NCBI GenBank assembly: GCA_965204505.1
Contig: CBDBFB010000004.1
Location: 107,449 to 171,448, forward strand
Length of the DNA: 64,000 bases
Direction: 5' to 3'
DNA from: an uncultured Candidatus Binatia bacterium
GTDB taxonomy: Bacteria; Desulfobacterota; Binatia; UBA9968; JAJDTQ01
A model generated the notes under the pieces. The model saw only the letters and a list, made by a program, of their open reading frames with translations. It was not told the DNA's origin and did not search any database. Shown here piece by piece: positions 1 to 64,000 of the stretch. The translations under genes and the position numbers were made by a program. Positions within the stretch are counted from its first letter, which is position 1, and the number at the start of each line of letters is the position of its first letter.

Positions 1-1
1 A

Positions 2-625
2 GCCCGGCTCGACATCGACTTCGCGGCCCAGGTGCGCCCGACCGCGGACATGCTGTGGTCGCGCATCGCCAAGGCCCGCATCCTGGACATCGCCAGGGAG
101 ACCCTGGGACCGGCCTGGGCCTCGGCGCGGGCCAAGAGCAAGAAGCCGGCGATCGCCAAGGCGATGGAAGAGGCCTTCGCCGCCGGCAGCCCTCCGCTGG
201 GCGTCACCGCAGACGCCCACGCGGCCGCTCTCGCCTGGACGCCTCCCGGCTTCGCGGCGTTCGACGCGGGCCGCGCCGGCGTTGAGGACGGCGGTGCGGA
301 AACGGGGGCGGACGCCGAGGCGCCGGGCTCCGCGGCCGGTCCGGAACCGTCGCCGGAACCGGAAGGCGCCAACGCCGCCGCGTCCACGGGCGACGGGATC
401 GATCCCGCGGCCGGCGACGGCAGCCAAACCGGCGAAGCCGACGGCCCGGACGCCGAGGCTCCGGGCGTCCCGACGCCCCCGGAGATCGTCGACGACATCG
501 AGACGCCGGACGCGGTCCCCACCGCCAACGGCAGCCCGGAGGCGATCGCCAGCCATGCCGGCAGGGTCAACGGCCACGACGACGGCGAAGGGCTCGGTCT
601 CCCCGAGTTCCTGCGCAACGCCTGA
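2..625 (+). CDS. ParB/sulfiredoxin-like leading-region protein, C-terminal part (5' end outside window)
   Basis: Frame is open from the window start and stops at 625. There is a conserved-looking ...KKPAIAKAMEEAFAAG... segment, then an acidic, Pro/Ala-rich low-complexity tail. It lies upstream of the RadC/methylase-helicase/SSB module typical of ICE leading regions. Confidence 0.4.
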   Translation, partial: ARLDIDFAAQVRPTADMLWSRIAKARILDIARETLGPAWASARAKSKKPAIAKAMEEAFAAGSPPLGVTADAHAAALAWTPPGFAAFDAGRAGVEDGGAETGADAEAPGSAAGPEPSPEPEGANAAASTGDGIDPAAGDGSQTGEADGPDAEAPGVPTPPEIVDDIETPDAVPTANGSPEAIASHAGRVNGHDDGEGLGLPEFLRNA

Positions 626-711
626 TACCGCCCTCCGGCCACGGAAACGCCCCGCCCCGCACACAGCCGGGCGGGGCGTTTCCGTTTCTCTCATCCCAAT
701 GGAGGTTCCGC

Positions 712-2468
712 ATGACACACGCCGAGATTCCGCCCGGCGCGACCATCCGCGCCCGGGTCCACGACAGCGCGCTCAAGCGCGTCACGAGGTTCTTTGCATC
801 CACTCTCTACGATATCTTCACCGAGACTCTGCAGAACTCACGCAGGGCCGGCGCCACCCGCGTCCGCGTCACTGTCGCCGCCCCCCTGGCCAGCCCGCCG
901 ACTGCGCGCCCGAGCCGTCCGAAACACGCCTGACCGTGACCGTCACCGACGACGGCGCCGGCATCGAGGACCCCGCGGTCCTGCTGAGCTTCGGCGAGAA
1001 CGGCTGGAGCGACGAACTGGTGGCCCGCGAAGACGCCGCGGGCATGGGAATTCTCAGCCTCGCGCACCGCGGTTGCCGGATCGCCTCGCGGGCATGCATG
1101 CCGGACGGCCATGTCGGACATGGCTGGTCGGTCGATCTTGAGCCCGAACACTTCATGGGCCGGAGCGACGCCCAGGTCCGCTACGACGACAGCGCCCCCT
1201 ATCCATACGGCACCGCCGTGCAGTTCGAGGCCACCGAGTCCGCCGACATGATCCGCGCCGCGATCGCCAGTGCGGCGCGCCACTACCCGCTGCCGGTCAC
1301 GTTCGAAGGCGAGACGCTGGAAAGCAAGGCCTTCCTCGACGGCGCCATCCACGCGGAGGACTGGAAGGGTCTGACCTTCGGCGTCTACCGGGACCGCAGG
1401 CGCGGCTACCTCGAGCCCGACCTCAACTTCTTCGGCCTGACCGTGCCCGTCCAGCTGCCGATGGTCGAGACCGTTCACCGCGGCATCTGGTCCGTCCGCG
1501 CCGACGTCGTGGACTGCCCCGGCCTCGAACTGCTGCTGCCGGCGCGCCGGGAAGCCGTCGAGAACGCGTTTCTGGCCGAGGTGCGCGAGGCGGCGCGCCT
1601 GGCGGTCTACCGCGCCATGGCCGCCGACTCCGACCCGCGTCCCGCCTTTGCCGACTGGAGCCGGGCCCGCGACGCAGGCATCGACCTCGCGCCGCCGCCG
1701 CAGGTCCTCCGTCCCTGGCGGCCCGCCATCGCCGACATAGACGACTGGCGGGACCCGCCCAAGCTGACGCTGGCCGGCCCCGATGCGCTGGTCATGACCT
1801 GCGACCCCGAGCCGCCCGAGGCGCAGGCGCTGTCGCGCGCCGCCGAGCGCGCAGGCTTGGCGGAGGGGCTTTTCGAGGCCGACAAGCGCCTCAACGGCTA
1901 CGGCTGGTACGACCGGCTCGACCGCGTCACGGGCATCGACACCGAAGTCACCGACGGCGACGGCAAGACGTGGCGGCTTCACGAGTTCCCCGTGCCCGAG
2001 CGGACGGCGGCCGCCGCCGCCCCGCTGGCGCCACGTCCCGCCGCCATTCGGATGGCCCTTGCCGTCAAGACCGCCCGCGCCCGGAGCATCACGATCGTTC
2101 TCCCCGCCGACCTCGCCTTCGCGGGCGAAGCCTGGGAGTGGGTCTGCAACGCGCTGCCGCTGGTCACCGCGGACAGCGCCCTGGAACCGCACCGGCTCGC
2201 GGAACTGCTGCACGCCGCCTTCTTCTCGTTTTCCGACGATGTCGACGCCGACAGCCGCGAGACCCAGGCCGCGCGGTTCGACGAAGAGGCGCTCCACATC
2301 GCCACCAGGCTCCTGTGCAGCGAGGATTCAGCGCTGGAACTCTCCATCGCCGAGACCGTCCGGCGGGAGCTCTTCTGGCTCGTTCCACGCAACCGCACGG
2401 TGGAGATTTCCATCGCCCGCCCGGACATCCGGGTAGTCCTGGGCGATCCCGCCGACGCCGCAACCTGA
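712..2468 (+). CDS. GHKL (HATPase_c-like) ATPase-domain protein, apparent frameshift at a C6 run near 886-891
   Basis: ATG at 712 follows a GGAGG RBS. The N-box-like TLQNSRRAGATRVRVTV (frame 1) and G1-box-like LTVTVTDDGAGIEDP (frame 3) are separated by a frame switch at cgccgcccccctggcc. The downstream 1.5 kb is continuous in frame 3. Confidence 0.5.
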
Positions 2469-2843
2469 GCCGGACGGCCGCCGCTGCGCGTTTGCGGGCG
2501 GCCGGCATTCCACCCCTCCCGACAGAATCGCCCGGCGCCACCCGGAGCCCCGTCAACGATCACACACCGCCGTCAGATTTCCGACTCCGCCGGGACGGAA
2601 ACCCGGCTCATCACGGTCGCCGGTCTTGAGGACGCCGGGATCGTCCTTGCATCGGCCGACCCCGGCCCGGGCGCCCCGGAACCGGGGTCTGCCGATGCCC
2701 CGATGCCTGAACCGCCCCCACAGCCACGACCCCGCTGCGACACCTGCGCCGGGAAGCGATTCCCCGGCACTCATTTTGCACTACCCGATCCCCGATGGGG
2801 CCAGAGGCCGGATCGGACGGCTCCGGCCGGGAAAGAGGACGCC

Positions 2844-3425
2844 ATGGAACTCCAGAACCCGATGGAAGCACTGATCGGCACGAACGGGACAGTCAAGGTC
2901 ACAGGTCTTTCCCTGCTCGACCTCGACTCCATGACCGTCCGGGAACTGCGGCGCCACGGACTCACCGCGGCGCAGGCCGGGAGAATCAAGGCGGCGTTCG
3001 AGCTGGGCCGGCAACTGCTCGAAGCCGAGTCCCGAGTGCACGAGAACGCTCCGATGGTCAGCAGTCCCGAGGGGGCCTACCGCTACATGAGGCCGCGCTA
3101 CCTCAACGAATACCGCGAACACTTCGACGTGCTGATGATGGACACCCGGAACAGGCTGATCCGCCGCCATCGGGTGTCCACGGGCAGCCTTACGGCTTCC
3201 GTTGTTCACCCCCGTGAGTGCTTCAACCCCATCATCCGGGAGAGCGCCGCTTCGGTCATCTTCACACACAACCACCCCAGCGGGGACCCCACACCCTCGC
3301 GCGAGGACATAGACATCACCCACCGGCTCCGGCAGGTGGGCGAAGTCCTGGGAGTGCGTGTCCACGACCACGTCGTCTGCGGGCACGACCGCTTCTTCAG
3401 CTTCAACCGGGAGGGCTTGCTATGA
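2844..3425 (+). CDS. radC: RadC-family JAB/MPN domain protein
   Basis: RBS GAAAGAGGA precedes ATG 2844. The JAB metal-binding motif HNHPSGDPTPS and the RadC-like core are present. The longer ORF starting at 2703 is probably not used. Confidence 0.85.
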   Translation: MELQNPMEALIGTNGTVKVTGLSLLDLDSMTVRELRRHGLTAAQAGRIKAAFELGRQLLEAESRVHENAPMVSSPEGAYRYMRPRYLNEYREHFDVLMMDTRNRLIRRHRVSTGSLTASVVHPRECFNPIIRESAASVIFTHNHPSGDPTPSREDIDITHRLRQVGEVLGVRVHDHVVCGHDRFFSFNREGLL

Positions 3426-3742
3426 CCAGTCAGCATTCCGCCGGCCCGCCGCCGGCCACGCATCCGATGGACCCGCGCCGCGGCCGGGACCTCTCGCCCA
3501 TGTTCAGCGCATTCCTTTGCTGGCTTCTGGATATCGAACCCATGACCAGCCCGGCCATCACTAACATCGCCGTCTCCGGCAACTGCGTGCTGGCCGCGAC
3601 CGACCAAAACCCGCTGTTCGACCAGCATCTCGGGTCCCTGGACGACTTCGAGGCGAACGTCCGCGGCTGGGGCGAAGCCTGCGGCGCCGATGCCGGCATG
3701 GTCGAAAGGCTCGTCGCCCGCATGAGGAGGACAGACCGATGA
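3422..3742 (+). CDS. hypothetical protein, ATGA-overlapped with radC stop
   Basis: ATG at 3422 overlaps the radC TGA. 106 aa in GC-biased codon usage, translationally coupled. Confidence 0.45.
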   Translation: MTSQHSAGPPPATHPMDPRRGRDLSPMFSAFLCWLLDIEPMTSPAITNIAVSGNCVLAATDQNPLFDQHLGSLDDFEANVRGWGEACGADAGMVERLVARMRRTDR

Positions 3743-4047
3743 GCTTCCCCGAGCTTCCCGAAGACTACGACCGCCACAAGGACGCACTTGCCATCGTCGA
3801 TCCCGGCGCGGCGAACCCGTCCGGCGTGGCCCGCGCCATCCACCAGGCATGTACGCAGGTGATCCACGAGGGCGGCAACCAGCGGGAGGACCCCGCCGTC
3901 CGCCTCATGACCACGCAATTGGCTTTCCTCGTCCAGGGCAATTCCGATCTCGACCTCGATGAGTACCGCCGGCTGATGGACGCCTGCCGAGCCCGTGCGG
4001 CCGAACGAAGGGACGCCCCCAGCCACAACGCCACCGCCCCCGCCTGA
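3739..4047 (+). CDS. hypothetical small protein (leading-region module)
   Basis: ATGA overlap with the previous ORF. 102 aa with no recognisable motif. Confidence 0.45.
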   Translation: MSFPELPEDYDRHKDALAIVDPGAANPSGVARAIHQACTQVIHEGGNQREDPAVRLMTTQLAFLVQGNSDLDLDEYRRLMDACRARAAERRDAPSHNATAPA

Positions 4048-4188
4048 TCCTCCGCACATCTGCTCCACGCCGCGAGGAGCCCGGGCAGCCGGTCGAAGTC
4101 AGGCCGCGGGCGCGGCGCGGGAGGTTTTCCTTCATCCCACGCCGCGTCCCGGCACTCTCACGCAATTCGATCCAGGAGGGAGAGATCC

Positions 4189-7100
4189 ATGCTCGACGCC
4201 CATACGGCGGCGGATGCGTCCGCGCGCCTTCCCGTTCCCCGCACCCTTCCTTCCGTCCCCGCCGCCCCGGGCCCCGAGCCTTCCGCCCATGACGCGCTGT
4301 TCACCGCCGCCACAACCCTGTTGCCGGTCCTGGAGGCCGGCCGGGCGCTCGACGCCCCGACCCTGCGGGACGCCATGACACGCGCCTTCGGCGCAAGCGA
4401 TGCCCAAGGCGCCTGGGTCTGGAAAGACGCCTACGAGGCCGCCGAGGCCGCGGTCGTGCTGTTCATCCGCCGCCATGGCCGGGCCATGCGCCGCCACGCC
4501 GGAGCCGGTCCGGAAGGACCCCTCGCCATGCTCAGGATGCTGGAGGCCGTGGCCGCGCTGGAGCCGTCCCACACGAAGCGCTCGGAAGAGCAGGTGCGCC
4601 TGCAGCAGTTCTCGACGCCCCTGCCGCTGGCCTATGCGGCGTTGCAGGCCGCGGCGATCCGGCCGGGAGACGTCGTGCTGGAGCCGTCGGCGGGCACCGG
4701 CATGCTGGCGGTGATGGCGGAATGCGCACTCGGGAGCCGGGCTGCGGGGAACCTCCATCTGAACGAGATCGCGGACGTCCGCCGCGCCCTCCTGTGCCGC
4801 CTGTTCCCCGAGACCCTGGTCACCAGCGTGAACGCGGAGAACGTCGCCGACCGCTTGCCCGGCGCCCGGCCCACCGTTGTCATCATGAACCCGCCGTTCT
4901 CCGCGACGCCGGGCGTCCACCGCATCCGCCACGACGCCGACCTCCGGCACCTGCGCTCCGCTTTCTCCATGCTGCCGCCGGGCGGCCGGCTCGTGGCCGT
5001 CACCTCGGCCAACTGCATTCCGGGCGATTCCGACTGGGATGCCGCCTTCGGACTCCTCGATCCGCCCGCCCGCGTCGTCTTCACCATGGCCGTGGACGGC
5101 CGCGTCTACGCGCGCCGGGGCACCGGCTTCGACACCAGGCTCACCGTGCTCGACCGCACGGACCAGGCCGGCGTCGACGTCGATCCCGGCGCCCGCGCCG
5201 AGAACGCCGCCGAGCTGCTCGACGCCGTCATCGCCGGGGTTCCGCCCCGGATGCCGGTGGAAGTACGAACCATCGGGGCAGCGCCCGACCGGGACCTCTT
5301 CGGCCACGCGGCCATGCCGCGCCCGTCGAAGCAAAAGACCGCGTCCACCGTATCCGCGCCAGCGCATGACTGGGGATCGGTGTCCGAGCTGATCGTGGAG
5401 ACCGGCACGGCGGAGGTTGCCGCAGACGCCGGCAACTCCGTCTCCGGACCCTACGAACCCTGGCGGCCGGGCGCCTTCCGGATTCCGGGCGCAACCGCGC
5501 ATCCGACGCCCCTGGTGCAGTCCGCGGCAATGGCCGCCGTCCCGCATCCGGCGCCATCCTACCGCCCCTTGCTGCCGGAACGCGTCGTGGCGGACGGCCT
5601 CCTGTCCGACGCCCAGCTCGAAAGCGTCGTGCTGGCGGGCCAGGCCCACGAGGGCCATCTCGCGGCGAGCTACCGCATCGGCTCCGGCTGGGAGACCGTC
5701 CAGCGCTGCGGCGACGAGGACCAGGACGAGGCCGCCCTCACCGACGAAGGCGAGACCCTGTCGGTGCCGGTCCGCTTCCGCCGCGGCTGGATGCTGGGCG
5801 ACGGCACCGGCTGCGGCAAGGGACGCCAGGTGGCGGCGATCATCCTCGACGGCTGGCTCCGCGGCCGGAAGCGCGCGCTTTGGCTGAGCCAGTCCGACAA
5901 GCTCCTGGAAGACGCGCGCCGCGACTGGACCGCCCTGGGCGGACGCGAGGACGACGTGGTCCCCCTCGGCAACTTCCGCCAGGGGGACGAGATCCCCCTC
6001 TCCACCGGCATCCTGTTCACGACCTACGCCACGCTGCGCTCGCCGTCCCGCCAGGGGCGGGCCTCACGGCTTGACCAGATCGTAAGCTGGCTCGCCGGAG
6101 GACCCGACGAGGACGACCGCCATGCCTTCGACGGCGCCATCGTCTTCGACGAGGCCCACGCCATGGCCAACGCCGCCGGCGGCAAGGGCGCGCGCGGCGA
6201 CGTGAAGCCGTCCGCCCAGGGACGCGCAGGGCTGCGTTTGCAGAACGCGCTACCCGACGCCCGGATCACCTACGTGTCGGCCACCGGCGCCACCACCGTG
6301 CCCGGACTGGCCTACGCCGGCCGTCTGGGGCTGTGGGCAGCCGGCGAAACGCCGTTCGAGACGCGGATCGACTTCGTGTCGGCCATGGAAGCCGGCGGCG
6401 TCGCCGCCATGGAGGTGGTCGCAAGGGACCTGAAGGCGCTCGGCCTGTATCAGGCCCGCGCACTGGCCTACCACGGCGTCGAGGTGGACATCCTCGTCCA
6501 CGAGCTCTCCGAGGAACAGCGGCGTATCTACGATTCCTATGCAGGCGCGTTCAAGGTCATCCACGCCAACATCGAAGCAGCGCTGGAGGCCACGGGCATC
6601 ATGCAGGAGGGTTCCACTCTCAACAAGAACGCCAAGTCCGCCGCGCTGAGCGCCTTCGAGAGCACCAAGCAGCGCTTCTTCGGCCATCTCCTGACGGCCA
6701 TGAAGTGCCCTTCGCTGATCCGCGCCATCCAGGCAGATCTCGACTCCGGCCGGTCCGCCGTCATCCAGCTCGTATCCACGGGCGAGGCGCTGATGGAGCG
6801 GCGCATCGCCGAGATACCGGCGTCGGAATGGGACGATCTCGGCATCGACCTGACGCCCCGCGAGGCCGTCCTCGACTTCCTGGCCCACGCCTTTCCCGTG
6901 CAGTTGCAGGAACCCTACACCGACGGCGACGGGAACCTGATGAGCCGTCCCGCGGTCGACGCCGAGGGCCATCCGGTCCTCTGCCAGGAAGCGCTCGCGC
7001 AGCGCGACGCGCTCCTGGAGCAACTCGCGTCCCTGCCGCCGGTGCCCTCGGCCCTGGACCAGGTGGTCCAGCACTTCGGCCACGAGGCCGTGGCGGAGGT

Positions 7101-8661
7101 GACAGGCCGCTCCCGCAGGGTACTCCGCATTTCGGACGCGGGCGGCGAACGCCTGGCGCTCCGCAGCCGGCCGGCATCCGCCAATCTCGCCGAGACGGCC
7201 GCGTTCATGGAGAAGAGCAAGCGCATCCTCGTGTTCTCCATGGCCGGGGGCACCGGGCGGAGCTATCACTCGGACCTCTCGTGCCCGAACACCGAGCGCC
7301 GGGTCCACTACCTGCTGGAGCCGGGCTGGCGCGCCGATCAGGCCATCCAGGGACTGGGCCGCACCCACCGCACGCACCAGGCCTCGGCGCCGCTCTTCCG
7401 GCCGGTCACCACGGACGTGAAGGGCGAGCGGCGGTTCATCGCCACCATAGCCCGGAGGCTGGACAGCCTGGGCGCCATCACCCGCGGGCAGCGCGATTCC
7501 CAGACCGCCATGGGCGGCAGCGACGCCACGCTGTTCCGCGAGAGCGACAACCTGGAGAGCCTCTACGCGAAGGCGGCCCTGAGACGGTTCTACCTGGCGC
7601 TCTGGCGCGGAGACATCGCCGGCTGGCCCCTGCAACGCTTCGAGGAGGCCACCGGCCTGAAGCTCACCTGGGAAGGCTCGCTCAAGGAGGACCTGCCGCC
7701 CATGCCGCGCTTCCTGAACAGGCTCCTGGCCCTCCCCATCGACGAGCAGAACCAACTCTTCGCGGAACTGGAGGACCGCATCGCCGCCGGCATCGAGCAG
7801 GCCATGGAGGCCGGGACCTACGAGGTCGGCGTCGAGACCGTGCGGGCCGACTCCCTGGCAGCCGCCGGCCGGGAGACGCTGTACACGCATCCGGGCAGCG
7901 GAGCGGCAACCGAGCTTGTAGAGATCGTGCGCCGGGACAGGTTGGAGCCGACGTCGGCGGACGCAGCGCTCGAAATCGGCAAGGAGACGAACGGCGGTCC
8001 GCATCTGGTGGTCAATGCCAAGTCGAACCGCGCCGCGGTCGTGCTTCCGGCGCCGTCCGGCCTGTTCGACGACGGCGGGGTGCAGGAGCGCGTCCGGCTG
8101 CTGCGTCCCGCCGGGCAGGATACCATGGCGAAGGCCGAGCTCGACGCCTCCAACTGGCGGAACGCGGCCGAAGCCGAATGGAGGACGCTCTGGGAGGACG
8201 AGATCGCCGGCCTGCCGTCGCATCGCGAATCGCGGTTCTGGCTCGCGGCCGGTCTGTTGCTGCCGGTCTGGGACCGTCTGCCGGCCGAGAACATGCGGGT
8301 GCGGCGTCTCAGGACCGACGACGGCGAAGCGCTTATCGGCCGCGTGCTCGATTTCGAGCAGGTCCGCGCCGTGCGTTCCGCATTCGGGCTCGCGGGCGGT
8401 CCCGCCATGACCGGCGCCGAAGCCTTCGAGGCGGTCATGGGACGCGGCGCGGCCCTCGCGCTTGCCAACGGCTGGCGGCTCGCACGCCGCCGCATCATGG
8501 GCGCCGACCGGGTCGAGATCGAGGGACCGGTCGATACCGACACCGCGGTCCTCAAGCGAATGGGCTGCACGGTCGAGATCGTCTCGTGGCGCACGCGCGT
8601 CTTCGCTCCGGGCCCTGATCTCCTCGAACGCGTCATCCAACGCTGGCCCCTCGCCGCCTGA
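4189..8661 (+). CDS. N6-adenine DNA methyltransferase / SNF2 (strawberry-notch-like) helicase fusion protein
   Basis: GGAGGGAGAG RBS. MTase motif I LEPSAGTGMLA and motif IV NPPF. Helicase Walker A DGTGCGKGRQ and DEAH box VFDEAHAM, plus a long C-terminal helicase region. 1490 aa. Confidence 0.85.
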   Translation: MLDAHTAADASARLPVPRTLPSVPAAPGPEPSAHDALFTAATTLLPVLEAGRALDAPTLRDAMTRAFGASDAQGAWVWKDAYEAAEAAVVLFIRRHGRAMRRHAGAGPEGPLAMLRMLEAVAALEPSHTKRSEEQVRLQQFSTPLPLAYAALQAAAIRPGDVVLEPSAGTGMLAVMAECALGSRAAGNLHLNEIADVRRALLCRLFPETLVTSVNAENVADRLPGARPTVVIMNPPFSATPGVHRIRHDADLRHLRSAFSMLPPGGRLVAVTSANCIPGDSDWDAAFGLLDPPARVVFTMAVDGRVYARRGTGFDTRLTVLDRTDQAGVDVDPGARAENAAELLDAVIAGVPPRMPVEVRTIGAAPDRDLFGHAAMPRPSKQKTASTVSAPAHDWGSVSELIVETGTAEVAADAGNSVSGPYEPWRPGAFRIPGATAHPTPLVQSAAMAAVPHPAPSYRPLLPERVVADGLLSDAQLESVVLAGQAHEGHLAASYRIGSGWETVQRCGDEDQDEAALTDEGETLSVPVRFRRGWMLGDGTGCGKGRQVAAIILDGWLRGRKRALWLSQSDKLLEDARRDWTALGGREDDVVPLGNFRQGDEIPLSTGILFTTYATLRSPSRQGRASRLDQIVSWLAGGPDEDDRHAFDGAIVFDEAHAMANAAGGKGARGDVKPSAQGRAGLRLQNALPDARITYVSATGATTVPGLAYAGRLGLWAAGETPFETRIDFVSAMEAGGVAAMEVVARDLKALGLYQARALAYHGVEVDILVHELSEEQRRIYDSYAGAFKVIHANIEAALEATGIMQEGSTLNKNAKSAALSAFESTKQRFFGHLLTAMKCPSLIRAIQADLDSGRSAVIQLVSTGEALMERRIAEIPASEWDDLGIDLTPREAVLDFLAHAFPVQLQEPYTDGDGNLMSRPAVDAEGHPVLCQEALAQRDALLEQLASLPPVPSALDQVVQHFGHEAVAEVTGRSRRVLRISDAGGERLALRSRPASANLAETAAFMEKSKRILVFSMAGGTGRSYHSDLSCPNTERRVHYLLEPGWRADQAIQGLGRTHRTHQASAPLFRPVTTDVKGERRFIATIARRLDSLGAITRGQRDSQTAMGGSDATLFRESDNLESLYAKAALRRFYLALWRGDIAGWPLQRFEEATGLKLTWEGSLKEDLPPMPRFLNRLLALPIDEQNQLFAELEDRIAAGIEQAMEAGTYEVGVETVRADSLAAAGRETLYTHPGSGAATELVEIVRRDRLEPTSADAALEIGKETNGGPHLVVNAKSNRAAVVLPAPSGLFDDGGVQERVRLLRPAGQDTMAKAELDASNWRNAAEAEWRTLWEDEIAGLPSHRESRFWLAAGLLLPVWDRLPAENMRVRRLRTDDGEALIGRVLDFEQVRAVRSAFGLAGGPAMTGAEAFEAVMGRGAALALANGWRLARRRIMGADRVEIEGPVDTDTAVLKRMGCTVEIVSWRTRVFAPGPDLLERVIQRWPLAA

Positions 8662-8819
8662 GCCCGTCGCGTATCCGTATCGCCGTCGGCCGTCCAGCCG
8701 GCAGCCCGTCATCCACGCCCGCGCCAGCCCGCCAGGGGGTCCGTACAGCCGGAGTGCCGCCGGCCGCAACCTCCTGCGGCCACGGGGGCGGGGCGTTTCA
8801 CTCACTGGAGGGAGCATTC

Positions 8820-9089
8820 ATGGCTGCACAGACCCTGCCGGAGGAACCGAACTACGCGTTCTGTCCAAGCTACGAGCTGGGCGACGAGCCCCAACAGATC
8901 CGCATCGTCTTCGAGGGCATGCCGGGCTACGTACCAACCTGCCTCATTGCCCTGTCCCTGGCCGATGCAGAGCGGCTGTGCGACCGCCTGAACGCCAGGC
9001 TCGGACACTCAAGAGAAGATTGGACCGCGCTCGCAGCCCGCTCCATGGCCCCCGGGGGCCCGGAGACCGGCAACGGCACCCGGCACTGA
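8820..9089 (+). CDS. hypothetical protein
   Basis: GGAGGG RBS precedes ATG 8820. 89 aa. Confidence 0.4.
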   Translation: MAAQTLPEEPNYAFCPSYELGDEPQQIRIVFEGMPGYVPTCLIALSLADAERLCDRLNARLGHSREDWTALAARSMAPGGPETGNGTRH

Positions 9090-9260
9090 ACCGGCCGCTC
9101 CACGATCGATCCCCCTTTCCAACTCCCCCCCCGACTCGAATCCCGGCGCCGTCTCAAGCCCGCCCGGACGGACCGCCCGCGTTCGAGGACAGCCGGGGGC
9201 GGGCGAGAGAGACGCGCAGAGAGAGGCGCGGCTCCGAACCGTCACAGGGAGGACCGGGAC

Positions 9261-9794
9261 ATGATCACTTTTACGTACGCCGGCATCGGAGCCCGCGCCA
9301 CGCCGCCCTCCGTTCTGACCGCCATGACCGTGATGGCCGGCTGGCTCGCGCGGCAGGGCTGGCATCTCAACACAGGCGGTGCGGCCGGGGCCGACAGTGC
9401 TTTCTCCCACGGTGCGCCGGCCGGCCGACGGACCCTGTACCTCCCCTGGCCCGGCTACAACGGGTGCGCGGGGCCGGACTGCCGGGTGCCGTCGCCGTCC
9501 GAGCTCCAATCCTGCCTTGCCATCGCCGCCCGCCTCCATCCCGCCTGGGACCGCTGCTCGCCCGCCGTCCGCAAGCTCCACGCCAGGAACGCGGCCATCC
9601 TGGGCGTTGGTGTCGGCCGTCCCGTGGATGCCGTGGTGGCCTGGACGCCGGGCGGAACGGTCACGGGCGGAACCGGAATGGCCATCCGCATTGCCACCGA
9701 CGCCGGCATACCCGTGCTGAACCTGGGCTCGATGCCTCCGCGTGCTGTCTGCGAGCGTCTCCTGGCCATCCGCCGGTCCCGATTCTCTCCCTAG
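9261..9794 (+). CDS. DprA/Smf-like Rossmann-fold (SLOG) protein
   Basis: AGGGAGG RBS. The GGAAGADSAFSHGA glycine-rich loop resembles the DprA GGAxGIDxxAH motif. Small stand-alone version common in ICE leading regions. Confidence 0.55.
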   Translation: MITFTYAGIGARATPPSVLTAMTVMAGWLARQGWHLNTGGAAGADSAFSHGAPAGRRTLYLPWPGYNGCAGPDCRVPSPSELQSCLAIAARLHPAWDRCSPAVRKLHARNAAILGVGVGRPVDAVVAWTPGGTVTGGTGMAIRIATDAGIPVLNLGSMPPRAVCERLLAIRRSRFSP

Positions 9795-9893
9795 AGCCGG
9801 AGAAAGGCGTCCACCGGGCGAAGGCCCGGTAGGAGAGGGAGACGGTCTCCCTCACGCAGTCCGGGCAAGGCACGCAGCAAAGGAGGCACGGCC

Positions 9894-10085
9894 ATGTTCG
9901 GTAACAATTTCGACCTTGAGGACACCCTGACCGGCAGCGACCTGCTGGCCGAGATCGGGCTCCACCCCGGCGCCATCCAGGACGTCATCGACGAGAACCA
10001 CGCCATACGCTGTCCCGACCCGCGGGATGCGGCCGGCGGAGATCCTCTCACCGTCACCGCCGCGCTGACCGCCGGAAGGGAGTGA
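9894..10085 (+). CDS. hypothetical small protein
   Basis: AAAGGAGG RBS. 63 aa. Confidence 0.35.
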   Translation: MFGNNFDLEDTLTGSDLLAEIGLHPGAIQDVIDENHAIRCPDPRDAAGGDPLTVTAALTAGRE

Positions 10086-10186
10086 AAGGAGGGCCTGAGA
10101 GAAGTGAACGGAAGGGGCCGGGGAGGGAGGACTCCGGCCTCTCGACGCTCGTCAACCATCGTCACTAACCAGGAAGGAGAATTACC

Positions 10187-10648
10187 ATGAGCTTTGGACT
10201 GAACCGCGTAGAACTGATCGGCCGCCTCGGCGCCGACGTCACCGTCAACCACCTGACCAGCGGCGGCCGCGTCGCCAACATGAGCATCGCGACCGACGAG
10301 TCGTACATCAGCAAGCAGACCGGCGAGCGGGTCGACAAGACCGAATGGCACCGCGTGGTGACCTTCCAGGAGGGTCTCGTCAACATGCTCGAGAAGCACG
10401 CCCGCAAGGGCCGGCTGGTCTACGTCGACGGCAAGCTCCAGACCCGGCAGTGGTCGAAGCCCGACGAGAGCAGCCCCCGCTACGCGACCGAGATCCTGCT
10501 GGTCCCGGGCGGCGGGGTGAAGTTCCTGGACAAGCCCAACGGCAACGGCGCGCCGGCTGCGGCGAACCCGTCGATGGCGGCGGGCGACGCGGCCATGCAG
10601 GACGCCGGCGCCTCGTCCCAGCCCGTGGACGACGACATCCCGTTCTGA
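10187..10648 (+). CDS. ssb: single-stranded DNA-binding protein
   Basis: OB-fold N-terminus (RVELIGRLGADV...TEWHRVV), a Gly/Ala-rich linker and the canonical acidic tail DDDIPF. Confidence 0.95.
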   Translation: MSFGLNRVELIGRLGADVTVNHLTSGGRVANMSIATDESYISKQTGERVDKTEWHRVVTFQEGLVNMLEKHARKGRLVYVDGKLQTRQWSKPDESSPRYATEILLVPGGGVKFLDKPNGNGAPAAANPSMAAGDAAMQDAGASSQPVDDDIPF

Positions 10649-10650
10649 TA

Positions 10651-12155
10651 TGGATTGACCCTGTCAAGTTGCTACAGGGTAGTTGAGATCCTCCCCCCTG
10701 GAAGTGTCGGGGTTGGGGCGCGGCCGACGTTCGCGACGGTGGATCACTCTGATATCCGTGGGTTGGTTACCACCTGACTTCACTTCGTCGCGGAGCTGCC
10801 TCACTCTGAAAACGTGGGTTCACCAGTCCTTTTGGGACCGGCCCCTCACAGAACGGCCGAGGGTTCTCCTCACCGGCCGACCACGCCCCGATCCCGACAC
10901 TCCTCTTGCTTCATGTACTCACCGGACCGATACGCGAGCTCAAGCCGCGGCGCGGGACGCGTGCGGCAGGCCGTTGACCTCGCGTGCGATGGCCCAGATG
11001 AATCCGACCAACTCGCGCGCCACCGCCGTGGTGACGTAGCACTTGTTCTTGCCGACCTGATACAGATGCAGGTAGCGACCGCACAGCCGCTTTTGCGCTG
11101 CCCAGGCCAGCGCCTGCACCGCCTCCGGCGCCACGGACGCCTTCTGCCTCATGTACTTGGTCTTGCGTGCCGGGAAGCGATAGCCCCAGGCCGACTCCAC
11201 CAGCAGCCGGCGTACATGGCCGTTGCCGGCCTTGGTGATCGCACCCGGGCGCCGCCGGTCTCCCGAAGAGCGTTCGCTCGGCACTAGGCCGAGGAAACTC
11301 ATCAACTGCCGCGGCGAGTCGAAGCGGGTGAGATCGCCCAGTTCGGCCAGCACCGTGATCGCCGTGATCCGGTTCACGCCCCGCAGACTGATCAACGCCT
11401 CGACCGTCGGACGTAGCGACCACGAAGCCGCCGCCTCAAGCATCTGCTGCTCCACACCATCCAGGCGAGCCTGCGCCTGCTGCACCGTGTCGACGTATTC
11501 CTGGAACACCACCTGCTGAACCGGTTGCTCAAACGCCTGCTGCTCCAACCAGCCAAAATACGGCTTCGTCCAACGGCAACGCCCCGGGAACACCCGCTCG
11601 TGGCGCAACAAGAAAGCGCTCAGCCGCTGCCGGGCCTTCTGCTGTATCGCCAGCATGTCCTCGCGTGCGCGCGTCAGATCCCGCATCGCCTCCTGATCCT
11701 CGTCCGGCACCCACACTGGCGTCAGATCGCCCGAACGGTGCAGGCGCGCCAACGCCACGGCGTCGCGGCGATCCGTCTTCACCCGATCGCCCGGCTTGCG
11801 CGGAATCAGGCTCGGCGCCACCACCGCGCAGGCGTGACCGCTTTCCACGATCTCCCGGTACACCCCGTATCCGCATGGCCCGGCCTCGTAACAGAAGCTC
11901 AGCAGCTTCCCATCCGGGCTCAGCCGGCCGATCAAACGCCGGAGCGACCCGCGTTGATTGCGAATCTCGCCCCGGTACACCGGATCCTGGCGGCCCGGTT
12001 CCGCGATCGCAACCGCAATGGAGTCCTTGTGAACGTCCAGTCCTACGTACGCGCTATACTCCGTCATGGCCTGCCCTCCTCAATAGTGGCTCTTTCTCAC
12101 GGTTCCAGCGTCGAGCATAAACCACCTCGCCCGAGTCGAGGACCAGGTCAATCCA
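10651..12155 (-). mobile_element. IS110-family insertion sequence (~1.5 kb) with short terminal inverted repeats
   Basis: tggattgaccctg at 10651-10663 is the near-perfect reverse complement of caggtcaatcca at 12144-12155. The pair flanks the transposase ORF. The element sits between the ssb stop and a terminator hairpin. Confidence 0.55.
10940..12067 (-). CDS. IS110-family (DEDD) transposase
   Basis: N-terminus MTEYSAYVGLDVHKDSIAVAI is the IS110 RuvC-like DEDD_Tnp signature. 375 aa. Confidence 0.9.
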   Translation of the reverse strand: MTEYSAYVGLDVHKDSIAVAIAEPGRQDPVYRGEIRNQRGSLRRLIGRLSPDGKLLSFCYEAGPCGYGVYREIVESGHACAVVAPSLIPRKPGDRVKTDRRDAVALARLHRSGDLTPVWVPDEDQEAMRDLTRAREDMLAIQQKARQRLSAFLLRHERVFPGRCRWTKPYFGWLEQQAFEQPVQQVVFQEYVDTVQQAQARLDGVEQQMLEAAASWSLRPTVEALISLRGVNRITAITVLAELGDLTRFDSPRQLMSFLGLVPSERSSGDRRRPGAITKAGNGHVRRLLVESAWGYRFPARKTKYMRQKASVAPEAVQALAWAAQKRLCGRYLHLYQVGKNKCYVTTAVARELVGFIWAIAREVNGLPHASRAAA

Positions 12156-12194
12156 TGATGTCTGATACTCCTCCGCTTCGTTTCCTCCCACCCT

Positions 12195-12229
12195 GGGGAC
12201 CGGCGCCTCGTGTGCCGGTCCCTTTTTTT
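12195..12229 (+). terminator. rho-independent terminator-like hairpin plus T-run, probably the displaced ssb operon terminator
   Basis: gggaccggcgcctcgtgtgccggtccc followed by ttttttt, immediately right of the IS110 right end. Confidence 0.5.
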
Positions 12230-12335
12230 GCAGCCTGTCCCGAGCAAGGACCCTCCGGGCATCGCGTCCTCGCGTCGCTCGGCCCGCTCGCCCTCCGGGG
12301 CAGCCGGGTGTCCCGTCCCGTGAAGGAGAACCGCC

Positions 12336-13251
12336 ATGCACTACGGTCCGTCCCCAGCCTCCGCGGTCGCCGCGGCGCTTGCAGCGCGCGCCGAAGAGGT
12401 CTGCCAGCGCTACCTCCCCCACGGCCGCCGCCAGGGCCGCTACTGGGTCGCGGGCGACATCGACGGCGCCCGCGGCCGCTCCCTCTTCGTCCGCCTCCAC
12501 GGCCCGGGCGCGCCCGGGAAGTGGACCGACGCGGCCGTGGGCAGCCACGGCGACCTGCTCGACATCATCCGCCACCGCACGGGCGCGCCGACGCTCCGCG
12601 CGGCGCTTGCCGAAGCGCGCGCCTTCCTCGCCCTGCCGGCTTCGCCGGCCAAGGGCGATGCAGGCGACTACGACGCCGCCGAAGCGGCGCGGCGCCTGTG
12701 GCGGGGATGCCGCGCCATCGACGGCACCCACGCGGAGAAGTACCTGCTCGCCCGGGGGCTCGCGCGCTGCCGGTTCCCGGCGCTGCGCTTCCACCCCGAG
12801 CTTCGCTACCGCGAAGGCTCCTCCGTCATCCGCCTCCCGGCGCTAGTCGCCGCCGTGACCGGCGACGACGGCGCCGTCTTCGGCGTGCACCGCACCTGGC
12901 TCGATCCCCGCCGTCCGGCCAAGGCCGGCGTCGCCTCGCCCCGAAAGGCCCTCGGCGACATCCGCGGCCGTGCCGTGCGCTTCGGCATGCCCGCCGGCGA
13001 TGTCGCTACGCTCCTCGTCGGCGAGGGCATCGAGACCGTGCTGTCGCTGGTCACCGCCGTGCCCGACATCTCCGCGGCCGCAGCCCTCTCCGCCGGCAGT
13101 CTCGGCTCCTTCTCGCCCCCGCCCGCCTGCCGCCGCCTCGTCATCGCCCGCGACAACGACTTCGAGGGCGCATGGGCCGCCGAACGCCTCGCCCGGCGCT
13201 GCGCGCGGGCGGGCGTCGAGGCCGCGGTCATCGTCCCCCAGGGCGGAGACT
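12336..13251 (+). CDS. toprim-domain DNA primase, exon 1 (interrupted by an antisense group II intron)
   Basis: Toprim-like body ...LLVGEGIETVLS...ARDNDFEGAWAAE... The frame runs to ...VIVPQGGD, after which the sequence becomes intron. Confidence 0.7.
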
Positions 13252-13308
13252 ACTGCGGTAGGAACGCCGGTTGCCCGGCGCCCCCCCGCTCAGATCCGGA
13301 CGTGCCCG

Positions 13309-16300
13309 CTAAGGCATCCGGCTCCTCCCTTGGGTACCGCCCCGCATGGCGCTGACGGCAAATCGTTTGTCCGGCCACGGGTGTCGGATTTCCAGCCTGG
13401 GCCAGTGAGCCACCACATGGCGTGCGATGTCGGCCCAGTTCGAGCGGTCCTTCTGCGACCGTCGGCGTAGCGTTCGCAGCCACAGCCGCTTCAGGCGGGT
13501 GGCAAAACGGTAGAGGTATCGGTAGCTGGTCGGGACCGCATAGTAGTTGAGCCATCCGTCGAGCACCTTCCCCAGCCATCTCGCCATTGCTTTGGGTTTG
13601 CAATGCATCCGTCTGCGTAACCCCTCCTTGATCCGCTTCAGTGTCCGGCTCATCCGTTTCGCAACCGGCTTGCGCCCCACCTGAAAGCGCCCCAGTCTGT
13701 TCTCCGTGCAGTAGTGCGTGAAGCCCAGGAAGTCCAAGGTCTCCGGTCTGCCCTGCCCTCGTTGCCGATGGCTTTTGACGGCAAACCGCCCGAACTCAAT
13801 GAGTCGGGTCTTGTCGGGGTGCATTGCCAGTTCAAAACTCTCGAACCGCTCCTTTACGGCACTCAGGAAGCGCTCCGCGTCCCGCTTGTGCTGAAAACCC
13901 ACCACGAGTCGAGTAGCCGAGGGGAATTTCACCCCTCGGCCCTCCCAGAACCGGACGTGAGACTCTCGCCTCATCCGGCTCCTACCCTCCAGCCTCAGAC
14001 ACCGGCTCCTCCCATCTCTGGTTGGCCTCCATCCTTGGCCAGAGGGTCGGGTCCCTTCGCTCCGCCCGCATTGCCGGGCTTCATCGCTAATACGGACCCG
14101 TCCGTCCCTGTGCTCCGCTTCGGTACTCGGCTCCTTGCGGTTCTTCCGCTTGGAGGTCTCCCTTGGCATCGGAGCTCCAGGTTCCCACGTTCCGCACAAG
14201 AGCCTCTCGCTGGTCTCACGCCGCCTTCATGCCGGTCGCCGCTCGGCCAGTCAGCAGGCACCCTCCGAGCTCCATCCCAGACCAACGACTGGAGCCTGGT
14301 TTCGGCGACATCTTTACGCTTTCGACACGTCATCAACGGTTCACTTTCGTTCGTCTTACCAGCGCACACCTGACGGGTGATTCCCGCCTTTTCCGCAACG
14401 CTCACCACCCCGGTCGTTGAACCGGAGCAGCTTGCGGTGGTTTGGACCCTGGTCCTGCAACCCGAGTCCGAGGGGCCTTCCCTCATCTCCTGTGCAGCAA
14501 GGCGCTTCAACTCGGCTCTGCTACGTCATCAGAACCTCCTCTCGTCGCCGTCGTGGCGCACCGTCATCGGCGTACCGCACGATGACGGTGTCGCCTCTGA
14601 CCTCGCGGCTGCGCCATTTCTTCTGGAACCACAGGTCGAGGACGTAGTGCAGGTAGACGTTCGCCAATACCGGCGAAACCACCGAGCCTTGAGGCGTTCC
14701 CCGCAGATCGTCCCGCCACTCTCCAGCTTCGTCGGGTAGGACGCTGGCGCGCGCATCCTTAGGTGGAGGCTTGTCCGCTCCCGCTCTTTCGATCGCGGGT
14801 GGGTGCGCAGTTCCACCATAGACCACGTTTCCAGCATCCCCCCTGAAATTCCGTACGTCCGGTTTTCCCGGGTACGGCTTCAAGCACCAGGCACCCCTTC
14901 AGGAGTTCGGTACGGCGTCTTCCGCGATACCCGCCACGGTTAAGGCTGACCCGGCCATGCCCGTGCAGACACCCGCGTTTACGCCGTCCTTCGACCGTGC
15001 CGCATATCGCCGTGGAGGCCGGTTTCTGTGCACCGGCAGACCAGCCATACGCCACACGGTCACCTAGGCCCAGAGGTCCTCGCTCAGGGCCGGTTATGTT
15101 GTCCAGCCCGTCAACGCTTAATCGACCTCATCCGCCAGTCAGGAGGACTCCGCGTCCTTTCCCGTTATCCGGTTATGGACGCGGTCCTTGACATTCAAGG
15201 GTCACAACATCCTGTCTGTCCTCCTCACCTTCCGGACTTTCACCGCTGAACTTTCCCGGATTGCCGCCGTCTGTACGCCGGGGGACCCGATGCGTGCATT
15301 CCTCAGTTCCTTCCGCATCGGTTCTAGCCATCGGGACGTCATGAATCCCTTGGCATCCACCAATTACCCCCACAAGTCAGCTTCGATGCGGGGAACGCCG
15401 TTTTCGACGCTTCGGACGACTGTTCGCTTTCGCTACGGCCCTCCGGTTTGCTCGCCCTCCAACTGACCTGGACCAGAAGTGAACAATCTCTCACCCGGCC
15501 CACAAGGGCTTTTACTTCCCTGCTTTACAGGCAGCAGGTCGCCCTGTTGCCTGCGGGATATGACTACGACGCCAAACTGAGAATTGCGCCGGCGGGACTT
15601 TCGCCCGCGAGTTCAGCAGCTAGTCTCGCTGCACCATGACGCCGGCGCTCAACCACTTGATGATGAGCCTGATGACCCGCTTGTCCCCGATGCGGTGCTC
15701 CAGGAACCGGATCAGCCAGTCCCTTGACACGTTGTCGAAGAATGCGCGGATGTCACAATCCACCACCCAGTTGATCTTGCGCCGTTTTAACCCGACCGTG
15801 AGCGCATCGAGCGCATTGTGCGGTCCACGCCCTGGCCGGAACCCGTAGCTGAACCCCAGGAACTCCGCCTCATAGATCGGCGTCAGGATTATCTCCGTCA
15901 CCGCCTTCTGGACTATCTTGTCCTCGATGGCCGCGACGCCGAGCGGTCGTGTGCCGCCATCAGGCTTCGGTATGTTCACCCGCCTTGATGGCGTCGCCCG
16001 GTACGCTCCCGAGTGCACGCGGTCGTGAAGGTCGGCCAATCGGCCTTCCAGCCCTTCCTCGTACTCCCGCCACGTCACGCCGTCCGCGCCTGCCGCAGCG
16101 TCTTTCTTCAGTTCGAAGAATGCCCAGCGCAGCGCATCAACCGTGACATGGTGAAGAAGCGCCGTCAGACGCTCCCGTGGTTCCCGTTGAACGAATTGCC
16201 GTATCCGGTCAGCCGCCTGTGTCACGCTTTCCCGGTCCTGCGCCCGGCGCGTGCTTTGGCTTCCCGGATTCCCCTTGGGCTCGGTCCTTCGCTCCATCGA

Positions 16301-16381
16301 CTCCGCCGGGACCACGGCCCCTTTGTTCGCCGACTTCTCAGCTAATATGACCGAGTCTGACTTCTCCATGCCGTGCATCAT
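13309..16381 (-). CDS. group II intron-encoded reverse transcriptase/maturase (RT0-7 plus X, no En domain), in three segments split by nested introns
   Basis: Segments: 16381..15635 (RT0-3, ending ...IKWLSAGVM), 14730..14562 (EAGEWRDDLRGTPQGSVVSPVLANVYLH...RYADD), 13907..13309 (VVVGFQHKRDAERF...ETLDFLGFTHY...LNYYAVP...RHPW). The joins are in frame once introns C and B are removed. Confidence 0.8.
13908..14561 (-). mobile_element. nested ORF-less group II intron B (~654 nt) between RT-motif YADD and VVGF of the intron A RT gene
   Basis: 5' GUGCGCCACGACGG follows ...UACGCCGAUGACG. A canonical 34-nt domain V, GAGCCGGAUGAGGCGAGAGUCUCACGUCCGGUUC, with AGC triad, GAGA tetraloop and AC bulge, is at complement 13948-13981. 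Domain VI GGGCCGAGGGGUGAAAUUCCCCUCGGCUACUCGAC ends at 13908. Confidence 0.7.
14731..15634 (-). mobile_element. nested ORF-less group II intron C (~904 nt) inside the intron A RT gene
   Basis: Starts GUGCAGCGAGACUAGCUG right after ...GGCGUCAUG. It ends ...CGUCCUACCCGAC. The exon join gives AGVM|EAGEW. A domain V-like hairpin CCGUAC-CCGG-GAAAA-CCGG-AC-GUACGG is at complement ~14847-14882. Confidence 0.6.
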
Positions 16382-16735
16382 CGGTTACGGATTCCTCCTT
16401 TCTTCAGCGACCCCGCCACGACAGCGGGATGGCATGGAGACCTCCCAGGTCCCGGTGCTGTGCGTACGTACGTGCCTGGGTTCTTAGACACCGCGGGATT
16501 CCAGCCCCCCTCGCCATATCGGTGAGCTGGATGCTGCCTTCGGCCCATTGAAAAGCCTCGGCATCCCGGACACGTCTCTTTCGGTGCTCAATAGCCCCGC
16601 CCGCACGCGCCCCTGTCAACGCTTAACCCCCATCCTCACGGATGACGGCCCATGACTCGGGGTGGAAGTGGTGGCTTGCCTTTCTTTCCCGCCGGACTTT
16701 CACCGGCTGCACTGGCACCAGTTTGCCTGGCGCAC

Positions 16736-16830
16736 TCAACGACGACCTCGCTTCGCTCGGCGCCGATGTCCTCGCCGCAAGGTTCGCTCCGCTCTTCCGC
16801 TCCGCTGGAGCCGGAGAGGAGCGGGCCTGA
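16736..16830 (+). CDS. toprim primase, displaced 3' segment (restores ...GGDFNDDLASLGADVLAARF...)
   Basis: Joining 13251 to 16736 gives gga gac ttc aac gac gac ctc. This is the canonical toprim C-terminal DFNDxL motif, in frame to the stop at 16830. Confidence 0.65.
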
Positions 16831-16863
16831 GCAGGCGAAGTCTTGACGAGAGGAGGGAGAGTA

Positions 16864-17198
16864 TGGACGCCGTCATCAACCTCAGGCGCGAACCCGCGCT
16901 CCGCGACATATTCGAGCACGCGGACGTGCACAACAACACCGTCCTCATCGACCGCCGCACCAAGTGGGGCAACATGTTCCGCATCGGGCCCGACGGGACC
17001 CGCAGGCAGGTCGTCGCGCTCTACCGCGCCGACCTCTGGGAGCGCATCCGCTCGGGCGAGATCACGTTCGAAGAACTCGCCGAACTGGACGGCATGTGGC
17101 TGGCCTGCTGGTGCGATCCCCAGCCTTGTCACGGACACGTGCTCGCCCGCGCCGCGGCGTGGGCCGCAGCCGCACTGGCCGAAAGGAGGGGCGGGTGA
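16864..17198 (+). CDS. DUF4326-family protein
   Basis: GAGGGAGAG RBS. ...NVHNNTVLIDRRTKWGNMFRIGPDGTRRQVVALYRADLW...LACWCDPQPCHGHVL matches the DUF4326 pattern (WGNPF...C.C....CH). Confidence 0.7.
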
Positions 17199-17200
17199 TG

Positions 17201-17425
17201 GGCAGCGTGACCTTCAAGCGGATCACCCCGCACGAGTCCCGCATCTACGACGACGACGGCGACCATGTCGGCGATGTCTACCGCCACGACGACATCCTCG
17301 CACCCGGCCGCGCCTACTACGTCGTAGTTCTGTTTGAAGATCCCCGCGGACCCAGGCGCGTCCACGACCGCGGCCGCATCCGCGACGTCGCACAATCCCT
17401 CCTCGATTCCCACCCTCTGTTCTGA
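17201..17425 (+). CDS. hypothetical small protein (TGATG overlap with previous)
   Basis: 74 aa, translationally coupled to DUF4326. Confidence 0.35.
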   Translation, partial: GSVTFKRITPHESRIYDDDGDHVGDVYRHDDILAPGRAYYVVVLFEDPRGPRRVHDRGRIRDVAQSLLDSHPLF

Positions 17426-17872
17426 ACGCTTCCGCTGCAACTCCCGGATTATTGGGGCCAGCTTCGGCCTACACCTTCGTTCCGGCCTCTCCTGATTCCT
17501 CCCTTCGCTTCGCCCCCTCCGCCCAGGCCACAGGACCCCTCTCCTCTCCCCAGGCCCGATCCCCGGTCTCCCTGCCGAGCGAGAACCATCTGTGGCCCGC
17601 CAAGCCCTCGGCACCTCCCGGCCTGTTCCTGCCGGGCTCCGCCCGGTTGGATGCCTCGTCCACCGCACCCGGAGATACTCCACAGTAGGCCCTCCCTCCG
17701 TCTCGTCCCATCGTAGCACGCCGTCAACCCCCTCCTTCGTCGGGGGTCCTCCGCTTCGCTCCGGCGCAACCCCGCCCCAGGGCCCCTCCGCCCCGCGTGA
17801 CTGGCCGTGCTCCAACGGGACGAGACGGAGGGAGTTCCTCCACTGGCGGGCGATACGGGAAAGGAGAAGGCG

Positions 17873-18871
17873 ATGGAAGCAACGAACAGGGTAGTCAACG
17901 CCGGCGCAGAAACCGTAGTTCCGAAACACCAGGAGGACAGCATGGAAAGAAACGAAGTCGACAACATTGCAGACCAGGGCGTTTCCAGCATGGCCGCATC
18001 CTGCGAAAACGCTCAGCTCTTCGGCGCTGCCCCGGGACCCGACGAGTTCGATTCCAGGGACGTCTGGGACGAGGAAGACGCACTCGACGCGGTCCACGCG
18101 GCCTTCGAGATCCTCGCGGGCGGCATCGGCCCCGACGGCACCCAGCTCGCGGACGAGCGCGAGAGCCTGCTCTGGGGCTTCGTCAACATGCTCGACGCTC
18201 AGACCCAGCGCCTCGACCGCTCAGCCGACCGCCTCATGCCCGGCCTCCGCGACCTCCAGCACGAGCAGGACGGCTCCGAGATCAAGTCCCGCGAACTCGA
18301 ACTCATCACCGACCGCGCACAGAACCTCGCAGCGCGACGCGACGCCTTCGAGCGGATGCGCGACGTTGCGGCCGAGGACTACCTGGCAGCCACCGGCCAG
18401 ACATGGCGGCCCCGCTCAGGCTCTCACACCAGTCAGACCGGCAAGCTCACCTCCGCAGCCATCGACGCCCGTGACTTCATGCGCGCCCGCAAGGACCGCA
18501 AGACCCAGGCCCACCTGCCCGAGGGAACCCTGGTGGCGGTCACCGGAGGCAAGGACGTGAGCGAGCCCGCCGCGGTCTTCAACAGGCTCGACAAGGTCCG
18601 CGAGAAGTACACCGACATGGTGCTGGTACACGGCGGTGGCCCCGGCGTCGAGCGCATCGCGGCGAGTTGGGCCGAGCAGCGCGGCGTCCACCAGGTCGTC
18701 TGCAAGCCCGACTGGGACCGCCACGGACGGGCCGCTCCCTTCCGCCGCAACGACGACCTCCTCAACCTCCTGCCCAAGGGCGTCATCGCCTTCCCCGGCA
18801 GCGGCATCACCGACAACCTCGTCGACAAGGCGAAGCAGCTCGGCATCCCGGTCCAGAAGGTGGCGGCATAG
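17873..18871 (+). CDS. DUF2493 (SLOG-fold) domain protein
   Basis: AAGGAGAAGG RBS. C-terminal ...MVLVHGGGPGVERIAASWAEQRGVHQVV...FPGSGITDNLVDKAKQLGIPV is a Rossmann/SLOG module typical of DUF2493 proteins of conjugative elements. Confidence 0.65.
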   Translation: MEATNRVVNAGAETVVPKHQEDSMERNEVDNIADQGVSSMAASCENAQLFGAAPGPDEFDSRDVWDEEDALDAVHAAFEILAGGIGPDGTQLADERESLLWGFVNMLDAQTQRLDRSADRLMPGLRDLQHEQDGSEIKSRELELITDRAQNLAARRDAFERMRDVAAEDYLAATGQTWRPRSGSHTSQTGKLTSAAIDARDFMRARKDRKTQAHLPEGTLVAVTGGKDVSEPAAVFNRLDKVREKYTDMVLVHGGGPGVERIAASWAEQRGVHQVVCKPDWDRHGRAAPFRRNDDLLNLLPKGVIAFPGSGITDNLVDKAKQLGIPVQKVAA

Positions 18872-18883
18872 GCCGTACACCGA

Positions 18884-18921
18884 GGGGGCGCGTCGCTTCG
18901 GCGGCGTGCCCCCCTTTTTTT
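18884..18921 (+). terminator. rho-independent terminator
   Basis: gggggcgcgtcgcttcggcggcgtgccccc followed by ttttttt. Confidence 0.75.
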
Positions 18922-19071
18922 GGAGAACCGTATACAATCGCAACCAGAGACCTGTTCCCGTTCGGGGAATGTTGTCTGCCGCCGGCCGGGATACCCGACA
19001 CGGAGGCAGTCACCGACCGCTACCTGGACGTGACGGCATGCATGCTCGAAAGGAAGGACGGAGGGCAACTC

Positions 19072-19338
19072 ATGGAACACGCTGTGGAACTGAATCTTGG
19101 TCCTGACGACAGGAATCGACTGCTTCGTCTACTGGAGGACTGGGGTTGCACAGAACAGGACTTCGTGACCGCGGCCGTGGTGTCGCGGTTGGATCTGTGG
19201 GATTTCGAGAGGTTCATGTCGCGGCATCCGATCTTTGGCAAGGGGGCGCCTGTGGGGCGCGAGCTGGAGCCCGAAGAAGTCGACAGGATCAAGGAAAAGA
19301 TTCGGTTGGCCATGCATCAGTCTTCGCTGCCCGGCTAG
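19072..19338 (+). CDS. hypothetical protein
   Basis: AAGGACGGAGGG RBS precedes ATG 19072. 88 aa. Confidence 0.4.
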   Translation: MEHAVELNLGPDDRNRLLRLLEDWGCTEQDFVTAAVVSRLDLWDFERFMSRHPIFGKGAPVGRELEPEEVDRIKEKIRLAMHQSSLPG

Positions 19339-19339
19339 T

Positions 19340-20580
19340 TCTCAGCGTCCTCCTTGAACTGAAACGTCCTGCCGCACACACGGCTCGCCGCCTTCGGCGA
19401 CATCGCCGCACTCGCGCCGCCCGCCTCGCTCCGCTCGTCGTCGGCGCGCCCCTCCGCATCCGCGTCGCCGGTGCGGGCTTCGCCCCACACCGGCTCCCGC
19501 ACCACCGCTGACGCCGCTGCCTGCGTTTCCGGCAACGTGCTCCGCACGTCTGCCGTCACCGCCAGGCACAACCTTCGCGCCGCCGCTCGCTGACGCTCCC
19601 GGCGCGCTTCGCACGTCTCAACCCCGCATCGTACACTTGCCGCGCTTCAATGTCGTTCACCTCATTGCGCTCGCCATCGGCACAGACCCCCCTCCACGGC
19701 CCATGTCGCCGAGGACCCGCTTCGCGCCTCCCCTACGCCACTCGGCGACGCGGGCCTTCCCCCCTCCGTCGGACCGGTCCGTCCTTCCTGCGGCGCGCCG
19801 CCGGTGCACGCTTCCCCCGTCACCAGCTTCCACTCCCCGCCGTCCTCGGTGTCTGCACCACTGCGGACGCCCCGGCCGGTGCTTCCGGCAACGTGCTTCG
19901 CACGTGTGCCATCAGCGCCGTCCGCAGTGACCACTACTCAATCGCCATTGCCCGTTGACGGATTCTGTCGAGCCCGCTGCGCGGTCTCGCCTCTCCCGCC
20001 CGGCATCCCTCGCGCCGCCGCTCGCTGACGCTCCCGGCGCGCTTCCCACGCATCAACCCCGCATCGTACACTTGCCGCGCTTCAATGCCGTTCACCTCAT
20101 TGCACTCGCCATCGGCACGGACCCCCCGCCGCGGCCCATGTCGCCGAGGACCCGCTTCGCGCCTCCCCTGCGCCACTCGGCGACATGGGCCTTCCCCCCT
20201 CCGTCGGTCCGGTCCGCTCTTCCTGCTTCGCGCCGCCAGCACGGGCACCGCCGTCACCAGCTTCCGCATCATGTCCTGCTCCGGTGTCCGCGCCTCCGTC
20301 ACCGTGCTCCGCACGCATCCCGTCAGTTCCTTCAGCGCAGCTCGCCGCACTCGCGCCTTCCGCCTCGCTACGCTCGTCGGCACCCGCTTCCGCACCACGT
20401 CCTGCACTCGTGTCCGCACTACTGCGGACGCCTCTGCCGTCGCCTCCCGCAGCGTGCTTCGCACGACTGCCCTCAGCTCCTCCGCACGGACCCCCACTCA
20501 GTCGCCGTGGCGGCTCCCCTCCGCCGGGTCCGCCGGCGCCCATCCCCCCGTCGCTTGAACCCCTGGTTTCTTCGTTCCTG
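19340..20580. repeat. about 2.5 copies of a ~433-bp degenerate tandem direct repeat, non-coding
   Basis: The unit boundary core cgccgccgctcgctgacgctcccggcgcgcttc(g/c)cacg...ccccgcatcgtacacttgccgcgcttcaatg(t/c)cgttcacctcattgc recurs at 19578 and 20011. A partial copy spans 19340-19577. The 433-bp period is not a multiple of 3. Confidence 0.8.
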
Positions 20581-21074
20581 ACCGCTTGCGCGGGCTCTGG
20601 TTCTCACACCGGACGCAGCTAGCTGCCGGTGTAGCCGGGCGTGCGCCTGTCGTGCATTCCCGTGCGCTCTCGACGACACGGGACGCCGGGCACATGCCGG
20701 ACCGAGTGTATTCTCCAGAGCATACACGCCGTCTTCGCACCCCTGCCGCCCTAGGGCTGCGCATGTCGCGCAGCGATCCCACGATGTATTCTCTTGCGTC
20801 GCAGAATGTGTTACGGCGTATTACGTGTGTAACCTTATTGTAGTCGCCTGAAACACGGCCCGAACACGCCCTGCCGAGGCTCGCCGCCGGCAAGCGGTCG
20901 CCCCACCAAGGCGCTCGGCGACAGTCCTGGCGGGAAGGTTGCGAAGGGTCTCAACGACCTCGCCGGCTTCCCGGTTTCTACCGCAACCGGGACACCGACG
21001 GCCTGTTTCAGAGCACGGAATGGACACGGAGTGGGCCGTGGGTCGGCCTGGAGAGGGCAGAAAAGGATAAGAGG

Positions 21075-21464
21075 ATGGCGCAAAACGATCGCGGAAATCC
21101 GGGAACGGGGAGCAATCCGGCCGGAAAACGGAGCGATGCGCGGCAGCCCCGCTCGATCCGCTTCTCCGATTCCGAGTGGCGGCTGATCGAGAAGGTCGCC
21201 ACTCGGCACGGCGTTCCGGTTGGAGAGCTGGTCCGCGCCGGGGCGCTCGCCATCGCCGAGGACCGGCTCGGCGAGGATACTCCGGCCACGTTGACGCCCG
21301 GACACCTGGCGCTCATCGAGGCCACCTACCGCTCGGTCTACATGATGGCCACGCTCAAGCGAGACGAATTGCTCGACGCCGAACGGCATGAGGAACTCCA
21401 TCGCTTGGTCGCAGCGGCCCGCAAAACGATGGCGGAGACCATGGACGAAGGGCCCGGAAGTTAG
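21075..21464 (+). CDS. MobC-like ribbon-helix-helix relaxosome accessory protein
   Basis: AGAGGA RBS. ...RSIRFSDSEWRLIEKVATRHGVPVGELVRAGAL... is the MobC/RHH pattern (R..vRlt..E...l...A...G.s.s.l.R). Confidence 0.65.
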   Translation: MAQNDRGNPGTGSNPAGKRSDARQPRSIRFSDSEWRLIEKVATRHGVPVGELVRAGALAIAEDRLGEDTPATLTPGHLALIEATYRSVYMMATLKRDELLDAERHEELHRLVAAARKTMAETMDEGPGS

Positions 21465-21593
21465 TTTGCGTAGATTCGACGATCCGTCCCTGGGTACGGC
21501 AAGCGGACTGACCGCTTTGCACTAATTCACCACGATGTTACCTTAAACGCTGTTCTGCTGCAGGCTAGCGCAATCCGGCGAAAGGGGGTTCCG

Positions 21594-22595
21594 GTGGACC
21601 GCGTCGACTATCAGCCTTTACTGATTCAGGATTTGGTAACTTGGAACAGAAACGGGGAACTTGATCTCGCCCCGTGGTACCAACGCCGCGCCGTCTGGAC
21701 CACCGCACAAAAGGCTTACCTCGTAAACACTTTGTTCGAGCGAAAGCCCGTGCCAACCCTGTATTTCCGTCACGCTATAGATCTCGACGCCGACAAGACT
21801 GTCCGCGAGGTGGTCGACGGCCAACAACGGATCCGCGCTGTACTCGAGTATCTCGCCAATGAGTACGCGGCACGCCACCCTCAACATCCCCGTCGACTGG
21901 TTTATTCGAAACTTACCCGCCCACAACAGGAAGCTTTCCGCGAGACTGCTCTCTCCGGCGGTTGGTTACTTGGCGCTACAGACCAGGACGTAATTGAAGT
22001 CTTCGGCCGCCTGAACTCCGTATCCAAGACCCTAAACGCATCTGAGAGTCGCAACGCGAAGTATGGCGGCGAGTTCAAACAATTCTGCTTGCGGCACGCC
22101 GCCAATCGCGTCGCCATGTGGCGTGACCTCAACATTTTCACCGCGAATGACATCGCCCGAATGTTGGAGGTCCAATTCCTCGCTGACTTGTGCCTCAATC
22201 TCATGCATGGCCTAAGCGACTACAGCGCCGCCAGACTCAACAACCTCTATAAAGATAACGATGACGAATTCGAAGAAGCGGACTACATTGAGCGCCGTTT
22301 AGAGCGTTGCTTCGCACGCGTGGCCGAACTCCCCAAGGACGCCATTTTTGACACGATATTCCGCCGGCAACCAGTTTTCTTCTCACTAATTGTCGTTCTC
22401 GACAGCCGTAAGAGCCTTCCCGCCAGCAACCGACTTGCCACCGTCCTTCGTGAGGTCGACGCCCGATACAACTCTGACGTCCCGCTGCCTGATCGGCCAC
22501 CTAGCGACGCAGCGTTCTACGAAGCCTGCCGAGCTAGCACACAACGCTTGAAAAACCGCCGTACGCGTCACGACTATATCGCGTCTTTTCTGTAG
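21594..22595 (+). CDS. DUF262 (ParB/Srx-fold, GmrSD N-terminal-like) domain protein
   Basis: DGQQR motif (VVDGQQRIRAV). About 333 aa. The local GC is markedly lower than in the surroundings. Confidence 0.8.
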   Translation: MDRVDYQPLLIQDLVTWNRNGELDLAPWYQRRAVWTTAQKAYLVNTLFERKPVPTLYFRHAIDLDADKTVREVVDGQQRIRAVLEYLANEYAARHPQHPRRLVYSKLTRPQQEAFRETALSGGWLLGATDQDVIEVFGRLNSVSKTLNASESRNAKYGGEFKQFCLRHAANRVAMWRDLNIFTANDIARMLEVQFLADLCLNLMHGLSDYSAARLNNLYKDNDDEFEEADYIERRLERCFARVAELPKDAIFDTIFRRQPVFFSLIVVLDSRKSLPASNRLATVLREVDARYNSDVPLPDRPPSDAAFYEACRASTQRLKNRRTRHDYIASFL

Positions 22596-22603
22596 GTCCC
22601 GGC

Positions 22604-23218
22604 ATGTCACCTAGCCTGCGCCCACAGCTTCGGCGCACTCTCACCGCCACGACCGCGGCTCTGGAACTGACAGACCAATTGGACCAGCCTGTCAATTTTC
22701 CCAAGCACTACATTGCCGAACTAATTCTCCTCCGGATTTTTGCATTTTTCGAATCGGTCGTGGAGGAAATAGCCTGCCGACTTGTCTGCGGTGCCTCATA
22801 CTGCGACGGAAGCAAACCTACTTTGTTGCGAAATCGGCCAACGCGGAGCAACGAGAAGGCGCTTCAGGCGATGCAGAGTTACAACAGGTCGGAGCCACGG
22901 TACCGATTGCGATGGAACCAAGCCAAGGAAATTGCGGACAACCTAGAAACCCTGTTTCCAGAAAACGAACATTTCGTAGCGACGATCCGCAACCACGGGC
23001 AATTGATATCGGACCTGCGAAAGGTCCGAAATCACATCGCACACCGGAACCAGGGCACTTATAAGAAGTTCCAGGAAGTTGTCCTTCGGAGGTATGGAGC
23101 AAGGATTCCAAGTATGACGCCAGGGCGCATGTTGGTTTCGCATCGCTTTTCCCCCAACTTGGTGGAAGAATGGAGTAGAGCTGTTCAGATACTGACTAAG
23201 GCCGCTATTCGAGGTTGA
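22604..23218 (+). CDS. HEPN-like protein (Rx4H motif RNHIAH), partner of DUF262
   Basis: Begins 9 nt after the DUF262 stop. ...LRKVRNHIAHRNQG... fits the HEPN Rx4-6H motif. Low GC. Confidence 0.45.
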   Translation: MSPSLRPQLRRTLTATTAALELTDQLDQPVNFPKHYIAELILLRIFAFFESVVEEIACRLVCGASYCDGSKPTLLRNRPTRSNEKALQAMQSYNRSEPRYRLRWNQAKEIADNLETLFPENEHFVATIRNHGQLISDLRKVRNHIAHRNQGTYKKFQEVVLRRYGARIPSMTPGRMLVSHRFSPNLVEEWSRAVQILTKAAIRG

Positions 23219-23710
23219 CACACCCGGTCGCCGTAGAAGGAATGGTGTCCGAGAGGATGGTTGTAAGGCTTCAGACGGCGACGGAATGCCCTTGGTCACT
23301 GCTCGGTTTGGCACACCACGCCCACTTCCGTTCTATACGAGCTACACCGGCGTCAAGAAGAAAGCTGTCGTGAAGCGGCGGCTCTCACGGCGGCGGCGGG
23401 CTGTTCTTCCCGCATCCGGTCAGTTCGACCCGACTCTGTCCGATCCGCTCCCCTTCCCGTCCTCCACCCGGACAGAGCCGTCCAGGCAGATTCGGGAAGA
23501 GCGGGAGATCGCCCAAAACGGAACAAGACGGTGCCTTCGTGGACGAATGGAAACTCGAGACGGTTTGCCGTAGCTCTCTTTGCAGAAACGACAAACCTCC
23601 TCAACAATTCGAAAGGGGTCGCACCGCAGCTAGCCTGAGAACTCGCAAGCCCTCATCTGGAAGCGCATAGCGCCCGGAAATGGAGGAATGGAGACGGCGA
23701 CAGGCCTCGC

Positions 23711-26656
23711 TTAGAGTTCGAGGTCCATCTCGATGCGCTTGCCGCGGGCGGGCGGCTCGGGTTCCGACGCCCTGTCCCGGGACGTTGCCGGCTCGGTTTC
23801 CCTCTCCAGGGAAGGCGGCGCGGATTCCTCCGGGCTCTGCCATTCCCTTTCGGGCAACGCTTTGTCGTCCTTTTCGCGCTCGCGTTGGATCGCCTCGCGG
23901 ATGCCTTCGAGCGCGGAGATGCGTTCGCCGGTGACCGATTCGAGACGTTCCCTGAGCGCCTGCGCATCGTCGGTGACGAGTTCCGCGCGGTCGCGCGCCC
24001 GCGAGACCTCCACGTAGAACGACTTGGCTGTGGTCAAGCGGGGGTGTTTGGCCTCCATGGCGGCGATCACGTTGTCCACCGTGCGCCCCTGGAAAGCGTG
24101 CACGGTCGAGGCCCAGGCGTGATCGAGATGGCGCAGTTCCGGATCGCCCGGGGTGAGGGTGAGCTTGCGGCCCTCCTCCAGCATGAACGTCACCCGCCCG
24201 TTCCCAACGCCCAGAACGTCGGCCGTGCCGCTGTTGACCAGTCCGAGTCCCTTGTCGTTGCGGGTCCAGCGGATGCGGTCGCCGGCGCGAAGCTCGATGG
24301 TCTCCGCTGTATAGACTTCGGCGCCGCCCCGCCGCCCGCCGATCTCCGATGGCTTCCAGGCAACGGTCGAGCCGTTGGGACCCTCGAGATGTACGATTCT
24401 TTTCTCGTGATCGACGCTTTGGACGCGCCGCTCGTCGCCCTTCTCAACGCCGAGACGCTTGTACGGGCGGTGGAAGGCGACCACGTCGCCGGGCGTGTAG
24501 TTGGAACTGAGCGCCTTCTCCGCGTTGGTGTAGCCTTTCGAAACCAGCCGCTGGGTCTGCAGGGCCGGCCCGGCGATGCGTCCCTCGCGGGCTAGGCGCT
24601 CGCGGATATGGGCGTTGATTCCCTCGCGCAGCTCGTGGCTCGGGGCCATCACCCCGGTGCGCTCGCGCATCTCCGGCGAGAGCCTGAGCCAGCGCGCCGC
24701 CACCGCGCCCGCGATGTTGTCCGGGTTCACTTCCGCTACATTGCCGCCCAGCTTGTCGAAAGCCTTGCCGATCTCGCCCGCAAGGCTCGCCTCGACGGCG
24801 GCCCTGAGATCGGGGTCGCGCTGGCGCAGGATCTCGTCCATGACCGCGGTCTTCATGCCCGCCTGCTGCAACTGCGCGAAGGGTTTGCCCGCGTCGACCG
24901 CGTCCAGTTGCTTCGCGTCGCCCACCAGCACGAGCTTCGGCACGCGCAGTTCGCTCGCGATCCGGAGCAGGTCGCGGGCCTGGACCGTGGACGCAAGCGA
25001 CCCCTCGTCCACCACTAGCACGGTCTTCGCGAAGGCGGCGCGCATATCCTTCGCGCCCTTCTTCGTGAGTCTGCCTTCGGCCACGCCCGCGTTCCTTGCA
25101 AGGAACCGTTGCAGGGTCTCGCTCTCGATCCCCGACTCCGCCGCCAGCGTCCGCACCGCCGACGCCGATGGCGCAAGCCCGACCATGCGCCAACCCTTCT
25201 TCTCCGCCAGCGCCCGTGCGCGGTCGAGCATCCGTGTCTTCCCGGTTCCGGCATACCCCTGAACGCCCACCGTGCGGTCCTCCCCCGAGAGGATCAGCTT
25301 CACGGCTTGCTTCTGTCCGGCCGTGAGCGGTCCCTTGCGGAGGTGCCGGTCCACCGTCCAGCCGCGCATGGGCGCCTTGCCCCGGCGCTCGCCGCTTCGC
25401 ATCAGCGCGATCGCCTCCCGTTCCCGGGCCACCGCCTTGTCCGTGGTGAGACCGCCGCCCCGCCCGAGGGCCGGCGCATCGTGCAGGCGGCCCTCGCGTC
25501 CGAGTGCGTCCACCGCCTGCTCGATGGCCTCGATCGACGCCGCGCCCGGACTGTACGCGAGCGCGGCCGAGAGCAGATCGTTCTTCGTGAACACCGCGCT
25601 GCGCTCGGAGAGATGGGCAAGAGCCCAGTCCACGGCCTCGCGCGCGGGGCCGGACCTCGCGGTGAACTCGAAAAGGTCCGCTTGGGGCGCCGCCCCGGAA
25701 GGGCCGTCCCTGCCGCCCGGGTCGAGCCCCTGTTCCATGGCCGCATCGACCAGCGCCTTGGCGTCGAAGCCCAAGTGAGTTGCCTGTCCGGCCCAAGTCT
25801 CGCGCAAAGCACCCCGATCCACATCGCGCTTGCCCGCACGGGTCATCAGCGCCGCGCGCCTGGCAAGGTGCTGGTTCTCCGCCGTCCTGCCAAGGCCCCG
25901 CTCCTCCATCGCCGCCTCGATCTCGGCACGGCGTGTCGAAAATGCCTCCACGGTCTCGCGCGAGACCCCTGCGATCTCGAATCGGCCGTCCGAATGGGTT
26001 CTCTCGATCCCGTATCCGAGCTTCGTGAGTTCGCCCGCGAGCTCGCTCCGGTAGAGCGCCCCCAGAAGCATCTTCGAGGCGTACAGGCTCTCGTTCGCCA
26101 TGGTGTGCCATTTGTCGTCCCGACCGAGCACCATGTTGGCGATCACCGAGTGTGTATGCAGAGCGGGATCGAGGTTCCGTGAGGTCTCGTGCCTGAAGGT
26201 GGCGACTACAGTCTTCTGATCGCGTACGCGGACCATGCGGCCGCTCCCTGTGTCCTGCAACCTGGTCTCGGCCGCGTTCCTCTCGAACCAGTCGAGCGCG
26301 CGCCCAACCGCACGGCCGTGGGCCTCCACGATGCGCTCGTCGCCGCCGATGAGCGCGGCCAGGGAGACGGACTTGGGCGCGGAGAACGTCAGGTCACGGC
26401 CGGGACGGTGGTGGATCGCGCCGTCCCCCATCCTGCGGCCGAGCCGTTGCCCGGAGCCGTCCGGCACCTCGCCCTCCAGCACCGCCTTGAACGTGTCGGG
26501 ATCGACCGGCCCTTCGAGGCCCAACTCGGCCGCTCCCCGGCCCGCCCAGGCGCTCGCCGCCCGGTGCTCGGGAGAGTCCTTCGCGTAGTATCCGTCCCTC
26601 TCGTAGTAGCCGGCGCCCTGGGACGGGCTCGCCACCGCTCCGATCGACGCGACCAT
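23711..26656 (-). CDS. traI: MobF/TrwC-type conjugative relaxase with C-terminal TraA-like helicase
   Basis: N-terminal relaxase domain (...YYAKDSPE...HHRPGRDLTFSAPKSVS...HTHSVIANM...). Helicase Walker A GYAGTGKT. 981 aa. Confidence 0.9.
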   Translation of the reverse strand: MVASIGAVASPSQGAGYYERDGYYAKDSPEHRAASAWAGRGAAELGLEGPVDPDTFKAVLEGEVPDGSGQRLGRRMGDGAIHHRPGRDLTFSAPKSVSLAALIGGDERIVEAHGRAVGRALDWFERNAAETRLQDTGSGRMVRVRDQKTVVATFRHETSRNLDPALHTHSVIANMVLGRDDKWHTMANESLYASKMLLGALYRSELAGELTKLGYGIERTHSDGRFEIAGVSRETVEAFSTRRAEIEAAMEERGLGRTAENQHLARRAALMTRAGKRDVDRGALRETWAGQATHLGFDAKALVDAAMEQGLDPGGRDGPSGAAPQADLFEFTARSGPAREAVDWALAHLSERSAVFTKNDLLSAALAYSPGAASIEAIEQAVDALGREGRLHDAPALGRGGGLTTDKAVAREREAIALMRSGERRGKAPMRGWTVDRHLRKGPLTAGQKQAVKLILSGEDRTVGVQGYAGTGKTRMLDRARALAEKKGWRMVGLAPSASAVRTLAAESGIESETLQRFLARNAGVAEGRLTKKGAKDMRAAFAKTVLVVDEGSLASTVQARDLLRIASELRVPKLVLVGDAKQLDAVDAGKPFAQLQQAGMKTAVMDEILRQRDPDLRAAVEASLAGEIGKAFDKLGGNVAEVNPDNIAGAVAARWLRLSPEMRERTGVMAPSHELREGINAHIRERLAREGRIAGPALQTQRLVSKGYTNAEKALSSNYTPGDVVAFHRPYKRLGVEKGDERRVQSVDHEKRIVHLEGPNGSTVAWKPSEIGGRRGGAEVYTAETIELRAGDRIRWTRNDKGLGLVNSGTADVLGVGNGRVTFMLEEGRKLTLTPGDPELRHLDHAWASTVHAFQGRTVDNVIAAMEAKHPRLTTAKSFYVEVSRARDRAELVTDDAQALRERLESVTGERISALEGIREAIQREREKDDKALPEREWQSPEESAPPSLERETEPATSRDRASEPEPPARGKRIEMDLEL

Positions 26657-27483
26657 CAGATCCAGCGCCCGTAGTCGCCCTTGAGCCGCCCGCGGCCAGC
26701 GGACTCCGCAGAGCTCTCCTCCCCGGTGACTGTCTCCGCACGACGTTCCCTGGCCGCTTCCGACCCTGTCGGCCGTTGGCCTTTCGAACCGGACGGATGG
26801 TCCGCCGATGGGCGCGGCGCGGCATCCGCCGGCGGCAGGGCGGGCGCGCGCGCGGCGGGCAAGGCATCCGGCCGTGCCGGCCCTTTCGTCTCGCTCCGGG
26901 GAGCCCGCAGGTCACCCGCGGGATTGATCCCACTCCGCTCCAGCAATGACTCAAGTTCCGTCTCTGGCGCCACCAGGAATGCCATCCGCGCCCGGTCGGC
27001 GCCGCTCCCGCGCCAGCCGGCGACGGGTCCGTCTCCGCCCGGGAACCCCACGGGGTGGTACGGCCCTGGCATCTGCTCAGGCCGCGCCAGGGAACTGGAC
27101 CGGCCCGGCGGCGAAGGCCGCGCCGCCTTGGGCGCGCGAAGCCACAAAAACCCGACGACAAGACCCGTACAGGCGCCCAGAAGGGCGCGGTCCGCGGCCA
27201 TCGACAGGAGCCGGTGCCGCACCACCCAGGCCTCGCCTATGGTCAGGCCGTAACGCGACCGCCGCACGGTCCGGCCGTCCGCCGTCCAGTATTCGGTCCG
27301 CGCGGACTGGTCGAACCCCGTCGCGATCATCGCCTCCGCGAGCGTGACCTTGCCAGTGGCATACCAGTCGTGGGCCGTGGTCTCGATCACGAACGCGATG
27401 GCGGTCACCAGCACGGTCATTATGGCCGCGGTGGTCGCCACGGCCCGTACCGCCGTCCACAGTCTGGCGAAAGAGTCATTCAT
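26656..27483 (-). CDS. hypothetical membrane protein, translationally coupled upstream of the relaxase
   Basis: ATG MNDSFARLW follows a GGAGCAAG RBS. Two hydrophobic segments (AIMTVLVTAIAFVI, LLGACTGLVVGFLWL). The stop overlaps the relaxase start. Confidence 0.45.
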   Translation of the reverse strand: MNDSFARLWTAVRAVATTAAIMTVLVTAIAFVIETTAHDWYATGKVTLAEAMIATGFDQSARTEYWTADGRTVRRSRYGLTIGEAWVVRHRLLSMAADRALLGACTGLVVGFLWLRAPKAARPSPPGRSSSLARPEQMPGPYHPVGFPGGDGPVAGWRGSGADRARMAFLVAPETELESLLERSGINPAGDLRAPRSETKGPARPDALPAARAPALPPADAAPRPSADHPSGSKGQRPTGSEAARERRAETVTGEESSAESAGRGRLKGDYGRWI

Positions 27484-27676
27484 GCGTCTTGCTCCGGCGC
27501 CCGTCGCCGTCCGTGGCGGAAACGGGTTCAAGGTTTTACTGGTGCATCACAAGGTTAAACCTGAAGCAAGGTTACGGAAACCACTTTCGGTCGCGGGTTT
27601 CCTTCACTTTCCCGCACCAGCCGCGCAGGCGCGCGCCTGCGCGCGCGACGGTGCGAAATACAATTTCGGAGGTGTG

Positions 27677-28297
27677 TCAGTTCGGAGGGGTGTCCGCCGT
27701 CACATGGTCGATAAGTCCCGTGAAGGCCGAGATGTCGTCGAGATAGTAACGCCACTTTTTCTTCTCAACATCTTCCCACGCATAACGTTTCTCCCATAAA
27801 CGGGCCTTGTCGTCGAAGTCCCGGAAGAAGTTCATCAGACTTGAACTGTCTGTACGTTTCGGACGTTGCTTCAGGGACGTAAACGGATCATTCGGTCTGG
27901 GCGCAGTTTTTTCCTGGGTGATGACGGCCACCCAACTCATGGGTTTCGTTTTGAAGATTTCATCGAATGTAGAATCGAGCTTCTTCCGCTCCTTTCCAGG
28001 CAGCTCATCATGTAATGCGGCAAGGTGGTGAACTTTCTTGTGGGTGAGCTTTTCGCGCAAAAGAACCATCTTGAGCATCAATTCAAGGGCCGTCCCAAGA
28101 TTGAAGTGCGAGACCTCCTTCATCGACGCCCACATGTCGCGATTCATGCGCCATTCCATCCCAGGGACAGGGGCTTTGCTGTCTCTGCATAGACCATAGC
28201 TCCTGATTTCCGATTCGACATGCACAGCGGCGGTCTTGAAATCGTGGATCATGTTGTGGAGATGGCGAAGTTCGGCGGTCTTCATGTTCGTTGGCAT
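27677..28297 (-). CDS. hypothetical protein in a low-GC pocket
   Basis: AAAGGAGG RBS precedes MPTNMKTAELRHL. 206 aa with Lys-rich AT-biased codons, unlike the flanking genes. Confidence 0.45.
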   Translation of the reverse strand: MPTNMKTAELRHLHNMIHDFKTAAVHVESEIRSYGLCRDSKAPVPGMEWRMNRDMWASMKEVSHFNLGTALELMLKMVLLREKLTHKKVHHLAALHDELPGKERKKLDSTFDEIFKTKPMSWVAVITQEKTAPRPNDPFTSLKQRPKRTDSSSLMNFFRDFDDKARLWEKRYAWEDVEKKKWRYYLDDISAFTGLIDHVTADTPPN

Positions 28298-28751
28298 TGC
28301 TTGCCTCCTTTCTGTCATCGTCAGTTTGGGATTGAGAAGGGGATAGTGCTAATCTCAGAGCAAATCCTCTTTGTTTCAACTTGCCGCCGGAACCAACTGG
28401 ACCTGCAGAGGCAGCCGCCCTGCGGGCATGGCACACAATTTCTCACTCGCGAACTTGGATTGTGCCATATCCGCAGTCTGGAGGCCGACACCTTAGTCAT
28501 TACCTGCCGGTGATTCGCCCGACAATACCGGCACGACTTCGGAGATATTCCGGCTGATTCCCTCGGTTTCGAGAGATAGCGCCGTAGATCCCCGAGCTAC
28601 CAGATTGGCAGGACTTTCTCCGGGGGAGTTGACCCGTTTAGGTGTCCACTAAACGGATCAACTCCAGTTTGGAGGATTTGCTCCTCTACGCCGGATGGTG
28701 CCACACTGTTCAAGTCGTGCAGTCCCCAGGCAGGTGGAACGGGAGTGACCT

Positions 28752-31700
28752 GTGCCGCGGTTCGCGGCAACGGAGATGATGGATCACGTGGCGGGAACGA
28801 ACAAGAAGCTGACAGCCGCAATCGAGGCGTATCTCACCGACCTCGGACGGGTACGCGCATCGGGCGGCGCGACCGGGGAGCGATCAATCTATGGGCCGCT
28901 TGCCAATCTCCTTAACGCTGTCGGAGGCGCGCTCAAGCCGTCGGTGTTCTGTGTGGGCGAGTTGGCCGATCAGGGCGCAGGGCATCCCGACTTCGGCCTT
29001 TACGCGGTGAGCCAGGTGCAGAAGGGTCGACCAAAGGGCGGCCAGGTTCCAGAGCGTGGCGTAGTCGAGGTGAAGGCCCCCGATGACGACGCTTGGCTCA
29101 CGGCGGCGGGCGATCAAGTCAGCCGGTACTGGAAGCGCTACCGTTCGGTGCTGGTGACGAATACGCGGGACTTCGTGTTGGTGGGCGAAGACGGGGCAGG
29201 CCGTCTCGAGAAGCTGGAAACGTTCCGGCTGGCGGATAGCTTGGAGGACTTCTACCGCCAGTTGGAGAAGCCGCGTATCTTCGCTCGTAATGTTGGCCTG
29301 GGCCTCGGCGAATATCTTTGCCGCGCACTCTCATATCAAGCCGCTCTTTCGGAGCCCAAGGACTTGGCTTGGCTGCTCGCTTCCTATGCGCGCGACGGGC
29401 TGGGGCGCGTCGAGGCGACGGGTGATTCGCCATCGCTCAGGGTGGTGCGCTCGGCCCTGGAGGAAGCCTTAGGCGTTCACTTCGAGGGCGAGAAGGGCAA
29501 GCGCTTCTTCCATTCAACGCTGGTGCAGACACTTTTCTATGGCGTCTTTTCTGCCTGGGTCCTGTGGTCGCGCAGTTTCAAGTCCGACAGCGGGGCGCAT
29601 TTCGAGGGCGGCTACCGCCCCAAGCAGTTCAGTTGGCGCGAGGCGGGCTGGCATCTTCGAGCGCCGGTTCTGCGGGTGCTGTTCCAGCAGATATCCGATC
29701 CGGTGCAACTGCAATCCCTCGGTCTCGTCGAGGTATTGGACTGGACCGCCGGAGCGCTTGACCGTGTGGATCGAACGGCCTTCTTCTCCCGATTCAACGA
29801 AGGCGAGGCGGTGCCGTACTTCTATGAACCGTTTCTCGAAGCCTTCGACCCCGATCTCAGGAAACAATTGGGTGTCTGGTATACCCCGACGGATGTGGTG
29901 CGTTACATGGTCACCCGCGTAGACAGGGCGCTTAAGGACGACCTCGGTATCGCAGGGGGATTGGCCGCGGAGAACGTCTACGTCCTCGATCCTTGCTGCG
30001 GTACCGGCGCCTATCTGGCCGAAGTACTGCGACGCATCGCGGCTAATCTTGACGGACAGGGATTTGGGGCCCTGGCGGGTGCTCGGCTGAAGCAGGCGGC
30101 ATTGGGCCGTGTGTTCGGCTTCGAGATCATGCCGGCTCCGTTCGTCGTTGCCCATTTGCAGGTCGGGCTGACCATGCAAGACCTTGACGCGCCGATGGCG
30201 GACGATGGGACCGAACGGGCAGGGGTGTTCCTCACAAATGCGCTGACGGGGTGGGAGCCGAGGACGACCAAGCCCTTGCCATTCCCGGAACTCGAAGAAG
30301 AACGCGACCGGGCGGACCGCGTGAAGCGGGAGACGCCGATCCTCGTGATCCTCGGCAATCCGCCCTACAATGGCTTCGCAGGCATGGCGGTAGACGAAGA
30401 AAGGGAATTGTCGGAGTCGTACCGGTCGACAAACCAGGTCAGAAAACCAGAGGGGCAAGGGCTGAATGATCCCTATGTCCGCTTCTTCCGCATGGCGGAA
30501 CGGCGTATCACGGAAAAGACCGGTCGGGGCGTGCTCTGCTTCATTTCCAACTACTCATGGCTCGACGGCCTGTCCTTCACGGGGATGCGAGAGCGCTATC
30601 TGGAGGCGTTTGACTCGATCCGCATCGACTGCCTGAACGGTGACAAGTACAAAACCGGCAAGGTCGCACCGGACGGCTCACCCGACCCAAGCATCTTCTC
30701 GACGGAGGGCGATCCGGTCGGCATCCAGGTCGGAACCGCCATCACGACTCTGGTGCGCAAAGCGGACCACAAACCCGCCGATACGGTGGGCCTCCGGAAC
30801 CTCTGGGGCCAGGCGAAACCGGCGGAGCTGAACGAGACAGCCGAAGCGGAAGCGGATAGCCTGTACGAGCAGATCGAGCCTGTCCTGCCGCTTGGTCTTC
30901 CCTTCGTGCCAACCACGGTGAGCGGCGACTGGTTCGACTGGCCCACGTTGCCGGATCTGTTCTTGAAGTCGTTTCCTGGCGTCAAGACTAGTCGTGACGG
31001 GTTCCTCGTAGATGTGGACCTCGACCGACTGCGGGCACGCGTCGCCGATTATTTCGACGCGGCGTTGAGCCATGAGGAGATTGCGTCACGCTATCCGACA
31101 GTGATGAAGACTTCGGCGCGATTCGACGCCCGCTCTGTGCGTGACGCGTTGTTGAAACGTGGCGGGCCGGACGAAGGCGGGTTCATCCGCTTCACGTATC
31201 GGCCGTTCGACAACCGCTGGCTCTATTGGGAGGAAGATAGTCGACTACTTGACCGGCCACGACCCGACTACAGGCCGCATGTCTTCGAGGAGAATTTGTG
31301 GCTGTCAGCCGCGCAGCATCTCCGGAAGGGGGAAGAGGACCCGCAAGCGTGTTCTACGACGCACATGAGTTGTCTGCATCTGATCGAGCGTACTGCATTG
31401 ATGTTCCCGGCATGGCTCTGCGCCGACGCTCTGGATACGACGGGGGTCAAGGGCCGCCCAAATCTGTCTGATCCGGCTCAGTTCTACCTGCAGCGTATCG
31501 GCGCGAGCGTCGAGGATTTGTTCCATCATGTTCTTGCCACGTTGCACGACCCGGTCTACCGAGCGACTAACGCAGGCGCCTTGAGGATGGAATGGCCCCG
31601 GATACCCCTTCCGGGCTGGCGCAATGGCGGCACCGTGAAAGGGGCGGCAAATATGCTCGCAGAAACCGCGACACGGGGTCGCGACTTGGCACAGATGCTG

Positions 31701-32171
31701 GACCCGATGCGCCCCGTTCCGGGCGTCACAGAGGCTCCGCTACGGCCGGAGATCGCCTCCCTTGCAGTTCCCGCCACGATCAACGGGCAAAACATGAAGC
31801 CAGTTGACTTCTCAGTGACGGCTGGCTGGGGACATTTCGGAACGGGCCAAGCCATCATGCCCGGCCAGGGCCAAGCTGTTGAGCGTGCCTTGGCGCCCGA
31901 GGAACGCGCGGCAATGTCAGACAGCTTGTCCGTTCTGGGCAATACGACCTTCGACGTGTACCTGAACGGCAACGCCTTCTGGCGCAATGTTCCCGCCGCC
32001 GTCTGGAACTACAAGCTCGGTGGCTACCAAGTGCTTAAGAAATGGCTCTCCTACCGCGAGCACCCCATCCTCGACCGGCCGCTCGACCATGAAGAAGTTC
32101 GCCACTTCACGGATACCGCCCGACGTATCGGGGCGATCATATTGGAGACCGCGCCGAAGAAGCGGCCTTAA
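28752..32171 (+). CDS. single-chain Type IIL/IIG (MmeI-like) restriction-modification enzyme: PD-ExK nuclease plus gamma-class N6-adenine MTase plus TRD
   Basis: N-terminal PD...EVK (HPDFGLY...VVEVKAPDD). MTase motifs VWYTPTDVVRYMV, LDPCCGTGAYL and GNPPYNGF. C-terminal WNYKLGGYQVLKKWLSYRE signature. Confidence 0.85.
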   Translation: MPRFAATEMMDHVAGTNKKLTAAIEAYLTDLGRVRASGGATGERSIYGPLANLLNAVGGALKPSVFCVGELADQGAGHPDFGLYAVSQVQKGRPKGGQVPERGVVEVKAPDDDAWLTAAGDQVSRYWKRYRSVLVTNTRDFVLVGEDGAGRLEKLETFRLADSLEDFYRQLEKPRIFARNVGLGLGEYLCRALSYQAALSEPKDLAWLLASYARDGLGRVEATGDSPSLRVVRSALEEALGVHFEGEKGKRFFHSTLVQTLFYGVFSAWVLWSRSFKSDSGAHFEGGYRPKQFSWREAGWHLRAPVLRVLFQQISDPVQLQSLGLVEVLDWTAGALDRVDRTAFFSRFNEGEAVPYFYEPFLEAFDPDLRKQLGVWYTPTDVVRYMVTRVDRALKDDLGIAGGLAAENVYVLDPCCGTGAYLAEVLRRIAANLDGQGFGALAGARLKQAALGRVFGFEIMPAPFVVAHLQVGLTMQDLDAPMADDGTERAGVFLTNALTGWEPRTTKPLPFPELEEERDRADRVKRETPILVILGNPPYNGFAGMAVDEERELSESYRSTNQVRKPEGQGLNDPYVRFFRMAERRITEKTGRGVLCFISNYSWLDGLSFTGMRERYLEAFDSIRIDCLNGDKYKTGKVAPDGSPDPSIFSTEGDPVGIQVGTAITTLVRKADHKPADTVGLRNLWGQAKPAELNETAEAEADSLYEQIEPVLPLGLPFVPTTVSGDWFDWPTLPDLFLKSFPGVKTSRDGFLVDVDLDRLRARVADYFDAALSHEEIASRYPTVMKTSARFDARSVRDALLKRGGPDEGGFIRFTYRPFDNRWLYWEEDSRLLDRPRPDYRPHVFEENLWLSAAQHLRKGEEDPQACSTTHMSCLHLIERTALMFPAWLCADALDTTGVKGRPNLSDPAQFYLQRIGASVEDLFHHVLATLHDPVYRATNAGALRMEWPRIPLPGWRNGGTVKGAANMLAETATRGRDLAQMLDPMRPVPGVTEAPLRPEIASLAVPATINGQNMKPVDFSVTAGWGHFGTGQAIMPGQGQAVERALAPEERAAMSDSLSVLGNTTFDVYLNGNAFWRNVPAAVWNYKLGGYQVLKKWLSYREHPILDRPLDHEEVRHFTDTARRIGAIILETAPKKRP

Positions 32172-32174
32172 CGC

Positions 32175-32999
32175 TTGCCAGCGGAAGCGCTCGACTGGCT
32201 TGTACCGTCCATGCTTGCTCAAGAATCGTACGCAACCAGTAGGCTCGATCGGCTGTTCATCGCCGAACTGCGGGCGTTTCACTCCAACTTCGACGTGGCC
32301 CCAGTGCCTGTCGAGCAGGAATTGAGGGCTGGAGCGATTGGCTGGATCGCGACCTTCGCACCGAAGGCGATCAGCCTCCGCGGGAAGGAAGAGCTTCGGA
32401 AAGTTTCAACCGCGGCCCGAGACCGAGCCGACTTCAGGCATTTCGGCTGGTACCGAGTTCCCTATCTGGATGTGGCCCAGTATTCTTTGGACGGTGACAA
32501 CTCGAACTTGTCGACCGTGATCGACAATATAGATCACCACAACAGTTCCTTGCGCTCCTCCCTACATGGACCATTGGCATTGATTGCCCCGAGGCTCAGC
32601 CTTGACGACAATAACCTTTCCGGCCGGATGGAAAGCTGCTTCAAATCCAGTTCCATGTATAACGATAGCCTAATGTGCATATTTGTGGCCCTCAACGATA
32701 ACCAAGAACGAAAGCTGGCCTTGATTAGGAAATGGCGGACGATGAACAGCCTCAGCCCACAAGACATCAAGCTTCTGGATCTCATCCTTACCGGCGGACT
32801 CATATCGAACGCGTTGATTGCGGACGGGTTTTCTGCGGTTCTTCGATACATTTTTTGCCGTTTTCTGGATCCCGAAGTATCCAAAGCCCTGCCCGGACAG
32901 CAACTCGATTTACTCCCCGACAGCGAGGAGTGCCCAGTTTGGCAAGAAATGGCAGCTCACCCCTTGGTAGGCTCGTTGGTTTCGGCGAAAAGGACGTGA
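32175..32999 (+). CDS. hypothetical protein immediately downstream of the RM enzyme (candidate accessory or partner)
   Basis: Starts 4 nt after the RM stop. 274 aa at ~50% GC. It ends within a 21-bp tandem duplication tttcggcgaaaaggacgtgac x2 at 32980-33021. Confidence 0.5.
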   Translation: MPAEALDWLVPSMLAQESYATSRLDRLFIAELRAFHSNFDVAPVPVEQELRAGAIGWIATFAPKAISLRGKEELRKVSTAARDRADFRHFGWYRVPYLDVAQYSLDGDNSNLSTVIDNIDHHNSSLRSSLHGPLALIAPRLSLDDNNLSGRMESCFKSSSMYNDSLMCIFVALNDNQERKLALIRKWRTMNSLSPQDIKLLDLILTGGLISNALIADGFSAVLRYIFCRFLDPEVSKALPGQQLDLLPDSEECPVWQEMAAHPLVGSLVSAKRT

Positions 33000-33281
33000 C
33001 TTTCGGCGAAAAGGACGTGACAAGGGCAGGTTTTACAGTACATACCGATCCCTTTGGAGTCACGGAGACGCTGTCCGCCTCAAGCCTTGCGGCAATGTCA
33101 GGAAGGGGCGAGTGTCAAAGTGTTGACCTTTGCGTTGGTTGCTGAAGTCGGCGACCAGCATTAACGTTCGCCCACGCGATTGGACCGTTGGGCAGTCTGA
33201 AGGAATTGGCCTGAACCCTCCGACCAAAGGTTTCTGCGGCTGACTGGCCACCGCCGACCCTCCGGCATGCCGTTGATTCAA

Positions 33282-34586
33282 TCAATAGCTGAATCTGTAC
33301 TGACGCGGCAGAACAATCCTGTGACCGGAACGTATCTCGGCGGACGGTCTCTTCTGGCCGCCACTCGGCGTCAACACCTCGATTCCCCGTTCCGTTTCTA
33401 ACGCCTTAAGGACAGTAGTGAACTGTGCCTGCGTCGCGGCCATGTCATCGGCCAACAAAGCAAGGAGCGCGTCCACTGTAGGTTCCGAACCTGGATCGAA
33501 CTGTGTCAACCGACAAGGCAAGTCCGCCATCAGGGCGTTGTGAATTCGCCCTTCGTCCGACTCGTCGAAGCCGAAATCAATAGGAATCTGATTCTCCCAG
33601 TTTGGCCTGAAACCAAGCATGTCCAGTCCCGCCTCACCTTGGGTCACGGATGCGTTCTTTATCGCCCAGTGTGCCTCGTTCATCACCAACCGGGACCGTG
33701 GAAGCTTGGAGTAGTGAACCAACCACATATCACGGCCCGCGTCCTCGGAACGGAGAAAGAACCGAGACGCAAATTTCGACCCCACATTCTCTTTGAACAA
33801 TTTGCCCAAGAGCCGGCCCGCAAAATATCGGCCGGCCTGGGCGTCCCGTTCCTTCAGAAGCGCCTGAAGGTGATCGGCGGTGAGTTCCGAAGGAGCCATC
33901 GCCGCCAGAAAGCGGGCGCTATCATTCATGTAGTCGTAAATTGCACCGAAATTGTAAGTTACAATAACCTCGGATCTGGGCAGGGATTGATAGATCAAGC
34001 GGACATCACGGTTGGGCGCATCGGTGTAGCCGCACTGATCCAAGAGGAAGATCGATCGGCCGGCAGAACTCCACGCCGAAATCTGCCGAATGATTGTTGG
34101 AAGTGCGTCCGAGGAAGCGGACTGCTGGATGGTAATGGAGTCGCGCAGGTGTTGACGGAGCTGGGCTGCACCGATGGTAGCCCTTAGGTAGTCGATTGCA
34201 TTCGAGTCATTGTCGACGAAAAAGAACTTGGCCTCGATTCTGAGTGGCTTACGACGGCCGGCATTCACCCGTGCTTCGGCGCGTCTTACAGCATCGATCA
34301 TGACCAACGGCGAGCCGGGTCGGAAGGCCCCCTCACCACGAAACAAGCCGCCGCCTGCGAAGGAATCGACCAGCGCAATACGAAGGACGTCCATTTGCGG
34401 GACAGCGCAGACCACATCGAAATAGCGGTCAAGATAGGCCTCCAGCAGACGCAACTTAGCGTCCGTATGGGATTGGATGGTTGGCGGCTCAGCGCCGGGC
34501 CGCCAAATAAATTGGCTGTTCGCAGGCGCCATCTTCCTGGCCTTTTTCGAAACCGTATGGGAAACCGTCGTGCAGTTCGCCATCAA
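33282..34586 (-). CDS. TcmP-like (three-Cys-motif partner) protein, paired with a Gp37/Gp68 protein
   Basis: 434 aa. Lies immediately downstream of, and overlapping, a DUF5131 gene, which is the arrangement described for TcmP. The family call is from context and size, and the start is possibly at Met 34532. Confidence 0.45.
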   Translation of the reverse strand: MMANCTTVSHTVSKKARKMAPANSQFIWRPGAEPPTIQSHTDAKLRLLEAYLDRYFDVVCAVPQMDVLRIALVDSFAGGGLFRGEGAFRPGSPLVMIDAVRRAEARVNAGRRKPLRIEAKFFFVDNDSNAIDYLRATIGAAQLRQHLRDSITIQQSASSDALPTIIRQISAWSSAGRSIFLLDQCGYTDAPNRDVRLIYQSLPRSEVIVTYNFGAIYDYMNDSARFLAAMAPSELTADHLQALLKERDAQAGRYFAGRLLGKLFKENVGSKFASRFFLRSEDAGRDMWLVHYSKLPRSRLVMNEAHWAIKNASVTQGEAGLDMLGFRPNWENQIPIDFGFDESDEGRIHNALMADLPCRLTQFDPGSEPTVDALLALLADDMAATQAQFTTVLKALETERGIEVLTPSGGQKRPSAEIRSGHRIVLPRQYRFSY

Positions 34587-35271
34587 GGATACGTCCTCCC
34601 GCTTTCGATGTTCTCCCTCCCCACTGCTTAAAGAAGAACTCTACTCCCTGATGTGCACACTGGTCGCGTACCTCGCGGGCCCAGTTCACATCCATTGGGC
34701 GGGCACCAGGCCCGCTCTCGCCGCCAACGATCACCCAAGCAATACCAGACAGGTCTATGGGGCCGATCTTCCCGAGAAGCGGCTCGACCGATAGAAACCG
34801 TATGGTTGCATTGGCGCGTTTGAGGTGTGCTACGCGTCCGAGCCTATGTGAATCCTCAACGGAGACTCCAATCCAGATGTGCCGCGGTACTGGGTTGTCT
34901 GGGTACCGTCGGTTGATGTAGTTGGCCAGCCTGGAACTGCGCTTGGTAAGGACCTGAAAGATATGCTGGTTGGCCCTCTCCATCACATCGAAGACCTGAT
35001 CAAGGTACGCGTTGGGAACTCTCTTGTGGAATACATCGCTCATGGAGTTGACGAAGATCATCCGGGAACGCCGCCAGTGCACCGGTTGCAATAGCCGTTC
35101 TGGTCGCAAGGTCAGGTCGAACCCGCGCTCATAGGGATGGCCCGGGACTCCACGGAAGCGCTCAGCGAAACGCTCGGCATAGCAATGATCGCAGCCAGGG
35201 CCAATTTTGGTGCAACCGGTTACAGGATTCCACGTAGCATCAGCCCACTCTATTGCAGTCTTGTCAGCCAT
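34489..35271 (-). CDS. phage Gp37/Gp68-family (DUF5131) protein
   Basis: N-terminus ...TAIEWADATWNPVTGCTKIGPGCDHCYAERFAERF is the family signature (IeWtd.TWNp..GC...S.GC..CYA). Confidence 0.8.
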   Translation of the reverse strand: MADKTAIEWADATWNPVTGCTKIGPGCDHCYAERFAERFRGVPGHPYERGFDLTLRPERLLQPVHWRRSRMIFVNSMSDVFHKRVPNAYLDQVFDVMERANQHIFQVLTKRSSRLANYINRRYPDNPVPRHIWIGVSVEDSHRLGRVAHLKRANATIRFLSVEPLLGKIGPIDLSGIAWVIVGGESGPGARPMDVNWAREVRDQCAHQGVEFFFKQWGGRTSKAGGRILDGELHDGFPYGFEKGQEDGACEQPIYLAARR

Positions 35272-35404
35272 GGCCCCTCGAAAATCGAAGCTGCTACAGT
35301 GCCGTCCGCCACGTAGTCTGTAGGTTGTCCTCTCTGGGTAGAGAAAAGCCTGAGTTCGGGCGTGATCGACGGAGCAACGGTATTTGACGAACAGCGATGA
35401 AGGT

Positions 35405-35692
35405 CTACGCGGCAGCGATTCTTCCTACCTTGATTGTCTGTTCCAGGTGCCGCGACCGTGCAAGGTCGAAGGCCAACTGCATGCCAAGCCAAGTCTCGGG
35501 CGTGGAGCCAAACGCCTTCGACAGGCGGTAGGCCATTTCGATCGAAACGGAAGCCTTCTCGTTGACCAGATTGGAAAGAGTCTGACGTCCGATACCGAGC
35601 CGCTTTGCGCCTTCGGTCACGGACAAACCCAGCGGTTTCAGGCAGTCTTCACGCACGATGGCGCCGGGATGTACGGGATTATTCATTGTCAC
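35405..35692 (-). CDS. higA: HigA-family antitoxin (XRE HTH)
   Basis: ...HPGAIVREDCLKPLGLSVTEGAKRLGIGRQTLSNLVNEKASVS... is the HigA/VapI pattern. Confidence 0.85.
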   Translation of the reverse strand: MTMNNPVHPGAIVREDCLKPLGLSVTEGAKRLGIGRQTLSNLVNEKASVSIEMAYRLSKAFGSTPETWLGMQLAFDLARSRHLEQTIKVGRIAAA

Positions 35693-35703
35693 GGGGGCAC
35701 CTC

Positions 35704-35982
35704 CTAGTGGTAGTCCAGATAATCGACGTCCACGGCGTGGCCATCTTCGAACCGAAATGTTACCCGCCAGTTGCCTGAGACGGACACCGCATGGTGTCTC
35801 CGCATGCGGCCCTTGAGGGGGTGCAGTCGAAAGCCTGGAATATCCATTCCCTCCGGACCAGTGGAGCGGTCTAGGGCCGTCAGGATGCGCAAGAGTTTTT
35901 GCACATGCTCCTGAGCCAACTTCGGCGAACGGCCCTGCTCATAGAGCTCTCTCAAGCCACGATGCCGCAATTTCCTGATCAC
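35704..35982 (-). CDS. higB: HigB-family toxin (RelE/ParE superfamily), GTG start
   Basis: VIRKLRHRGLRELYEQGRSPKL...IPGFRLHPLKGRMRRHHAVSVSGNWRVTFRFEDGHAVDVDYLDYH. A TTGACG-15-TATACA promoter-like sequence lies just upstream. Confidence 0.8.
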   Translation of the reverse strand: MIRKLRHRGLRELYEQGRSPKLAQEHVQKLLRILTALDRSTGPEGMDIPGFRLHPLKGRMRRHHAVSVSGNWRVTFRFEDGHAVDVDYLDYH

Positions 35983-36181
35983 TTGTCTAGTGTATAGTGT
36001 CGATTGACATCCGTCAATAATCAGGAAGAGGAAGATGTACGATGGAACGGTTTGTGTCGCTATCGGCAACCCGTGGATCAGGCAGGGCATCAAGGGCCGG
36101 CGCGTACGCCGTGAGTACAGCGTGCGCGTCCATGACCACGCGCGGGCACGCGGCGCAGCCATGATTGATGAGATGTCGGGA

Positions 36182-37320
36182 TCAACGTTCCGTCAGTTCG
36201 TCGATGCGGTCTGCGATCCGCTGAGCGGGCTCGCGAAGCTTCTCCACGGTCCAGTCAGCGGCGTACCCCTCGGTCACGTCATTGGGCCGGGCGTGGTTCA
36301 CCAGCCGCTTCGTCAGCGACCGCGGTAGCATCAGCTCACGCTCCGCCACGGTGATGAAGGCGTTCCGCAACCCATGGAACCAGAACTTCTCGCCGCCCGT
36401 TCGCCCAATGTCCTCGTAGTGCGCCTGAAGCTCCTCCAAGTGCCCCGACCTGCTCGACCGCGAAGGGAACACCCACCCGCGTAGCTCCTCTGGAACGGCC
36501 TCCCTCGCGGCCAGCCGCCGCGCCAGGATCTCACCAAGCTGGCGCGTCACCGGCAGCTCCAATGGAACACCGGTCTTGGTCTCCTCCACACGAAACAGCT
36601 CCTTCCCCAGGTCCACGTCCTCCCAACGGAGCGCCAGCACCTCTCCCAGCCGCATCCCCGTGTAGAGCCCGAACAGGAACGCGTCCCGGCGCACCGGGTC
36701 TCCCACTGCCGCCTCGATCCCTCTTCGCCAGCACGGCAGCACCTCGGCCGGAGACGAGATCCGCTTCCTCCTCTTGCGGTGGTACCGTCCCCCGCCTGCA
36801 AGCCACTGCTCCACAGGGTTCCGGAGACCCTCGTGGTCCACACAGGGCCTTCGGTACACCGAGCGCAGGAACGACAGGCACTGGTTGGCGGGCATCTCGC
36901 CGTGGCGCTCGGTCAGGACCCGGAAGCGGCCCTCCACGTCCCGGCGGTTGATGTTGTCCAGACGCCGCGAGAGCCAGTCGCCGAGATACAGGGCCGCGTA
37001 CCGCCGATAGCCCCGCTCCGTGCTGGCCGCGCGGCCGTGGCCGGACTCCATGTAGTCCTTGCACGCCTCCCTCAGCGTAGGCACCGAACGCGCCTCCGCC
37101 CGCTCGTCCGCGGGATCTCGCCTGCGGCCACGCGCCCCAGCAGCTCCTGCGCCTGGCGCCGGGCCTGGTCCGGGGCGACACGGCCGAAACGGCCCACCAC
37201 CACGCGCTTGTTGGGCGCCTTGCGCCCGCCGTTGCCAGAGCGGTAGTTTACAACAAAAGCCTTGGCGCCCGAGGGATGGACACGCACACCGAAGCCCGAA
37301 AGCTCACGGTTCCAGAACAC
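36182..37320 (-). pseudogene. tyrosine integrase, frameshifted (arm-binding N-domain and catalytic domain in different frames)
   Basis: The DUF4102-like N-piece (FWNRELSGFGVRVHPSGAKAFVV...) ends at 37072. The catalytic piece (...HGLRNAF...) starts in another frame at about 37084. The upstream N-terminus is also out of frame. Confidence 0.7.
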
Positions 37321-37404
37321 CGCCTCCCGGTCTCCCGCCGGGAGCGCTTCGACTGTTCGCCTGGAGATCGCTCATCTCCCTTTCCCTTCGCTACTTCGGC
37401 AGGA

Positions 37405-37820
37405 TGTCCGCTCCGATGCTCTCCACAACTCTGGCCGTCGAGGCCTGCACAGAGTCCCACCCCAAGTGTGCGTACCGGGCCGTCGTCTGCACCTACAAGC
37501 CATTTCGAATCGATCAGAAAGAGCACAACAGGAAGATAGACGACGAAATCGTTGCCGAGATCAGGCGCTCTCGTCTCGTCGTAGCCGATTTCACTCAAGG
37601 AGACGACGGAGCGCGCGGAGGTGTGTACTACGAGGCCGGTTTTGCACACGGACTCAACATTCCGGTGATCTTTACTTGCCGAAAGGACGTATTGAACAAG
37701 ATCCATTTCGACACTCGCCAGTACAACCATATTGTCTGGGAAACACCAGTCGAATTGAGACAACGCCTTGCAGCGCGTATTTCGGCTGAAATCGGAGATG
37801 GACCCGGCAAAGAGACGTAA
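37405..37820 (+). CDS. TIR-like / nucleoside 2-deoxyribosyltransferase-like domain protein
   Basis: ...RSRLVVADFTQGDDGARGGVYYEAGFAHGLNIPVIFTCRKDV...IHFDTRQYNHIVW... is the characteristic Rossmann-like signature of this fold. The start codon is uncertain. Confidence 0.45.
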
Positions 37821-37904
37821 TGGCGTACGTCGGGCTGATCCCCACTTGACGGGCGGCGGCAGTCTTCAAGAAAGGTACGCCGGCTCTTGGGCGTATCGGC
37901 TCGG

Positions 37905-38718
37905 CTATTCGACGTCGGAATGCCCTCGCGGCACCACCACGAGATTCGCGGTAACTTCCGCCACGCCGGGGACGGCCTTGACGATTGCCACCACGCCTTC
38001 CACTGTAACCGACGAGGAAACCATGCCGGACACCGTCACCGTGCCGTTGTGCGCCTTCACGTCGACGGGCAGTTCACGGTACGGGTCGGACTGAAGCAGG
38101 GCCGCCTGGGTCTTCCTGGCCAGCGCGAGGTCTTCGAAGGCTTGCTTGGAGGCCTCTGTCTCGGCAAACGCCGCGAGCCGGGCGGTGGCGCCGATGATCT
38201 CGCTGGCCGCGTCCACGCCCATGCCGAGATTGAGCACCAGGTGGTACCGGGTCGGGTCCTGCCAGTCGTGGCCGAACAGGGACATGAGCCGCCGGCTGCG
38301 GGCACGGTCGGCGTGCTCGAGCTGTCTGCGGATGGCGCCTTCGTCCTGCGCGGGGCGCAACCGGAGCAGGTCGATGCGCAGGTCCATGGAGCCGGTCAGG
38401 AAGACCTTGAGCACATGGGAGACTCCGGGAAGGAGCTCGTGTCCCACGTGGCCGTGGTAGACCATCGGGCCGGCCTGAGCCATCTCGCACATGGCGGCCT
38501 GGAGCGCGATGCGGTAGGGCCGCAAGTCCTGCAGCCACTGCTCCCACCAGTGCGGCGCCTTCTCCGTGATGTCGTCGAGCTTGGCGCGCGGCACCCCGTA
38601 ATGCGGCAGCGTGGCCGCCAGGTCCTGCCGTCCCACGCACTTGTAGCCGAGGGACCGCGCGACCCGGTTGGCAACTTCCTCCGCCCCGTGGATTCCTTCG
38701 TAGATCATGATGATCGCC
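37905..38718 (-). CDS. cytidylate-kinase-like domain plus BON-domain protein
   Basis: N-terminal MAIIMIYEGIHGAEEVANRVARSLGY is P-loop-kinase-like. The C-terminal ...VDVKAHNGTVTVSGMVSSSVTVEGVVAIVKAVPGVAEVTANLVV is a BON domain. Confidence 0.55.
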
Positions 38719-38948
38719 ATGACGAATCCTCCTTCCCAAGAGGGACGCGACACCAGACCATGCTTGACCTCGCACATTCAGCATACTGCTGGGACGGCGA
38801 ATGGGCAATGAAGAGAGTTTCCAATGAGACATGAGGCTGACGGAGGAGGCGGAATCCAACGAGAGAATGAGCCCGAAGTCTGTGGGTGGGGGAGAACGGG
38901 AGGATGATCGTGGCAATGAGTCTTGAGAGGGTTACGCACGGTCCGGCG

Positions 38949-40116
38949 TCAGGCCGCCGTGGTAGCCGGGGCTTCGTCCCCGCCGTCCACCTGGTATCCC
39001 TTGAGGATGTCGGCTGCGATGCTGTCGGATATACGGACGGCGGACTCGCGCACCGACTCCCGGGCAAGGTGGGCGTACCGCGCGGTGGTCTCCACCTTCG
39101 AGTGACCGAGGAGCTTCCCGATCATGGTCAGCCCCTCGCCGAGCGCCAACGCCCGCGACGCGAACGAGTGGCGGCAGTCATGAAGCCGCACGTCCTCGAG
39201 CTTTGCGCTCCTGCGGACCCGGTCCCAGGGGTCGTTCAGGTTCCGCAGGTGCGTGCCCGGCTTCTTCCCCGGAATCACGTGCGGGTTCCCCTCCACCCGC
39301 GGGATGCCGGCGAGCACCCGGGCCGCTTCCGGCGAAAGCGGCGCCACCCGCGCGCCGGTCTTGGAGTCCTCGAGCTTGAGCTCGCGCGCATCGAGGTCCA
39401 CGTCCCGCCAGCGGAGCGTCAGCACCTCGTTCCGCCGCAACCCCGTGAGCAACAGCAGCCGGATCGCCGCCACCGCGTGGACCGACAATCCCTTCCCGGC
39501 CTCTGCCTCCGCCAGCGCCCGCCCCAGGCGCCGGAACTCCTCCTCGCCAAGAAAACGCTCGCGCCCGCGCTCGCGGTTCTTCACCAACAGCCGGCACGGG
39601 TTGCTCGCCTCCGGCAGCTCCCCCCGGTCCTCCGCCGAGTTCCAGATGCGCGACAGCGCCTCCACCGTCCGGTTCGCCATCGACGGCGTCCCGCGCATCG
39701 AGTGGTGCAGTTCGCTCACCCGCCCGTGATCCACCGCCAGAGCCGGAACCCTGCCGAGCGCGGGCAGCAGGTGCTTGCGGACGATCAGCGTGTACATCTC
39801 CACGGTCCTGGGCTTGCACCGCACCCCGACATGCTCCTCAAGCCACCGGCGCGCAATCTCCCCCACCGTGGGGCCCTCGGCCAGGGCCGCCGCCGGCTCC
39901 GCCAGTGGCTCCTCCCCCGCCTTGATCCGCGCGATGATCAGTGCCGCCCGCCTGCGCGCTTCCTCCGCCGTCACGATCCCGTGCCGGCCCACCGTCACCC
40001 GCTTCGCCGCCTTGCCGTTCGCGCGGGTCTGCACCACGTAGTACTTGCTCCCCGACGGATAGGCGCGGACCCCGAACCCCAGAAGATCACGATCCTAGAA
40101 GACGGCGTCCTTGCCG
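38949..40116 (-). CDS. tyrosine integrase with an in-frame TAG at codon 27 of the arm-binding domain (possible pseudogene)
   Basis: MSAKSDQKLTKRTIGALAATGKDAVF-TAG-DRDLLGFGVRAYPSGSKYYVVQ..., where W (TGG) is expected. The catalytic domain is intact (...HDCRHSFAS...LGHSKVETTARY). Confidence 0.7.
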
Positions 40117-40315
40117 GTTGCCGCCAAGGCGCCGATAGTTCGTTTGGTGAGTTTCTGATCGCTCTTCGCCGACATCGCGGGACTCCGTTTTTTCCGCTAC
40201 CAGGCTGGCATTCGTCCCGGTCATGCGGCGATCTCGCGATCGGGGCAGCGGCGTTTACACGTTTTCCCATGCCAGGCACTGACGGGCTCGGTGTTTCCTT
40301 CAGCGCCACCTGGAG

Positions 40316-41092
40316 GTGTCACTGCTGGACGAGGCGCCGCCGGGCCGGACGCCAGTGCGCACGGTGGTGGTGCAGGAGAGGCAACGGCAAGAGGTCTACG
40401 AGCGGGTCCGCGCCACGGTAACGGATATACGCCAAGCCTACCTCGTGTATCCACTGGTGGAGGAGTCCGAGAAAATGCCGATGGCGGCGGCCGAGACCAT
40501 GGCGCGGGAACTGTCCCGGAGCGCCATGCAGGGACTTCGCCTGGGCTTGGTCCATGGTCAGATGCCCGCTGCCGAGCGAGACCAGGTGATGCGGTGCTTC
40601 CGGCAGGGCGAGGTCCAGGTGCTGGTGGCCACCACCGTCATCGAGGTCGGCATCGACGTCCCAGGTGCCACCCTCATGGTCGTTGAGGACGCCGAGCGTT
40701 TCGGGCTTGCACAGTTGCGCCAGCTCCGGGGCAGGGTAGGGCGGGCCAGCGACGAATCCCACTGCGTCCTGATCCACTACGGCACCCGGGACGGCGACTC
40801 CCGCTGCCGGCTGGAGTCACTGGAGCGGTCGGCCGACGGGTTCGAGGTGGCCGAGGCCGACCTGCGGTTCCGCGGCGCGGGAGAGATCCTCGGCCCCCGC
40901 CAAGCCGGCTTCCAGGGATTCCGTGTCGCGCACCTCGTGCACGACCACGAGGTCCTTCAGGCGGCGCGCCGCGAGGCCCGTGACTGGCTCTCACATGATC
41001 GGCGACTCCGGACCGAGACGTCCCGGCGAATCCGGGAAGTGCGGTGGCAGCGCTGGGACGACGGCCTGCAGTTGGGGGCGTGGGCCGACTGA
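40316..41092 (+). pseudogene. recG: recG 3' fragment (helicase motifs IV-VI and C-terminal domain), 5'-truncated at the element junction
   Basis: ...SLLDEAPPGRTPVRT...LVATTVIEVGIDVP...AQLRQLRGRVGR... with an upstream in-frame TGA at 40280. Motifs I-III are absent. Confidence 0.7.
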
Positions 41093-41102
41093 GCGGGATA
41101 GT

Positions 41103-43046
41103 TCAAATCCCTGTTCCTGCGCGGCCACCAAGGTGTGTGGCGAGGAAGGTTTCCAGACGCCGTGCGAACTCGACGCGGTTCTCCTCCCGACGTATGAGGT
41201 GCCCGTCGTCCGGGAACACCAGATATTCGACCGGGATGTCCTTCTCGCGAAGCTTCGCAACGAATCGGTCCGAGTGTTCCTTGGAAATCGTCCTGTCCTC
41301 GGTGCCGTGGACAATCAACAAAGGCCGTTCGACGCGGTGGGCATAGGTGATGGGGGATCGATCCGTGAGCTCCTCTTTCGCGCCAGTGGCGTCCAGAGCG
41401 TTGGCGAAGCGGTTCCACCAAGCCCCCAATCTCCCACCGCGGGAAAGGGTACTAGCCAGAGCAGCCATATCGGAAAAACCCGCCACGCTGACGCCGGCAG
41501 CGAACTTCCTTGGCGTCCTGGTCATCGCGACGAGTGTTGCGTAACCGCCGTAACTGTGGCCGAGAATGGCGATTTTCACGGGATCCGCATATCCCTCCGC
41601 GATGGCCCAATCCACCGCGTCGATCAAGTCATCTTGCATCTTCCCTCCCAACTCCCCGTACCCTTTCTCCATGAAGGATTTTCCGAAACCGCGCGATCCC
41701 CTGTAGTTGACCTCGAGCACGGCGTAGCCTCGGTTGGCCAGGAATTGGGTTTCCCGATCGAATCTCCAATCGTCCCGCATCCAGGGACCGCCGTGGACCT
41801 TGACGACCAACGGCAAGCGTTTGCCGTCGGCGCCCTTCGGAAGAGTCAGATAACCGCTGATTGAGAGCCCGTCCCGCGCATGGAAGCCGATGGGACGAGT
41901 GGGCGACAGAATATTCTCGTATCCCCTTAGCGGATGGCGGGCGAGGAGTTCCTTCGTTCCAGACCGTCGATCGACGAGGTAGGTGGATGGGCCGGACCGG
42001 TCCGTTTCCGTGCGGATCGCGAGGCGTGTCTGGTCCATACTGCCGTTCACGATGACATTGGCCATCGGTCCCGATCCCAATATCTTCTCCAGATCGTCCC
42101 GTAGCCTGCGGTCAAGGTAATGTTGGCGGGGGAGGGCATCGTGATATCGGATTACCACGGGTTTGTACGCCAGGATGTCCATAAAGTAGCCGGATATATC
42201 CACATTCGGCCTTTCGAAGAGCACTTCCTGTTCGCCCGTGTCCAGATCCAGCATCATGAGCACGGTTTTGTCCAGCCCCCCATTCGTCAGCATGTAGATT
42301 TTGGAACTCTCGTGGGGGATGTACTGGGCGATGTCGATGATGTCTGTGTATTCGCCGGTCAACAGCGGTGACCGGCCGGCCTCGACGCCCTTTCGGACAC
42401 TCCATGCCCCAGCGGTACCACGTTGGAGCAGGCCCAAGATGTCGCCTCTGTCGCTTACAATCCAACGTGAAGTGTCTCCGTGGTTGATTGCCCGCAACGT
42501 GTGCATACCAGTCCTCAGGTCGATTTCGTATAGGTCGTAGACCTCGCGGGTGCGTAGATTCGCCTCCACCAACACTGAATCGGGTTTGGCTGGCGGGAGC
42601 AGAATGGACCGGATGTTTACCCCTTCGAAGGGCAGGAGGTCGCGGGGCTGCTTCTGGGGGGAGTTCGTGTCGGACAAAAACGGGTGGATGTTTATTCGGG
42701 GCCTAACGATGGCGGACAATAGCAGGTGCCTGCTGTCGAGTGCCCACTGGAACGTGAGGATCCGCACGCGATGATTCATCGTGACCGTATGACCGTTTTC
42801 CAGCATCCGAACGCGGAGCGTGGGTCTGCCTTTAATGCGTTCTGTCCAGGCTAGCCTTGTTCCGTCGGGAGAAAGCCGGTGTCCCCGGCTCTCGTTGCCG
42901 CCGGCATAGAACTCGCTTGCGGGAATCAAAGGAGGCAAGTCCGCCTCGCGAAGAGACGGATGAGTAGCCGAGATTTCCCCTGCGTCACCCTTGGAAGAGG
43001 TTGTGATACACAGAGTCAGGAGCAAGACAGCCGCGAGTTGCTTCAT
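41103..43046 (-). CDS. secreted S9-family serine peptidase (prolyl oligopeptidase / DPP-like)
   Basis: Signal peptide MKQLAAVLLLTLCITTSS. Beta-propeller N-domain. GHSYGGYAT nucleophile elbow and a C-terminal hydrolase domain. Confidence 0.85.
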   Translation of the reverse strand: MKQLAAVLLLTLCITTSSKGDAGEISATHPSLREADLPPLIPASEFYAGGNESRGHRLSPDGTRLAWTERIKGRPTLRVRMLENGHTVTMNHRVRILTFQWALDSRHLLLSAIVRPRINIHPFLSDTNSPQKQPRDLLPFEGVNIRSILLPPAKPDSVLVEANLRTREVYDLYEIDLRTGMHTLRAINHGDTSRWIVSDRGDILGLLQRGTAGAWSVRKGVEAGRSPLLTGEYTDIIDIAQYIPHESSKIYMLTNGGLDKTVLMMLDLDTGEQEVLFERPNVDISGYFMDILAYKPVVIRYHDALPRQHYLDRRLRDDLEKILGSGPMANVIVNGSMDQTRLAIRTETDRSGPSTYLVDRRSGTKELLARHPLRGYENILSPTRPIGFHARDGLSISGYLTLPKGADGKRLPLVVKVHGGPWMRDDWRFDRETQFLANRGYAVLEVNYRGSRGFGKSFMEKGYGELGGKMQDDLIDAVDWAIAEGYADPVKIAILGHSYGGYATLVAMTRTPRKFAAGVSVAGFSDMAALASTLSRGGRLGAWWNRFANALDATGAKEELTDRSPITYAHRVERPLLIVHGTEDRTISKEHSDRFVAKLREKDIPVEYLVFPDDGHLIRREENRVEFARRLETFLATHLGGRAGTGI

Positions 43047-43053
43047 GGTCGAC

Positions 43054-43830
43054 CTACACTTTTGGCTTGGTCGGGGTCGCATTGCGTGTTCCGCTGAGAA
43101 AAATCGTACTTCCGAATACGCCCCCGGCGAGATCGCTGAGCAGGAAAGTCGCGGTCGCGGCCACGTTGCGCGTGGGAAGAGTCTGGTCGGCGCGCGACTG
43201 CGTGGAGCTCCCTAGAGCCTCCTGGTTTCCGGAAGTAGCGTGGGATCCGGTGTTCCTTGAAATCGGGGCCGGCCGCAGGATGTTCGCGGTAACGTTGTCC
43301 TTGGCAACGTTCACTGCGATGGACTCTAACCATGCGGACAGCGCGGCAGTCGTGACGGAGTGAAGTTCTCGTTCTAAACGGGTTCCAGCGGCAGGCCACG
43401 GGATCAGCCAGAGAATTCGGCCCCATTGCCGGTCCCGCATGCCGGGCTGAAGCGTTTCGGTCACCACCTTGAAGCGAAGGAACCCCCTGTCGAGTAGGGT
43501 TTGCCAACCCCCCGGCGGCAATACGTTCCTGTCCTCCAATACCGGACGCCGAGAGACCCCGAACAATATGTCGATTGCTCCGAAATCGTCGACGATGCGC
43601 TTGATGAGGACGTTGGTCGATTGCGCGTCCCAGGCGTCGATCCTGTAGCCCTTGGCCCTCACGCCGCTGTTCTCCGCCGCCTCTGAAGCAACCTTCTGCG
43701 CCGCCCACTTCTTGCGGGCGCAGACCGCTACCTCCGTCCCCTCGGCCGCCAGTGCCCCTGCCACGGCGCGGCCAATGCCCCTGGAGCCCCCGAATACCAG
43801 CGCCCGCCTGCCCTTGATGCCGAGATCCAT
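43054..43830 (-). CDS. SDR-family oxidoreductase
   Basis: TGGSRGIG Rossmann motif. Confidence 0.8.
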   Translation of the reverse strand: MDLGIKGRRALVFGGSRGIGRAVAGALAAEGTEVAVCARKKWAAQKVASEAAENSGVRAKGYRIDAWDAQSTNVLIKRIVDDFGAIDILFGVSRRPVLEDRNVLPPGGWQTLLDRGFLRFKVVTETLQPGMRDRQWGRILWLIPWPAAGTRLERELHSVTTAALSAWLESIAVNVAKDNVTANILRPAPISRNTGSHATSGNQEALGSSTQSRADQTLPTRNVAATATFLLSDLAGGVFGSTIFLSGTRNATPTKPKV

Positions 43831-43878
43831 GACAACTTGAGAGTTTAGCTTCGGGCTTGAGAAGCGTCCAAAGCTTGA

Positions 43879-44853
43879 CTACGCGTTCCGTTCGTCACGC
43901 TGCACCATGGCCCTCAGGCTGATGGGGTGTTCCGGGTTCAACTCCCTGAAGCCGGACATGGAAAGCCACACCCTCAAGAGGTGGCGACCCGGTCCATTGC
44001 CGTCCGCGGAGAACTGTGTCCGGGTATGCAAGACCACGTGGTTGTTGAAGTACTCGATGTCGCCCGGTTTGAGGTCTACTCTTAGGGAAACACGGTCGGC
44101 CACATCGTTGAATGCCGCCAGCGCATTGTTCTGAGCCGGAGTCAGCTCCGGAACTCCGGGAAGGCCACGGGCCCGCTTGATGTGGACTCTGTAGGCGCAG
44201 GCATTGAAGAGACCGTTCGTGACGTTCAGGAAGGGCAGGCGGGTCCACTGGCCACCGTGGTCGGGATGCGTTCTGTGCAGCGCCATGTGGAAGGGTTGGG
44301 TGAGGACTCGCAACTGGTCGGGGCATTCCTCTCTCATGACATTGTAGACGGTGACGGCGCTGGCGAACTTGCGGGTTCCGCCCTCGGAGGCGGTATTAAC
44401 GCACAGGAAGCCGATGACGTCTTCGAGGTCGGCGTGGAAGGGGAGCTCTGCGGTGGCGCGAAAACCGTAGCGTCCTTTGCCCTTTCCCTGGGACTCAGCG
44501 CGCACATGGGCGAGCTTGACGCCTCCGGGCTGGTCCATGGGGGTGCCGAGTTGGCGGCTCAGGGCCATGAAGGCCGGCGCCACGCCTTCCTTGCCGAGTT
44601 CCTTGACGGGCAGGCCCCGCAGGATGCGGAAGCCTAAACCCGATTTGAGCTCGCGCACGGTCTTCTCGATCTCGGGCGTGAGAACGGGCAGAGGAGGCGT
44701 CTCCCGTGGTTCTTCGGTCCCTCTGGTTTCCCTCACCACAGCCAGCAACTCCGCCAACTCCCGTCCGGTGAAAGTGTGGCGCCAGGCTTCGGTACCGGCG
44801 AGGTCGTCGGGCTTCCATGCCGCGGGGTCCAGTGCTTTGGGCAGTTGTTCCAT
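43879..44853 (-). CDS. TauD/TfdA-family Fe(II)/2-oxoglutarate dioxygenase
   Basis: HADLED-type facial triad context (...LPFHADLEDVIGF...) and the overall TauD-like pattern. Confidence 0.7.
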   Translation of the reverse strand: MEQLPKALDPAAWKPDDLAGTEAWRHTFTGRELAELLAVVRETRGTEEPRETPPLPVLTPEIEKTVRELKSGLGFRILRGLPVKELGKEGVAPAFMALSRQLGTPMDQPGGVKLAHVRAESQGKGKGRYGFRATAELPFHADLEDVIGFLCVNTASEGGTRKFASAVTVYNVMREECPDQLRVLTQPFHMALHRTHPDHGGQWTRLPFLNVTNGLFNACAYRVHIKRARGLPGVPELTPAQNNALAAFNDVADRVSLRVDLKPGDIEYFNNHVVLHTRTQFSADGNGPGRHLLRVWLSMSGFRELNPEHPISLRAMVQRDERNA

Positions 44854-44895
44854 AATACCGCTCCTGTAGGGACAGCCTCGATTGGTTCGGTCGTT

Positions 44896-46203
44896 TTACT
44901 TCTCCCGGAATGCATCCTGCCTATAACCTCGTAGCGGCTGCAACACGTACTCGATGAGGCGCTGCTTGCCGAGTATGACCGCAGCTTCGGCGGACATGCC
45001 GGGCAGGAGCTCGATCTTTCGGCCCTCGATTTCCATGTAGGTCTGGTCAAGATCGATGAGGGCCTTGAACATGGGGCCGGCCGCTACGCCGGGGGGCGGA
45101 GCCCCTGGACCGCCGGTCTGTGCGCCAGCGTTCACCGCGTCCCTGCCGATGTGGCTGACGGTGCCCTCAATGGCGCCATAGCGTCGGAAGTCGAAGGTGG
45201 CGACCTTGAGGGTGACCCTCTGGCCGGGCTTGATGAACCCGATGTCGGCGTTGGCAACAAGAGCCTCCACCCGAAGACCGGCATCCCTTGGCACGATGAC
45301 CATGAGGCGGGCGCCGGGCTCCACCATGCCGGCTTCGGTGTGGACGGCCAAGTCCTGAACCACCCCGTCCACCGGCGAAAGCAACGTGTGCCGGGTGCGG
45401 TGCTCCCGGGCCTGGCGGATGTCCTGGCGCAGGACGATCATCCTCTCCCGGACGGTGGCGAGGGTGGAGCGGCGCTCCCGGTAGAACTCCGAGACGGTTC
45501 CTTCCTGCTGGGCCTTGAGCGCGGCCAGGGAGGCCCTGGCCTGTACCAGCTCCTGCTTTCGGAGCGCCATGTTGCCTTCGAGCTCCACCAGTCGCTCCTG
45601 CTCGTCGAACAGGTCGAGCCTGGAGCTGTGGTTCTTGCGGTAGAGCTTCTCCTGCATGGCGGTGCGCTCGCGCAGGATGGGCAGGAGCTTCTCGTACTTG
45701 GCAATGCCCGCCCCCAGGGTGCGAAGCTGAGCCCGGCGTTCCCGGAGCAGGCCGTCCAGCTCATGGAGCCGTGCGCGGTGAGCAGCGATCTGGTCCTTCA
45801 GGAGCTTCCGGTTGATGGCCACCATCTCCTTCGGGGCTTCCCGAGGGGCTCGGAAAGGCTTGTCCCCTCGCCATCCCAGGAGGGCTTCGAGCCGGGCGGC
45901 CTCCACCGCCTTGATGCCCAGCTCCGAGGTGTGCTTGGCGATCTCGGCCTCCACCAGGGTGGTGTCGAACTCGATCAGCACCTGCCCCTTCCTGACCGCG
46001 CTCCCTTCCTCCACGGCAATACGCTTGATCTTCCCCTGCTCGAACGACCGGATGGTCTTCACCTGCCCCTTGGGGACGATGCGTCCCGGGGCCACCGCGG
46101 AGAGCTCCACCGCGGCCATGGAAGCCCACGTGAGGGTCGCCGCCAGGAAGACGCAAAGCGCCACCAGCAGCAGGATATCCGCACGACGCCTCGGTCTATC
46201 CAT
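44896..46203 (-). CDS. HlyD-family membrane fusion (type I secretion adaptor) protein
   Basis: N-terminal TM anchor, biotinyl-lipoyl-like KGQVLIEFD, a long coiled-coil, and C-terminal beta-barrel motifs. Confidence 0.85.
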   Translation of the reverse strand: MDRPRRRADILLLVALCVFLAATLTWASMAAVELSAVAPGRIVPKGQVKTIRSFEQGKIKRIAVEEGSAVRKGQVLIEFDTTLVEAEIAKHTSELGIKAVEAARLEALLGWRGDKPFRAPREAPKEMVAINRKLLKDQIAAHRARLHELDGLLRERRAQLRTLGAGIAKYEKLLPILRERTAMQEKLYRKNHSSRLDLFDEQERLVELEGNMALRKQELVQARASLAALKAQQEGTVSEFYRERRSTLATVRERMIVLRQDIRQAREHRTRHTLLSPVDGVVQDLAVHTEAGMVEPGARLMVIVPRDAGLRVEALVANADIGFIKPGQRVTLKVATFDFRRYGAIEGTVSHIGRDAVNAGAQTGGPGAPPPGVAAGPMFKALIDLDQTYMEIEGRKIELLPGMSAEAAVILGKQRLIEYVLQPLRGYRQDAFREK

Positions 46204-48517
46204 CCTGTGCCTTCAGAGGGGTCTGAGCGGCCGCCGCGCCCTCCGTCTCCTCGGGCAGGGCGATGAGGCTCTTGATGTTCTCGGTCTCCCGGTACACGAG
46301 CCGGGCAAAGTACCCGCTGCCCTGGACCAGCTCCGCGGGGGTGCCCTGCTCTACGATCCTGCCCTGGTCGAGACAGATGATGCGATCCGCGTTGCGCAGA
46401 GCGGAGAGGCGGTGGGCGATGACGATGACCGTGTGGTCCCGGCCCAGGGCGCGGATGTTCTCGTGGATCTGCGCCTCATACTCCTTGTCCACCGAGCTCG
46501 TGGCCTCGTCCAGGATCAGCACGCTCCGGAAGTGGAACAGCGCTCGGGCCAGGGCGATGCGCTGGCGCTCTCCCCCGGAGAGAAGCGCGCCCCGGGCGCC
46601 GATGCGGGTGGCGTACCCCTTGGCCGTCCGCGAGATGAACTCATGGGCGCAGGCCGCACGGGCCGCTCCGATCACTTGCGCTATGTGGCGTTTGCCGGGC
46701 TCCAGGGCGATGTTCTCCGCGATGCTCCGCCGGAAGATCGGATAGTCCTGCTCCGCATAGCCGATGTGGCTCCGGAGCCACGCCGGGTCGAGGATGACGG
46801 CATCCGCCCCGTCCAGCAGCACACGCCCCTCGGTGGCTAGATGGAGCCTCTGTATAAGCCGGGTGACGGTGCTCTTGCCCGAGCCCGAGGGACCCACGAT
46901 ACCCAGTGTCTCTCCGGGCTTCACCTCGAAGCTCACCCCGTCCAGGGCGTAGCGCTCATTGTCCGGATACTGGAACCGCACGTTGTCGAAACGGATGTTT
47001 CCCTTGAAGGCCGAGAGCTTCACCAGGTGGCCGCCCTCGCGCTCGGTGGCCTCGTTCAATACCGTTCCAACTTCCTTGATCAAGCCCCGGAGCCGGGAGA
47101 AGTCGTAGGTGAATATGCAGAGCCGCATCATGGGCTGGGAGAAGCGCATGTTCACCAGGTTGACGGCCACCAACTGGCCCAGCGTGAGCTGCCCGTCCAA
47201 CACCATGGACGCTCCGAACCACAGGAGACCGGCGTTGGCGAAACGGTTCACGAACTGGTTGTACTGGGTGGTGGACTCCCGAAGGGTCTGGGTGTCCTCC
47301 TCGGAGGATACGGCCGCGTCCACCCGCTCGGTGAGAAAAGCTTCCTGGGCCTGTTCCTCGTGCATCCCTTTCACGGTCTCGATGCCCCCTACGGTGTCGA
47401 GCACGGCCTCGTTGCTCTCCCGGCGGCTGCCCTTGGTCTGTTTGGTCCACTTGCGCAACGTGGGCAGGACCGCGAAAGCCGGGGCGATGTAGAAGGGCAG
47501 GGATGCCAGGAGGATCAGCGAGAGGGTGAGGCTGAAGTTCAGCATCAGGGCAAGGAACACCAGCACGAAGATCACGTCGACGAACACGAACACCACGGCG
47601 TTGGTGAGGAACCGGCGCAAGTGCTGCAACTCCTCGATCCTCGACAGGGTCTCCACCGGGGTGTTCCGGAGGTAGAAGGAGGCGGGCAGTTCCAGGGAGT
47701 GGCGGATGAGCCTGGAGAGAAGCGAGCGGTCCATGTCCCGAACCGCGTGACGAAGCGCCCTGTGCCGCGCGGCCCGCAGGACCGCCTCGAAGGCGAGGAA
47801 CAGGAGCAGGCTGACGATGATGACGTCGAGGGTGGCCGCGCCCCGGTTGGATATGACCTTGTCGATAATGATGAGGAAGGCGAACGGGTAGAGGTAGCCC
47901 AGGAGGTTCACGAAGAACGAGGTGGCGATGAGCGGGCCGAACACCGCCTTGTTGTCGAACATGTGCTCGGCAATTGAGCGGAGCGTGAAGGCCCGGTCTT
48001 CGGAGTCCGGCGTCTTGGCCTGCAGCGCGACCTCCTCGCCCCACTCCTCCATGAACACCGAGCGCCGGATCGTTCGCGTATTGCCGGTGCGGTGCTCGAC
48101 CAGGTAGACGTGGTCGTCGTCCGCGGCCGCCACGAGCCCGAAGCGGCCGTCCCGGCGTTGCACCAAGGCGAGTCCGGTCAGGTGGCGCCAATCCTCGGGC
48201 GCCATGGACTTGATCTCCAGAGACAGGCCGGCGTGTTCGGCGCAGCGCACGGCGGTCCGGAGGTCGAGGGAGGATTCCTGGCCGAGATCGGCCAGGATTA
48301 CGTCGCGGCTCGCGCGGAGGCTCTCTTCTCTGCAGAGGTACAGAAGGCAGGCTGCTGCCGATGCCGGCGGGTCGACGACCGCCTCCACTGGCGGTCCGGG
48401 TCCGCTGGAACCGCCTGACGGCTTTGCCGATGGACCTGCGTGACCGCCGCCGCGCTCACCGGTGGGTTCGTTCGTGGGCGTCATGGGTGCGCACCAGCAC
48501 GAGACCCTGCTCCTCAA
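46196..48517 (-). CDS. ABC transporter ATPase/permease with N-terminal C39-like peptidase domain (bacteriocin/RiPP exporter type)
   Basis: Cys-containing C39-like N-domain. Six TM helices. Walker A GPSGSGKST, signature LSGGERQR, Walker B ILILDEATS. An 8-nt overlap with hlyD suggests an operon. The true start is possibly at M 48484. Confidence 0.85.
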   Translation of the reverse strand: MRSRVSCWCAPMTPTNEPTGERGGGHAGPSAKPSGGSSGPGPPVEAVVDPPASAAACLLYLCREESLRASRDVILADLGQESSLDLRTAVRCAEHAGLSLEIKSMAPEDWRHLTGLALVQRRDGRFGLVAAADDDHVYLVEHRTGNTRTIRRSVFMEEWGEEVALQAKTPDSEDRAFTLRSIAEHMFDNKAVFGPLIATSFFVNLLGYLYPFAFLIIIDKVISNRGAATLDVIIVSLLLFLAFEAVLRAARHRALRHAVRDMDRSLLSRLIRHSLELPASFYLRNTPVETLSRIEELQHLRRFLTNAVVFVFVDVIFVLVFLALMLNFSLTLSLILLASLPFYIAPAFAVLPTLRKWTKQTKGSRRESNEAVLDTVGGIETVKGMHEEQAQEAFLTERVDAAVSSEEDTQTLRESTTQYNQFVNRFANAGLLWFGASMVLDGQLTLGQLVAVNLVNMRFSQPMMRLCIFTYDFSRLRGLIKEVGTVLNEATEREGGHLVKLSAFKGNIRFDNVRFQYPDNERYALDGVSFEVKPGETLGIVGPSGSGKSTVTRLIQRLHLATEGRVLLDGADAVILDPAWLRSHIGYAEQDYPIFRRSIAENIALEPGKRHIAQVIGAARAACAHEFISRTAKGYATRIGARGALLSGGERQRIALARALFHFRSVLILDEATSSVDKEYEAQIHENIRALGRDHTVIVIAHRLSALRNADRIICLDQGRIVEQGTPAELVQGSGYFARLVYRETENIKSLIALPEETEGAAAAQTPLKAQDG

Positions 48518-49244
48518 GGTGGTTGATCAAGGCCTTGTGCGCTGCTGCTGGAGTGTTCGGAACTATTTTCGGGTCGAGCCGGGTCCACTCAGCAGATCCT
48601 TCCATCAGCGTAAAAGCTTCCGGCGCCACCACCATCACTAGGGGACGGCGGCGTCGGCGCGCTGCCAGCACGGCAACATGCACCTGCCTCCGCTCCACCG
48701 CTTCTCCGCTCCGGGCGGGCTCGAACAGGGGCCGCACGTCGTGCGTGCAGCTTACCAGCAACGCGCACGGGTGGGCGCGGTACCATGAAGACCCAGGCTC
48801 TTCTGGACATCCGGCCTGCGCCTCGTCCTCCATCGCCGCGGGTCGCAGCGTCCGGGATCGGGCCAGCGCCAGCTCTACCGCGGCCACGTCTGCCGCCCAT
48901 GCCGGCATGGTCGGTCTGTGAGCCCAGTTCTCAAGGAAATACTCGAAGAAGCTCTTGGCGTCCGGATACCGCTGGTAGGTCTCGGGCGGGTGCGCCGACG
49001 CGTACTCACGTGTGATCGTCGAAAACCCTTGACCCAAGAGCCCGGCCGTCCGCTCGAAAGATTGGCGGAGTTTGCCCATCCGCTTCTTGTAGGAGAACTC
49101 CGCCTCTAGCCGAAGACGCCCGAGGTCCATGCCGGCAAGCTCCGGGTCCTGAGTTGCGGACTCCAACTCCTCGGTCCCGAAGATGAATGCTGCGCTCGTC
49201 ATGTGGCGCAGCAGCATCGTCTGCCTGTCAATGAGTCGTTGCAT
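48456..49244 (-). CDS. DUF2063-like partner protein (MbnC/TglI/HvfC-like) of the DUF692 enzyme
   Basis: 262 aa, immediately downstream of DUF692 with a 17-nt overlap. Size and position match the conserved DUF692-DUF2063 pairing. Confidence 0.55.
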   Translation of the reverse strand: MQRLIDRQTMLLRHMTSAAFIFGTEELESATQDPELAGMDLGRLRLEAEFSYKKRMGKLRQSFERTAGLLGQGFSTITREYASAHPPETYQRYPDAKSFFEYFLENWAHRPTMPAWAADVAAVELALARSRTLRPAAMEDEAQAGCPEEPGSSWYRAHPCALLVSCTHDVRPLFEPARSGEAVERRQVHVAVLAARRRRRPLVMVVAPEAFTLMEGSAEWTRLDPKIVPNTPAAAHKALINHLEEQGLVLVRTHDAHERTHR

Positions 49245-50115
49245 GGGTTACCGTCGAGGCTCTCGTGGCGGCGGCCCTTGCCACCTGCTCCCGCAGGCGC
49301 GCTACGTCCGCCAGAAGCTCGTCGCCCTTCTCGTAGTCGTTGTCCCGCTCCAGGATGATGGTCCGCGGCTGCTGCCGCCGGAGCGCGTAGCCCAGGATGT
49401 CCAGCGCCTGCTCCGGCACCTGCCGGCTGTGGTTGTCCGCGTAGAACGGCGTATCCAGATACGGCCGGCGAACCAACGGTCCGCCGGCCGCGTGCACTCC
49501 CGTAACTACCCCCTCCGGCATCGCGTCTAGAAACCCACGCGGGTCAACCCCGTGGTTGTGGGAGTTCACGAACAGGTTCTCCACGTCCAGCAGCATCTCC
49601 ATCCCTGTCTCTCGGAACAGCAGGTTGAAAAACTCCGAGTCGTCCATCTCGCTGTCCGGGAAGTCGAACACGTAGGAGATGTTCTCCAGCGAGAACGGCA
49701 CCGGCAGGCGGGACTGCACCTGCTCGATCTTCGGGATCAGTATGTCCGCGACGGCGCGAGTCTTGGGCACCGGTAGCAGGTTGGCCAAGTCGATGTCCGG
49801 AACCTTGGTCCAGGCCAGATGCTCGCTGTAGGACGGTACCTTAAGGTCCTCCACGGCCTCGCACACGCCGTCCAGGTACTCGTCGTCCAGAGGCACGTCG
49901 GTGCCGATGGAAAGACCCACCCCATGCAGCACCAGCGGTATCCTGTCCACCAGGTTCCGGATCGCCCGACGGGTATAGTCGCCGCCCCGGATGTAGTGGT
50001 CGACGGTCACCTCCAGCACGTCGAAACGGTGCAGGTTGGCCAGCGTCCACCTAGCGATGGGAACCCGGAAGCCGATCCCGATAAGGGGTGTTGCATTTGA
50101 GGACGAAAGGCTCAT
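49228..50115 (-). CDS. DUF692 (UPF0276; MbnB/TglH/HvfB-family) TIM-barrel non-heme iron enzyme
   Basis: ...IGIGFRVP...LEVTVDHY...PLVLHGVGLSIGTDVPLDDEYL...SEHLAW...LLPVP...LENISYVFDF...MLLDVENLFVNSHNHGVDP...VHAAGG matches the DUF692 consensus throughout. Confidence 0.85.
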   Translation of the reverse strand: MSLSSSNATPLIGIGFRVPIARWTLANLHRFDVLEVTVDHYIRGGDYTRRAIRNLVDRIPLVLHGVGLSIGTDVPLDDEYLDGVCEAVEDLKVPSYSEHLAWTKVPDIDLANLLPVPKTRAVADILIPKIEQVQSRLPVPFSLENISYVFDFPDSEMDDSEFFNLLFRETGMEMLLDVENLFVNSHNHGVDPRGFLDAMPEGVVTGVHAAGGPLVRRPYLDTPFYADNHSRQVPEQALDILGYALRRQQPRTIILERDNDYEKGDELLADVARLREQVARAAATRASTVTHATTH

Positions 50116-50121
50116 TTTTGT

Positions 50122-50658
50122 TTAGTTCGCGTTTAGTTCTTCTCTAAGCTCGTCCATGGTCTTGCATTCCTCACTCTCATCACGACGGTCCTTTCCATCC
50201 AATATTGCTTGAATGATAGTGACTTCCGGAGGGGCACCGCTAAAGAAACCACCTAGGACAGTCCCACTAGCAGTACCGTAAACTTGCGCTTCGCAGGTTG
50301 CTGTTGCTTCGCTCAAGGCCATAGCGTCGCCACGTTTTCCATCCTCTGTGTCGATGTGATTTTCTGCGGTATCCGCTGCTGCTTGGTTATCGGCGATGGT
50401 CTCGGCGATTGCATCGTTGAGTCCTTCGTCCTGGGTATCCTCAGCGTCGTCGCATCCACAAGACTCGCAAGCGTCACAGCTATCACATCCGCAGTCACAC
50501 CCGCACCCGCACCCGCACCCATGGACCTCCAGGTCAAGGTCGTCGTTTCGAGGGTCGAGCACCCATGGTATGACTATGGAACCGCGCTGAAGGGCGTCAC
50601 GCTGAAGGGCGTCACGCTGAAGGGCGTCACGCTGAAGGGCGTCATTATCCAACTGCAT
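50122..50658 (-). CDS. Cys-Gly-repeat precursor-peptide candidate (RiPP substrate)
   Basis: GGAAAGGGG RBS. Leader with 4x DALQR. Core HGCGCGCGCDCGCDSCDACESCGCDD with 10 Cys, then an acidic ~100-aa tail. It lies directly upstream of the DUF692/DUF2063 genes. Confidence 0.6.
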   Translation of the reverse strand: MQLDNDALQRDALQRDALQRDALQRGSIVIPWVLDPRNDDLDLEVHGCGCGCGCDCGCDSCDACESCGCDDAEDTQDEGLNDAIAETIADNQAAADTAENHIDTEDGKRGDAMALSEATATCEAQVYGTASGTVLGGFFSGAPPEVTIIQAILDGKDRRDESEECKTMDELREELNAN

Positions 50659-50709
50659 CTTGGCACCCCTTTCCTGGGTACCAAATAAAAAAAGGTACCC
50701 ATGTCAATT

Positions 50710-50814
50710 GGGTACCCGCTTCTTGGGTACCCGCTTCTTGGGTACCCGCTTCTTGGGTACCCGCTTCTTGGGTACCCGCTTCTTGGGTACCCGCTTCTTG
50801 GGTACCCGCTTCTT
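50710..50814. promoter_or_regulatory. 7 perfect tandem copies of the 15-bp unit gggtacccgcttctt (palindromic GGGTACCC core), 50-160 bp upstream of the precursor gene
   Basis: Exact repeats at 50710, 50725, 50740, 50755, 50770, 50785 and 50800. Two more GGTACC sites lie at 50677 and 50694. Confidence 0.75.
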
Positions 50815-50823
50815 GCAAGACTA

Positions 50824-51110
50824 TCATGCACAATTCAGGGCTGTCGTCAAGGGCACGATCATCATGGTGCAGGGCGGTTTGATTCTTCGAGGTTTTTTGA
50901 ACAATCCCTTGCGCACTTTCAGAACAAATTCGCCTTGTGGCAGAGGGGCGGGCGAGGTCTGAGGCCCGGTCCTCTGGAGTTGTCGTTCGTAAGCCTCCTG
51001 TGGGGTGGAGCCTGCAAGGGCGGAGTGAGGCCGTTGGGCATTGTACAACTCAAGCCTTTAACATCCTCAAAACCGGCAAGAACAAGATCCAGTACGAGTT
51101 TCATCCTGGT
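50824..51110 (-). pseudogene. rve-family (IS3/IS481-like) transposase C-terminal remnant
   Basis: ...MYNAQRPHSALAGSTPQEAYERQ is the conserved integrase-core tail. The upstream part is frameshifted and truncated. Confidence 0.6.
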
Positions 51111-51563
51111 TCGGTCGCGAACTCAGTGTCCACGGGGTGGTGGAGAAGGGGCTGGGGGTTGTGCGATGGACGTGGCGAGGGGACTTGCAGGAGCGAGCTC
51201 TGGAAGTGCCGCTATGGATGTTCGACCATCTGACCTGTCTGTCTGTGCGTCTTCGGAAGCGTCCGCAAGTCGATCTGGCAGCGCTTGATGCACCGAAGCG
51301 GAAACCCGTGCGCGACGCGGGGGCTTAGTCGCGAAAGTAACCGGAGATTGCACGCGGGGTAGCGATGCGGTGAAGTGACGGTGGCTGGGGGAGTCGAGGC
51401 CGGTTGCTCCCACTGGTGTGCACAGGCACCCGTACTGAAGCATGGCCCGAACCACGATCGGCTTCAGTCACTGATGGCGCGGCTTGGCCGCGACCTCGTT
51501 CGAGAGATTGAGATTTTGCCGTGTGGTTCCTCCCCGGCACACCACAAGGCGGGAGGACTTGGC

Positions 51564-52976
51564 ATGCCACGGAAGAGCAAGAGGACGGAGCGTCTCAGGG
51601 TGGTGAATCCGAACTGCGCGGGGATCGACATCGGCAAGGACCGTCACTACGTGGCGGTGGATCCGGAGCGCTGTGCAGAGCCGGTCCGGTCGTTTGATGG
51701 CTTCACACGGGATCTGAAAGCGATGGCGGCATGGCTGAGATCGTGTGGGGTGAAGAAGGTGGCGATGGAATCGACCTCGGTGTACTGGATCCCGGTGTAC
51801 GAGGTGCTGGAGCGCGCGGGCTTCGAGGTGATGCTGGTGCCGCCGCGGATGACGAAGCAAATTGCCGGGCGCAAGAGCGACGTACTCGATTGCCAGTGGA
51901 TCTGGCAGTTGCTGTCCTACGGCCTTCTGCGGGGCGCGTTCCGGCCCGGGGATGCGATCTGCCCGCTCCGCTCCTACGTGCGCCAGACGAAGCGGCTGAT
52001 CGAGGACCGCGCGCGTTGCGTGCAGCACATGCAGAAGGCTCTGACCGAGATGAACATCCGGCTGGACTCGGTGCTCGCCGAGATCATGGGACAGACCGGA
52101 CAGAAGATCCTGCGGGCGATCATAGGCGGCGAGCGCGACGCGCAACGTCTGGCGTCGTTCCGGGACCGGCGGGTCAAGGCCAGCGGTGACACGATCGCCG
52201 CAAGCCTGGAGGGCACCTGGCGCGAGGAGCACCTGTTCGCGCTGGAGCAGGCCATGCAGCGCTACGACTTCCTCGAACAGCAGATCGAGGACTGCCAGGC
52301 GCAGATCGCGGCGCAGATCGAGGGCCTGACGCCGCCAGGCGGCAGCCCATCCGGGGACGAAGGCGCTGGTGGCGGATCGGCCGGCGAAGGCTGGAAGACG
52401 CTGTCGGGCTCCAGCGGCAGGAAGCCCGCGGCCGGCGACAGGGCCTTGACCATGGCGCTGCACCAGATGATGGGCGTCAACCTCACTGCGATCCCGGCCG
52501 TCGGCATCGGAACCGTCCTGACCATCGCCTCGGAGATCGGTCCGGACTTCTCCGCCTTCCCTTCCGCCAAGCACTTCTGCTCCTGGATGGGGGTGGCGCC
52601 GGGGACCCGGATCAGCGGCGGCAAGCCATTGCCGGGCCGAGCGCCCAAGGTAGTCAACCCGGTAGGGCAGGCGCTTCGGATGGCTGCCGTGGCAGCGCGA
52701 AGGAGCCAGACCTTCATCGGCGCCAAACACCGCGCCCGTCTCGCCCGCAAGGACGCGGCCGTCGCCATCACCGCAACCGCGCGCGAGCTCGCCTGCCTCA
52801 TCTACCTGATGGTGACGCGGGGCGAGGAATACGTCGAGAAGGGCATGGACGCCTATGAGAAGCGGCGCATCGATCGCACCTTCGCCAACCTCAACCGAAA
52901 GGCCCGTACTCTCGGATACCGGCTCGTCCAGGCCGTCGTCCAAGAAGTACCCAACGGCGCTCCAGAAGCAGCCTAG
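51564..52976 (+). CDS. IS110-family transposase (IS1111-like subgroup, 470 aa)
   Basis: GGGAGGA RBS. ...NCAGIDIGKDRHYVAV...VAMESTSVYW... DEDD_Tnp N-domain. C-terminal ...GVAPGTRISGGK... transposase_20-like domain. Confidence 0.85.
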   Translation: MPRKSKRTERLRVVNPNCAGIDIGKDRHYVAVDPERCAEPVRSFDGFTRDLKAMAAWLRSCGVKKVAMESTSVYWIPVYEVLERAGFEVMLVPPRMTKQIAGRKSDVLDCQWIWQLLSYGLLRGAFRPGDAICPLRSYVRQTKRLIEDRARCVQHMQKALTEMNIRLDSVLAEIMGQTGQKILRAIIGGERDAQRLASFRDRRVKASGDTIAASLEGTWREEHLFALEQAMQRYDFLEQQIEDCQAQIAAQIEGLTPPGGSPSGDEGAGGGSAGEGWKTLSGSSGRKPAAGDRALTMALHQMMGVNLTAIPAVGIGTVLTIASEIGPDFSAFPSAKHFCSWMGVAPGTRISGGKPLPGRAPKVVNPVGQALRMAAVAARRSQTFIGAKHRARLARKDAAVAITATARELACLIYLMVTRGEEYVEKGMDAYEKRRIDRTFANLNRKARTLGYRLVQAVVQEVPNGAPEAA

Positions 52977-52984
52977 TTACTCGA

Positions 52985-54965
52985 GTGCGCCGTGCAAGGC
53001 GCCATCCCTTAGCGGGTTGCGAGACCCGCCCGGCAACTGTCGCTCCAGCCGGTAGCAGTCGGAGCGGACGATGGAGGTAACGACATGGTTTGAAGCACTC
53101 CGATGAAACGGGCCGCCTTGGGCGGCTCAGCGACCATGCGGGCCGCAACGCGAGTGAACGCCGAGCAGGCCTCGAAACTGGCAACGCGGAAGCCGACCCG
53201 CCTCGAGTACGGGAAAGGCTGCCATCGGCCGGGAAGCGAGCGACACACGCACCGGCCGGTTCCGCCGGGGTATTGGCGGCGGCACGCATGGAAGAAGGGG
53301 ATGGACGCAACACGGGAAGCCCCGGCGGTGGCGTAGCACGCGCCAACCGACAACCCGCGAGGGATGGGTCGGGCCGTTCGGGGTGGCGGAGAGGTCCGTA
53401 GTACCGCGGAAGCCGGGTAATGCCGGTGGAGGGAAGGGGCCTTGGTTCGAGAGCAGCGTTTGGAAGGAGGAAGGGACATGGGGACTGGCGAGAGCCTATC
53501 CGACCCGGAAAAGGTCCGGAGACTCCAGACGGCGCTACATGCGAAAGCGAAGGAGGCCCCGGGCTTTCGGTTCTACTCACTGAGCGACAAGGTGTGGCGC
53601 GCCGACGTGATGGCGGTCGCCTGGCAGGAGGTCCGCCGCAATGGCGGAGCCGCCGGGGTGGACGGTCAGACGGTAGCGGACATCGAGGCGCAAGGCGTGG
53701 AGCGGTGGCTTGGGGAACTGAGGCGGGACCTGAAGGCGGGAACCTATCGGCCCGAGGCGGTCCGGCAGGTTCTCATACCAAAGAAGCAGCGTGGGAAGTT
53801 GCGGCCCCTGGGCATTCCCTGCATACGGGACAGGGTGGCGCAGACGGCGGCGATGCTAGTGCTGTCGCCGATCTTCGAGGCCGACCTGCAACCGGAACAG
53901 TATGCCTACAGGCTGGGCCGGAGCGCGAATGATGCTGTCAGGCGCGTACACCGGCTGTTGAACACGGGCCACCGCGAGGTGGTGGACGCGGATCTAACGG
54001 ACTACTTCGGCCAGATTCCGCACGCCGAACTGCTCAAGTCCGTCGCCCGGCGCGTGAGCGACGGGCGGATGCTGGGCTGGGTTAAGGCGTGGCTTGAGAT
54101 GGCGGTCGAAGAAGACGACGGCAAGGGCGGCAAACGCCGTACGAACCGGGCGCGTCGCGAGAGGAAGGGAACCCCTCAAGGTTCTCCGATCTCCCCGTTG
54201 CTCTCCAACATCTACATGCGCCGCTTCATACTGGGCTGGAAGGTGCTGGGCCATGCCCGGCGCTTCAAGGCGGAAGTCGTCAACTATGCCGACGACCTGG
54301 TTGTGCTCGGCAAATCGTCGTCAGCGGAAATGCTGGCGGTGGTCGAGAACCTGATGGAACGGCTGAAACTGACGGTCAATGCCGAGAAGACCCGATGCTG
54401 CCGGGCGCCGGAGGACTCGTTTGAGTTCCTTGGCTATCGGATTGGACGCAACTACCGCCCGCACGGGAAGGGGAGCTACATCGGCACCCGGCCCAGCAAG
54501 GCGAGCGTCCAGAGCATCTGCCGCAGGATTAGCGAACTAACGGAACCCCGCTATGGGCTCCTGGACCAGGAGGTCGTGGCCGAACGGCTCAATCGACTGA
54601 TGCTCGGGTGGTCAAAGTACTTCATCCTGGGCCAGGTCGAGCCGGCCTATGCCGCGATCGACAGGCACGCTATCAAGCGGCTGCTCCAGTGGCGGCGTCG
54701 CAAGCACAAGGTGAGAGCCCGTAATTATGTGCAATACGGGTACGAGCAGCTCTGGACTGAGCACGGTCTCATCCGCCTTGCACCGCGAGCGACACGCTTT
54801 CCGTGGGCGAAGGCATGATCTCGTCCGAGAGCCGTGTGCGGGAAAACCGCACGCACGGTTCGATGAGCGGGGACTGGAAACGCGGCCAAGGGAGCCGGAC
54901 TGAGGCCCGGAGCGAAAGCGACGGACAAGCCACCGGACCCTAAAGCTGGCGCGCCAGTCCTCGAC
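52985..54965 (+). mobile_element. group II intron D (~2 kb) inserted 8 nt after the IS110-family transposase stop
   Basis: 5' GUGCGCCGUGCAAGG at 52985. Canonical domain V GAGCCGUGUGCGGGAAAACCGCACGCACGGUUC at 54828-54860. Putative 3' end ...GCGCGCCAGUCCUCGAC at about 54965. The 3'-end coordinate is uncertain by about 5 nt. Confidence 0.75.
53478..54818 (+). CDS. group II intron reverse transcriptase/maturase (no En domain)
   Basis: GGAGGA RBS. RT motifs ...LIPKKQRGKLRPLGIPCIRDRVAQ..., ...GTPQGSPISPLLSNIYM..., ...VVNYADDLVVLG..., X domain ...LMLGWSKYF... The stop lies just before domain V. Confidence 0.85.
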   Translation: MGTGESLSDPEKVRRLQTALHAKAKEAPGFRFYSLSDKVWRADVMAVAWQEVRRNGGAAGVDGQTVADIEAQGVERWLGELRRDLKAGTYRPEAVRQVLIPKKQRGKLRPLGIPCIRDRVAQTAAMLVLSPIFEADLQPEQYAYRLGRSANDAVRRVHRLLNTGHREVVDADLTDYFGQIPHAELLKSVARRVSDGRMLGWVKAWLEMAVEEDDGKGGKRRTNRARRERKGTPQGSPISPLLSNIYMRRFILGWKVLGHARRFKAEVVNYADDLVVLGKSSSAEMLAVVENLMERLKLTVNAEKTRCCRAPEDSFEFLGYRIGRNYRPHGKGSYIGTRPSKASVQSICRRISELTEPRYGLLDQEVVAERLNRLMLGWSKYFILGQVEPAYAAIDRHAIKRLLQWRRRKHKVRARNYVQYGYEQLWTEHGLIRLAPRATRFPWAKA

Positions 54966-55296
54966 TCTACGAGAGGGTTTGCTGGATGAGATTCCGAGGC
55001 CTGAGGGCACCTGCCGGTTCTTTGATCGCGCCCGATTCGGTTACAGACGTACCATCTGTCAACCAGGATCAGGGAGGCGATCATGGGTTCATCTCACAAG
55101 GAACCAAGGCAACTGGTATTGTTCGGTTCCGCGAGGCGGGACGGTTCCGGGAACACGCCGCCATGGCGGAGTCTCCCGGCTCAGACACGGCAGAAGGCCG
55201 TCGGTCTGCTGGCAAGGTTGTTCATCGAACATTGCCGGACGCCAGCGACGGACGTGACCGCACAGACCGCCGGTCCTCGACCAAGGGAGGACAGTG

Positions 55297-55580
55297 ATGT
55301 CTGAGAAGATCGAACGCCATCATCTGGAGCGTAAGGCCATCGTGTACGTGCGCAGTCCTCCGCCCATCAAGTAACGCACAACCGGGAGAGCCGAACGCTG
55401 CAATACGCCATGCGAGAACGGCTGAGGCAACTCGGCTGGCCGCGGATCGAGATCATAGACGACGATCTGGGTCGTTCCGCTTCGGGTAGCGCGGAACGGG
55501 AGGGGTTCAACCGGATGGTGGCGGAGGTGTGTCTTGGCTAGGTGGGCGCTGTGCTGTCGGTAGGGCGTGTCGCACCTGGT
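55297..55580 (+). pseudogene. serine recombinase (resolvase-domain) N-terminal fragment with internal stops
   Basis: MSEKIERHHLERKAIVYVRSPPPIK* ... LQYAMRERLRQLGWPRIEIIDDDLGRSASGSAEREGFNRMVAEV... then a frameshift. Recognisable resolvase N-domain but disrupted. Confidence 0.55.
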
Positions 55581-55840
55581 GCCCATTGGCAACCGTTCCG
55601 AGATGCCGTGCAGCCGAGCGGCTCGCCGTTGCGCTTGGCGCCTGAAATGGCGGATCTCTGCGTTTCTCAGCCGTCCGCCATCCCTGGTTATCCGGATCGG
55701 CACGGCCTCTCGGGGCGCTTACCCGACATGCATGCGCTGATTGACGCCCTTGTTGCATTCAAGCCGCTTGCGTTTCGCTTACGGTAGGAGCGAAATCCTA
55801 AAGACATCTCAGCATTTCCAGTCAGTTAGAGGGGGCTTGC

Positions 55841-56074
55841 TCATTCGCGTCCAAAACGGTCGGAGAGCGGGCCGAAAACGATCTGACCGAGGGCGAGCCC
55901 GAGGAGCATGGCCGTGATGACGAACTGGACGTCGTTCCGGCGCGGCGCACCGAGGTCGTGACCTATGGCCGGCAACGCCGGCAGCATCGCGTCGGTAGTG
56001 AGCGCGGGGAGCGACATCAACAGGGCGACGAGGGCCAGGAACTCGCCGGCACGAAGCGGGGTCGTGCGACTCAA
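55841..56074 (-). pseudogene. MFS (Bcr/CflA-type) transporter N-terminal fragment
   Basis: ...LPALPAIGHDLGA...QFVITAMLLGLALGQIVFGPLSDRFGRE is MFS TM1-TM2 including the GxLSDRxGRR-like motif. Only 77 aa remain. Confidence 0.55.
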
Positions 56075-56099
56075 TCTTCCTCCCCCGGCGTCACGAACG

Positions 56100-57083
56100 C
56101 TACTCCTTCCCCAGAAACCACGTCGCCAGGTTGTTGAAGTCCTCCGGCTGGTCCAGCCATATGAAGTGGCTGGCCTTGTCGAAGATGTGCATCTGGGCGT
56201 TGGGGATGCTCTTGTAGAGGTCGTAGCCGGGGTCGATGCCCTTGTTGGAGTTGCGCCCCCACATGACCAGGGTCGGGACGCCGATCTTGTGCACGTGGTC
56301 GCGGATGTGGGCGCCGTCGAAGTAGTACATCTCGCTGGCGCCCCGCATGCCGTTCTTCTCCCAGTACTCCTTCCCCTTGTGCTTCATGTAGAGGTCGTTC
56401 CAGCGGGCCGACAGTTCCATCAGGTGGTCCAGGTACTCCTCGGTGACCATGTCCTTGTTGTAGACGAAGGCTCCGACGTACTTGCGGAGGCCCTCCCGGG
56501 TGTTGGTGAGCCCCTCCTTGGGCATCATGGTGCCGGGCTCGAACACGTCCTTGAAGTAGGGCAGGTCGCCGCTGCCGTCCACCTCCACCTGCTGGCCGTC
56601 CACCTCGATGACCTGCCGTCCCTCGCCCGGCTTGCGGATGCCCGACCCCGCGGTGCTGCCGCTGTCGACGAGGATGAGCTTCTTCACCAGGTCCGGCCGC
56701 TTGATGGTGATGTAGGTGACGATCCAGCCCCCCTGGGACTGGCCGATGAGGTTCACCGGCGCCAGGTCCAGGGCCTCGATGAAGCTGATGACGTGGTCCG
56801 CGCGCACGCGCACGTGGCCCAGGTCGTCCAGGTTGCGCGGCGGGTCGGTTTGTCCGTGCCCCAACTCGTCGATGGCATAGACGTGAAGGTGCTCGCCCAG
56901 CGGAACGATGTTCGGGTACCAGCGGTAGTTGCCCATGCCGATCTCGTTGGCCCCGCCGTGGCACATGACGACACGCTCCGGGTTGGATTCGCCGGCCTCG
57001 ATGTAGTGGGTCCTGTAGCCGTCCGCGGTGACGAAGCGGCTATTCCACTTGTCCGGGCTGTTGAAGATGGTTTTCCGTTCCAT
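56100..57083 (-). CDS. alpha/beta-hydrolase fold enzyme (MhpC/BphD-like), paralog 1 of 3
   Basis: Nucleophile elbow GQSQGGW. Lid and C-terminal His region. 327 aa. Confidence 0.8.
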   Translation of the reverse strand: MERKTIFNSPDKWNSRFVTADGYRTHYIEAGESNPERVVMCHGGANEIGMGNYRWYPNIVPLGEHLHVYAIDELGHGQTDPPRNLDDLGHVRVRADHVISFIEALDLAPVNLIGQSQGGWIVTYITIKRPDLVKKLILVDSGSTAGSGIRKPGEGRQVIEVDGQQVEVDGSGDLPYFKDVFEPGTMMPKEGLTNTREGLRKYVGAFVYNKDMVTEEYLDHLMELSARWNDLYMKHKGKEYWEKNGMRGASEMYYFDGAHIRDHVHKIGVPTLVMWGRNSNKGIDPGYDLYKSIPNAQMHIFDKASHFIWLDQPEDFNNLATWFLGKE

Positions 57084-57086
57084 TGA

Positions 57087-58073
57087 CTAATCCTCCCCCT
57101 TGGTAACGAACCAGAGCACCAGGTCGTTGAAGTCCCGGACCTGGTCCCACCAGCAGAAGTGGCTGGCCTTGTCCAGGATGTGCATCTGCGCGTTGGGCAT
57201 GCGCTTGTAAAGCTCGTATTGCGGATCGATGCCCTTCACCGAGTTCTTGCCGGCGATGAACAGCGTCGGGTTCTTGATGCGGTGCACGTGGTCGCGGATG
57301 TGCTTGCCTTCGAAGAAGTACATGTCGTGGTGGCCCTTGACGTCCTGCCTGTCCCAGAACTGCTTGCCCCGGTGCTCCAGGTAGAAGGCGGTCCAGCGTT
57401 TGGAGGTCTCCTCCAGGTAGTCCACGTACTCGTCGGTGACCATGGAGTGGTCGTAGGCGAAGGTTTCCGTGTACATACGGATACCCTCGCGGGTGTCCAG
57501 CAGCCCTTCCTTGGGCAGCATGGTGCCGGGCTCGAAGATCTTCTTGAAATACGGCAGCTCGCCGCCTCCCGTCCGGATCTTCTCCCCGTCGATCTCCTGG
57601 ACGTCGCCGACATCGTTCTCTGCGCCGGTCTTGAAGCCCGACCCGGCGGTGCTGCCGCTGTCCACCAGCACGAGCCTCTTCACCAGGTCCGGACGGGTGA
57701 TGGTGATGTAGGTGACGATCCAGCCGCCCTGGGACTGCCCGCACAGGTTGATGGGCCCCAGCCCCTTTTCCTCGATGAAGCGGATGACGTGCTCGGCGCG
57801 AACGCGCACATGCCCCAGGTCGGCGATGTCCCGCGGCGGGTCGGTGAAGCCGTGCCCCAGTTCGTCGACGGCGAAGACGTGGAGCTTTTCCGCCAGCGGG
57901 AGCACCGTGGGGTACCACCGGTAGAGCCCCGCACCCAGCGCCGCGCTGCCGCCGTGCACCAGCAGCAGCCGGTCGTTGGCCGGGTCCCCGGCCTCGATGA
58001 AGTGGGTCTTGTAGCCGTCGATGGCCTCGTCGTGCTTCTTGTACTTGTCGGGGCTGTTGAACAATGTCTCCAC
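57087..58073 (-). CDS. alpha/beta-hydrolase fold enzyme, paralog 2 of 3
   Basis: GQSQGGW. Shares the METLFNSPDKY N-terminus with paralog 3 and the PVNL..QSQGGWIVTYITI core with paralog 1. Confidence 0.8.
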   Translation of the reverse strand: METLFNSPDKYKKHDEAIDGYKTHFIEAGDPANDRLLLVHGGSAALGAGLYRWYPTVLPLAEKLHVFAVDELGHGFTDPPRDIADLGHVRVRAEHVIRFIEEKGLGPINLCGQSQGGWIVTYITITRPDLVKRLVLVDSGSTAGSGFKTGAENDVGDVQEIDGEKIRTGGGELPYFKKIFEPGTMLPKEGLLDTREGIRMYTETFAYDHSMVTDEYVDYLEETSKRWTAFYLEHRGKQFWDRQDVKGHHDMYFFEGKHIRDHVHRIKNPTLFIAGKNSVKGIDPQYELYKRMPNAQMHILDKASHFCWWDQVRDFNDLVLWFVTKGED

Positions 58074-58136
58074 TTCGTTACCTCCTCCGGGTTCCGGGTC
58101 GTGCCGATGGGAGCCTGTGTTGCGGTGGTCCCCACG

Positions 58137-58385
58137 GGGGGCGACCGCCGGTCGCCCCTACAAAGCCGGTTTCCCTCACGTGCTTCTAGTGTCGTGTCCC
58201 ACGTAAATGTAGACAAATCTGCTGGTCTTTTTCGTCGTCGGCTGCGTTGCTCTTCCTCGCGTGGTAATGGCCACTGCTCGTCATCGCGCCTTGCCGACAA
58301 CGAAAAATCCTGCGCATCTTTGTCAACATTTACGTGGGACACGACACTAGTTCCGCAGACCCTCCGGTAGGGGCGACCGGCGGTC
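58137..58385. repeat. MITE/REP-like composite palindromic element between hydrolase paralogs 2 and 3
   Basis: Outer palindromes ggggcgaccgccggtcgcccc at 58137 and its complement at 58365. Inner 32-bp inverted repeats ctagtgtcgtgtcccacgtaaatgtagacaaa at 58186 and tttgtcaacatttacgtgggacacgacactag at 58321 flank a ~100-bp core. Confidence 0.7.
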
Positions 58386-58398
58386 GCCCCTGTTCGCG

Positions 58399-59373
58399 TT
58401 ACTCCTTCTCGATGAACCACTCCATCAGCGCATTGAAGTCCTGCCACTGGTCCAGCCACAGGAAGTGGTTGGCCTTGTCGAGGATGTGCATCTGGGCGTT
58501 GGGGAATAGCTTGTAGAGCAGGAACCCCATGTCGAGCCCCTTGTTGGAGTTCTTGCCCCACACCACCAGCGTCGGCGTCCGGATCTTGTGCACGTGCTCG
58601 CGGATGTGCTTGCCGTCGATCTCCAGTTGGCGGCGCTGGCCGGCCAGGGTCTGCTTGGCCCAGTACTTCTCGCCCCTGTGTTCGTCGTAGAGCCGGCTCC
58701 ACCTGCCCGACAGCTCCATCAGGTGGTCGAGGAACTCCTCGCTGACCATGGACTTGTCGTAGAAGAACGCGCTGGCGTACTGGCGCACGCCTTCCCGGGT
58801 GTCGGTCAGTCCCTTCTTCGGGCGCATGGTGCCGGGCTCGAACAGCACCTTCTGGTAGGGCAGCTCCTGGGTGTCGCCGGACACCGCGACACCGTCCACC
58901 TCGGTGGTGGTGGTCTGCAATGACTGCACCTCCGCGGGCCGTCCCGCGGTGCTGCCGCTGTCGATGAGGATCAGCTTGCGGACCAGGTCCGGCCGCAGGA
59001 GCGTGATGTAGGTGACGATCCAGCCGCCCTGGGACTGGCCTGCGAGGTTGACCGGGCCGAGGTCGAGGGTCTCGATGAAGTTCAGCACGTGGTCCGCGCG
59101 CACCCGGATGTGGCTCAGCTCGTCGAGGTTCCGGGGCGGGTCGGTGTAGCCGCTGCCCAACTCGTCGATGGCGAACACATGGAACTTTTTTGCCAGCGGG
59201 ATGATGTTGGCGTACCAGCGGTAGCAGCCCATGCCCACCTCGATGGCGCCGCCGTGCACCAGCACCAGCTTTCGGGGGTTTCCTTCCCCGGCCTCGATGT
59301 AGTGGGTCTTGTAGCCGTCAACCGTGGCGAACTGGCTCTTGAACTTGTCGGGACTGTTGAACAGGGTTTCCAT
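58399..59373 (-). CDS. alpha/beta-hydrolase fold enzyme, paralog 3 of 3
   Basis: GQSQGGW. N-terminus METLFNSPDKF. The start is taken at the conserved Met 59373 rather than at 59406. Confidence 0.75.
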   Translation of the reverse strand: METLFNSPDKFKSQFATVDGYKTHYIEAGEGNPRKLVLVHGGAIEVGMGCYRWYANIIPLAKKFHVFAIDELGSGYTDPPRNLDELSHIRVRADHVLNFIETLDLGPVNLAGQSQGGWIVTYITLLRPDLVRKLILIDSGSTAGRPAEVQSLQTTTTEVDGVAVSGDTQELPYQKVLFEPGTMRPKKGLTDTREGVRQYASAFFYDKSMVSEEFLDHLMELSGRWSRLYDEHRGEKYWAKQTLAGQRRQLEIDGKHIREHVHKIRTPTLVVWGKNSNKGLDMGFLLYKLFPNAQMHILDKANHFLWLDQWQDFNALMEWFIEKE

Positions 59374-59481
59374 GGAGATGCCTCCTCGGGTGAGTTGCAT
59401 CCCCATGCATATTATTTCGGTAGGGTCGAGGCAACCGGTCGGGTTTCGGCGGATGCGCCGAAGCCGGTCAGGAGAAAAGGG

Positions 59482-59946
59482 TCAAGGGAAGAAGACCAGC
59501 TTCACGAGCAAGGCAAGAACGGCAGGGGCGAAAGCCAGCTTCAGAACCGCCATATCGCGCTTCAGCACGTTGACGTCTTCCTTCAAGCTGACGATGTCTC
59601 CCTTCATCTCCGCCTTGAACTCGGCGACGTCCTGCTTCGTCTCCGCCTTGAACTCCGCGACGTCCTGCTTCATCTCCGTCCTGAATTCGGCGAAGTCCTG
59701 CTTCATCTCCGTCCTGAATTCGGTGAAGTCCTGCCTGATCTCGGCTTTGAACTCGGCGAAGTCTTGTTGGCTGGCGGCCCTGAACTCGGCGAAGTCCTGT
59801 TGGCTGGCGGCCTTGAATTCCGCTAGGTCTTGCCTTGTAGCGAGGTTTTCGGTCATCGGGATCACGCCCGCGGCGGCCCTGGCCTTCTCATCAGGAGCAC
59901 CGGCTGCAACCAGGGCATCGTAGACTTCCGTAACAATCAAGCTCAT
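59482..59946 (-). CDS. DUF1640-like coiled-coil membrane-anchored protein with 7 tandem 11-aa repeats
   Basis: N-terminus MSLIVTEVYDALVAAGAPDEKARAAAG. Repeats QQDFAEFRAAS / KQDVAEFKAET. C-terminal hydrophobic anchor LAFAPAVLALLVKLVFF. Confidence 0.6.
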   Translation of the reverse strand: MSLIVTEVYDALVAAGAPDEKARAAAGVIPMTENLATRQDLAEFKAASQQDFAEFRAASQQDFAEFKAEIRQDFTEFRTEMKQDFAEFRTEMKQDVAEFKAETKQDVAEFKAEMKGDIVSLKEDVNVLKRDMAVLKLAFAPAVLALLVKLVFFP

Positions 59947-60237
59947 CAGGTCGCCTCCAGACGTGCCCGGCGCCTGATGCCAATGCACGATCCATAGCAC
60001 CAGGAAACCGCGGCGATGTCAAGGTTTTGTAGCAAACGATCAACTATGGATCCGACTCTCTCCACATAAGACACCTGTCGGCACCCTACGGGGACTCTTT
60101 AGCGTTTCTCACGTGTTTCCCATCCTTCTTCATCGCTACGGCGTCGGCGGCGCATCTTGACACCGCGGGGTCTTTTTGTTGCTCTACGGGCGGAGTCCCC
60201 GCGAGGAAACTCAACGAGTCATGCATCCGCGACTACC

Positions 60238-61515
60238 ATGAGAATGGCCCGCCAATGCCCGAACCCGTCATTCCGGCGGAAGCCGGAATCCAGAGATGGG
60301 GTGACGGCGGCACAGCGGGTCTCCGAAGTGCTATTGGCCGGCTGCTGGCCCAGCCCGGGGAAGGCGCGTGGCTTGCTGGTTGGATTGTTGCTGCTCAGTG
60401 CCTGTGCCGGGAGCGCCGCCGACCGGAACTTCTCGCAGTATCCGGGCTTCGCCGAGTATTTCGCCGCCAACCCCCCGCAGGGAGCCGCCGCGCCGGCCGA
60501 CCAGGCGTTGGCCCGCCGCCACGCGCCCCGCTTCCACCTGCCCGCCGGCCACGAGGGGCCCATTGATTTCTACCGCGACTACATCGCCCACGGTTACCTC
60601 GTGACCGGCGACGGCCTCCGCATCGACAGCCCCACGCCGGCGGACTTGAACCTCCACCGTGACGACGTTCGAGCGGAGTTCACCCACGTGCCGGACGGCT
60701 CCAAGCCGCGCCCGGTGGTCTACGCCGCGGTGGAGCGCACCGACCTGTGGGCGCCGCCGGAACCGGGAAAACCGGCTGAACAGTTCACGGTCGTCACCTA
60801 TCACCTGGTGTTCCGGGTGAGCGGGCTGCCCGCGGCGTTGCCCTTGTACCAGGCCCTGCCGCTCCGGCTGGTGGCGGATCTGGACGACTGGCATCAGCTC
60901 GACCACTACACTGCCGTGTTCGTCGTGCTGGATGCCGGCGAGCGTCCTGTCGCCCTGACCCTGCAGCAGCACAACTACCTGCGCACCTACCTGGTGGGAG
61001 AGTCGGTGGAGCTCGAGCCCGACGGCCGCTTCGACATCGACGTGGCCATCCGCTCGAACGAGCTTTACCCCCACGTTCCCGGGCGGACGGCGCGGCGGGC
61101 CGTGCGGTTTCTGGACCATGACGCCAGGGCCTTCATGATGGGATTCGGCAAGCGGCCGATGATGTCGGCGGACGACATCACCGACCCGGACCGCACCGTC
61201 GACTACGAGCTCGCGTTCCTGCCCGGTGCCGACGCCTTCTACTCCTTCCACGGCTTCCTCGGCGAACGGCGCCGTTTGCCCGGTCGCGACGGCCCGCCCG
61301 GGGCCCGCTACAACACGCTGCCCGGACTCAAGCCCCTGCCCGCGCAAATTCTCGACGGCTACTGGCGCGAGGGCGACAACGGCGATTGGGCGCGGTACCA
61401 GGACGCCCGGGACAACGGCTCCGGCCCTGCGGGTTTCGCCCGTGCGCAGGCGGAGGTATTCCATCACAACCTTGCCTGTCTGCGCCGTGAGCGCCGAGGG
61501 TGCACTTTGGAGTAG
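60238..61515 (+). CDS. hypothetical lipoprotein (lipobox LLSAC)
   Basis: ...GLLVGLLLLSACAGSA lipoprotein signal. Long body with no recognised domain. The start codon is uncertain and may lie downstream of 60238. Confidence 0.5.
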   Translation: MRMARQCPNPSFRRKPESRDGVTAAQRVSEVLLAGCWPSPGKARGLLVGLLLLSACAGSAADRNFSQYPGFAEYFAANPPQGAAAPADQALARRHAPRFHLPAGHEGPIDFYRDYIAHGYLVTGDGLRIDSPTPADLNLHRDDVRAEFTHVPDGSKPRPVVYAAVERTDLWAPPEPGKPAEQFTVVTYHLVFRVSGLPAALPLYQALPLRLVADLDDWHQLDHYTAVFVVLDAGERPVALTLQQHNYLRTYLVGESVELEPDGRFDIDVAIRSNELYPHVPGRTARRAVRFLDHDARAFMMGFGKRPMMSADDITDPDRTVDYELAFLPGADAFYSFHGFLGERRRLPGRDGPPGARYNTLPGLKPLPAQILDGYWREGDNGDWARYQDARDNGSGPAGFARAQAEVFHHNLACLRRERRGCTLE

Positions 61516-61627
61516 CGTATGGCGAAGGAGACGTGAACAGCGTCGCGGGCGCGCCCCAGGCTCTCACCCGGCCTTCGGCCACCCTCTCCCAGAGGGAGAG
61601 GGGTTGTGTTTGACTACTCGGACAGAC

Positions 61628-61688
61628 TCCTGGTGTCGTGTCCCGTAAATTCCTGCGCAACTTATCGCAGGAATTTACGGGACACGAC
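61628..61688. terminator. perfect 25-bp-stem hairpin between convergent genes, a likely bidirectional terminator, sharing the GTGTCGTGTCCC..TAAAT motif with the 58.2-kb element
   Basis: gtgtcgtgtcccgtaaattcctgcg caacttatc gcaggaatttacgggacacgacac. Confidence 0.65.
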
Positions 61689-61689
61689 A

Positions 61690-63114
61690 CTACGCCTGAA
61701 ACGCCGTCGCCACCACCAGGTACAGCGTCGTCCCCAACAGGTCGTTGAAAGCGGTCACCAGGGGGCCGGCGGCGACGGCCGGGTCGCGGTTGAGCTTGTA
61801 GAAGATGATGGGCTGCACGGTGCCGATGCAGGCGGCGGCGGTGACGGAGATGACCATGCCGATGAGGACGGCGACCGACAGGTTGAGGATGTCCGGAGTG
61901 CCCATGTTGATGAGGTAGCTGGCGGCGGCGGTGATCAGGCCGCAGCTTGCGCCCAGGGCGAGGCCGGTGGCGGCTTCGCGGGCGATGACGGACATGATGC
62001 GCTGGAAGGACAGGGTGCCGAGGGCGATGGCCCGCACCACCAGGGTGGACGACTGCAGGCCGACGGCGCCGGCGGTGGCGATGATGACCGGCAGGAACGC
62101 CGCCAGCAGAGCCATCTTCTCGAAGGTGGCCACGAAGACCTTGGAGATCACCAGCGCCACCACCAGCCCCAGGAGCACCGTCGTCGCCACCCACGAGAAG
62201 CGTTCGCCGACGCGCTTGAGCACGGAGTCGTGGGTCAGGTTGATGGACTCGGTCTCCACGCCGGCGATGGCGTAGATGTCCTTGCTTGCTTCCTCCTCGA
62301 TGACGTCCACCACGTCGTCGATGGTGACGCGGCCGACGAGCCGTTCCTGACCGTCCACCACGGGGACGGAGACGAAATCGTACTTCTGCAGGATCCGGGC
62401 GACCTCGTCCTGGGGCATCTCCAGCGGCACCGAGATCACCGGTCGGTCCATGATGTCGGCCACGGCTTCGTCCGGACTTGCCAGCACCAGGTAGCTCAGG
62501 GGCAGAATGCCGGTGACGTGCCTTTCCACGTTGACCACGAATACGTCGTGGACCTCGGGCACGTCGTCATGGGCGCGCCGGATGATGCCGATGGCCTGCT
62601 CCACGGTGGCGTACTGCGGCACGGACACGTACTCCGTCTGCATGATGCCGCCGGCGGTGTCCGAGGGATGATCGAGCAGGTCGCCGATCTCTTCCGCCAA
62701 CTCCGACGGCATTTCCGCCAGGACGCTGGGGGTGCGCCCATCCGGCAGGGCTTCGAGCAGGTCGGTGGCGTCATCGGTATCGAGCTCCTCCACCAGCCCG
62801 GCGAGTTCCCGGTCCGAGAGGTCCTCCACCAGCTCGTCGCGCACCGCCGGCGTGACGAGGCTCAAGACCGCTGAGGCCGCTTCCTGGGGGAGCAGGCGGA
62901 ACACCCGCTGCTGCACCCCGGGCTCATCAAGCTGGTCCAGGAGCTCGGCGACGTCGGCGGGGTGAAAATCGGCCAGGAGTTGGCGCACGTCGTCGTAGCG
63001 GCCCAGCCCGGTCATCATGACGATGTTCTCGAGCGCCACGTCGCGCGGCAACAGGCCCGGCGATGCTTGCTCGGGTTGGTCCCGCGAGGGTGTATCCGGA
63101 GTTGGATGCTGCAT
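61690..63114 (-). CDS. mgtE: magnesium transporter MgtE
   Basis: N-terminal MgtE_N domain, tandem CBS domains and a C-terminal five-TM MgtE transmembrane domain. 474 aa. Confidence 0.9.
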   Translation of the reverse strand: MQHPTPDTPSRDQPEQASPGLLPRDVALENIVMMTGLGRYDDVRQLLADFHPADVAELLDQLDEPGVQQRVFRLLPQEAASAVLSLVTPAVRDELVEDLSDRELAGLVEELDTDDATDLLEALPDGRTPSVLAEMPSELAEEIGDLLDHPSDTAGGIMQTEYVSVPQYATVEQAIGIIRRAHDDVPEVHDVFVVNVERHVTGILPLSYLVLASPDEAVADIMDRPVISVPLEMPQDEVARILQKYDFVSVPVVDGQERLVGRVTIDDVVDVIEEEASKDIYAIAGVETESINLTHDSVLKRVGERFSWVATTVLLGLVVALVISKVFVATFEKMALLAAFLPVIIATAGAVGLQSSTLVVRAIALGTLSFQRIMSVIAREAATGLALGASCGLITAAASYLINMGTPDILNLSVAVLIGMVISVTAAACIGTVQPIIFYKLNRDPAVAAGPLVTAFNDLLGTTLYLVVATAFQA

Positions 63115-63322
63115 CTCGGTTCAGTGGACCGGGACGGCCAGTTTCGGGTGCCGGAGCACCTTGCGGGGCCTCCCGCACAGTGTCAGGTATAGCCGCAACA
63201 CGTTAAGATCGCGTTAAAATTCTTCCTATCGCCGGGGCAAAAGCAAGGGAAGGAAATTTACTTGAAACCTCGTTTGGCTATAATGGTCGGCGTTCCGCAG
63301 TTGGTGGAGGGGGAAACGGACG

Positions 63323-64000
63323 ATGGCGAGTTACGACTACGACCTGGTTTGCATCGGCAGCGGACCCGCGGGCCAGCGCGCCGCCGTGCAGGCGGCCAAG
63401 GTGGGGAAGAGGGTGGCGGTGGTGGAGAAGCAGCGCTTCGTCGGAGGCATCTGCATCGACAACGGCACCATCCCCTCCAAGACCTTTCGCGAGGCGGTGC
63501 GCCGGGTCTACTCGCGGCCCGGGCTTGAAGTGATGGATCCGTTCGCCGCCAGCGGCAGGAGCCGGCCCACCATGCAGCAGTTGGTGGGCCACGTGCACCG
63601 GGTGATCCAGCGGGAGATCGCGGTGGTGGACGACGCCCTCACCCGGAACGACGTCAAGATCCTTCACGCACGCGGCGAGTTCGTCGACCCGCATACGATC
63701 CGCCTGGAGGCCGAGGGGGAACGTCGCGTCATCACCGCGGACAACGTGCTGATCGCGGTGGGCACCCAGCCGGGAGAGCCCCGCGGCATGACCCCCGACG
63801 GCCGGACGGTGATCACCTCCGACGACATTCTCGGCATCGAGGACCTGCCGCAGACCATGGCGGTGGTGGGGGCGGGCGTCATCGGCATCGAGTACGCTTC
63901 CATGTTCGCGGCCCTGGGCGTGCGTGTCACGGTCATCGACGCGCGCGAGCGCCCGCTGGAGTTCATGGACTACGAGATCGTCGACGAACTGATGCACCAG
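63323..64000 (+). CDS. sthA: soluble pyridine nucleotide transhydrogenase / FAD-dependent disulfide-oxidoreductase family, 3' end outside window
   Basis: GGAGGGGGAAACGGA RBS. YDYDLVCIGSGPAGQRAA FAD-binding GxGxxG. GGICIDNGTIPSKTFREAV resembles the SthA/UdhA redox-centre region. Confidence 0.7.
   Translation, partial: MASYDYDLVCIGSGPAGQRAAVQAAKVGKRVAVVEKQRFVGGICIDNGTIPSKTFREAVRRVYSRPGLEVMDPFAASGRSRPTMQQLVGHVHRVIQREIAVVDDALTRNDVKILHARGEFVDPHTIRLEAEGERRVITADNVLIAVGTQPGEPRGMTPDGRTVITSDDILGIEDLPQTMAVVGAGVIGIEYASMFAALGVRVTVIDARERPLEFMDYEIVDELMHQ

Follow-up and report, generated by a model that had tools for sequence, protein, structure and literature searches.

Closest described systems

The combination of a DUF262 protein with a HEPN protein was noted in 2013, when Anantharaman et al. 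listed RiboL-PSP-HEPN as an ‘operon with ParB’ (PMC3710099), and it was validated in 2022 as PD-T4-2, a system of E. coli ECOR65 annotated as ‘DUF262, HEPN’ (Vassallo et al., 2022; PMC9519451). PD-T4-2 shields E. coli from T4, both natively and when cloned, and its B protein matches HEPN_RiboL-PSP (HHpred 97.8 %) (PMC9519451). No publication on its mechanism was found in the literature searched. The first-pass annotation of the present locus had described DUF262 plus HEPN as an unverified architecture, a view that these two papers supersede; the architecture is already known, and the pair reported here is a divergent member.

In both GmrSD and SspE, the DUF262 domain is a sensor with NTPase activity (PMC12065111, PMC10952713). 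GmrSD, BrxU and SspE share an N-terminal ParB-DUF262 NTPase with the motifs QRxxxW, DGxQR and FxxxN (motif definitions from PMC12065111), followed by a helical middle domain; defence by the GmrSD-like HEC-06 is abolished by the DGQQR-motif substitutions Q79A and R80A (bioRxiv 10.1101/2024.01.29.577857). Menshen (Millman 2022; Li et al. 2025; PMC12065111) comprises three genes, among them NsnA, which has a ParB-DUF262 plus ParBDB organization, NsnB (an ABC ATPase) and NsnC (an inPIN effector). In PD-lambda-5 and MAE_28990-type systems a ParB fold and HEPN are likewise found in a defence context, as ParB-HEPN fusions or in operons with a DNA methyltransferase (PMC9519451, PMC3710099), whereas the pair considered here is without a methyltransferase.

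This pair lies in a window of 64,000 nt, the whole stretch of DNA that was analysed. The best explanation of the cassette, with a probability of about 0.68, is a horizontally acquired two-gene DUF262 and HEPN module with the architecture of PD-T4-2, directed against phages (or other mobile elements) and carried as cargo at a variable hotspot of an integrative conjugative element (ICE).

Organization and composition of the cassette

Two co-directional ORFs were confirmed from the sequence, as the first-pass annotation had described them, with DGQQR at aa 75–79 of the first product and RNHIAH at aa 142–147 of the second. The two genes together span 1625 bp, with the following features.

21583–21588, + strand: Shine-Dalgarno-like AGGGGG, 5 nt 5′ of the GTG of the DUF262 gene, read from the sequence
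21594–22595, + strand: DUF262/ParB-like NTPase gene, GTG start, 333 aa
21681–21698, + strand: DUF262 motif I, QRxxxW (Q30 R31 R A V W35); Q30, R31 and W35 invariant in 23 homologues
21816–21830, + strand: DUF262 motif II, DGQQR, predicted nucleotide-binding/hydrolysis centre; all five residues invariant
22002–22016, + strand: DUF262 motif III, FxxxN (F137 G R L N141); F137 and N141 invariant
22596–22603, + strand: intergenic spacer GTCCCGGC, 8 nt
22604–23218, + strand: HEPN-like protein gene, predicted RNase effector, ATG start, 204 aa
23027–23044, + strand: Rx4H motif RNHIAH (R142–H147), predicted HEPN catalytic residues, from conservation across 57 representatives

The spacer, previously given as 9 nt, is 8 nt long and indicates a single operon, probably with translational coupling. 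Both proteins have many database relatives, so the genes are real and not chance ORFs. The GC content of the pair was 54.8 %, compared with values of 67.3 and 68.7 % over 4 kb on either side; the cassette is therefore lower in GC than its surroundings, as had been reported, but by less than the earlier figures (about 50 % in a 70 % context) implied. Scans of the cassette for sigma-70 promoters and intrinsic terminators gave nothing over shuffled expectation, searches for direct or inverted repeats flanking it gave only short, chance-level matches, and megablast of the region against the PLSDB plasmids gave no match.

The DUF262 protein

The 333-aa protein matched Pfam GmrSD_N (2.7e-17, aa 12–157), which, together with the invariance of all three motifs, bears out its earlier assignment to DUF262. 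It consists of an N-terminal ParB-DUF262 domain (~aa 12–157) and a C-terminal helical domain resembling NsnA-C/ParBDB (~aa 160–333). The N-terminus MDRVDYQ was also kept in the homologues, with M1, R3 and V4 invariant. At E ≤ 1e-3 it had 992 relatives in the database, many of them 54–85 % identical over their full length, and a search of PDB sequences with the DUF262 profile gave no match. The AF2 model (pLDDT 89) had BrxU 7p9k (prob 0.99), ParB-CDP 6sdk, Noc and SspE as its top Foldseek matches.

The best PADLOC match was NsnA (8.9e-29, 98.9 bits), which aligned over the full length of the protein (aa 4–331 against positions 46–377 of 385), and the two proteins share the same domain organization; the DzbA/DzbB (Dazbog) models were absent among the cassette's PADLOC matches at E ≤ 1. 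An NsnA match of this quality is what favours regarding the gene as the remainder of a degenerate Menshen that has lost NsnB and NsnC. The system has two genes and not three, however: neither NsnB nor NsnC is found downstream here or in any relative, and at ~23 loci a conserved HEPN-like gene of ~200 aa is present instead. Downstream of the pair, neither the window, where the relaxase comes next, nor the related loci examined showed an ATPase gene, and the HEPN protein takes the place of the effector with no ATPase transducer in between. The conservation of the two-gene unit argues that the pair is not a Menshen remnant, and we consider this origin hardly credible.

Neither cassette protein gave a Pfam match to a DUF1524/HNH nuclease domain, and the DUF262 protein ends at aa 333, after the helical domain. 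In this the pair differs from GmrSD, BrxU and SspE, its effector being a separate protein that is predicted to be an RNase. A different division of labour, which we judge unlikely, would have DNA as well as RNA targeted by the pair, or would make the DUF262 protein the effector, a ParB-like, stand-alone type IV-like enzyme that nicks or cuts foreign DNA; the HEPN protein would then either work independently as a second nuclease or be a subunit without catalytic activity that confers specificity or regulation. For R-M-like contexts, Anantharaman et al. (PMC3710099) describe ParB-fold domains that partner HEPN as endoDNases; the DUF262 protein matched the PADLOC REase_II model weakly (5e-10), and the structural neighbour ranked first, BrxU, belongs to the type IV restriction enzymes. 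On the other hand, GmrSD, BrxU and SspE cut by means of the DUF1524/HNH domain that is missing here, and the strict invariance of R142 and H147 in the second protein argues for a catalytic partner.

The HEPN-like partner

The 204-aa protein is predicted to be HEPN-like, a distant relative of the RiboL-PSP HEPN family, on the strength of its Rx4H motif and of consistent sub-threshold profile matches. Across 57 representatives of the partner family (21–49 % identity), R142 and H147 were invariant and N143 was at least 90 % conserved, and RNxxxH persisted in the partners of DUF262 relatives just 26–33 % identical. No curated HEPN profile matched the protein above its cut-off; the best Pfam relative was HEPN_RiboL-PSP (PF18735), at 19.6 bits against a gathering score of 28.4 (8.9e-4), aligned over most of the model (aa 24–159 against positions 15–171 of 191). 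The same profile was matched by 21 of 25 close homologues (best E = 3.8e-6), the only other families matched by more than two of these 25 were HEPN families, and two homologues carried a precomputed PF18735 match. Sub-threshold HEPN-family matches recur through the partner family. No L-PSP fusion was present.

The AF2 model of the partner (pLDDT 94.8) was all alpha. Together with the conserved RNHIAH, this agrees with the Rx4H-bearing partner proposed earlier. A Foldseek search with this confident model gave no significant match in PDB or BFVD (best PDB match 1ylm, E = 2), with the sacsin HEPN domain 3o10 at rank 21 in the PDB search, and the partner-family profile found a spurious spectrin match or nothing among PDB sequences. 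A tblastn search of the PLSDB plasmids with the partner gave no match, and looking up its exact sequence yielded no contig on record. The partner had 48 close relatives, and an exhaustive profile search at E ≤ 1e-3 reached 387 representative clusters. From these sequence comparisons, the family is apparently a clade of its own that is unmodelled in Pfam.

Comparison with PD-T4-2

The comparison with PD-T4-2 was made by way of the PADLOC models and Tables S1–S3 of PMC9519451. In both systems two adjacent, co-directional genes encode a DUF262 protein without DUF1524 (the product of PD-T4-2 gene A being a DUF262/DndB-like ParB-fold protein) and then a small RiboL-PSP-like HEPN protein, and PD-T4-2, at 1540 bp, is of similar length. 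PD-T4-2A has the accession RCO39066.1, and PD-T4-2B is referenced to QOYX01000002, 338334–339873. The sequences are less alike. The PD-T4-2_A model matched the window protein only in part (2.9e-18, 64 bits; two stretches, the best covering aa 13–90 against positions 42–115 of 363) and with a lower score than NsnA. The PD-T4-2_B model gave no match at E ≤ 1 to the partner or to its 24 close homologues, and matched one of the 57 diverse partner representatives (E = 0.035). In PD-T4-2B the Rx4H region lies near aa 110–130 (HHpred coordinates in Table S3), compared with aa 142–147 in the window partner, which suggests that its HEPN protein is the shorter of the two. By analogy, the pair is probably a PD-T4-2-like defence pair belonging to a divergent, unmodelled clade, and the defence role put forward in the first-pass annotation gains support to the same extent. 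As the B component is undetected, present defence-finder models will probably overlook the clade.

A pair in a vB_EcoM-689R6 prophage (L011), the closest E. coli pair reached, was also considered as PD-T4-2 and was rejected, since in PADLOC it scored 49 bits with the A model and gave no match with the B model.

Conservation and distribution of the pair

That the two genes recur together elsewhere, a point on which the earlier proposal depended, was borne out. The HEPN-like gene lay directly downstream of the DUF262 gene in all nine independent non-viral loci, and in IMG/VR it followed the DUF262 gene in 14 of the 15 readable loci; the loci with an adjacent downstream partner were L001–L004, L005–L006 and L007–L010, plus the IMG/VR set. 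The spacer between the genes ranged from −26 to +14 nt among the relatives. Percentage identities to the DUF262 protein and to its partner fell together (85/69, 71/58, ~61/50–59 and ~55/33–38, respectively), and the pair was spread over at least six phyla, including unrelated chromosomal and prophage contexts. The DUF262 and HEPN-like genes are a conserved unit.

As in the window, the GC content of the pair was below that of its flanks in all nine non-viral loci. In L005, the closest relative, homology to the window was limited to the two ORFs. Judged from GC content and from this confinement of homology to the ORFs, the pair is horizontally acquired and foreign to its flanks.

The cargo site in the ICE

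The site of the cassette was delimited by blastn against five related ICE loci, whose backbones were 81–93 % identical.

21075–21464, + strand: conserved 129-aa backbone gene (128 aa in relatives), left border of the hotspot; 228 homologues
21458–23659, no strand assigned: inserted cargo segment, ~2.2 kb
23711–26656, − strand: MobF/TrwC-family relaxase-helicase, 981 aa (Pfam TrwC 6.9e-84, AAA_30 2.4e-45), its 3′ end forming the right border of the hotspot

Backbone homology ended at 21451–21457 and restarted at 23660–23721, and the segment in between consists of the two genes with 136 nt of unique upstream and ~440 nt of unique downstream DNA. The gap between the bordering genes had a GC content of 56 %, compared with 66–69 % in the neighbouring genes. 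At the corresponding site, two of the five related ICEs were empty (69 bp; L015 and L018) and three carried unrelated cargo (L014, L016 and L017); the alternative cargo proteins of L014 and L016 had no relatives among PDB sequences. With the site empty or otherwise filled in all five relatives, the cassette is acquired cargo in a hotspot, in keeping with its earlier designation.

The first-pass annotation had placed the cassette between ‘MobC’ and the relaxase and had it splitting a mobC–relaxase module. The position is right but the name is unsupported: the 129-aa protein gave no match to Pfam MobC (PF05713) at E ≤ 1. It showed weak matches to DUF6290 (1.3e-4) and a NikA-like family (6e-3), both under the curated cut-offs, and none to plasmids by tblastn; on its sequence it is possibly a ribbon-helix-helix DNA-binding protein. 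The gene was convergent with the relaxase gene in all five related loci, and a transfer-related role, suggested by its conservation beside the relaxase there, is possible. Plasmid relatives of the relaxase (36–40 % identity) are annotated as ‘MobF family relaxase’. The insert sits between the 3′ ends of these two convergent genes, so no operon is split.

The proximity to the relaxase, along with the ParB fold of the DUF262 protein, might also be read as pointing to a function in the biology of the ICE itself, with the pair belonging to the transfer module as a relaxosome accessory factor or a ParB-type partition factor plus helper. The pair was missing from all five related ICE backbones examined, its GC content is unlike that of the backbone, and it occurs in the unrelated contexts described above; such a function is very unlikely and nearly refuted.

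The location on an ICE bears as well on whether the pair could be a toxin-antitoxin-like addiction module, in which a constitutively toxic HEPN RNase is restrained by the DUF262 protein, cells that lose the element die or become arrested, and phage defence is absent or secondary. HEPN RNases are common toxins of TA systems (bioRxiv 10.64898/2026.02.22.705581; PMC3710099), the two genes are tightly coupled, and the pair is found on mobile elements, namely this ICE, the transposase- and integrase-rich surroundings of L006 and L010, and prophage-type contigs. Known HEPN toxins are paired with MNT or small antitoxins, however, and not with a 333-aa NTPase with invariant sensing motifs; no MNT antitoxin gene was present beside the HEPN-like gene, the only conserved neighbour of which is the DUF262 gene. 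Nor does addiction sit well with the empty slot in two of the five related ICEs, with loci such as L007 and L009, where no mobile-element genes were near the pair, or with the fact that the one tested system of this architecture is a phage defence (PMC9519451). We regard stabilization of the ICE as an improbable primary role.

The window also carries genes for a Type IIG RM enzyme (28752–32171; 7e-79) and a PDC-M30A-like protein (33282–34586; 2e-21), a defence neighbourhood that counts in favour of the anti-phage reading of the pair. A widespread family of ICEs may reserve the site bounded by the ~128-aa gene and the relaxase 3′ end as a hotspot for defence cargo. ORFs of the crude gene call with GC1 > 0.8 (e.g. 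55965–57086 and 37887–38834) were discarded as artefacts because their translations look antisense.

Proposed mode of action

If the cassette is an anti-phage module of the PD-T4-2 type, its mode of action can be outlined by analogy only, because the mechanism of PD-T4-2 is itself unpublished in the literature searched. The ParB-DUF262 domain and the C-terminal ParBDB-like helical domain of the 333-aa protein would bind DNA, and the intact NTP-binding centre (QRxxxW, DGQQR and FxxxN) would serve as a nucleotide-driven switch, on the model of the DUF262 domains of GmrSD, BrxU and SspE, which recognize modified or foreign DNA. With no DUF1524/HNH DNase fused to it, the 333-aa protein would instead regulate the HEPN protein translated alongside it, probably through a direct interaction. 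Licensing would allow the HEPN protein, presumably dimeric and with a composite R-N-x3-H site, to cleave phage or host mRNA or tRNA. Such cleavage would halt phage propagation, most likely at some cost to the infected cell, and the ICE would gain from the survival of the host population under phage attack.

A more tentative extension is that the window pair stands for a large DUF262-HEPN clade, found in prophages and ICEs and modelled in neither Pfam nor PADLOC, with ~390 clusters (50 % identity) from six or more phyla, the trigger and target of which could differ from those of PD-T4-2. One example would be the direct licensing of an RNase by an NsnA-like ParB-ParBDB sensor, without an ATPase transducer.

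Implications

With its two deeply conserved proteins encoded in just 1.6 kb, the clade lends itself to probing how a ParB-type NTPase sensor licenses an RNase. Conserved residues suited to mutagenesis are D75, G76, Q77, Q78 and R79, R142, N143 and H147, and E39. If true, direct licensing from sensor to RNase would be a minimal form of the sensor-effector logic of Menshen. The comparison of ICEs defines a clean cargo hotspot with empty, otherwise filled and DUF262-HEPN states, which could be mined for more defence candidates in high-GC bacteria.

Cassette genes and base composition

Both ORFs proposed in the first-pass annotation were found where it had placed them, and the parts list of the cassette was as follows.

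Cassette genes (window positions)
21594–22595, + strand: gene for protein 1 (DUF262), GTG start, 333 aa
5 nt upstream of the protein 1 GTG, + strand: ribosome-binding sequence AGGGGG, read from the sequence
22604–23218, + strand: gene for protein 2 (HEPN-like), ATG start, 204 aa

The spacer between the genes was 8 nt rather than the 9 nt given earlier. The dip in GC content was confirmed (cassette, 54.8 %; the two 4-kb flanks, 67.3 and 68.7 %), but was smaller than the 50 % in 70 % first described. A database search identified 992 relatives of protein 1 at E ≤ 1e-3, more than 100 of them full length at 53–85 % identity; protein 2 had 48 close relatives, and an exhaustive profile search gave 387 representative clusters at E ≤ 1e-3, including 164 at E ≤ 1e-10. 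The numerous relatives of each indicate that both ORFs are genuine genes.

Protein 1

The DUF262 identity of protein 1 was borne out by Pfam, in which it passed GmrSD_N/DUF262 (2.7e-17, aa 12–157). The three motifs that define DUF262, QRxxxW, DGxQR and FxxxN (PMC12065111), were all present, the DGQQR sequence noted previously lying at aa 75–79, and the NTPase residues (Q30, R31 and W35; D75–R79; F137 and N141) were invariant among 23 homologues. The AF2 model (pLDDT 89) combined an α/β domain at the N-terminus with a C-terminal half that was helical, and the leading Foldseek matches were BrxU, ParB-CDP, Noc, SspE and PadC, with probabilities up to 0.99–1.0 but E-values of only 1e-3 to 1e-1. 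That the DUF262 protein itself cuts DNA, together with an accessory or second nuclease, is considered improbable; no DUF1524/HNH domain was found in protein 1.

Protein 2

The HEPN assignment of protein 2 held for the motif (RNHIAH, aa 142–147) and for recurrent HEPN matches, but no threshold was reached against curated profiles. The best Pfam match was HEPN_RiboL-PSP (E=8.9e-4, 19.6 bits against a cut-off of 28.4), with aa 24–159 aligned to 15–171 of the 191 profile positions. This signal was weak but consistent, the family being matched by 21 of 25 close homologues (best 3.8e-6). All other families matched by more than two of the 25 were also HEPN (Swt1, 16; ApeA, 3; MAE_28990, 3), and a few unrelated families each matched one or two with weak E-values. 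Among 57 diverse representatives (21–49 % identity), the recurrent Pfam matches were HEPN_RiboL-PSP (11) and Swt1 (5), and the PADLOC matches were mostly to models of CARF-HEPN, Csx1 and Csm6, apart from isolated ones to unrelated models; two homologues carried a precomputed PF18735 match. Only E39 and the Rx4H residues R142 and H147 were invariant across the 57, with N143 at least 90 % conserved, and the R142/N143/H147 pattern reads as the R-N-x3-H HEPN signature. Because of this conservation and the consistent weak profile matches, protein 2 is probably a HEPN protein; the AF2 model (pLDDT 94.8) was wholly helical, and structural grounds give no confirmation.

Co-occurrence of the two genes

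The possibility that the pair never occurs elsewhere was decisively overturned, as the partner adjoins DUF262 in many unrelated loci. A full-length DUF262 gene (60–62 % identical) lay directly upstream of the protein 2 relative in all four GTDB-representative genomes that had one (Xanthobacteraceae, Pirellulales, Verrucomicrobiales and one unclassified bacterium), and such a gene was likewise found in two metagenomic contigs. In a reverse test with DUF262 homologues absent from the HEPN match list (Terriglobia, Bipolaricaulota and Pyrinomonadaceae), each was followed 5–7 nt downstream by a 201–202-aa gene 33–38 % identical to protein 2. Fourteen of 15 readable IMG/VR loci with full-length DUF262 relatives (26–53 % identity) had a 202–218-aa downstream partner; these partners matched the protein 2 HEPN profile (E 1e-68 to 8e-6) and carried RNxxxH near aa 135–154.

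The genes are coupled as an operon, with spacers of −26 to +14 nt among relatives, and are co-inherited: as DUF262 identity falls, partner identity falls too, but faster. No third gene was conserved across the pair loci examined. GC content of the pair was below that of the flanks in 9/9 non-viral loci, and the closest relative was homologous to the window only across the two ORFs; the two genes therefore travel together as one unit.

The ICE backbone and its cargo slot

The window backbone is ICE-like, with genes for a Strawberry-notch-type helicase, RadC, DUF7146-Toprim, DUF4326, a YAcAr/SLOG protein, a MobF/TrwC relaxase and an integrase. The left-hand neighbour of the cassette, a 129-aa gene with 228 homologues, had been labelled MobC, a name that has to be withdrawn, as it had no PF05713 match and only weak RHH-type matches. 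Nor does the cassette split a mobC-relaxase module: the 129-aa gene and the relaxase converge, and no operon is interrupted. The same convergent arrangement on the same backbone was seen in 5/5 relatives examined. The 3′ ends of the two genes were 69 bp apart in two of these relatives; in the other three the interval was filled.

Alternative cargo of the slot in related ICE loci
L014, 8378–10536: 295+424-aa gene pair, no Pfam family on record
L016, 8000–9724: 574-aa protein, no Pfam family on record
L017, 7635–10487: 950-aa UvrD-type helicase with Top1-like zinc ribbon

No PDB sequence relatives were found for the 295-, 424- and 574-aa proteins; the alternative cargo may include further defence candidates. 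By blastn, the backbone breakpoints lay at 21451–21457 and 23660–23721, and the slot flanks were 81–93 % identical to L014 and to L015, one of the two relatives with an empty slot. The variable interval and these breakpoints therefore identify the cassette as acquired cargo of foreign origin, as had been proposed, in a recombination-tolerant slot. A partition or transfer function for the ICE is very improbable, because the pair is missing from all five related backbones examined.

Between the HEPN stop and the resumed backbone homology lie ~440 nt (23219–23659) that are unique and apparently non-coding, with no match in related loci, no Rfam match and no terminator-like site; this may be a remnant of DNA imported with the cassette. 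A repeat-rich segment at 19340–20560, flanked by the YAcAr and 129-aa genes, was strongly strand-biased (GC skew about −0.3) and contained a pair of 234-nt direct repeats with 92 % identity (19569–19802 and 20004–20237) and a 71-nt unit in four copies; TRF detected no tandem array. Pieces of it were conserved in L014 and L015, and it could be an oriT, iterons or a regulatory region.

Other features of the window

On the right-hand side of the relaxase module, further low-GC genes of defence type formed a block at 28752–34586 (54–62 % GC).

Further features (window positions)
10940–12067 and 51375–52976: IS110-family transposases
within 28752–34586: Type IIG restriction-methyltransferase, 1139 aa (PADLOC REase_MTase_IIG 7e-79; Pfam Type_ISP_C, N6_Mtase)
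32175–32999: family-less gene, 274 aa, 3 nt downstream of the Type IIG gene
within 28752–34586, opposite strand: PDC-M30A-like gene (candidate defence model), 434 aa, 2e-21
36182–37084: integrase
49228–50115, − strand: MbnB/TglH/ChrH-family enzyme, 3e-71

A second low-GC ORF (27677–28318, − strand; 51 % GC, 213 aa), just past the relaxase module, had a weak canonical HEPN match (PF05168, E=0.023, aa 69–122) with REKLTH at aa 88–93; no MNT-like neighbour, PADLOC or NCBIfam match or plasmid homologue was found. The MbnB/TglH/ChrH-family gene lies in an apparent RiPP-type biosynthetic cluster (41103–50115, − strand), with genes for an ABC transporter, an HlyD-type protein, a TauD dioxygenase, a short-chain dehydrogenase and an S9 peptidase. 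RNA domains of group II introns occurred at 13908–16700 (−) and 53010–54970 (+), the latter with an intact 458-aa RT-maturase (53442–54818). Three different D1–D4 matches vs one domain V/VI match, and a split RT/maturase frame (13309–14199 and 15620–16381), suggest that the minus-strand intron is nested or disrupted.

Relationship to known systems

The DUF262-HEPN architecture, initially regarded as unverified, had already been described: the RiboL-PSP HEPN family was listed as ‘operon with ParB’ (Anantharaman et al., 2013; PMC3710099), and PD-T4-2 from E. coli ECOR65, annotated ‘DUF262, HEPN’, has been demonstrated experimentally, T4 plaquing returning after its deletion in the native strain (Vassallo et al., 2022; PMC9519451). 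HHpred assigned its A protein to DUF262 (99.7 %) and its B protein to HEPN_RiboL-PSP (97.8 %) (PMC9519451). Later reviews group PD-T4-2, Menshen and Dazbog as uncharacterised DUF262 systems without DUF1524, and our literature search found no paper on the PD-T4-2 mechanism.

The window pair shares with PD-T4-2 the order DUF262 then HEPN, but protein 2 did not qualify as component B and protein 1 matched component A only in part (PD-T4-2_A, its second PADLOC match, 2.9e-18); it was therefore filed as a divergent PD-T4-2-like member, not as PD-T4-2 proper. The top PADLOC match of protein 1 was the Menshen NsnA model (8.9e-29, aa 4–331), but NsnB and NsnC were missing, and a degenerate Menshen system is scarcely credible. 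The pair also lacked the DUF1524 that defines GmrSD, BrxU and SspE, and any DzbA or DzbB match to Dazbog. An addiction module of the ICE is unlikely, and the defining feature of HEPN-MNT TA systems was missing.

A defence role for the cassette is plausible, and the evidence on co-occurrence and on the hotspot strengthens it. The ParB-DUF262/ParBDB protein would use an NTP-driven switch, as has been shown for GmrSD, BrxU and SspE, to sense DNA that is foreign and possibly modified, and would then license the HEPN RNase, whose cleavage of RNA would block phage propagation.

Another DUF262-HEPN-type pair was found in Escherichia phage vB_EcoM-689R6 (ON470584.1, 2980–4691), where an E. coli prophage DUF262 gene (350 aa), directly after the integrase and beside icd, is followed 8 nt downstream by a gene whose 216-aa product has no annotation beyond ‘hypothetical protein’, contains RNACAH and matches the HEPN profile weakly; the PADLOC PD-T4-2_B model did not detect this partner. 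A Rhodococcus opacus plasmid carries a similar pair, with a 264-aa partner containing RDRIAH. The window pair probably belongs to a large DUF262-HEPN clade that current models are likely to miss.

Follow-up and report, generated by a model that had tools for sequence, protein, structure and literature searches.

Next to the last third of recG in a sponge symbiont lies a large block of decaying mobile DNA with two broken integrase genes at its edge. The window, by which we mean the whole stretch of DNA analysed (64,000 nucleotides), comes from a metagenome assembly, and its features at and to the left of this edge are listed in Table 1. The left block includes defence genes alongside relaxase, primase, SSB and toxin-antitoxin genes. 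No type IV secretion or coupling-protein genes were found among the window ORFs scanned, and the element continues past the left window end.

Table 1. Coordinates of the mobile DNA, the integrase pseudogenes, the recG remnant and its flank.
Feature	Position	Strand	Remarks
Conjugative or mobilisable element DNA	1..36162		Runs off left window end; Pfam, Rfam
RadC	2703-3425		Left block
Strawberry-notch-type helicase	4189-8661		Left block
SSB	10187-10648		Left block
IS110	10940-12067		Left block
Toprim/DUF7146 primase	12336-13355		Left block
Group II introns	13.9-16.7 kb		Left block
YAcAr and DUF4326 genes			Left block
GmrSD	21594-22595		Left block
TrwC relaxase, AAA_30 helicase domain	23711-26656		Pfam 7e-84
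Type ISP/MmeI-like methyltransferase	28752-32171		Left block
TcmP + DUF5131	33282-35271		Left block
HigBA	35405-36162		Left block
Integrase 1 pseudogene	36182..37375	-	P4-type tyrosine integrase; Arm-DNA-bind_3 + Phage_integrase
Third-integrase remnant, intA type	37397..37492	-	Last 32 codons, TTARYAHL...ADILPK, then stop; directly upstream of integrase 1
Probable 5'-truncated nucleoside 2-deoxyribosyltransferase-like fragment	37495..37820	+	PF05014
Intact cytidylate-kinase-like + BON domain gene	37905..38777	-	Cytidylate_kin2 1.4e-21, BON 1.9e-9 (Pfam)
Integrase 2 pseudogene	38949..40175	-	P4-type tyrosine integrase; ATG 40175-40173, stop 38951-38949
Spacer	40176..40304		129 bp, integrase 2 start codon to recG junction
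recG 3' remnant	40305..41092	+	About codons 478-740; second RecA-like helicase domain, motifs IV-VI, C-terminal RecG domain
S9 prolyl-oligopeptidase-family gene	41103..43082	-	Native chromosomal flank; Peptidase_S9 6e-54 (Pfam)

Two integrase pseudogenes and the DNA between them

In the ORF list, integrase 1 is split into two overlapping ORFs in different frames (37072-37320 and 36182-37084). An earlier, sequence-only reading had placed a frameshift between its two domains, and comparison with two intact members of its 90%-identity cluster (P0371 and P0372) bears this out: their frame runs unbroken through 'AAGDDPAGE', where the window copy has a -1 shift at about 37117/37116 ('AAGE/DPADE'). 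Once the shift is repaired, Pfam returns Arm-DNA-bind_3 (7e-15, spanning the repair site) and Phage_integrase (2e-15). A second lesion had been missed: the start codon ATG at 37375, overlapped by a TGA, is shifted by one base from the reading frame, because about 17 nt are deleted relative to the related loci L023 and L024. The six catalytic residues R, K, H, R, H and Y are all kept, in motifs recognised by inspection as TGMRLGE, ETKTG, FHGLRNAF, LVNHA and EGYA. Integrase 1 shares 87% nucleotide identity with locus L025 over 36189-37296, and the integrase-1-type genes of L025-L030 have no intA partner.

Integrase 2 carries TAG at codon 27 (40097-40095), the aligned codon being TGG in the 95%-identical intact homologues of L023 and L024, so the nonsense change proposed earlier is confirmed; the codon lost is the W of a conserved 'FWD' motif in the arm-binding domain. 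The repaired protein matches Arm-DNA-bind_3 (2e-11) and Phage_integrase (6e-22) in Pfam and keeps its catalytic residues (TGLRRNE, DSKTG, LHDCRHSF and LLGHSKVETTARY, by inspection). Identity to the intact intB of L023 is 94.7% at the nucleotide level over 38940-40112, while the first 33 or so codons are unlike those of the nearest relatives, and this peculiar N-terminus had no match in the scanned metagenome contigs. Both integrases have mosaic 5' ends. The family is multi-copy, with a further copy, P0262, on the source contig. At the two loci examined, the intact relatives of about 95% identity come second in a module of two integrase genes preceded by a 410-bp leader; both loci are unrelated, and neither adjoins recG. 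The integrase 2 of the window has neither the intA partner nor the leader, and variants naturally without the partner may exist.

The reading frame of integrase 2 extends 59 nt beyond position 40116, where it had been taken to end, and the distance from its start codon to the recG junction is 129 bp rather than the 200 bp first given. This spacer resembles neither the leader nor the intA of related elements, none of its frames contains an integrase remnant, and a search of 38800-41300 gave no sigma-70-type promoter-like site.

The intA-type remnant matches residues 358-389 of the intA proteins of L023 and L024 at 66-69% identity (tblastn), with which the DNA alignment agrees, and it occupies relative to integrase 1 the place that intA has in the intA-intB pairs of relatives. 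It abuts head to head the deoxyribosyltransferase-like fragment, whose PF05014 match covers only profile positions 42-98 of 117 and falls under the gathering score (E 1.5e-5, 25.6 bits). This junction is clearly a scar of deletion or illegitimate recombination. The cytidylate-kinase-like gene, which sits between the two integrases, has a third-codon-position GC of 0.86. At least four independent lesions and two more truncated genes are packed within 4 kb.

A truncated recG beside its native neighbour

The recG orthologues used for comparison come from sponge-associated 'Candidatus Binatia'/Deltaproteobacteria genomes (21 orthologous loci; 17 species representatives). The ORF is intact in all 17 representatives, at 720-795 codons; carB lies directly upstream in every relative locus whose genes were listed, and the 22 relatives' loci have no integrase in the vicinity of recG. 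In blastn searches against the 21 loci, homology begins at 40305-40310 and ends at 41092-41097, with 79-84% identity. The fragment thus comprises the last 262 or so of about 720-740 codons, starting near codon 478 between helicase motifs III and IV, downstream of motif III ('MSATPIPRSL' in relatives). The truncation near motif IV with an in-frame stop upstream, and the loss of the 5' two-thirds, are as the sequence-only reading described them: about 65% of the gene is missing here, the sole possible start of the remaining ORF (40316-41092) is a GTG at 40316, preceded in frame by a TGA at 40280-40282. Pfam recognises only Helicase_C (1.5e-20) and RecG_dom3_C (9e-11) in this ORF; there is no DEAD/ResIII match, so the first RecA-like domain (motifs I-III, which bind and hydrolyse ATP) is absent, and RecG_wedge, the N-terminal domain that binds branched DNA and is present in relatives, was found neither in the ORF nor in the whole window. 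Likewise, tblastn found the N-terminal part of recG, carA/B and lepA/B nowhere in the window.

On the other side, the S9 peptidase gene, which also lies downstream of recG in L018, shares 71% nucleotide and 65% amino-acid identity with L018 11609-13697. The alignments indicate that position 40305 or thereabouts is a real boundary, with mobile DNA to its left and a recG remnant in ancestral synteny to its right. The comparison with island-free relatives that had been suggested yields a sharp recG boundary; no att repeat of the junction occurs within the window.

The remnant also shows signs of decay. In motif VI, the QLHQLRGRVGRG of relatives is replaced by QLRQLRGRVGRA, so that H has become R and G has become A by comparison with the 17 orthologues. 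At positions that do not vary among those orthologues, the fragment carries nine amino-acid changes; the corresponding count is 0-4 in sixteen of them and 11 in L018, the most divergent. The terminal branch has a dN/dS of 0.32, whereas the median in relatives is 0.13. In Tajima relative-rate tests, which assume that L018 branches outside the group formed by the window and the remaining relatives, the fragment has 2.6 times the amino-acid changes of each orthologue (p<0.05 in 15 of 16) and equal synonymous changes; in synonymous distance (0.47-0.66) it is as far from the relatives as they are from one another. Together these patterns indicate that recG at this locus is non-functional, drifting as a pseudogene under relaxed constraint.

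Origin of the edge and competing explanations

Taken together, the locus is probably the decayed right-hand edge of a mobile block of more than 40 kb, composed of conjugative-element genes and at least two small integrase-bearing islands, which has disrupted the chromosomal recG. We propose that an integrase-bearing element inserted in or beside recG, and that the edge would then have been remodelled by deletions and by recombination of paralogous integrase genes at a conserved GFGVR-coding stretch. With no working integrase at its right end, the block could presumably no longer excise from there. The scars between the integrases (the 32-codon remnant and the truncated gene) and the mosaic 5' ends point to such remodelling, and the junction need not therefore be an att site. 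A rearrangement scar at about 40305 is likelier than an unaltered att site, and only one end of the block falls within the window.

The same comparisons suggest an order of events. For integrases 1 and 2, dN/dS against intact homologues is 0.15 and 0.19, respectively, the same as between two intact copies (0.17), which argues that their lesions are recent. Both genes were thus inactivated recently, integrase 2 by a nonsense codon and integrase 1 by two frame disruptions. As the recG fragment is under relaxed selection and the integrases show no such sign, they died after recG was broken. The earlier conclusion that both integrases are lost is upheld; its suggestion that the island was domesticated finds no support, since with such dN/dS values and a neighbourhood full of broken mobile elements 'decay' fits better.

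The most serious competitor, to which we give a limited though not negligible chance, is that an intact recG exists elsewhere in the genome, the 3' fragment being left over from a duplication or from imported chromosomal DNA, with repair unimpaired. The impairment of branch migration and repair that the sequence-only reading foresaw would hold only if there is no such copy. The source assembly does have further contigs, and the intactness of recG in all species representatives, together with some 70 related protein clusters that are almost all near full length, would make loss of recG unusual for the clade. Yet the fragment keeps its ancestral position relative to the S9 peptidase gene, and its synonymous distance fits vertical descent in its own lineage. 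In addition, a 5.8-billion-protein collection that includes the source-contig proteins holds no RecG more than 85% identical to the fragment across its full length, so that no recent duplicate partner is on record.

It is unlikely that the element integrated cleanly and site-specifically, splitting recG so that the 5' two-thirds now lie at the far left end beyond the window and 40305 is a true attR. The sharp boundary between helicase motifs III and IV and the native right flank would suit such an event, as would the 5' end of integrase 2, which faces outward at a distance of 129 bp from the junction, an arrangement shared by many island ends, and could mark an untouched element end; a weak similarity (about 50-60%) over some 30 nt just left of the boundary could be an attP/attB likeness. 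Against this, the 40 kb leftward contain no junction-core repeat, with only chance-level matches within the window, and neither the relatives' recG loci nor the two loci with intact integrase 2 relatives place an integrase beside recG. Two scans of metagenome contigs for the peculiar N-terminus of integrase 2 also came up empty. When the N-terminal 477 residues of RecG were used as query, none of the best 120 matches was a 5'-only fragment on the 492,384-bp source contig, although a copy in pieces could have escaped this search. Of the sequence-only claim that an island had integrated into, or recombined within, recG, what stands is the real boundary between mobile DNA and recG beside the native S9 flank; site-specific integration is not borne out, given the missing att repeat in the window, the location of relatives elsewhere and the scars. 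More improbable still is the bolder version in which 40305 is the true attR of integrases from an unrecognised lineage whose target lies inside recG, subsequent integrase loss having locked the symbiont lineage in a recG-null state.

Least credible is an artefact, with a contig joined chimerically at or near a multi-copy integrase and base-calling errors behind the stop codon and the frameshifts. This is a metagenome assembly with P0262 on the same contig, and in several relatives recG is broken up by frameshifts that are plainly errors of low coverage (the contigs carry the labels 4x and 13x), but the recG junction is not at a repeat, the stretches shared by the integrases are only tens of bases long, the lesions and truncated genes are too many and independent to suit it, and assembly errors would not give an excess of amino-acid replacements in recG with normal synonymous divergence.

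Significance and comparison with known systems

Disruption of the chromosomal recG by the mobile block, followed by decay, is ordinary mobile-element damage with a cluster of pseudogenes, and no new kind of system. Its main practical value is for annotation: the integrase 1, integrase 2 and recG ORFs are to be flagged as pseudogenes. The locus also serves as a dated example of event order, with recG broken first and the integrases dead later. If it is true that the genome has no other recG, a sponge symbiont has lost a DNA-repair helicase of wide conservation to a mobile element, which would fit symbiont genomes that are eroded by, and then immobilise, their own mobile DNA. Such a recG-null genome, crowded with mobile elements, would offer a naturally occurring knockout of a branch-migration helicase that is nearly universal.

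The locus resembles P4-type (Arm-DNA-bind_3/DUF4102) islands and ICEs in several respects: both integrases combine an arm-binding N-terminal with a catalytic C-terminal domain and have the six catalytic residues, an integrase lies at the element edge with its 5' end outward, and relaxase, primase, SSB, toxin-antitoxin and defence genes adjoin. The usual site of a P4-type island is a tRNA or tmRNA gene, or the very 3' or 5' tip of a protein gene, and the target is regenerated. Here, in contrast, the junction lies in the middle of recG, the gene is not restored, both integrases are dead and the window shows no direct repeat flanking the element.

Gene-interrupting excisable elements, such as skin in sigK of B. 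subtilis, the nifD, fdxN and hupL elements of Anabaena and the phage 'regulatory switches' in comK or mutL, retain the two parts of the gene together with an active recombinase, so that excision restores the gene. Like them, the present locus has a recombinase-bearing element inside a coding sequence with a recombinase gene at the edge beside one gene half; unlike them, its recombinases are inactive, the other half of recG is not within 40 kb, and the retained half is gaining damaging substitutions. A lone 3' fragment of a housekeeping gene at one element end also recalls e14 or phage 21 in icd of E. coli. There, the element supplies a replacement 3' end of about 165 nt and the gene stays functional, whereas the displaced recG piece would measure about 790 nt.

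Finally, some elements need more than one tyrosine recombinase, namely Tn554-type tandems, RIT trios and GInts (PMC3414803, PMC5385486). Although the proteins described here are P4-type with arm-binding domains, number two genes rather than three or four, and have lost their partner in the window copies, the integrase 2 type resembles those elements in forming, in relatives, the second gene of a tight two-integrase module.

The recG fragment and the decay of its sequence

Relatives of the recG fragment, the last ~262 codons of the gene, were found in sponge-associated 'Candidatus Binatia' and Deltaproteobacteria genomes and on one contig of a Geodia barretti assembly. At loci with listed gene calls, recG is preceded by UDP-glucose dehydrogenase, lepA, lepB, carA and carB, in that order, and followed by a variable stretch and then an aminotransferase and homoserine dehydrogenase. 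An uninterrupted recG ORF, 720-795 codons from the first possible start, was present in 17 of 17 representative genomes, all of them relatives of the source genome. When the window was compared by blastn with the first 21 recG loci, similarity (79-84% identity) ran from 40305-40310 to 41092-41097; the window parts from its relatives immediately before 'ACCTGGAGGTG', at about codon 478, a point that falls after helicase motif III and before motif IV. This edge, together with an in-frame TGA upstream of the ORF (40280-40282), bears out the sequence-only reading that recG is truncated at its 5' end and begins near motif IV behind an in-frame stop. Elsewhere in the window there was no trace of the first 477 recG codons, carA/B, lepA/B or the aminotransferase of the recG neighbourhood, and a promoter scan of 38800-41300 returned no sigma-70-type promoter-like site, hence none to drive the fragment.

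Coordinates of features in and around the recG junction (window positions)
Feature	Position	Strand	Description
Left group II intron site	13309-16700	minus	
Integrase 1	36182-37375	minus	P4-type tyrosine integrase gene, broken
intA-type remnant	37397-37492	minus	Last 32 codons, including catalytic 'TTARYAHL'; upstream of integrase 1
Integrase 2	40175 (ATG) to 38949 (stop)	minus	P4-type tyrosine integrase gene, broken
recG fragment ORF	40316-41092	plus	Pfam matches to Helicase_C and RecG_dom3_C only
S9 peptidase gene	41103-43082		
RiPP-type biosynthetic cluster	43054-50115	minus	Just past the S9 peptidase gene
HlyD-type adaptor	44896-46203	minus	RiPP-type cluster
ABC exporter	46196-48517	minus	RiPP-type cluster
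MbnB/TglH/ChrH-family enzyme	49228-50115	minus	RiPP-type cluster
Right group II intron site	53010-54970	plus	
Apolipoprotein-like repeat gene homologue	59482-60000	minus	18 kb from the recG fragment, opposite strand

Proteins of 241-277 aa annotated as 'RecG' were considered as a conserved truncated family, which we rejected because their loci show full-length genes; the short proteins of the relatives arose where frameshift errors at low coverage, or gene calling in the eukaryote style, had split them. Separately, one member of a relative's RecG cluster (P0121, 879 aa) carries an internal duplication of ~140 residues spanning motif I, which is probably an assembly artefact of its contig.

Nine residues invariant in the 17 orthologues are altered in the window fragment; two of them lie in motif VI (QLHQLRGRVGRG), where R replaces H and A replaces G. 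Changes of the same kind number 0-4 in each of 16 orthologues and 11 in the most divergent relative, L018. Mean synonymous distance is 0.59 between the window and its relatives and 0.57 among the relatives themselves, and non-synonymous distance is 0.111 for the window versus 0.079 among relatives; on its terminal branch the window has an estimated dN/dS of 0.32, and the median for the relatives is 0.13. Tajima relative-rate tests with L018 as outgroup counted 19-28 window-specific amino-acid changes versus 6-13 per orthologue (median ratio 2.6; p<0.05 in 15 of 16), with synonymous changes balanced. This pattern is the signature of a gene that worked through most of its history before constraint was lost; if dN/dS values of 0.13 and 1 are simply mixed, evolution would have been neutral along about the final fifth of the terminal branch. 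At such divergence the open frame of the fragment is no evidence of function.

Could the fragment be a recent duplicate of an intact recG, or its 5' half have been retained on the same contig? A protein search with the N-terminal 477 RecG residues of a relative returned, among the matches listed, ~70 proteins of the clade, nearly all near full length, and no stand-alone 5' fragment assignable to the source contig; among recorded RecG proteins, none exceeds 85% identity to the fragment over its whole length. These results argue weakly against both possibilities, as such searches would miss a 5' half in pieces or a copy lying on a different contig.

Two broken and mosaic integrase genes

Integrase 1 is divided into two ORFs (37072-37320 and 36182-37084) by a -1 shift at about 37117/37116, between 'AAGE' and 'DPADE', which parts the arm-binding domain from the remainder. 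In intact homologues from its 90%-identity cluster the corresponding 'AAGDDPAGE' is unbroken, and the repaired protein matches both Pfam domains (Arm-DNA-bind_3 and Phage_integrase) across the repair. It carries a second lesion, as a ~17-nt deletion relative to relatives' loci L023 and L024 has left the ATG at 37375 one base out of frame and overlapped by TGA. Integrase 2 carries TAG at codon 27 (40097-40095), opposite TGG in the DNA alignment with both L023 and L024; with W put back, it too matches Arm-DNA-bind_3 and Phage_integrase. Both the frameshift that the sequence-only reading had placed behind the arm-binding domain of integrase 1 and the TGG to TAG change that it had proposed for integrase 2 were thus confirmed by comparison with intact homologues.

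By inspection, all six catalytic residues are kept in each protein. Against its nearest intact homologue, dN/dS is 0.15 for integrase 1 and 0.19 for integrase 2, versus 0.17 between two intact copies; the lesions of both genes are therefore recent.

Over 38940-40112, integrase 2 shares 94.7% DNA identity with the intact 408-codon integrase of L023, the second gene (intB) of a paired unit. Neither its first ~33 codons nor the 129 bp before them are related to the corresponding parts of protein homologues 87-92% identical to it, and both the leader and the first gene (intA) of the unit are missing beside it. That the 129-bp spacer might be what is left of the partner integrase or of its leader was considered and rejected, since neither DNA nor protein comparison showed similarity to either. 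The unusual N-terminal peptide of integrase 2 (VFWDRDLLGFGVRAYP, WDRDLLGFGVRA) had no matches in the JGI metagenome contigs scanned.

In both integrase 2 (40072-40175) and integrase 1 (37296-37375), the closest intact homologues become nearly identical only from the conserved GFGVR-coding stretch onward, so that both genes are mosaics whose first 25-33 codons derive from another member of the family. Paralogous integrase genes may thus often recombine at this point. The intA-type remnant upstream of integrase 1 meets a nucleoside-deoxyribosyltransferase-like fragment, itself 5'-truncated, head to head in a fusion, and this junction is the scar of a deletion rather than an att site.

The edge of the mobile block and the flanks of recG

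The S9 peptidase gene beside the recG fragment is also the gene downstream of recG in L018 (71% DNA and 65% protein identity), and the fragment therefore lies at the ancestral chromosomal position. Beyond it are SDR, TauD, the RiPP-type cluster, IS110, a group II intron, three hydrolase genes and MgtE; the span given for the cluster takes in a TauD-family dioxygenase and an SDR. In L018 (10994-11502) and L020 (11195-11437), another relative's locus, a gene for an apolipoprotein-like repeat protein directly follows recG, and the distant position of its window homologue hints at further rearrangement downstream of recG.

Left of the junction, mobile-element DNA extends throughout to the window start. 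The block holds HigBA, TcmP with DUF5131, a Type ISP/MmeI-like methyltransferase, TrwC relaxase, GmrSD, YAcAr, DUF4326, group II introns, Toprim primase, IS110, SSB, a Strawberry-notch-type helicase and RadC. Its defence- or addiction-type run (21594-23218 and 28752-36162) comprises GmrSD with a HEPN-like neighbour, the methyltransferase (1139 codons), the TcmP-DUF5131 pair and HigB-HigA. Where ORF 32175-32999 ends, a 21-nt unit (TTTCGGCGAAAAGGACGTGAC) is exactly duplicated in tandem (32980-33021). The left of the two group II intron sites is nested or degraded: domain 1-4 matches occur there in two sets, and the reverse-transcriptase ORF is split (13309-14199 and 15620-16381). The right site appears complete and encodes an RT-maturase of 458 codons (53442-54818).

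The best explanation is that a mobile element disrupted recG, with decay and remodelling of the element's edge to follow. Within the window, repeats of the junction were limited to chance-level direct or inverted 10-14-mers with no att-like candidate, and no tRNA target was found in the window or beside related integrase pairs. Together with the lost leader and intA, the unrelated 5' end of integrase 2, the deletion scar and the mosaics, this shows that deletions, and recombination of integrase paralogues with one another, have reshaped the edge. Whether as the place of first insertion or as the end point of a later deletion, the junction can be read equally well. The earlier proposal that an island integrated into, or recombined within, recG is partly supported; an att site is its weakest part, there being no repeat and no tRNA, and a dedicated recG site at 40305 is improbable. 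Mobile-element disruption of recG is a known kind of event, and a full-text literature search for recG as an integration site or symbiont pseudogene found nothing relevant. Significance would rise somewhat if the genome were recG-null or the junction a dedicated site.

A two-integrase unit in two relatives, and an intergenic repeat

An intergenic repeat of ~100 nt occurs in the window (58185-58349) and in relatives' loci L003 (2962-3051, 5022-5138), L023 (4422-4526) and L024 (4439-4534) at 83-94% identity, and in L015 (3413-3601) at 68%. It contains a hairpin in L023 and L024 (TTTTTCGTTGTCGGC/GCCGACGGCGAAAAA), matches no Rfam family at gathering score, and could represent either a REP/MITE-like element or a structured RNA.

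The intact genes most similar to integrase 2 come second in a conserved ~2.8-kb unit of L023 (4392-7215) and L024 (4408-7212), consisting of a 410-bp leader, intA (393 codons), a gap of ~20 nt and intB (408-410 codons). The two copies are 88% identical, yet flanked by unrelated genes, and neither lies near recG; one 90%-identity cluster of the integrase-2 type holds 76 member sequences. The pair looks like a multi-copy two-integrase module of sponge symbionts, and differs from the BIM and RIT types (PMC3414803).

What the first reader, a model, noticed from the sequence alone, without database searches (positions are those of the whole stretch)
50122..50658. Precursor gene has a pentapeptide-repeat leader encoded by four perfect 15-bp DNA repeats and an unusually long acidic C-terminal extension
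The repeat gctgaagggcgtcac occurs 4 times at 50586-50645 and encodes DALQRDALQRDALQRDALQR (minus strand) near the N-terminus. Perfect nucleotide identity implies recent slippage or selection for copy number. The Cys-rich core sits at residues ~50-75 of 178, followed by ~100 residues rich in D/E (...DTAENHIDTEDGKRGD...ESEECKTMDELREELNAN). A core followed by a long tail is atypical for RiPP precursors. It suggests either a follower peptide or recognition sequence, or that the S9 peptidase trims a larger exported intermediate.
Basis: seen in the sequence. Interest (0 to 1): 0.6.

Follow-up and report, generated by a model that had tools for sequence, protein, structure and literature searches.

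The report
Repeat-expanded leader on MNIO substrate protein
The repeat is real: it is a recent in-frame triplication-plus-one of a 15-base unit in the unconserved start of a rare cysteine-rich protein that an iron enzyme probably converts into a secreted metal-binding protein, and its long tail is a folded, swappable domain rather than a leftover peptide.

Summary
Four perfect 15-bp units (50585-50644) encode (DALQR)4 at residues 6-25 of a 178-aa ORF (50122-50658, minus strand). About 30 relatives all carry one unit, so the window has a lineage-specific +45 bp in-frame expansion. It lies in the only unconserved part of the N-terminus.

The ORF is a real member of a rare family (22 representatives in 1.8 billion proteins). 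Members share four parts:
- a conserved leader, xIVxPWVLDPxxDDLDLE[VI]HG
- a (CG)n/(CS)n cysteine tract
- an acidic linker
- a variable C-terminal domain, which is helical here and Hedgehog-N/LAS-like in others

The gene heads a cluster conserved in Candidatus Binatia: MNIO enzyme, divergent DUF2063-like partner, HlyB/HlyD-type exporter, TauD, SDR, S9 peptidase.

The exporter's N-terminal domain lacks the C39 catalytic Cys (Ser53) and His (Phe126). The proposed C39 cleavage is therefore not supported.

Most likely the protein is an MNIO substrate that is exported whole, and the DALQR expansion is a recent, probably neutral slippage product.

A second array lies in the 5'UTR: palindromic hairpin units ending in a terminator-like hairpin. 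It recurs in relatives with 2, 2, 6, at least 5, and 8 units. This array is the more intriguing feature.

Novelty: a new variant of a known kind.

The parts
50823..50850 (-). Promoter-like site TTGACG-16-CATGAT upstream of the precursor gene
   Evidence: Consensus scan. The same TTGAC[AG]...TGTGCAT[CG]ATA box precedes the gene in L001 and L023.
50708..50815 (-). 5'UTR tandem array, [GAAGCGGGTACCCAA] x7.2, 100% identical; each unit holds the palindrome GGGTACCC
   Evidence: TRF. Folds as consecutive 8-bp hairpins. Relatives have 2 (L001, L006), 6 (L022, 14-bp unit) or at least 5 units next to an assembly gap (L023).
50683..50717 (-). Terminator-like hairpin (last array unit paired with GGGTACC) followed by TTTTTTTATTT, inside the 5' leader
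   Evidence: Scan. Consensus P1 helix plus T run in 7 loci.
50662..50682 (-). Hairpin GGTACCC / GGGTGCC with the Shine-Dalgarno-like AGGAAAG in its loop, 3 nt before the start codon
   Evidence: RNA folds. Consensus P2 helix.
50122..50658 (-). Precursor/substrate ORF, 178 aa (stop codon included)
   Evidence: ORF list. The family has 22 representatives. Conserved position ahead of the MNIO gene.
50584..50643 (-). (DALQR)4, residues 6-25, the expanded 15-bp unit (TRF phase 50585-50644)
   Evidence: There is a 45-bp insertion relative to L022, L023, L001 and L006 in DNA alignment A5. Predicted helix, pLDDT 77-82.
50518..50580 (-). Conserved leader motif SIVIPWVLDPRNDDLDLEVHG, residues 27-47; candidate recognition sequence for the MNIO partner
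   Evidence: W32, E44 and G47 invariant; L34, L41 and H46 nearly invariant in 24-26 sequences.
50452..50517 (-). Cys tract CGCGCGCDCGCDSCDACESCGC, residues 48-69, 10 Cys each followed by G, D or E; partly encoded by a 6-bp microsatellite (50498-50520)
   Evidence: Tract length varies widely among relatives.
50125..50451 (-). Acidic linker (residues 70 to about 77) and predicted four-helix C-terminal domain (78-178), with Cys122 and Cys165
   Evidence: AlphaFold2 helices 78-99, 106-140, 144-161 and 163-177, pLDDT about 80-89. Composition. No fold match in PDB.
49228..50115 (-). MNIO enzyme (MbnB/TglH/ChrH family)
   Evidence: PF05114, 240 bits. Nearest NCBIfam models are BufB (195 bits, cut-off 310) and HvfB (176 bits, cut-off 360). 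Best PDB match 3BWW, 1e-31.
48456..49244 (-). Partner protein, divergent DUF2063-like
   Evidence: The window copy has no Pfam hit. 9 of 11 orthologues hit DUF2063 weakly, best E 3.3e-4.
46196..48517 (-). HlyB-type ABC exporter with a degenerate C39-like N-terminal domain (Ser53, Phe126)
44896..46203 (-). HlyD-family type I secretion adaptor
   Evidence: TIGR01843, 335.6 bits, above the cut-off of 208.65.
43879..44853 (-). TauD/TfdA-family Fe(II)/2-oxoglutarate dioxygenase (candidate tailoring enzyme)
   Evidence: PF02668. Conserved in the cluster.
43054..43830 (-). Short-chain dehydrogenase/reductase (candidate tailoring enzyme)
   Evidence: Conserved in the cluster.
41103..43082 (-). S9 (prolyl-oligopeptidase family) peptidase with a hydrophobic N-terminal signal-like segment
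   Evidence: PF00326. Present in L004, L005, L006, L011 and L023; adjacent to the precursor gene in L006, L011 and L023.

Best explanation
The ORF encodes the substrate protein of an MNIO enzyme and its DUF2063-like partner.

Inferred pathway:
1. The partner binds the conserved N-terminal motif (residues 27-47).
2. The MNIO oxidises cysteines of the (CG)n tract (residues 48-69) to thiooxazole or oxazolone/thioamide-type heterocycles. Its nearest characterised relatives (BufB, HvfB) do this, and the product would be a multivalent metal (copper) binding module.
3. TauD and SDR enzymes may tailor the product further.
4. The product, still carrying its folded and lineage-variable C-terminal domain, is exported by an HlyB/HlyD-type type I system. 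The N-terminal domain of that exporter is a catalytically dead C39-like domain, so the transporter does not cut the leader.
5. Any trimming would fall to the co-conserved S9 peptidase.

The (DALQR)4 segment is a recent in-frame expansion of a 15-bp unit, from one copy to four, produced by replication slippage. It lies in the one part of the N-terminus that is not conserved, so it is most likely tolerated rather than required.

The expansion is one of three repeat-length polymorphisms at this gene. The others are the 5'UTR hairpin array and the 6-bp microsatellite that encodes CG dipeptides.

Shown: the anatomy, the family membership, the gene neighbourhood, the single-copy state in relatives, and the loss of the C39 catalytic residues. 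Inferred: the chemistry, the recognition element, the export route, and the neutrality of the expansion.
For: - Repeat and reading frame.
- One unit in all relatives: P0013 MRLDNDSLQSGSIVTPW, P0017, P0001, L005, L006, L017, and L029 (MNIO 91% identical to the window's).. The DNA alignment shows exactly +45 bp.
- Family: 22 representatives with an invariant W32...E44.HGCGC block.
- The gene sits directly upstream of MNIO-partner-ABC-HlyD-TauD-SDR(-S9) in the window, L005, L022, L023, L025 and L029. In L001 a small membrane-protein gene lies between the precursor and the MNIO gene.
- MNIO: PF05114, 240 bits; nearest BufB/HvfB; 3BWW 1e-31.
- Partner orthologues hit DUF2063.
- BufB/HvfB-type MNIOs make 5-thiooxazoles on Cys followed by a small residue, and long MNIO substrates are on record (PMC12668002; PMC12452194).
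- Exporter: HlyB model best, HlyD model above its cut-off; Cys to Ser53 and His to Phe126.
- The tail is predicted helical with pLDDT about 80-89. It is replaced by other domains in relatives, including a Hedgehog-N/LAS-like domain (profile against PDB, E 5e-5).
Against: - No experiment shows modification, export or metal binding.
- The MNIO scores below the BufB and HvfB equivalog cut-offs, so its chemistry could differ.
- The window's own partner protein has no Pfam hit.
- The tail carries no RTX repeats or recognisable type I secretion signal, so how a C39-like-domain exporter would recognise it is unknown.
- The AlphaFold2 model rests on 24 sequences, has pTM 0.37, and has no fold match.
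- Neutrality of the expansion is an argument from position only. No strain-level relatives of the window were found to show polymorphism.
- The S9 peptidase has a signal-like N-terminus. If it is periplasmic, it would not meet a substrate that a type I system exports in one step.
Confidence: 0.6

Rival explanations
1. Polymorphic secreted toxin or bacteriocin. The conserved leader plus modified Cys tract acts as a trafficking or uptake module, possibly a metallophore mimic. The variable C-terminal domain is the effector. The small membrane protein encoded just downstream in some loci is the immunity protein. This overlaps with the best explanation rather than excluding it.
For: - C-terminal domains are swapped among members that share the same N-terminal module.
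- Five members carry a Hedgehog-N/LAS-type zinc-hydrolase-like domain.
- The window, P0001 and the type-A tails have Gly/Ala-rich hydrophobic stretches flanked by two Cys.
- A homologous 150-160 aa membrane protein follows the precursor gene in L001 and L002, and lies directly upstream of the MNIO gene in L003, where no precursor gene was found.
- A different gene of about 180 aa follows the LAS-type members.
- Precursor GC3 is 0.54 against 0.71-0.88 for the cluster genes.
- Null or missing alleles occur in close relatives.
Against: - The window has no membrane-protein gene. The precursor stop and the MNIO start are 6 nt apart, and tblastn finds no copy in the window.
- The window's tail has no detectable similarity to any toxin or structure.
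- The same membrane-protein family accompanies two different tail types, which is unlike a cognate immunity protein.
- No toxicity data exist.
Confidence: 0.2
2. Classical RiPP logic. A double-glycine-type leader is cut by the transporter's C39 domain, the Cys-rich core is released as a small peptide, and the acidic tail is a follower that the S9 peptidase removes.
For: - The invariant ...LE[VI]HG|C junction resembles a cleavage site.
- An S9 peptidase is co-conserved and is often adjacent to the precursor gene.
- The ABC protein has an N-terminal domain distantly similar to C39.
Against: - The catalytic Cys and His are replaced by Ser53 and Phe126, in the window and in L011.
- The peptidase-containing ABC models align only from residue 146 or 176 onward, whereas the HlyB model covers the N-terminal domain.
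- The tail is predicted to fold, and in other members it is a recognisable enzyme-like domain. That would be an odd thing to discard.
Confidence: 0.12
3. The DALQR copy number is functional and selected. For example, it could act as a helical spacer that tunes partner binding or export, or as a contingency locus whose length varies within the population together with the 5'UTR array.
For: - Three independent repeat tracts are concentrated in one gene and nowhere else in 64 kb.
- The segment is predicted to be helical.
- 5'UTR array length varies between relatives.
- The unit length keeps the reading frame.
Against: - None of about 30 relatives has more than one unit.
- The segment is the least conserved part of the N-terminus.
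- In-frame units cannot switch the gene on or off.
- No population data are available.
Confidence: 0.1
4. The repeat, or its copy number, is an assembly artefact.
For: - Perfect tandem arrays are hard to assemble.
- The analogous 5'UTR array in L023 ends in a run of N.
Against: - The expansion is exactly three units and in frame, and the surrounding sequence is colinear with relatives.
- Arrays of other lengths are present in independent long contigs (L022).
- 60 bp is shorter than any read type in current use, so it should be spanned. This last point is my own inference.
Confidence: 0.03

Closest known systems
Bufferins, oxazolins and fontiphorins ('captophorins'): MNIO plus DUF2063 partner installing 5-thiooxazoles on Cys (PMC11626156, PMC11252979, PMC12668002)
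   Same: The MNIO's nearest curated models are BufB and HvfB. The partner is DUF2063-like. The substrate is Cys-rich, with each Cys followed by a small or acidic residue. Substrates can be protein-sized.
   Different: The MNIO scores below both equivalog cut-offs. The precursor has no Sec signal peptide, no DUF2282 domain, and no EGKCG or Lys-Cys motif. The Cys tract is a (CG)n low-complexity run. Export genes are HlyB/HlyD type I rather than Sec. TauD, SDR and S9 genes are added. The C-terminal domain is variable.
Methanobactins (MbnA/MbnB/MbnC)
   Same: An MNIO acts on Cys in CG/CS contexts of a leader-bearing ribosomal precursor, giving a secreted copper chelator. Some Binatota encode copper membrane monooxygenases (PMC8262859).
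   Different: MbnB model scores 37 bits against a cut-off of 325. There is no MbnC. The precursor is 178 aa with 10 tract Cys, rather than about 30 aa with 2 modified Cys. There are no MATE exporter or TonB receptor genes in the cluster.
'Adjamnio-I' putative precursors (Antoine et al. 2025, PMC12452194)
   Same: The published description fits: 122-293 residues, 8-21 Cys, no signature, and gene order precursor-MNIO-PME type 2.
   Different: Identity could not be checked. The alignments are held only as images, and no motif or taxon string matched in the supplements. The paper does not mention type I secretion, variable C-terminal domains or repeats.
HlyB/HlyD type I secretion with a C39-like domain (HlyA paradigm)
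   Same: The ABC protein matches the HlyB subfamily model best and aligns with HlyB over residues 111-732. The N-terminal domain lacks the nucleophile, as in HlyB. The HlyD adaptor scores above its cut-off.
   Different: The substrate has no RTX repeats. HlyB keeps the His, whereas here it is Phe. No outer-membrane component lies in the cluster.
Class II microcins and double-glycine bacteriocins exported by C39-ABC transporters (CvaB, LcnC)
   Same: A small acidic or Gly-rich secreted protein with an N-terminal leader, encoded next to an ABC/HlyD pair. Some loci also have a small membrane protein in the position of an immunity gene.
   Different: The transporter's peptidase residues are lost. 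The leader has no GG, GA or GS junction. The substrate is expected to be modified by an MNIO.

Membership tests
MNIO-dependent RiPP/protein modification system | MNIO (PF05114, MbnB/TglH/ChrH) enzyme encoded next to the substrate gene | tested here: met
   PF05114 at 240 bits against a cut-off of 25. The gene starts 6 nt after the ORF's stop codon.
MNIO-dependent RiPP/protein modification system | Partner protein (DUF2063/PME) encoded after the MNIO gene | tested here: inconclusive
   The window protein has no Pfam, NCBIfam or PDB sequence hit. 9 of 11 orthologues (55-78% identical) hit DUF2063 weakly, best E 3.3e-4.
Bufferin/oxazolin (captophorin) class | MNIO is a BufB or HvfB equivalog | tested here: not met
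   NF050167 scores 195 bits against 310. NF003818 scores 176 bits against 360.
Bufferin/oxazolin (captophorin) class | Precursor with a Sec signal peptide and a DUF2282, EGKCG or Lys-Cys/Cys-Lys motif | tested here: not met
   No Pfam or NCBIfam hit. The N-terminus MQLDNDALQRD... is hydrophilic (GRAVY -1.11). There is no Lys in or next to the Cys tract.
Methanobactin | MbnB equivalog and MbnC partner | tested here: not met
   TIGR04159 scores 37 bits against 325. No MbnC signature was found.
Double-glycine leader / peptidase-containing ABC transporter (C39) | Catalytic Cys and His in the transporter's N-terminal domain | tested here: not met
   In alignment A4 with LcnC-like, CvaB-like and HlyB proteins, Cys aligns to Ser53 and His to Phe126. 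PF03412 scores 16.5 bits against 22.
Type I secretion (HlyB/HlyD type) | HlyD-family adaptor and HlyB-subfamily ABC protein | tested here: inconclusive
   TIGR01843 scores 335.6 bits, above its cut-off of 208.65. TIGR01846 is the best ABC model at 552 bits but is below its cut-off of 725.55.
Type I secretion (HlyB/HlyD type) | Substrate with a C-terminal secretion signal or RTX repeats; TolC-like outer-membrane partner | not tested
   No GGxGxDxUx nonapeptides are visible in the sequence. Type I signals have no reliable sequence model. The window was not searched for a TolC-like gene.
Pentapeptide-repeat proteins (PF00805) | A(D/N)LXX repeats matching the Pfam model | tested here: not met
   No Pfam hit at E up to 0.01. 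The unit DALQR has A and D in the opposite order, and there are only four units.
Adjamnio-I (PMC12452194) | Sequence membership in that similarity-network cluster | not testable with these tools
   Length (178 aa), Cys count (12) and gene order fit Table 2 of the paper. The alignments are images only.

The most novel reading that the evidence does not exclude
A family of type-I-secreted fusion proteins in which a ribosomally made, MNIO-oxidised poly-(Cys-Gly) tract forms a multivalent copper-binding (chalkophore-like) module. This module is covalently attached to interchangeable effector domains: a helical membrane-active type and a LAS/Hedgehog-like hydrolase. Expression and valency would be tuned by three hypervariable repeats at the gene:
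- a 5'UTR array of hairpin units feeding a terminator-like attenuator
- the in-frame leader repeat
- the CG-encoding microsatellite

This would amount to a metallophore-guided polymorphic effector system with contingency-locus behaviour in uncultured Binatia.
Probability: 0.15. Interest if true: 0.85.

Novelty: new variant of a known kind. Interest (0 to 1): 0.55.

Why it matters
MNIO enzymes are a fast-growing source of new peptide chemistry, and so far their substrates are mostly short or Sec-exported. This family would add several things:
- A (CG)n tract that could carry ten or more heterocycles in a row.
- A dedicated type I exporter with a dead peptidase domain.
- A protein-sized, swappable C-terminal domain.

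Together these blur the line between RiPPs and post-translationally modified secreted proteins.

For the finding itself, the value is practical. The true recognition element is probably residues 27-47. The DALQR segment can probably be trimmed to one unit for expression work. A C39 cleavage assay would be wasted effort.

The 5'UTR hairpin array is a candidate new cis-regulatory leader whose unit number differs even between close relatives.

Tried and rejected
- A protein-pattern scan of JGI metagenome contigs with the family alignment gave 131 pattern matches, and none was confirmed. A degenerate DNA pattern then found four loci, all with one leader unit.
- Exact-sequence look-ups of the window's MNIO and of its 100%-identical database entry P0024 found no contig. 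Strain-level copy-number variation of DALQR therefore could not be tested.
- The nearest MNIO relatives are 91% identical. L029 has one unit, and L028 has a transposase in place of the precursor gene.
- A Foldseek search of the model against PDB gave nothing below E = 4. The AFDB library was unavailable.
- Rfam gave only a sub-threshold microRNA match to the 5'UTR array (34 bits against 70), which I treat as spurious.
- The N-terminal domain of the ABC protein alone, and the partner protein alone, gave no meaningful PDB sequence hits.
- The adjamnio-I alignments could not be read.
- I considered and rejected membership in the Pentapeptide-repeat family, an active C39 peptidase, a Sec signal peptide, and the tail as enzyme-recognition sequence (it is too variable while the enzymes are conserved).
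- I looked for sequence similarity between the two 15-bp units by eye and found none convincing.
- The even number of palindromes before the T run (2, 2, 6, 8) rests on too few cases to mean anything yet.
Full report
**1. The observation**

The minus strand of 49900-50900 carries an ORF at 50122-50658 of 178 aa. Tandem Repeats Finder reports a 15-bp unit in 4.0 copies at 100% identity at 50585-50644.

In the reading frame the units are GAC GCC CTT CAG CGT three times, then GAC GCC CTT CAG CGC. They encode DALQR four times at residues 6-25 (nt 50584-50643).

The repeat has to be translated. There is an in-frame stop 48 nt upstream of ATG 50658. The only other in-frame starts are TTG at codon 3 and GTG at codon 33. 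GTG33 would remove the conserved SIVIPW motif that begins at residue 27.

The Cys tract is residues 48-69, with ten Cys each followed by G, D or E. The tail (70-178) is 26% Asp+Glu, with pI about 4.05.

**2. The ORF is a real gene of a rare family**

A word-indexed search of 5.8 billion proteins found only two relatives. A full HMMER profile search of 1.84 billion representatives found 22. Further members came from six-frame searches of related loci.

All members share the same plan:
- a short variable N-terminus, often starting MQL
- the block x-I-V-x-P-W-V-L-D-P-x-x-D-D-L-D-L-E-[VI]-H-G, with W32, E44, G47, C48, G49 and C50 invariant
- a run of CG, CS or CD dipeptides of very different lengths
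- an acidic stretch
- a C-terminal region of 40-250 residues that cannot be aligned across subgroups

The window's tail is closest to P0001 (50% identity over two thirds of the query).

**3. The repeat is a lineage-specific expansion**

Where the window has MQLDN-(DALQR)4-GSIVIPW, relatives have one unit:
- P0013: MRLDNDSLQSGSIVTPW
- P0017: MQIHNDSVQSGSIVVPW
- P0001: MQLRKDFTESDSIVVPW
- L029: MQLHDDSLQHGSIVIPW. This is the relative whose MNIO is most similar to the window's, at 91%.

A DNA alignment with four relatives shows a clean 45-bp insertion in the window and colinear sequence on both sides, including the start codon.

The expansion falls in the only unconserved part of the N-terminus. 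The copies show no synonymous divergence. The simplest reading is therefore recent replication slippage that is tolerated.

AlphaFold2 predicts the segment as a helix (residues 5-25, pLDDT 77-82). That is no evidence of function. I could not test polymorphism within the window's own species, because no sequence closer than 91% exists in the collections.

**4. Neighbourhood**

Downstream on the same strand lie:
- an MNIO (PF05114, 240 bits)
- a 262-aa protein with no domain hit
- an ABC transporter
- a HlyD-family adaptor
- a TauD-family dioxygenase
- an SDR
- an S9 peptidase

This order is conserved at 60-90% identity in Candidatus Binatia MAGs and in one alphaproteobacterial MAG. A family member sits immediately upstream of the MNIO gene in L005, L022, L023, L025 and L029. 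In L001 a small membrane-protein gene lies between them.

The nearest curated MNIO models are BufB and HvfB, both below their cut-offs. The best solved structure is the Haemophilus DUF692 protein 3BWW. The 262-aa protein is a divergent DUF2063-type partner: 9 of 11 orthologues hit PF09836, best E 3.3e-4.

Published work shows that BufB/HvfB/FonB-type MNIOs with DUF2063 partners turn Cys into 5-thiooxazoles that bind copper and prefer a small residue after the Cys (PMC12668002). It also notes that some MNIO substrates are protein-sized (PMC12452194).

That survey lists an uncharacterised group, 'adjamnio-I', with 122-293 aa, 8-21 Cys and the order precursor-MNIO-PME type 2. This fits the present family, but I could not verify it because the alignments are images.

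**5. The transporter is not a C39 peptidase**

The NCBIfam HlyB subfamily model covers residues 57-745 and scores best (552 bits). The peptidase-containing bacteriocin and NHLP exporter models align only from residues 146 and 176. Pfam C39 reaches 16.5 bits, below its cut-off of 22, and starts at profile position 13.

I fetched three reference proteins from plasmid records: annotated HlyB, a Lactococcus peptide cleavage/export ABC transporter, and a Salmonella peptidase-domain ABC transporter. I aligned their N-termini with the window protein.
- The catalytic Cys (DCG / ECG) aligns with Ser53. HlyB has Tyr at this position.
- The catalytic His (PHYYV / SHFVV / RHFIL) aligns with Phe126.
- The alphaproteobacterial orthologue in L011 shows the same two substitutions.

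The domain is therefore a C39-like domain without a catalytic dyad, and leader removal by the transporter is not expected. A second cluster subtype (L007-L010, L012) lacks this domain altogether and has no family member next to the MNIO gene.

**6. The tail**

AlphaFold2 with a 24-sequence alignment gives mean pLDDT 71.5. The leader motif and Cys tract are unstructured (pLDDT 50-67). Four helices at 78-99, 106-140, 144-161 and 163-177 have pLDDT about 80-89. No fold match was found in PDB.

Across the family the tail is replaced wholesale:
- One subgroup ends in ...NDESFxKAxETLLVVH (P0002-6, P0010, L015-L018).
- Another carries a domain whose five-sequence profile matches Hedgehog N-terminal (LAS zinc hydrolase fold) structures at E 5e-5, with the H-x6-D and H-x-H residues aligned.

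The enzymes are 78-91% identical across loci while the tails are unrelated. The tail is therefore a poor candidate for the enzyme-recognition sequence, and the conserved N-terminal block is the better one (inference). The tail looks like a modular, exchangeable domain.

Other observations fit cassette exchange:
- The precursor gene has GC3 of 0.54, against 0.71-0.88 for the seven cluster genes.
- Two genomes with about 99.4% identical flanks differ at this gene. L004 lacks 332 bp that cover the 5'UTR array, the start codon, the leader and the Cys tract. It also has about 100 extra bp near the 3' end.
- L003 keeps the cluster but has no precursor gene beside it.
- L028 has a transposase gene directly upstream of the MNIO gene.

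Because intact members are far more common and strongly conserved in the leader, this shows turnover of the gene rather than a spurious ORF.

**7. Mechanism proposed**

Shown:
- the anatomy and the family
- the gene order
- the single-unit ancestral state
- the dead peptidase domain

Inferred:
- The partner binds residues 27-47.
- The MNIO oxidises tract cysteines to thiooxazole or oxazolone/thioamide-type groups, giving a multivalent metal-binding module.
- TauD and SDR enzymes tailor the product.
- The HlyB/HlyD system exports the whole protein.
- The S9 peptidase, which has a hydrophobic signal-like N-terminus and is adjacent to the precursor gene in L006, L011 and L023, may trim it.

Some Binatota encode copper membrane monooxygenases (PMC8262859). 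This gives a possible need for copper handling, but it is context only.

A toxin or bacteriocin reading of the variable domain is a serious, non-exclusive rival. A homologous small membrane protein is encoded just after the precursor gene in L001 and L002, and directly upstream of the MNIO gene in L003. The window has none.

**8. Seen on the way: a variable hairpin array in the 5' leader**

Between a promoter-like site (50850 to 50823) and the start codon lie:
- seven perfect 15-bp units GAAGCGGGTACCCAA (50708-50815)
- a further GGGTACC followed by TTTTTTTATTT
- GGTACCC-AGGAAAG-GGGTGCC, three bases before the ATG

As RNA this folds into four 8-bp hairpins, the last of which is terminator-like. 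A fifth hairpin holds the Shine-Dalgarno-like sequence in its loop (-83 kcal/mol, z = -7.8).

Relatives have the same layout with different unit numbers and even different unit sequences:

| Locus | Units before the T run | Note |
|---|---|---|
| L001 | 2 | |
| L006 | 2 | GGGTGCC units, self-complementary only through G-U pairs, that is only as RNA |
| L022 | 6 | 14-bp units |
| L023 | at least 5 | next to an assembly gap |
| L025 | 2 | diverged palindromes |
| L026 | 2 | palindrome changed to GGGCGYCC |

A seven-sequence consensus fold keeps both helices, with three pairs changed on both sides. The gene upstream is divergent in L001 and L022, so this hairpin is not another gene's terminator. 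No Rfam family matches.

This looks like a conserved attenuator-type leader whose 5' half is a variable-number tandem repeat.

**9. Verdict**

It is partly wrong: there is no active C39, and the tail is a folded variable domain rather than a follower.
- The DALQR expansion by itself is a minor, probably neutral curiosity.
- The family and its locus architecture are an uncharacterised variant of MNIO-dependent maturation. The family may already be catalogued in silico as adjamnio-I.

Noticed in passing
window 50662-50850 (minus strand); L001 430-538; L006 about 6640-6826; L022 5850-6000; L023 5760-6000; L025 about 2260-2460; L026 about 560-718: The 5' leader of the precursor gene holds a variable-number array of 14-15-bp units. 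Each unit contains a GGGTACCC-type palindrome, with 2 to 8 palindromes before a T run. The array ends in a terminator-like hairpin plus T run, followed by a second hairpin with the ribosome-binding site in its loop. Both helices are kept in seven loci despite sequence changes, including G-U-only variants. No Rfam family matches. This is a candidate new attenuator-type leader RNA.
   Followed up: partly
window 50498-50520: A perfect 6-bp microsatellite (TGCGGG on the coding strand, 3.8 copies) encodes part of the CG tract. Tract length differs greatly among relatives, from about 5 to about 13 CG dipeptides. The number of modifiable Cys is therefore itself a length polymorphism.
   Followed up: partly
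L004 9282-9285 versus L022 5873-6204: Two Binatia genomes have about 99.4% identical flanks, but one lacks 332 bp that cover the 5'UTR array, start codon, leader and Cys tract of the precursor gene. It also carries about 100 extra bp near the gene's 3' end. This is a strain-level null allele beside an intact cluster.
   Followed up: yes
window 50122-50658 versus 41103-50115: The precursor gene has GC3 of 0.54, while the seven downstream cluster genes have 0.71-0.88. The precursor cassette is compositionally foreign to its own biosynthetic genes.
   Followed up: no
L001 1139-1597; L002 706-1191; L003 9552-10001: A homologous 150-160 aa multi-pass membrane protein with no family assignment is encoded between the precursor and the MNIO gene in some relatives, in the position of an immunity or accessory gene. 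It is absent from the window.
   Followed up: partly
L026 719-3194; L027 1104-3633: Family members with the Hedgehog-N/LAS-like C-terminal domain are followed by a gene of about 180 aa with no domain hit and by an FGE-sulfatase-family gene. This hints at a different or additional cysteine-modifying enzyme in that subgroup. The contigs are too short to see whether an MNIO gene is nearby.
   Followed up: no
L007, L008, L009, L010, L012 (ABC match starts at query residue 156-174): A second subtype of the cluster (MNIO 78-82% identical) has an ABC exporter without the N-terminal C39-like domain. An amidohydrolase gene lies upstream of the MNIO gene, and no (CG)n precursor is within 10 kb. Its substrate is unknown.
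   Followed up: no
window 38949-41092 and 50824-54818: The cluster is bracketed by mobile-element genes. On one side are a tyrosine integrase (38949-40037) and a RecG fragment containing only the C-terminal helicase part (40316-41092). On the other side are a transposase-like remnant (50824-51048, YNAQRPHSAL motif, no Pfam hit), an IS110-family transposase (51375-52976) and a group II intron reverse transcriptase/maturase (53442-54818).
   Followed up: partly
window 56100-59406 (minus strand): Three tandem paralogous alpha/beta-hydrolase genes (327, 328 and 335 aa).
   Followed up: no
window 59482-60000 (minus strand); repeat 59602-59799: A 172-aa protein built on six imperfect 33-bp (11-residue) repeats, QDFAEFKAE-like, 83% identical, with a weak apolipoprotein-like helical-repeat hit.
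   Followed up: no
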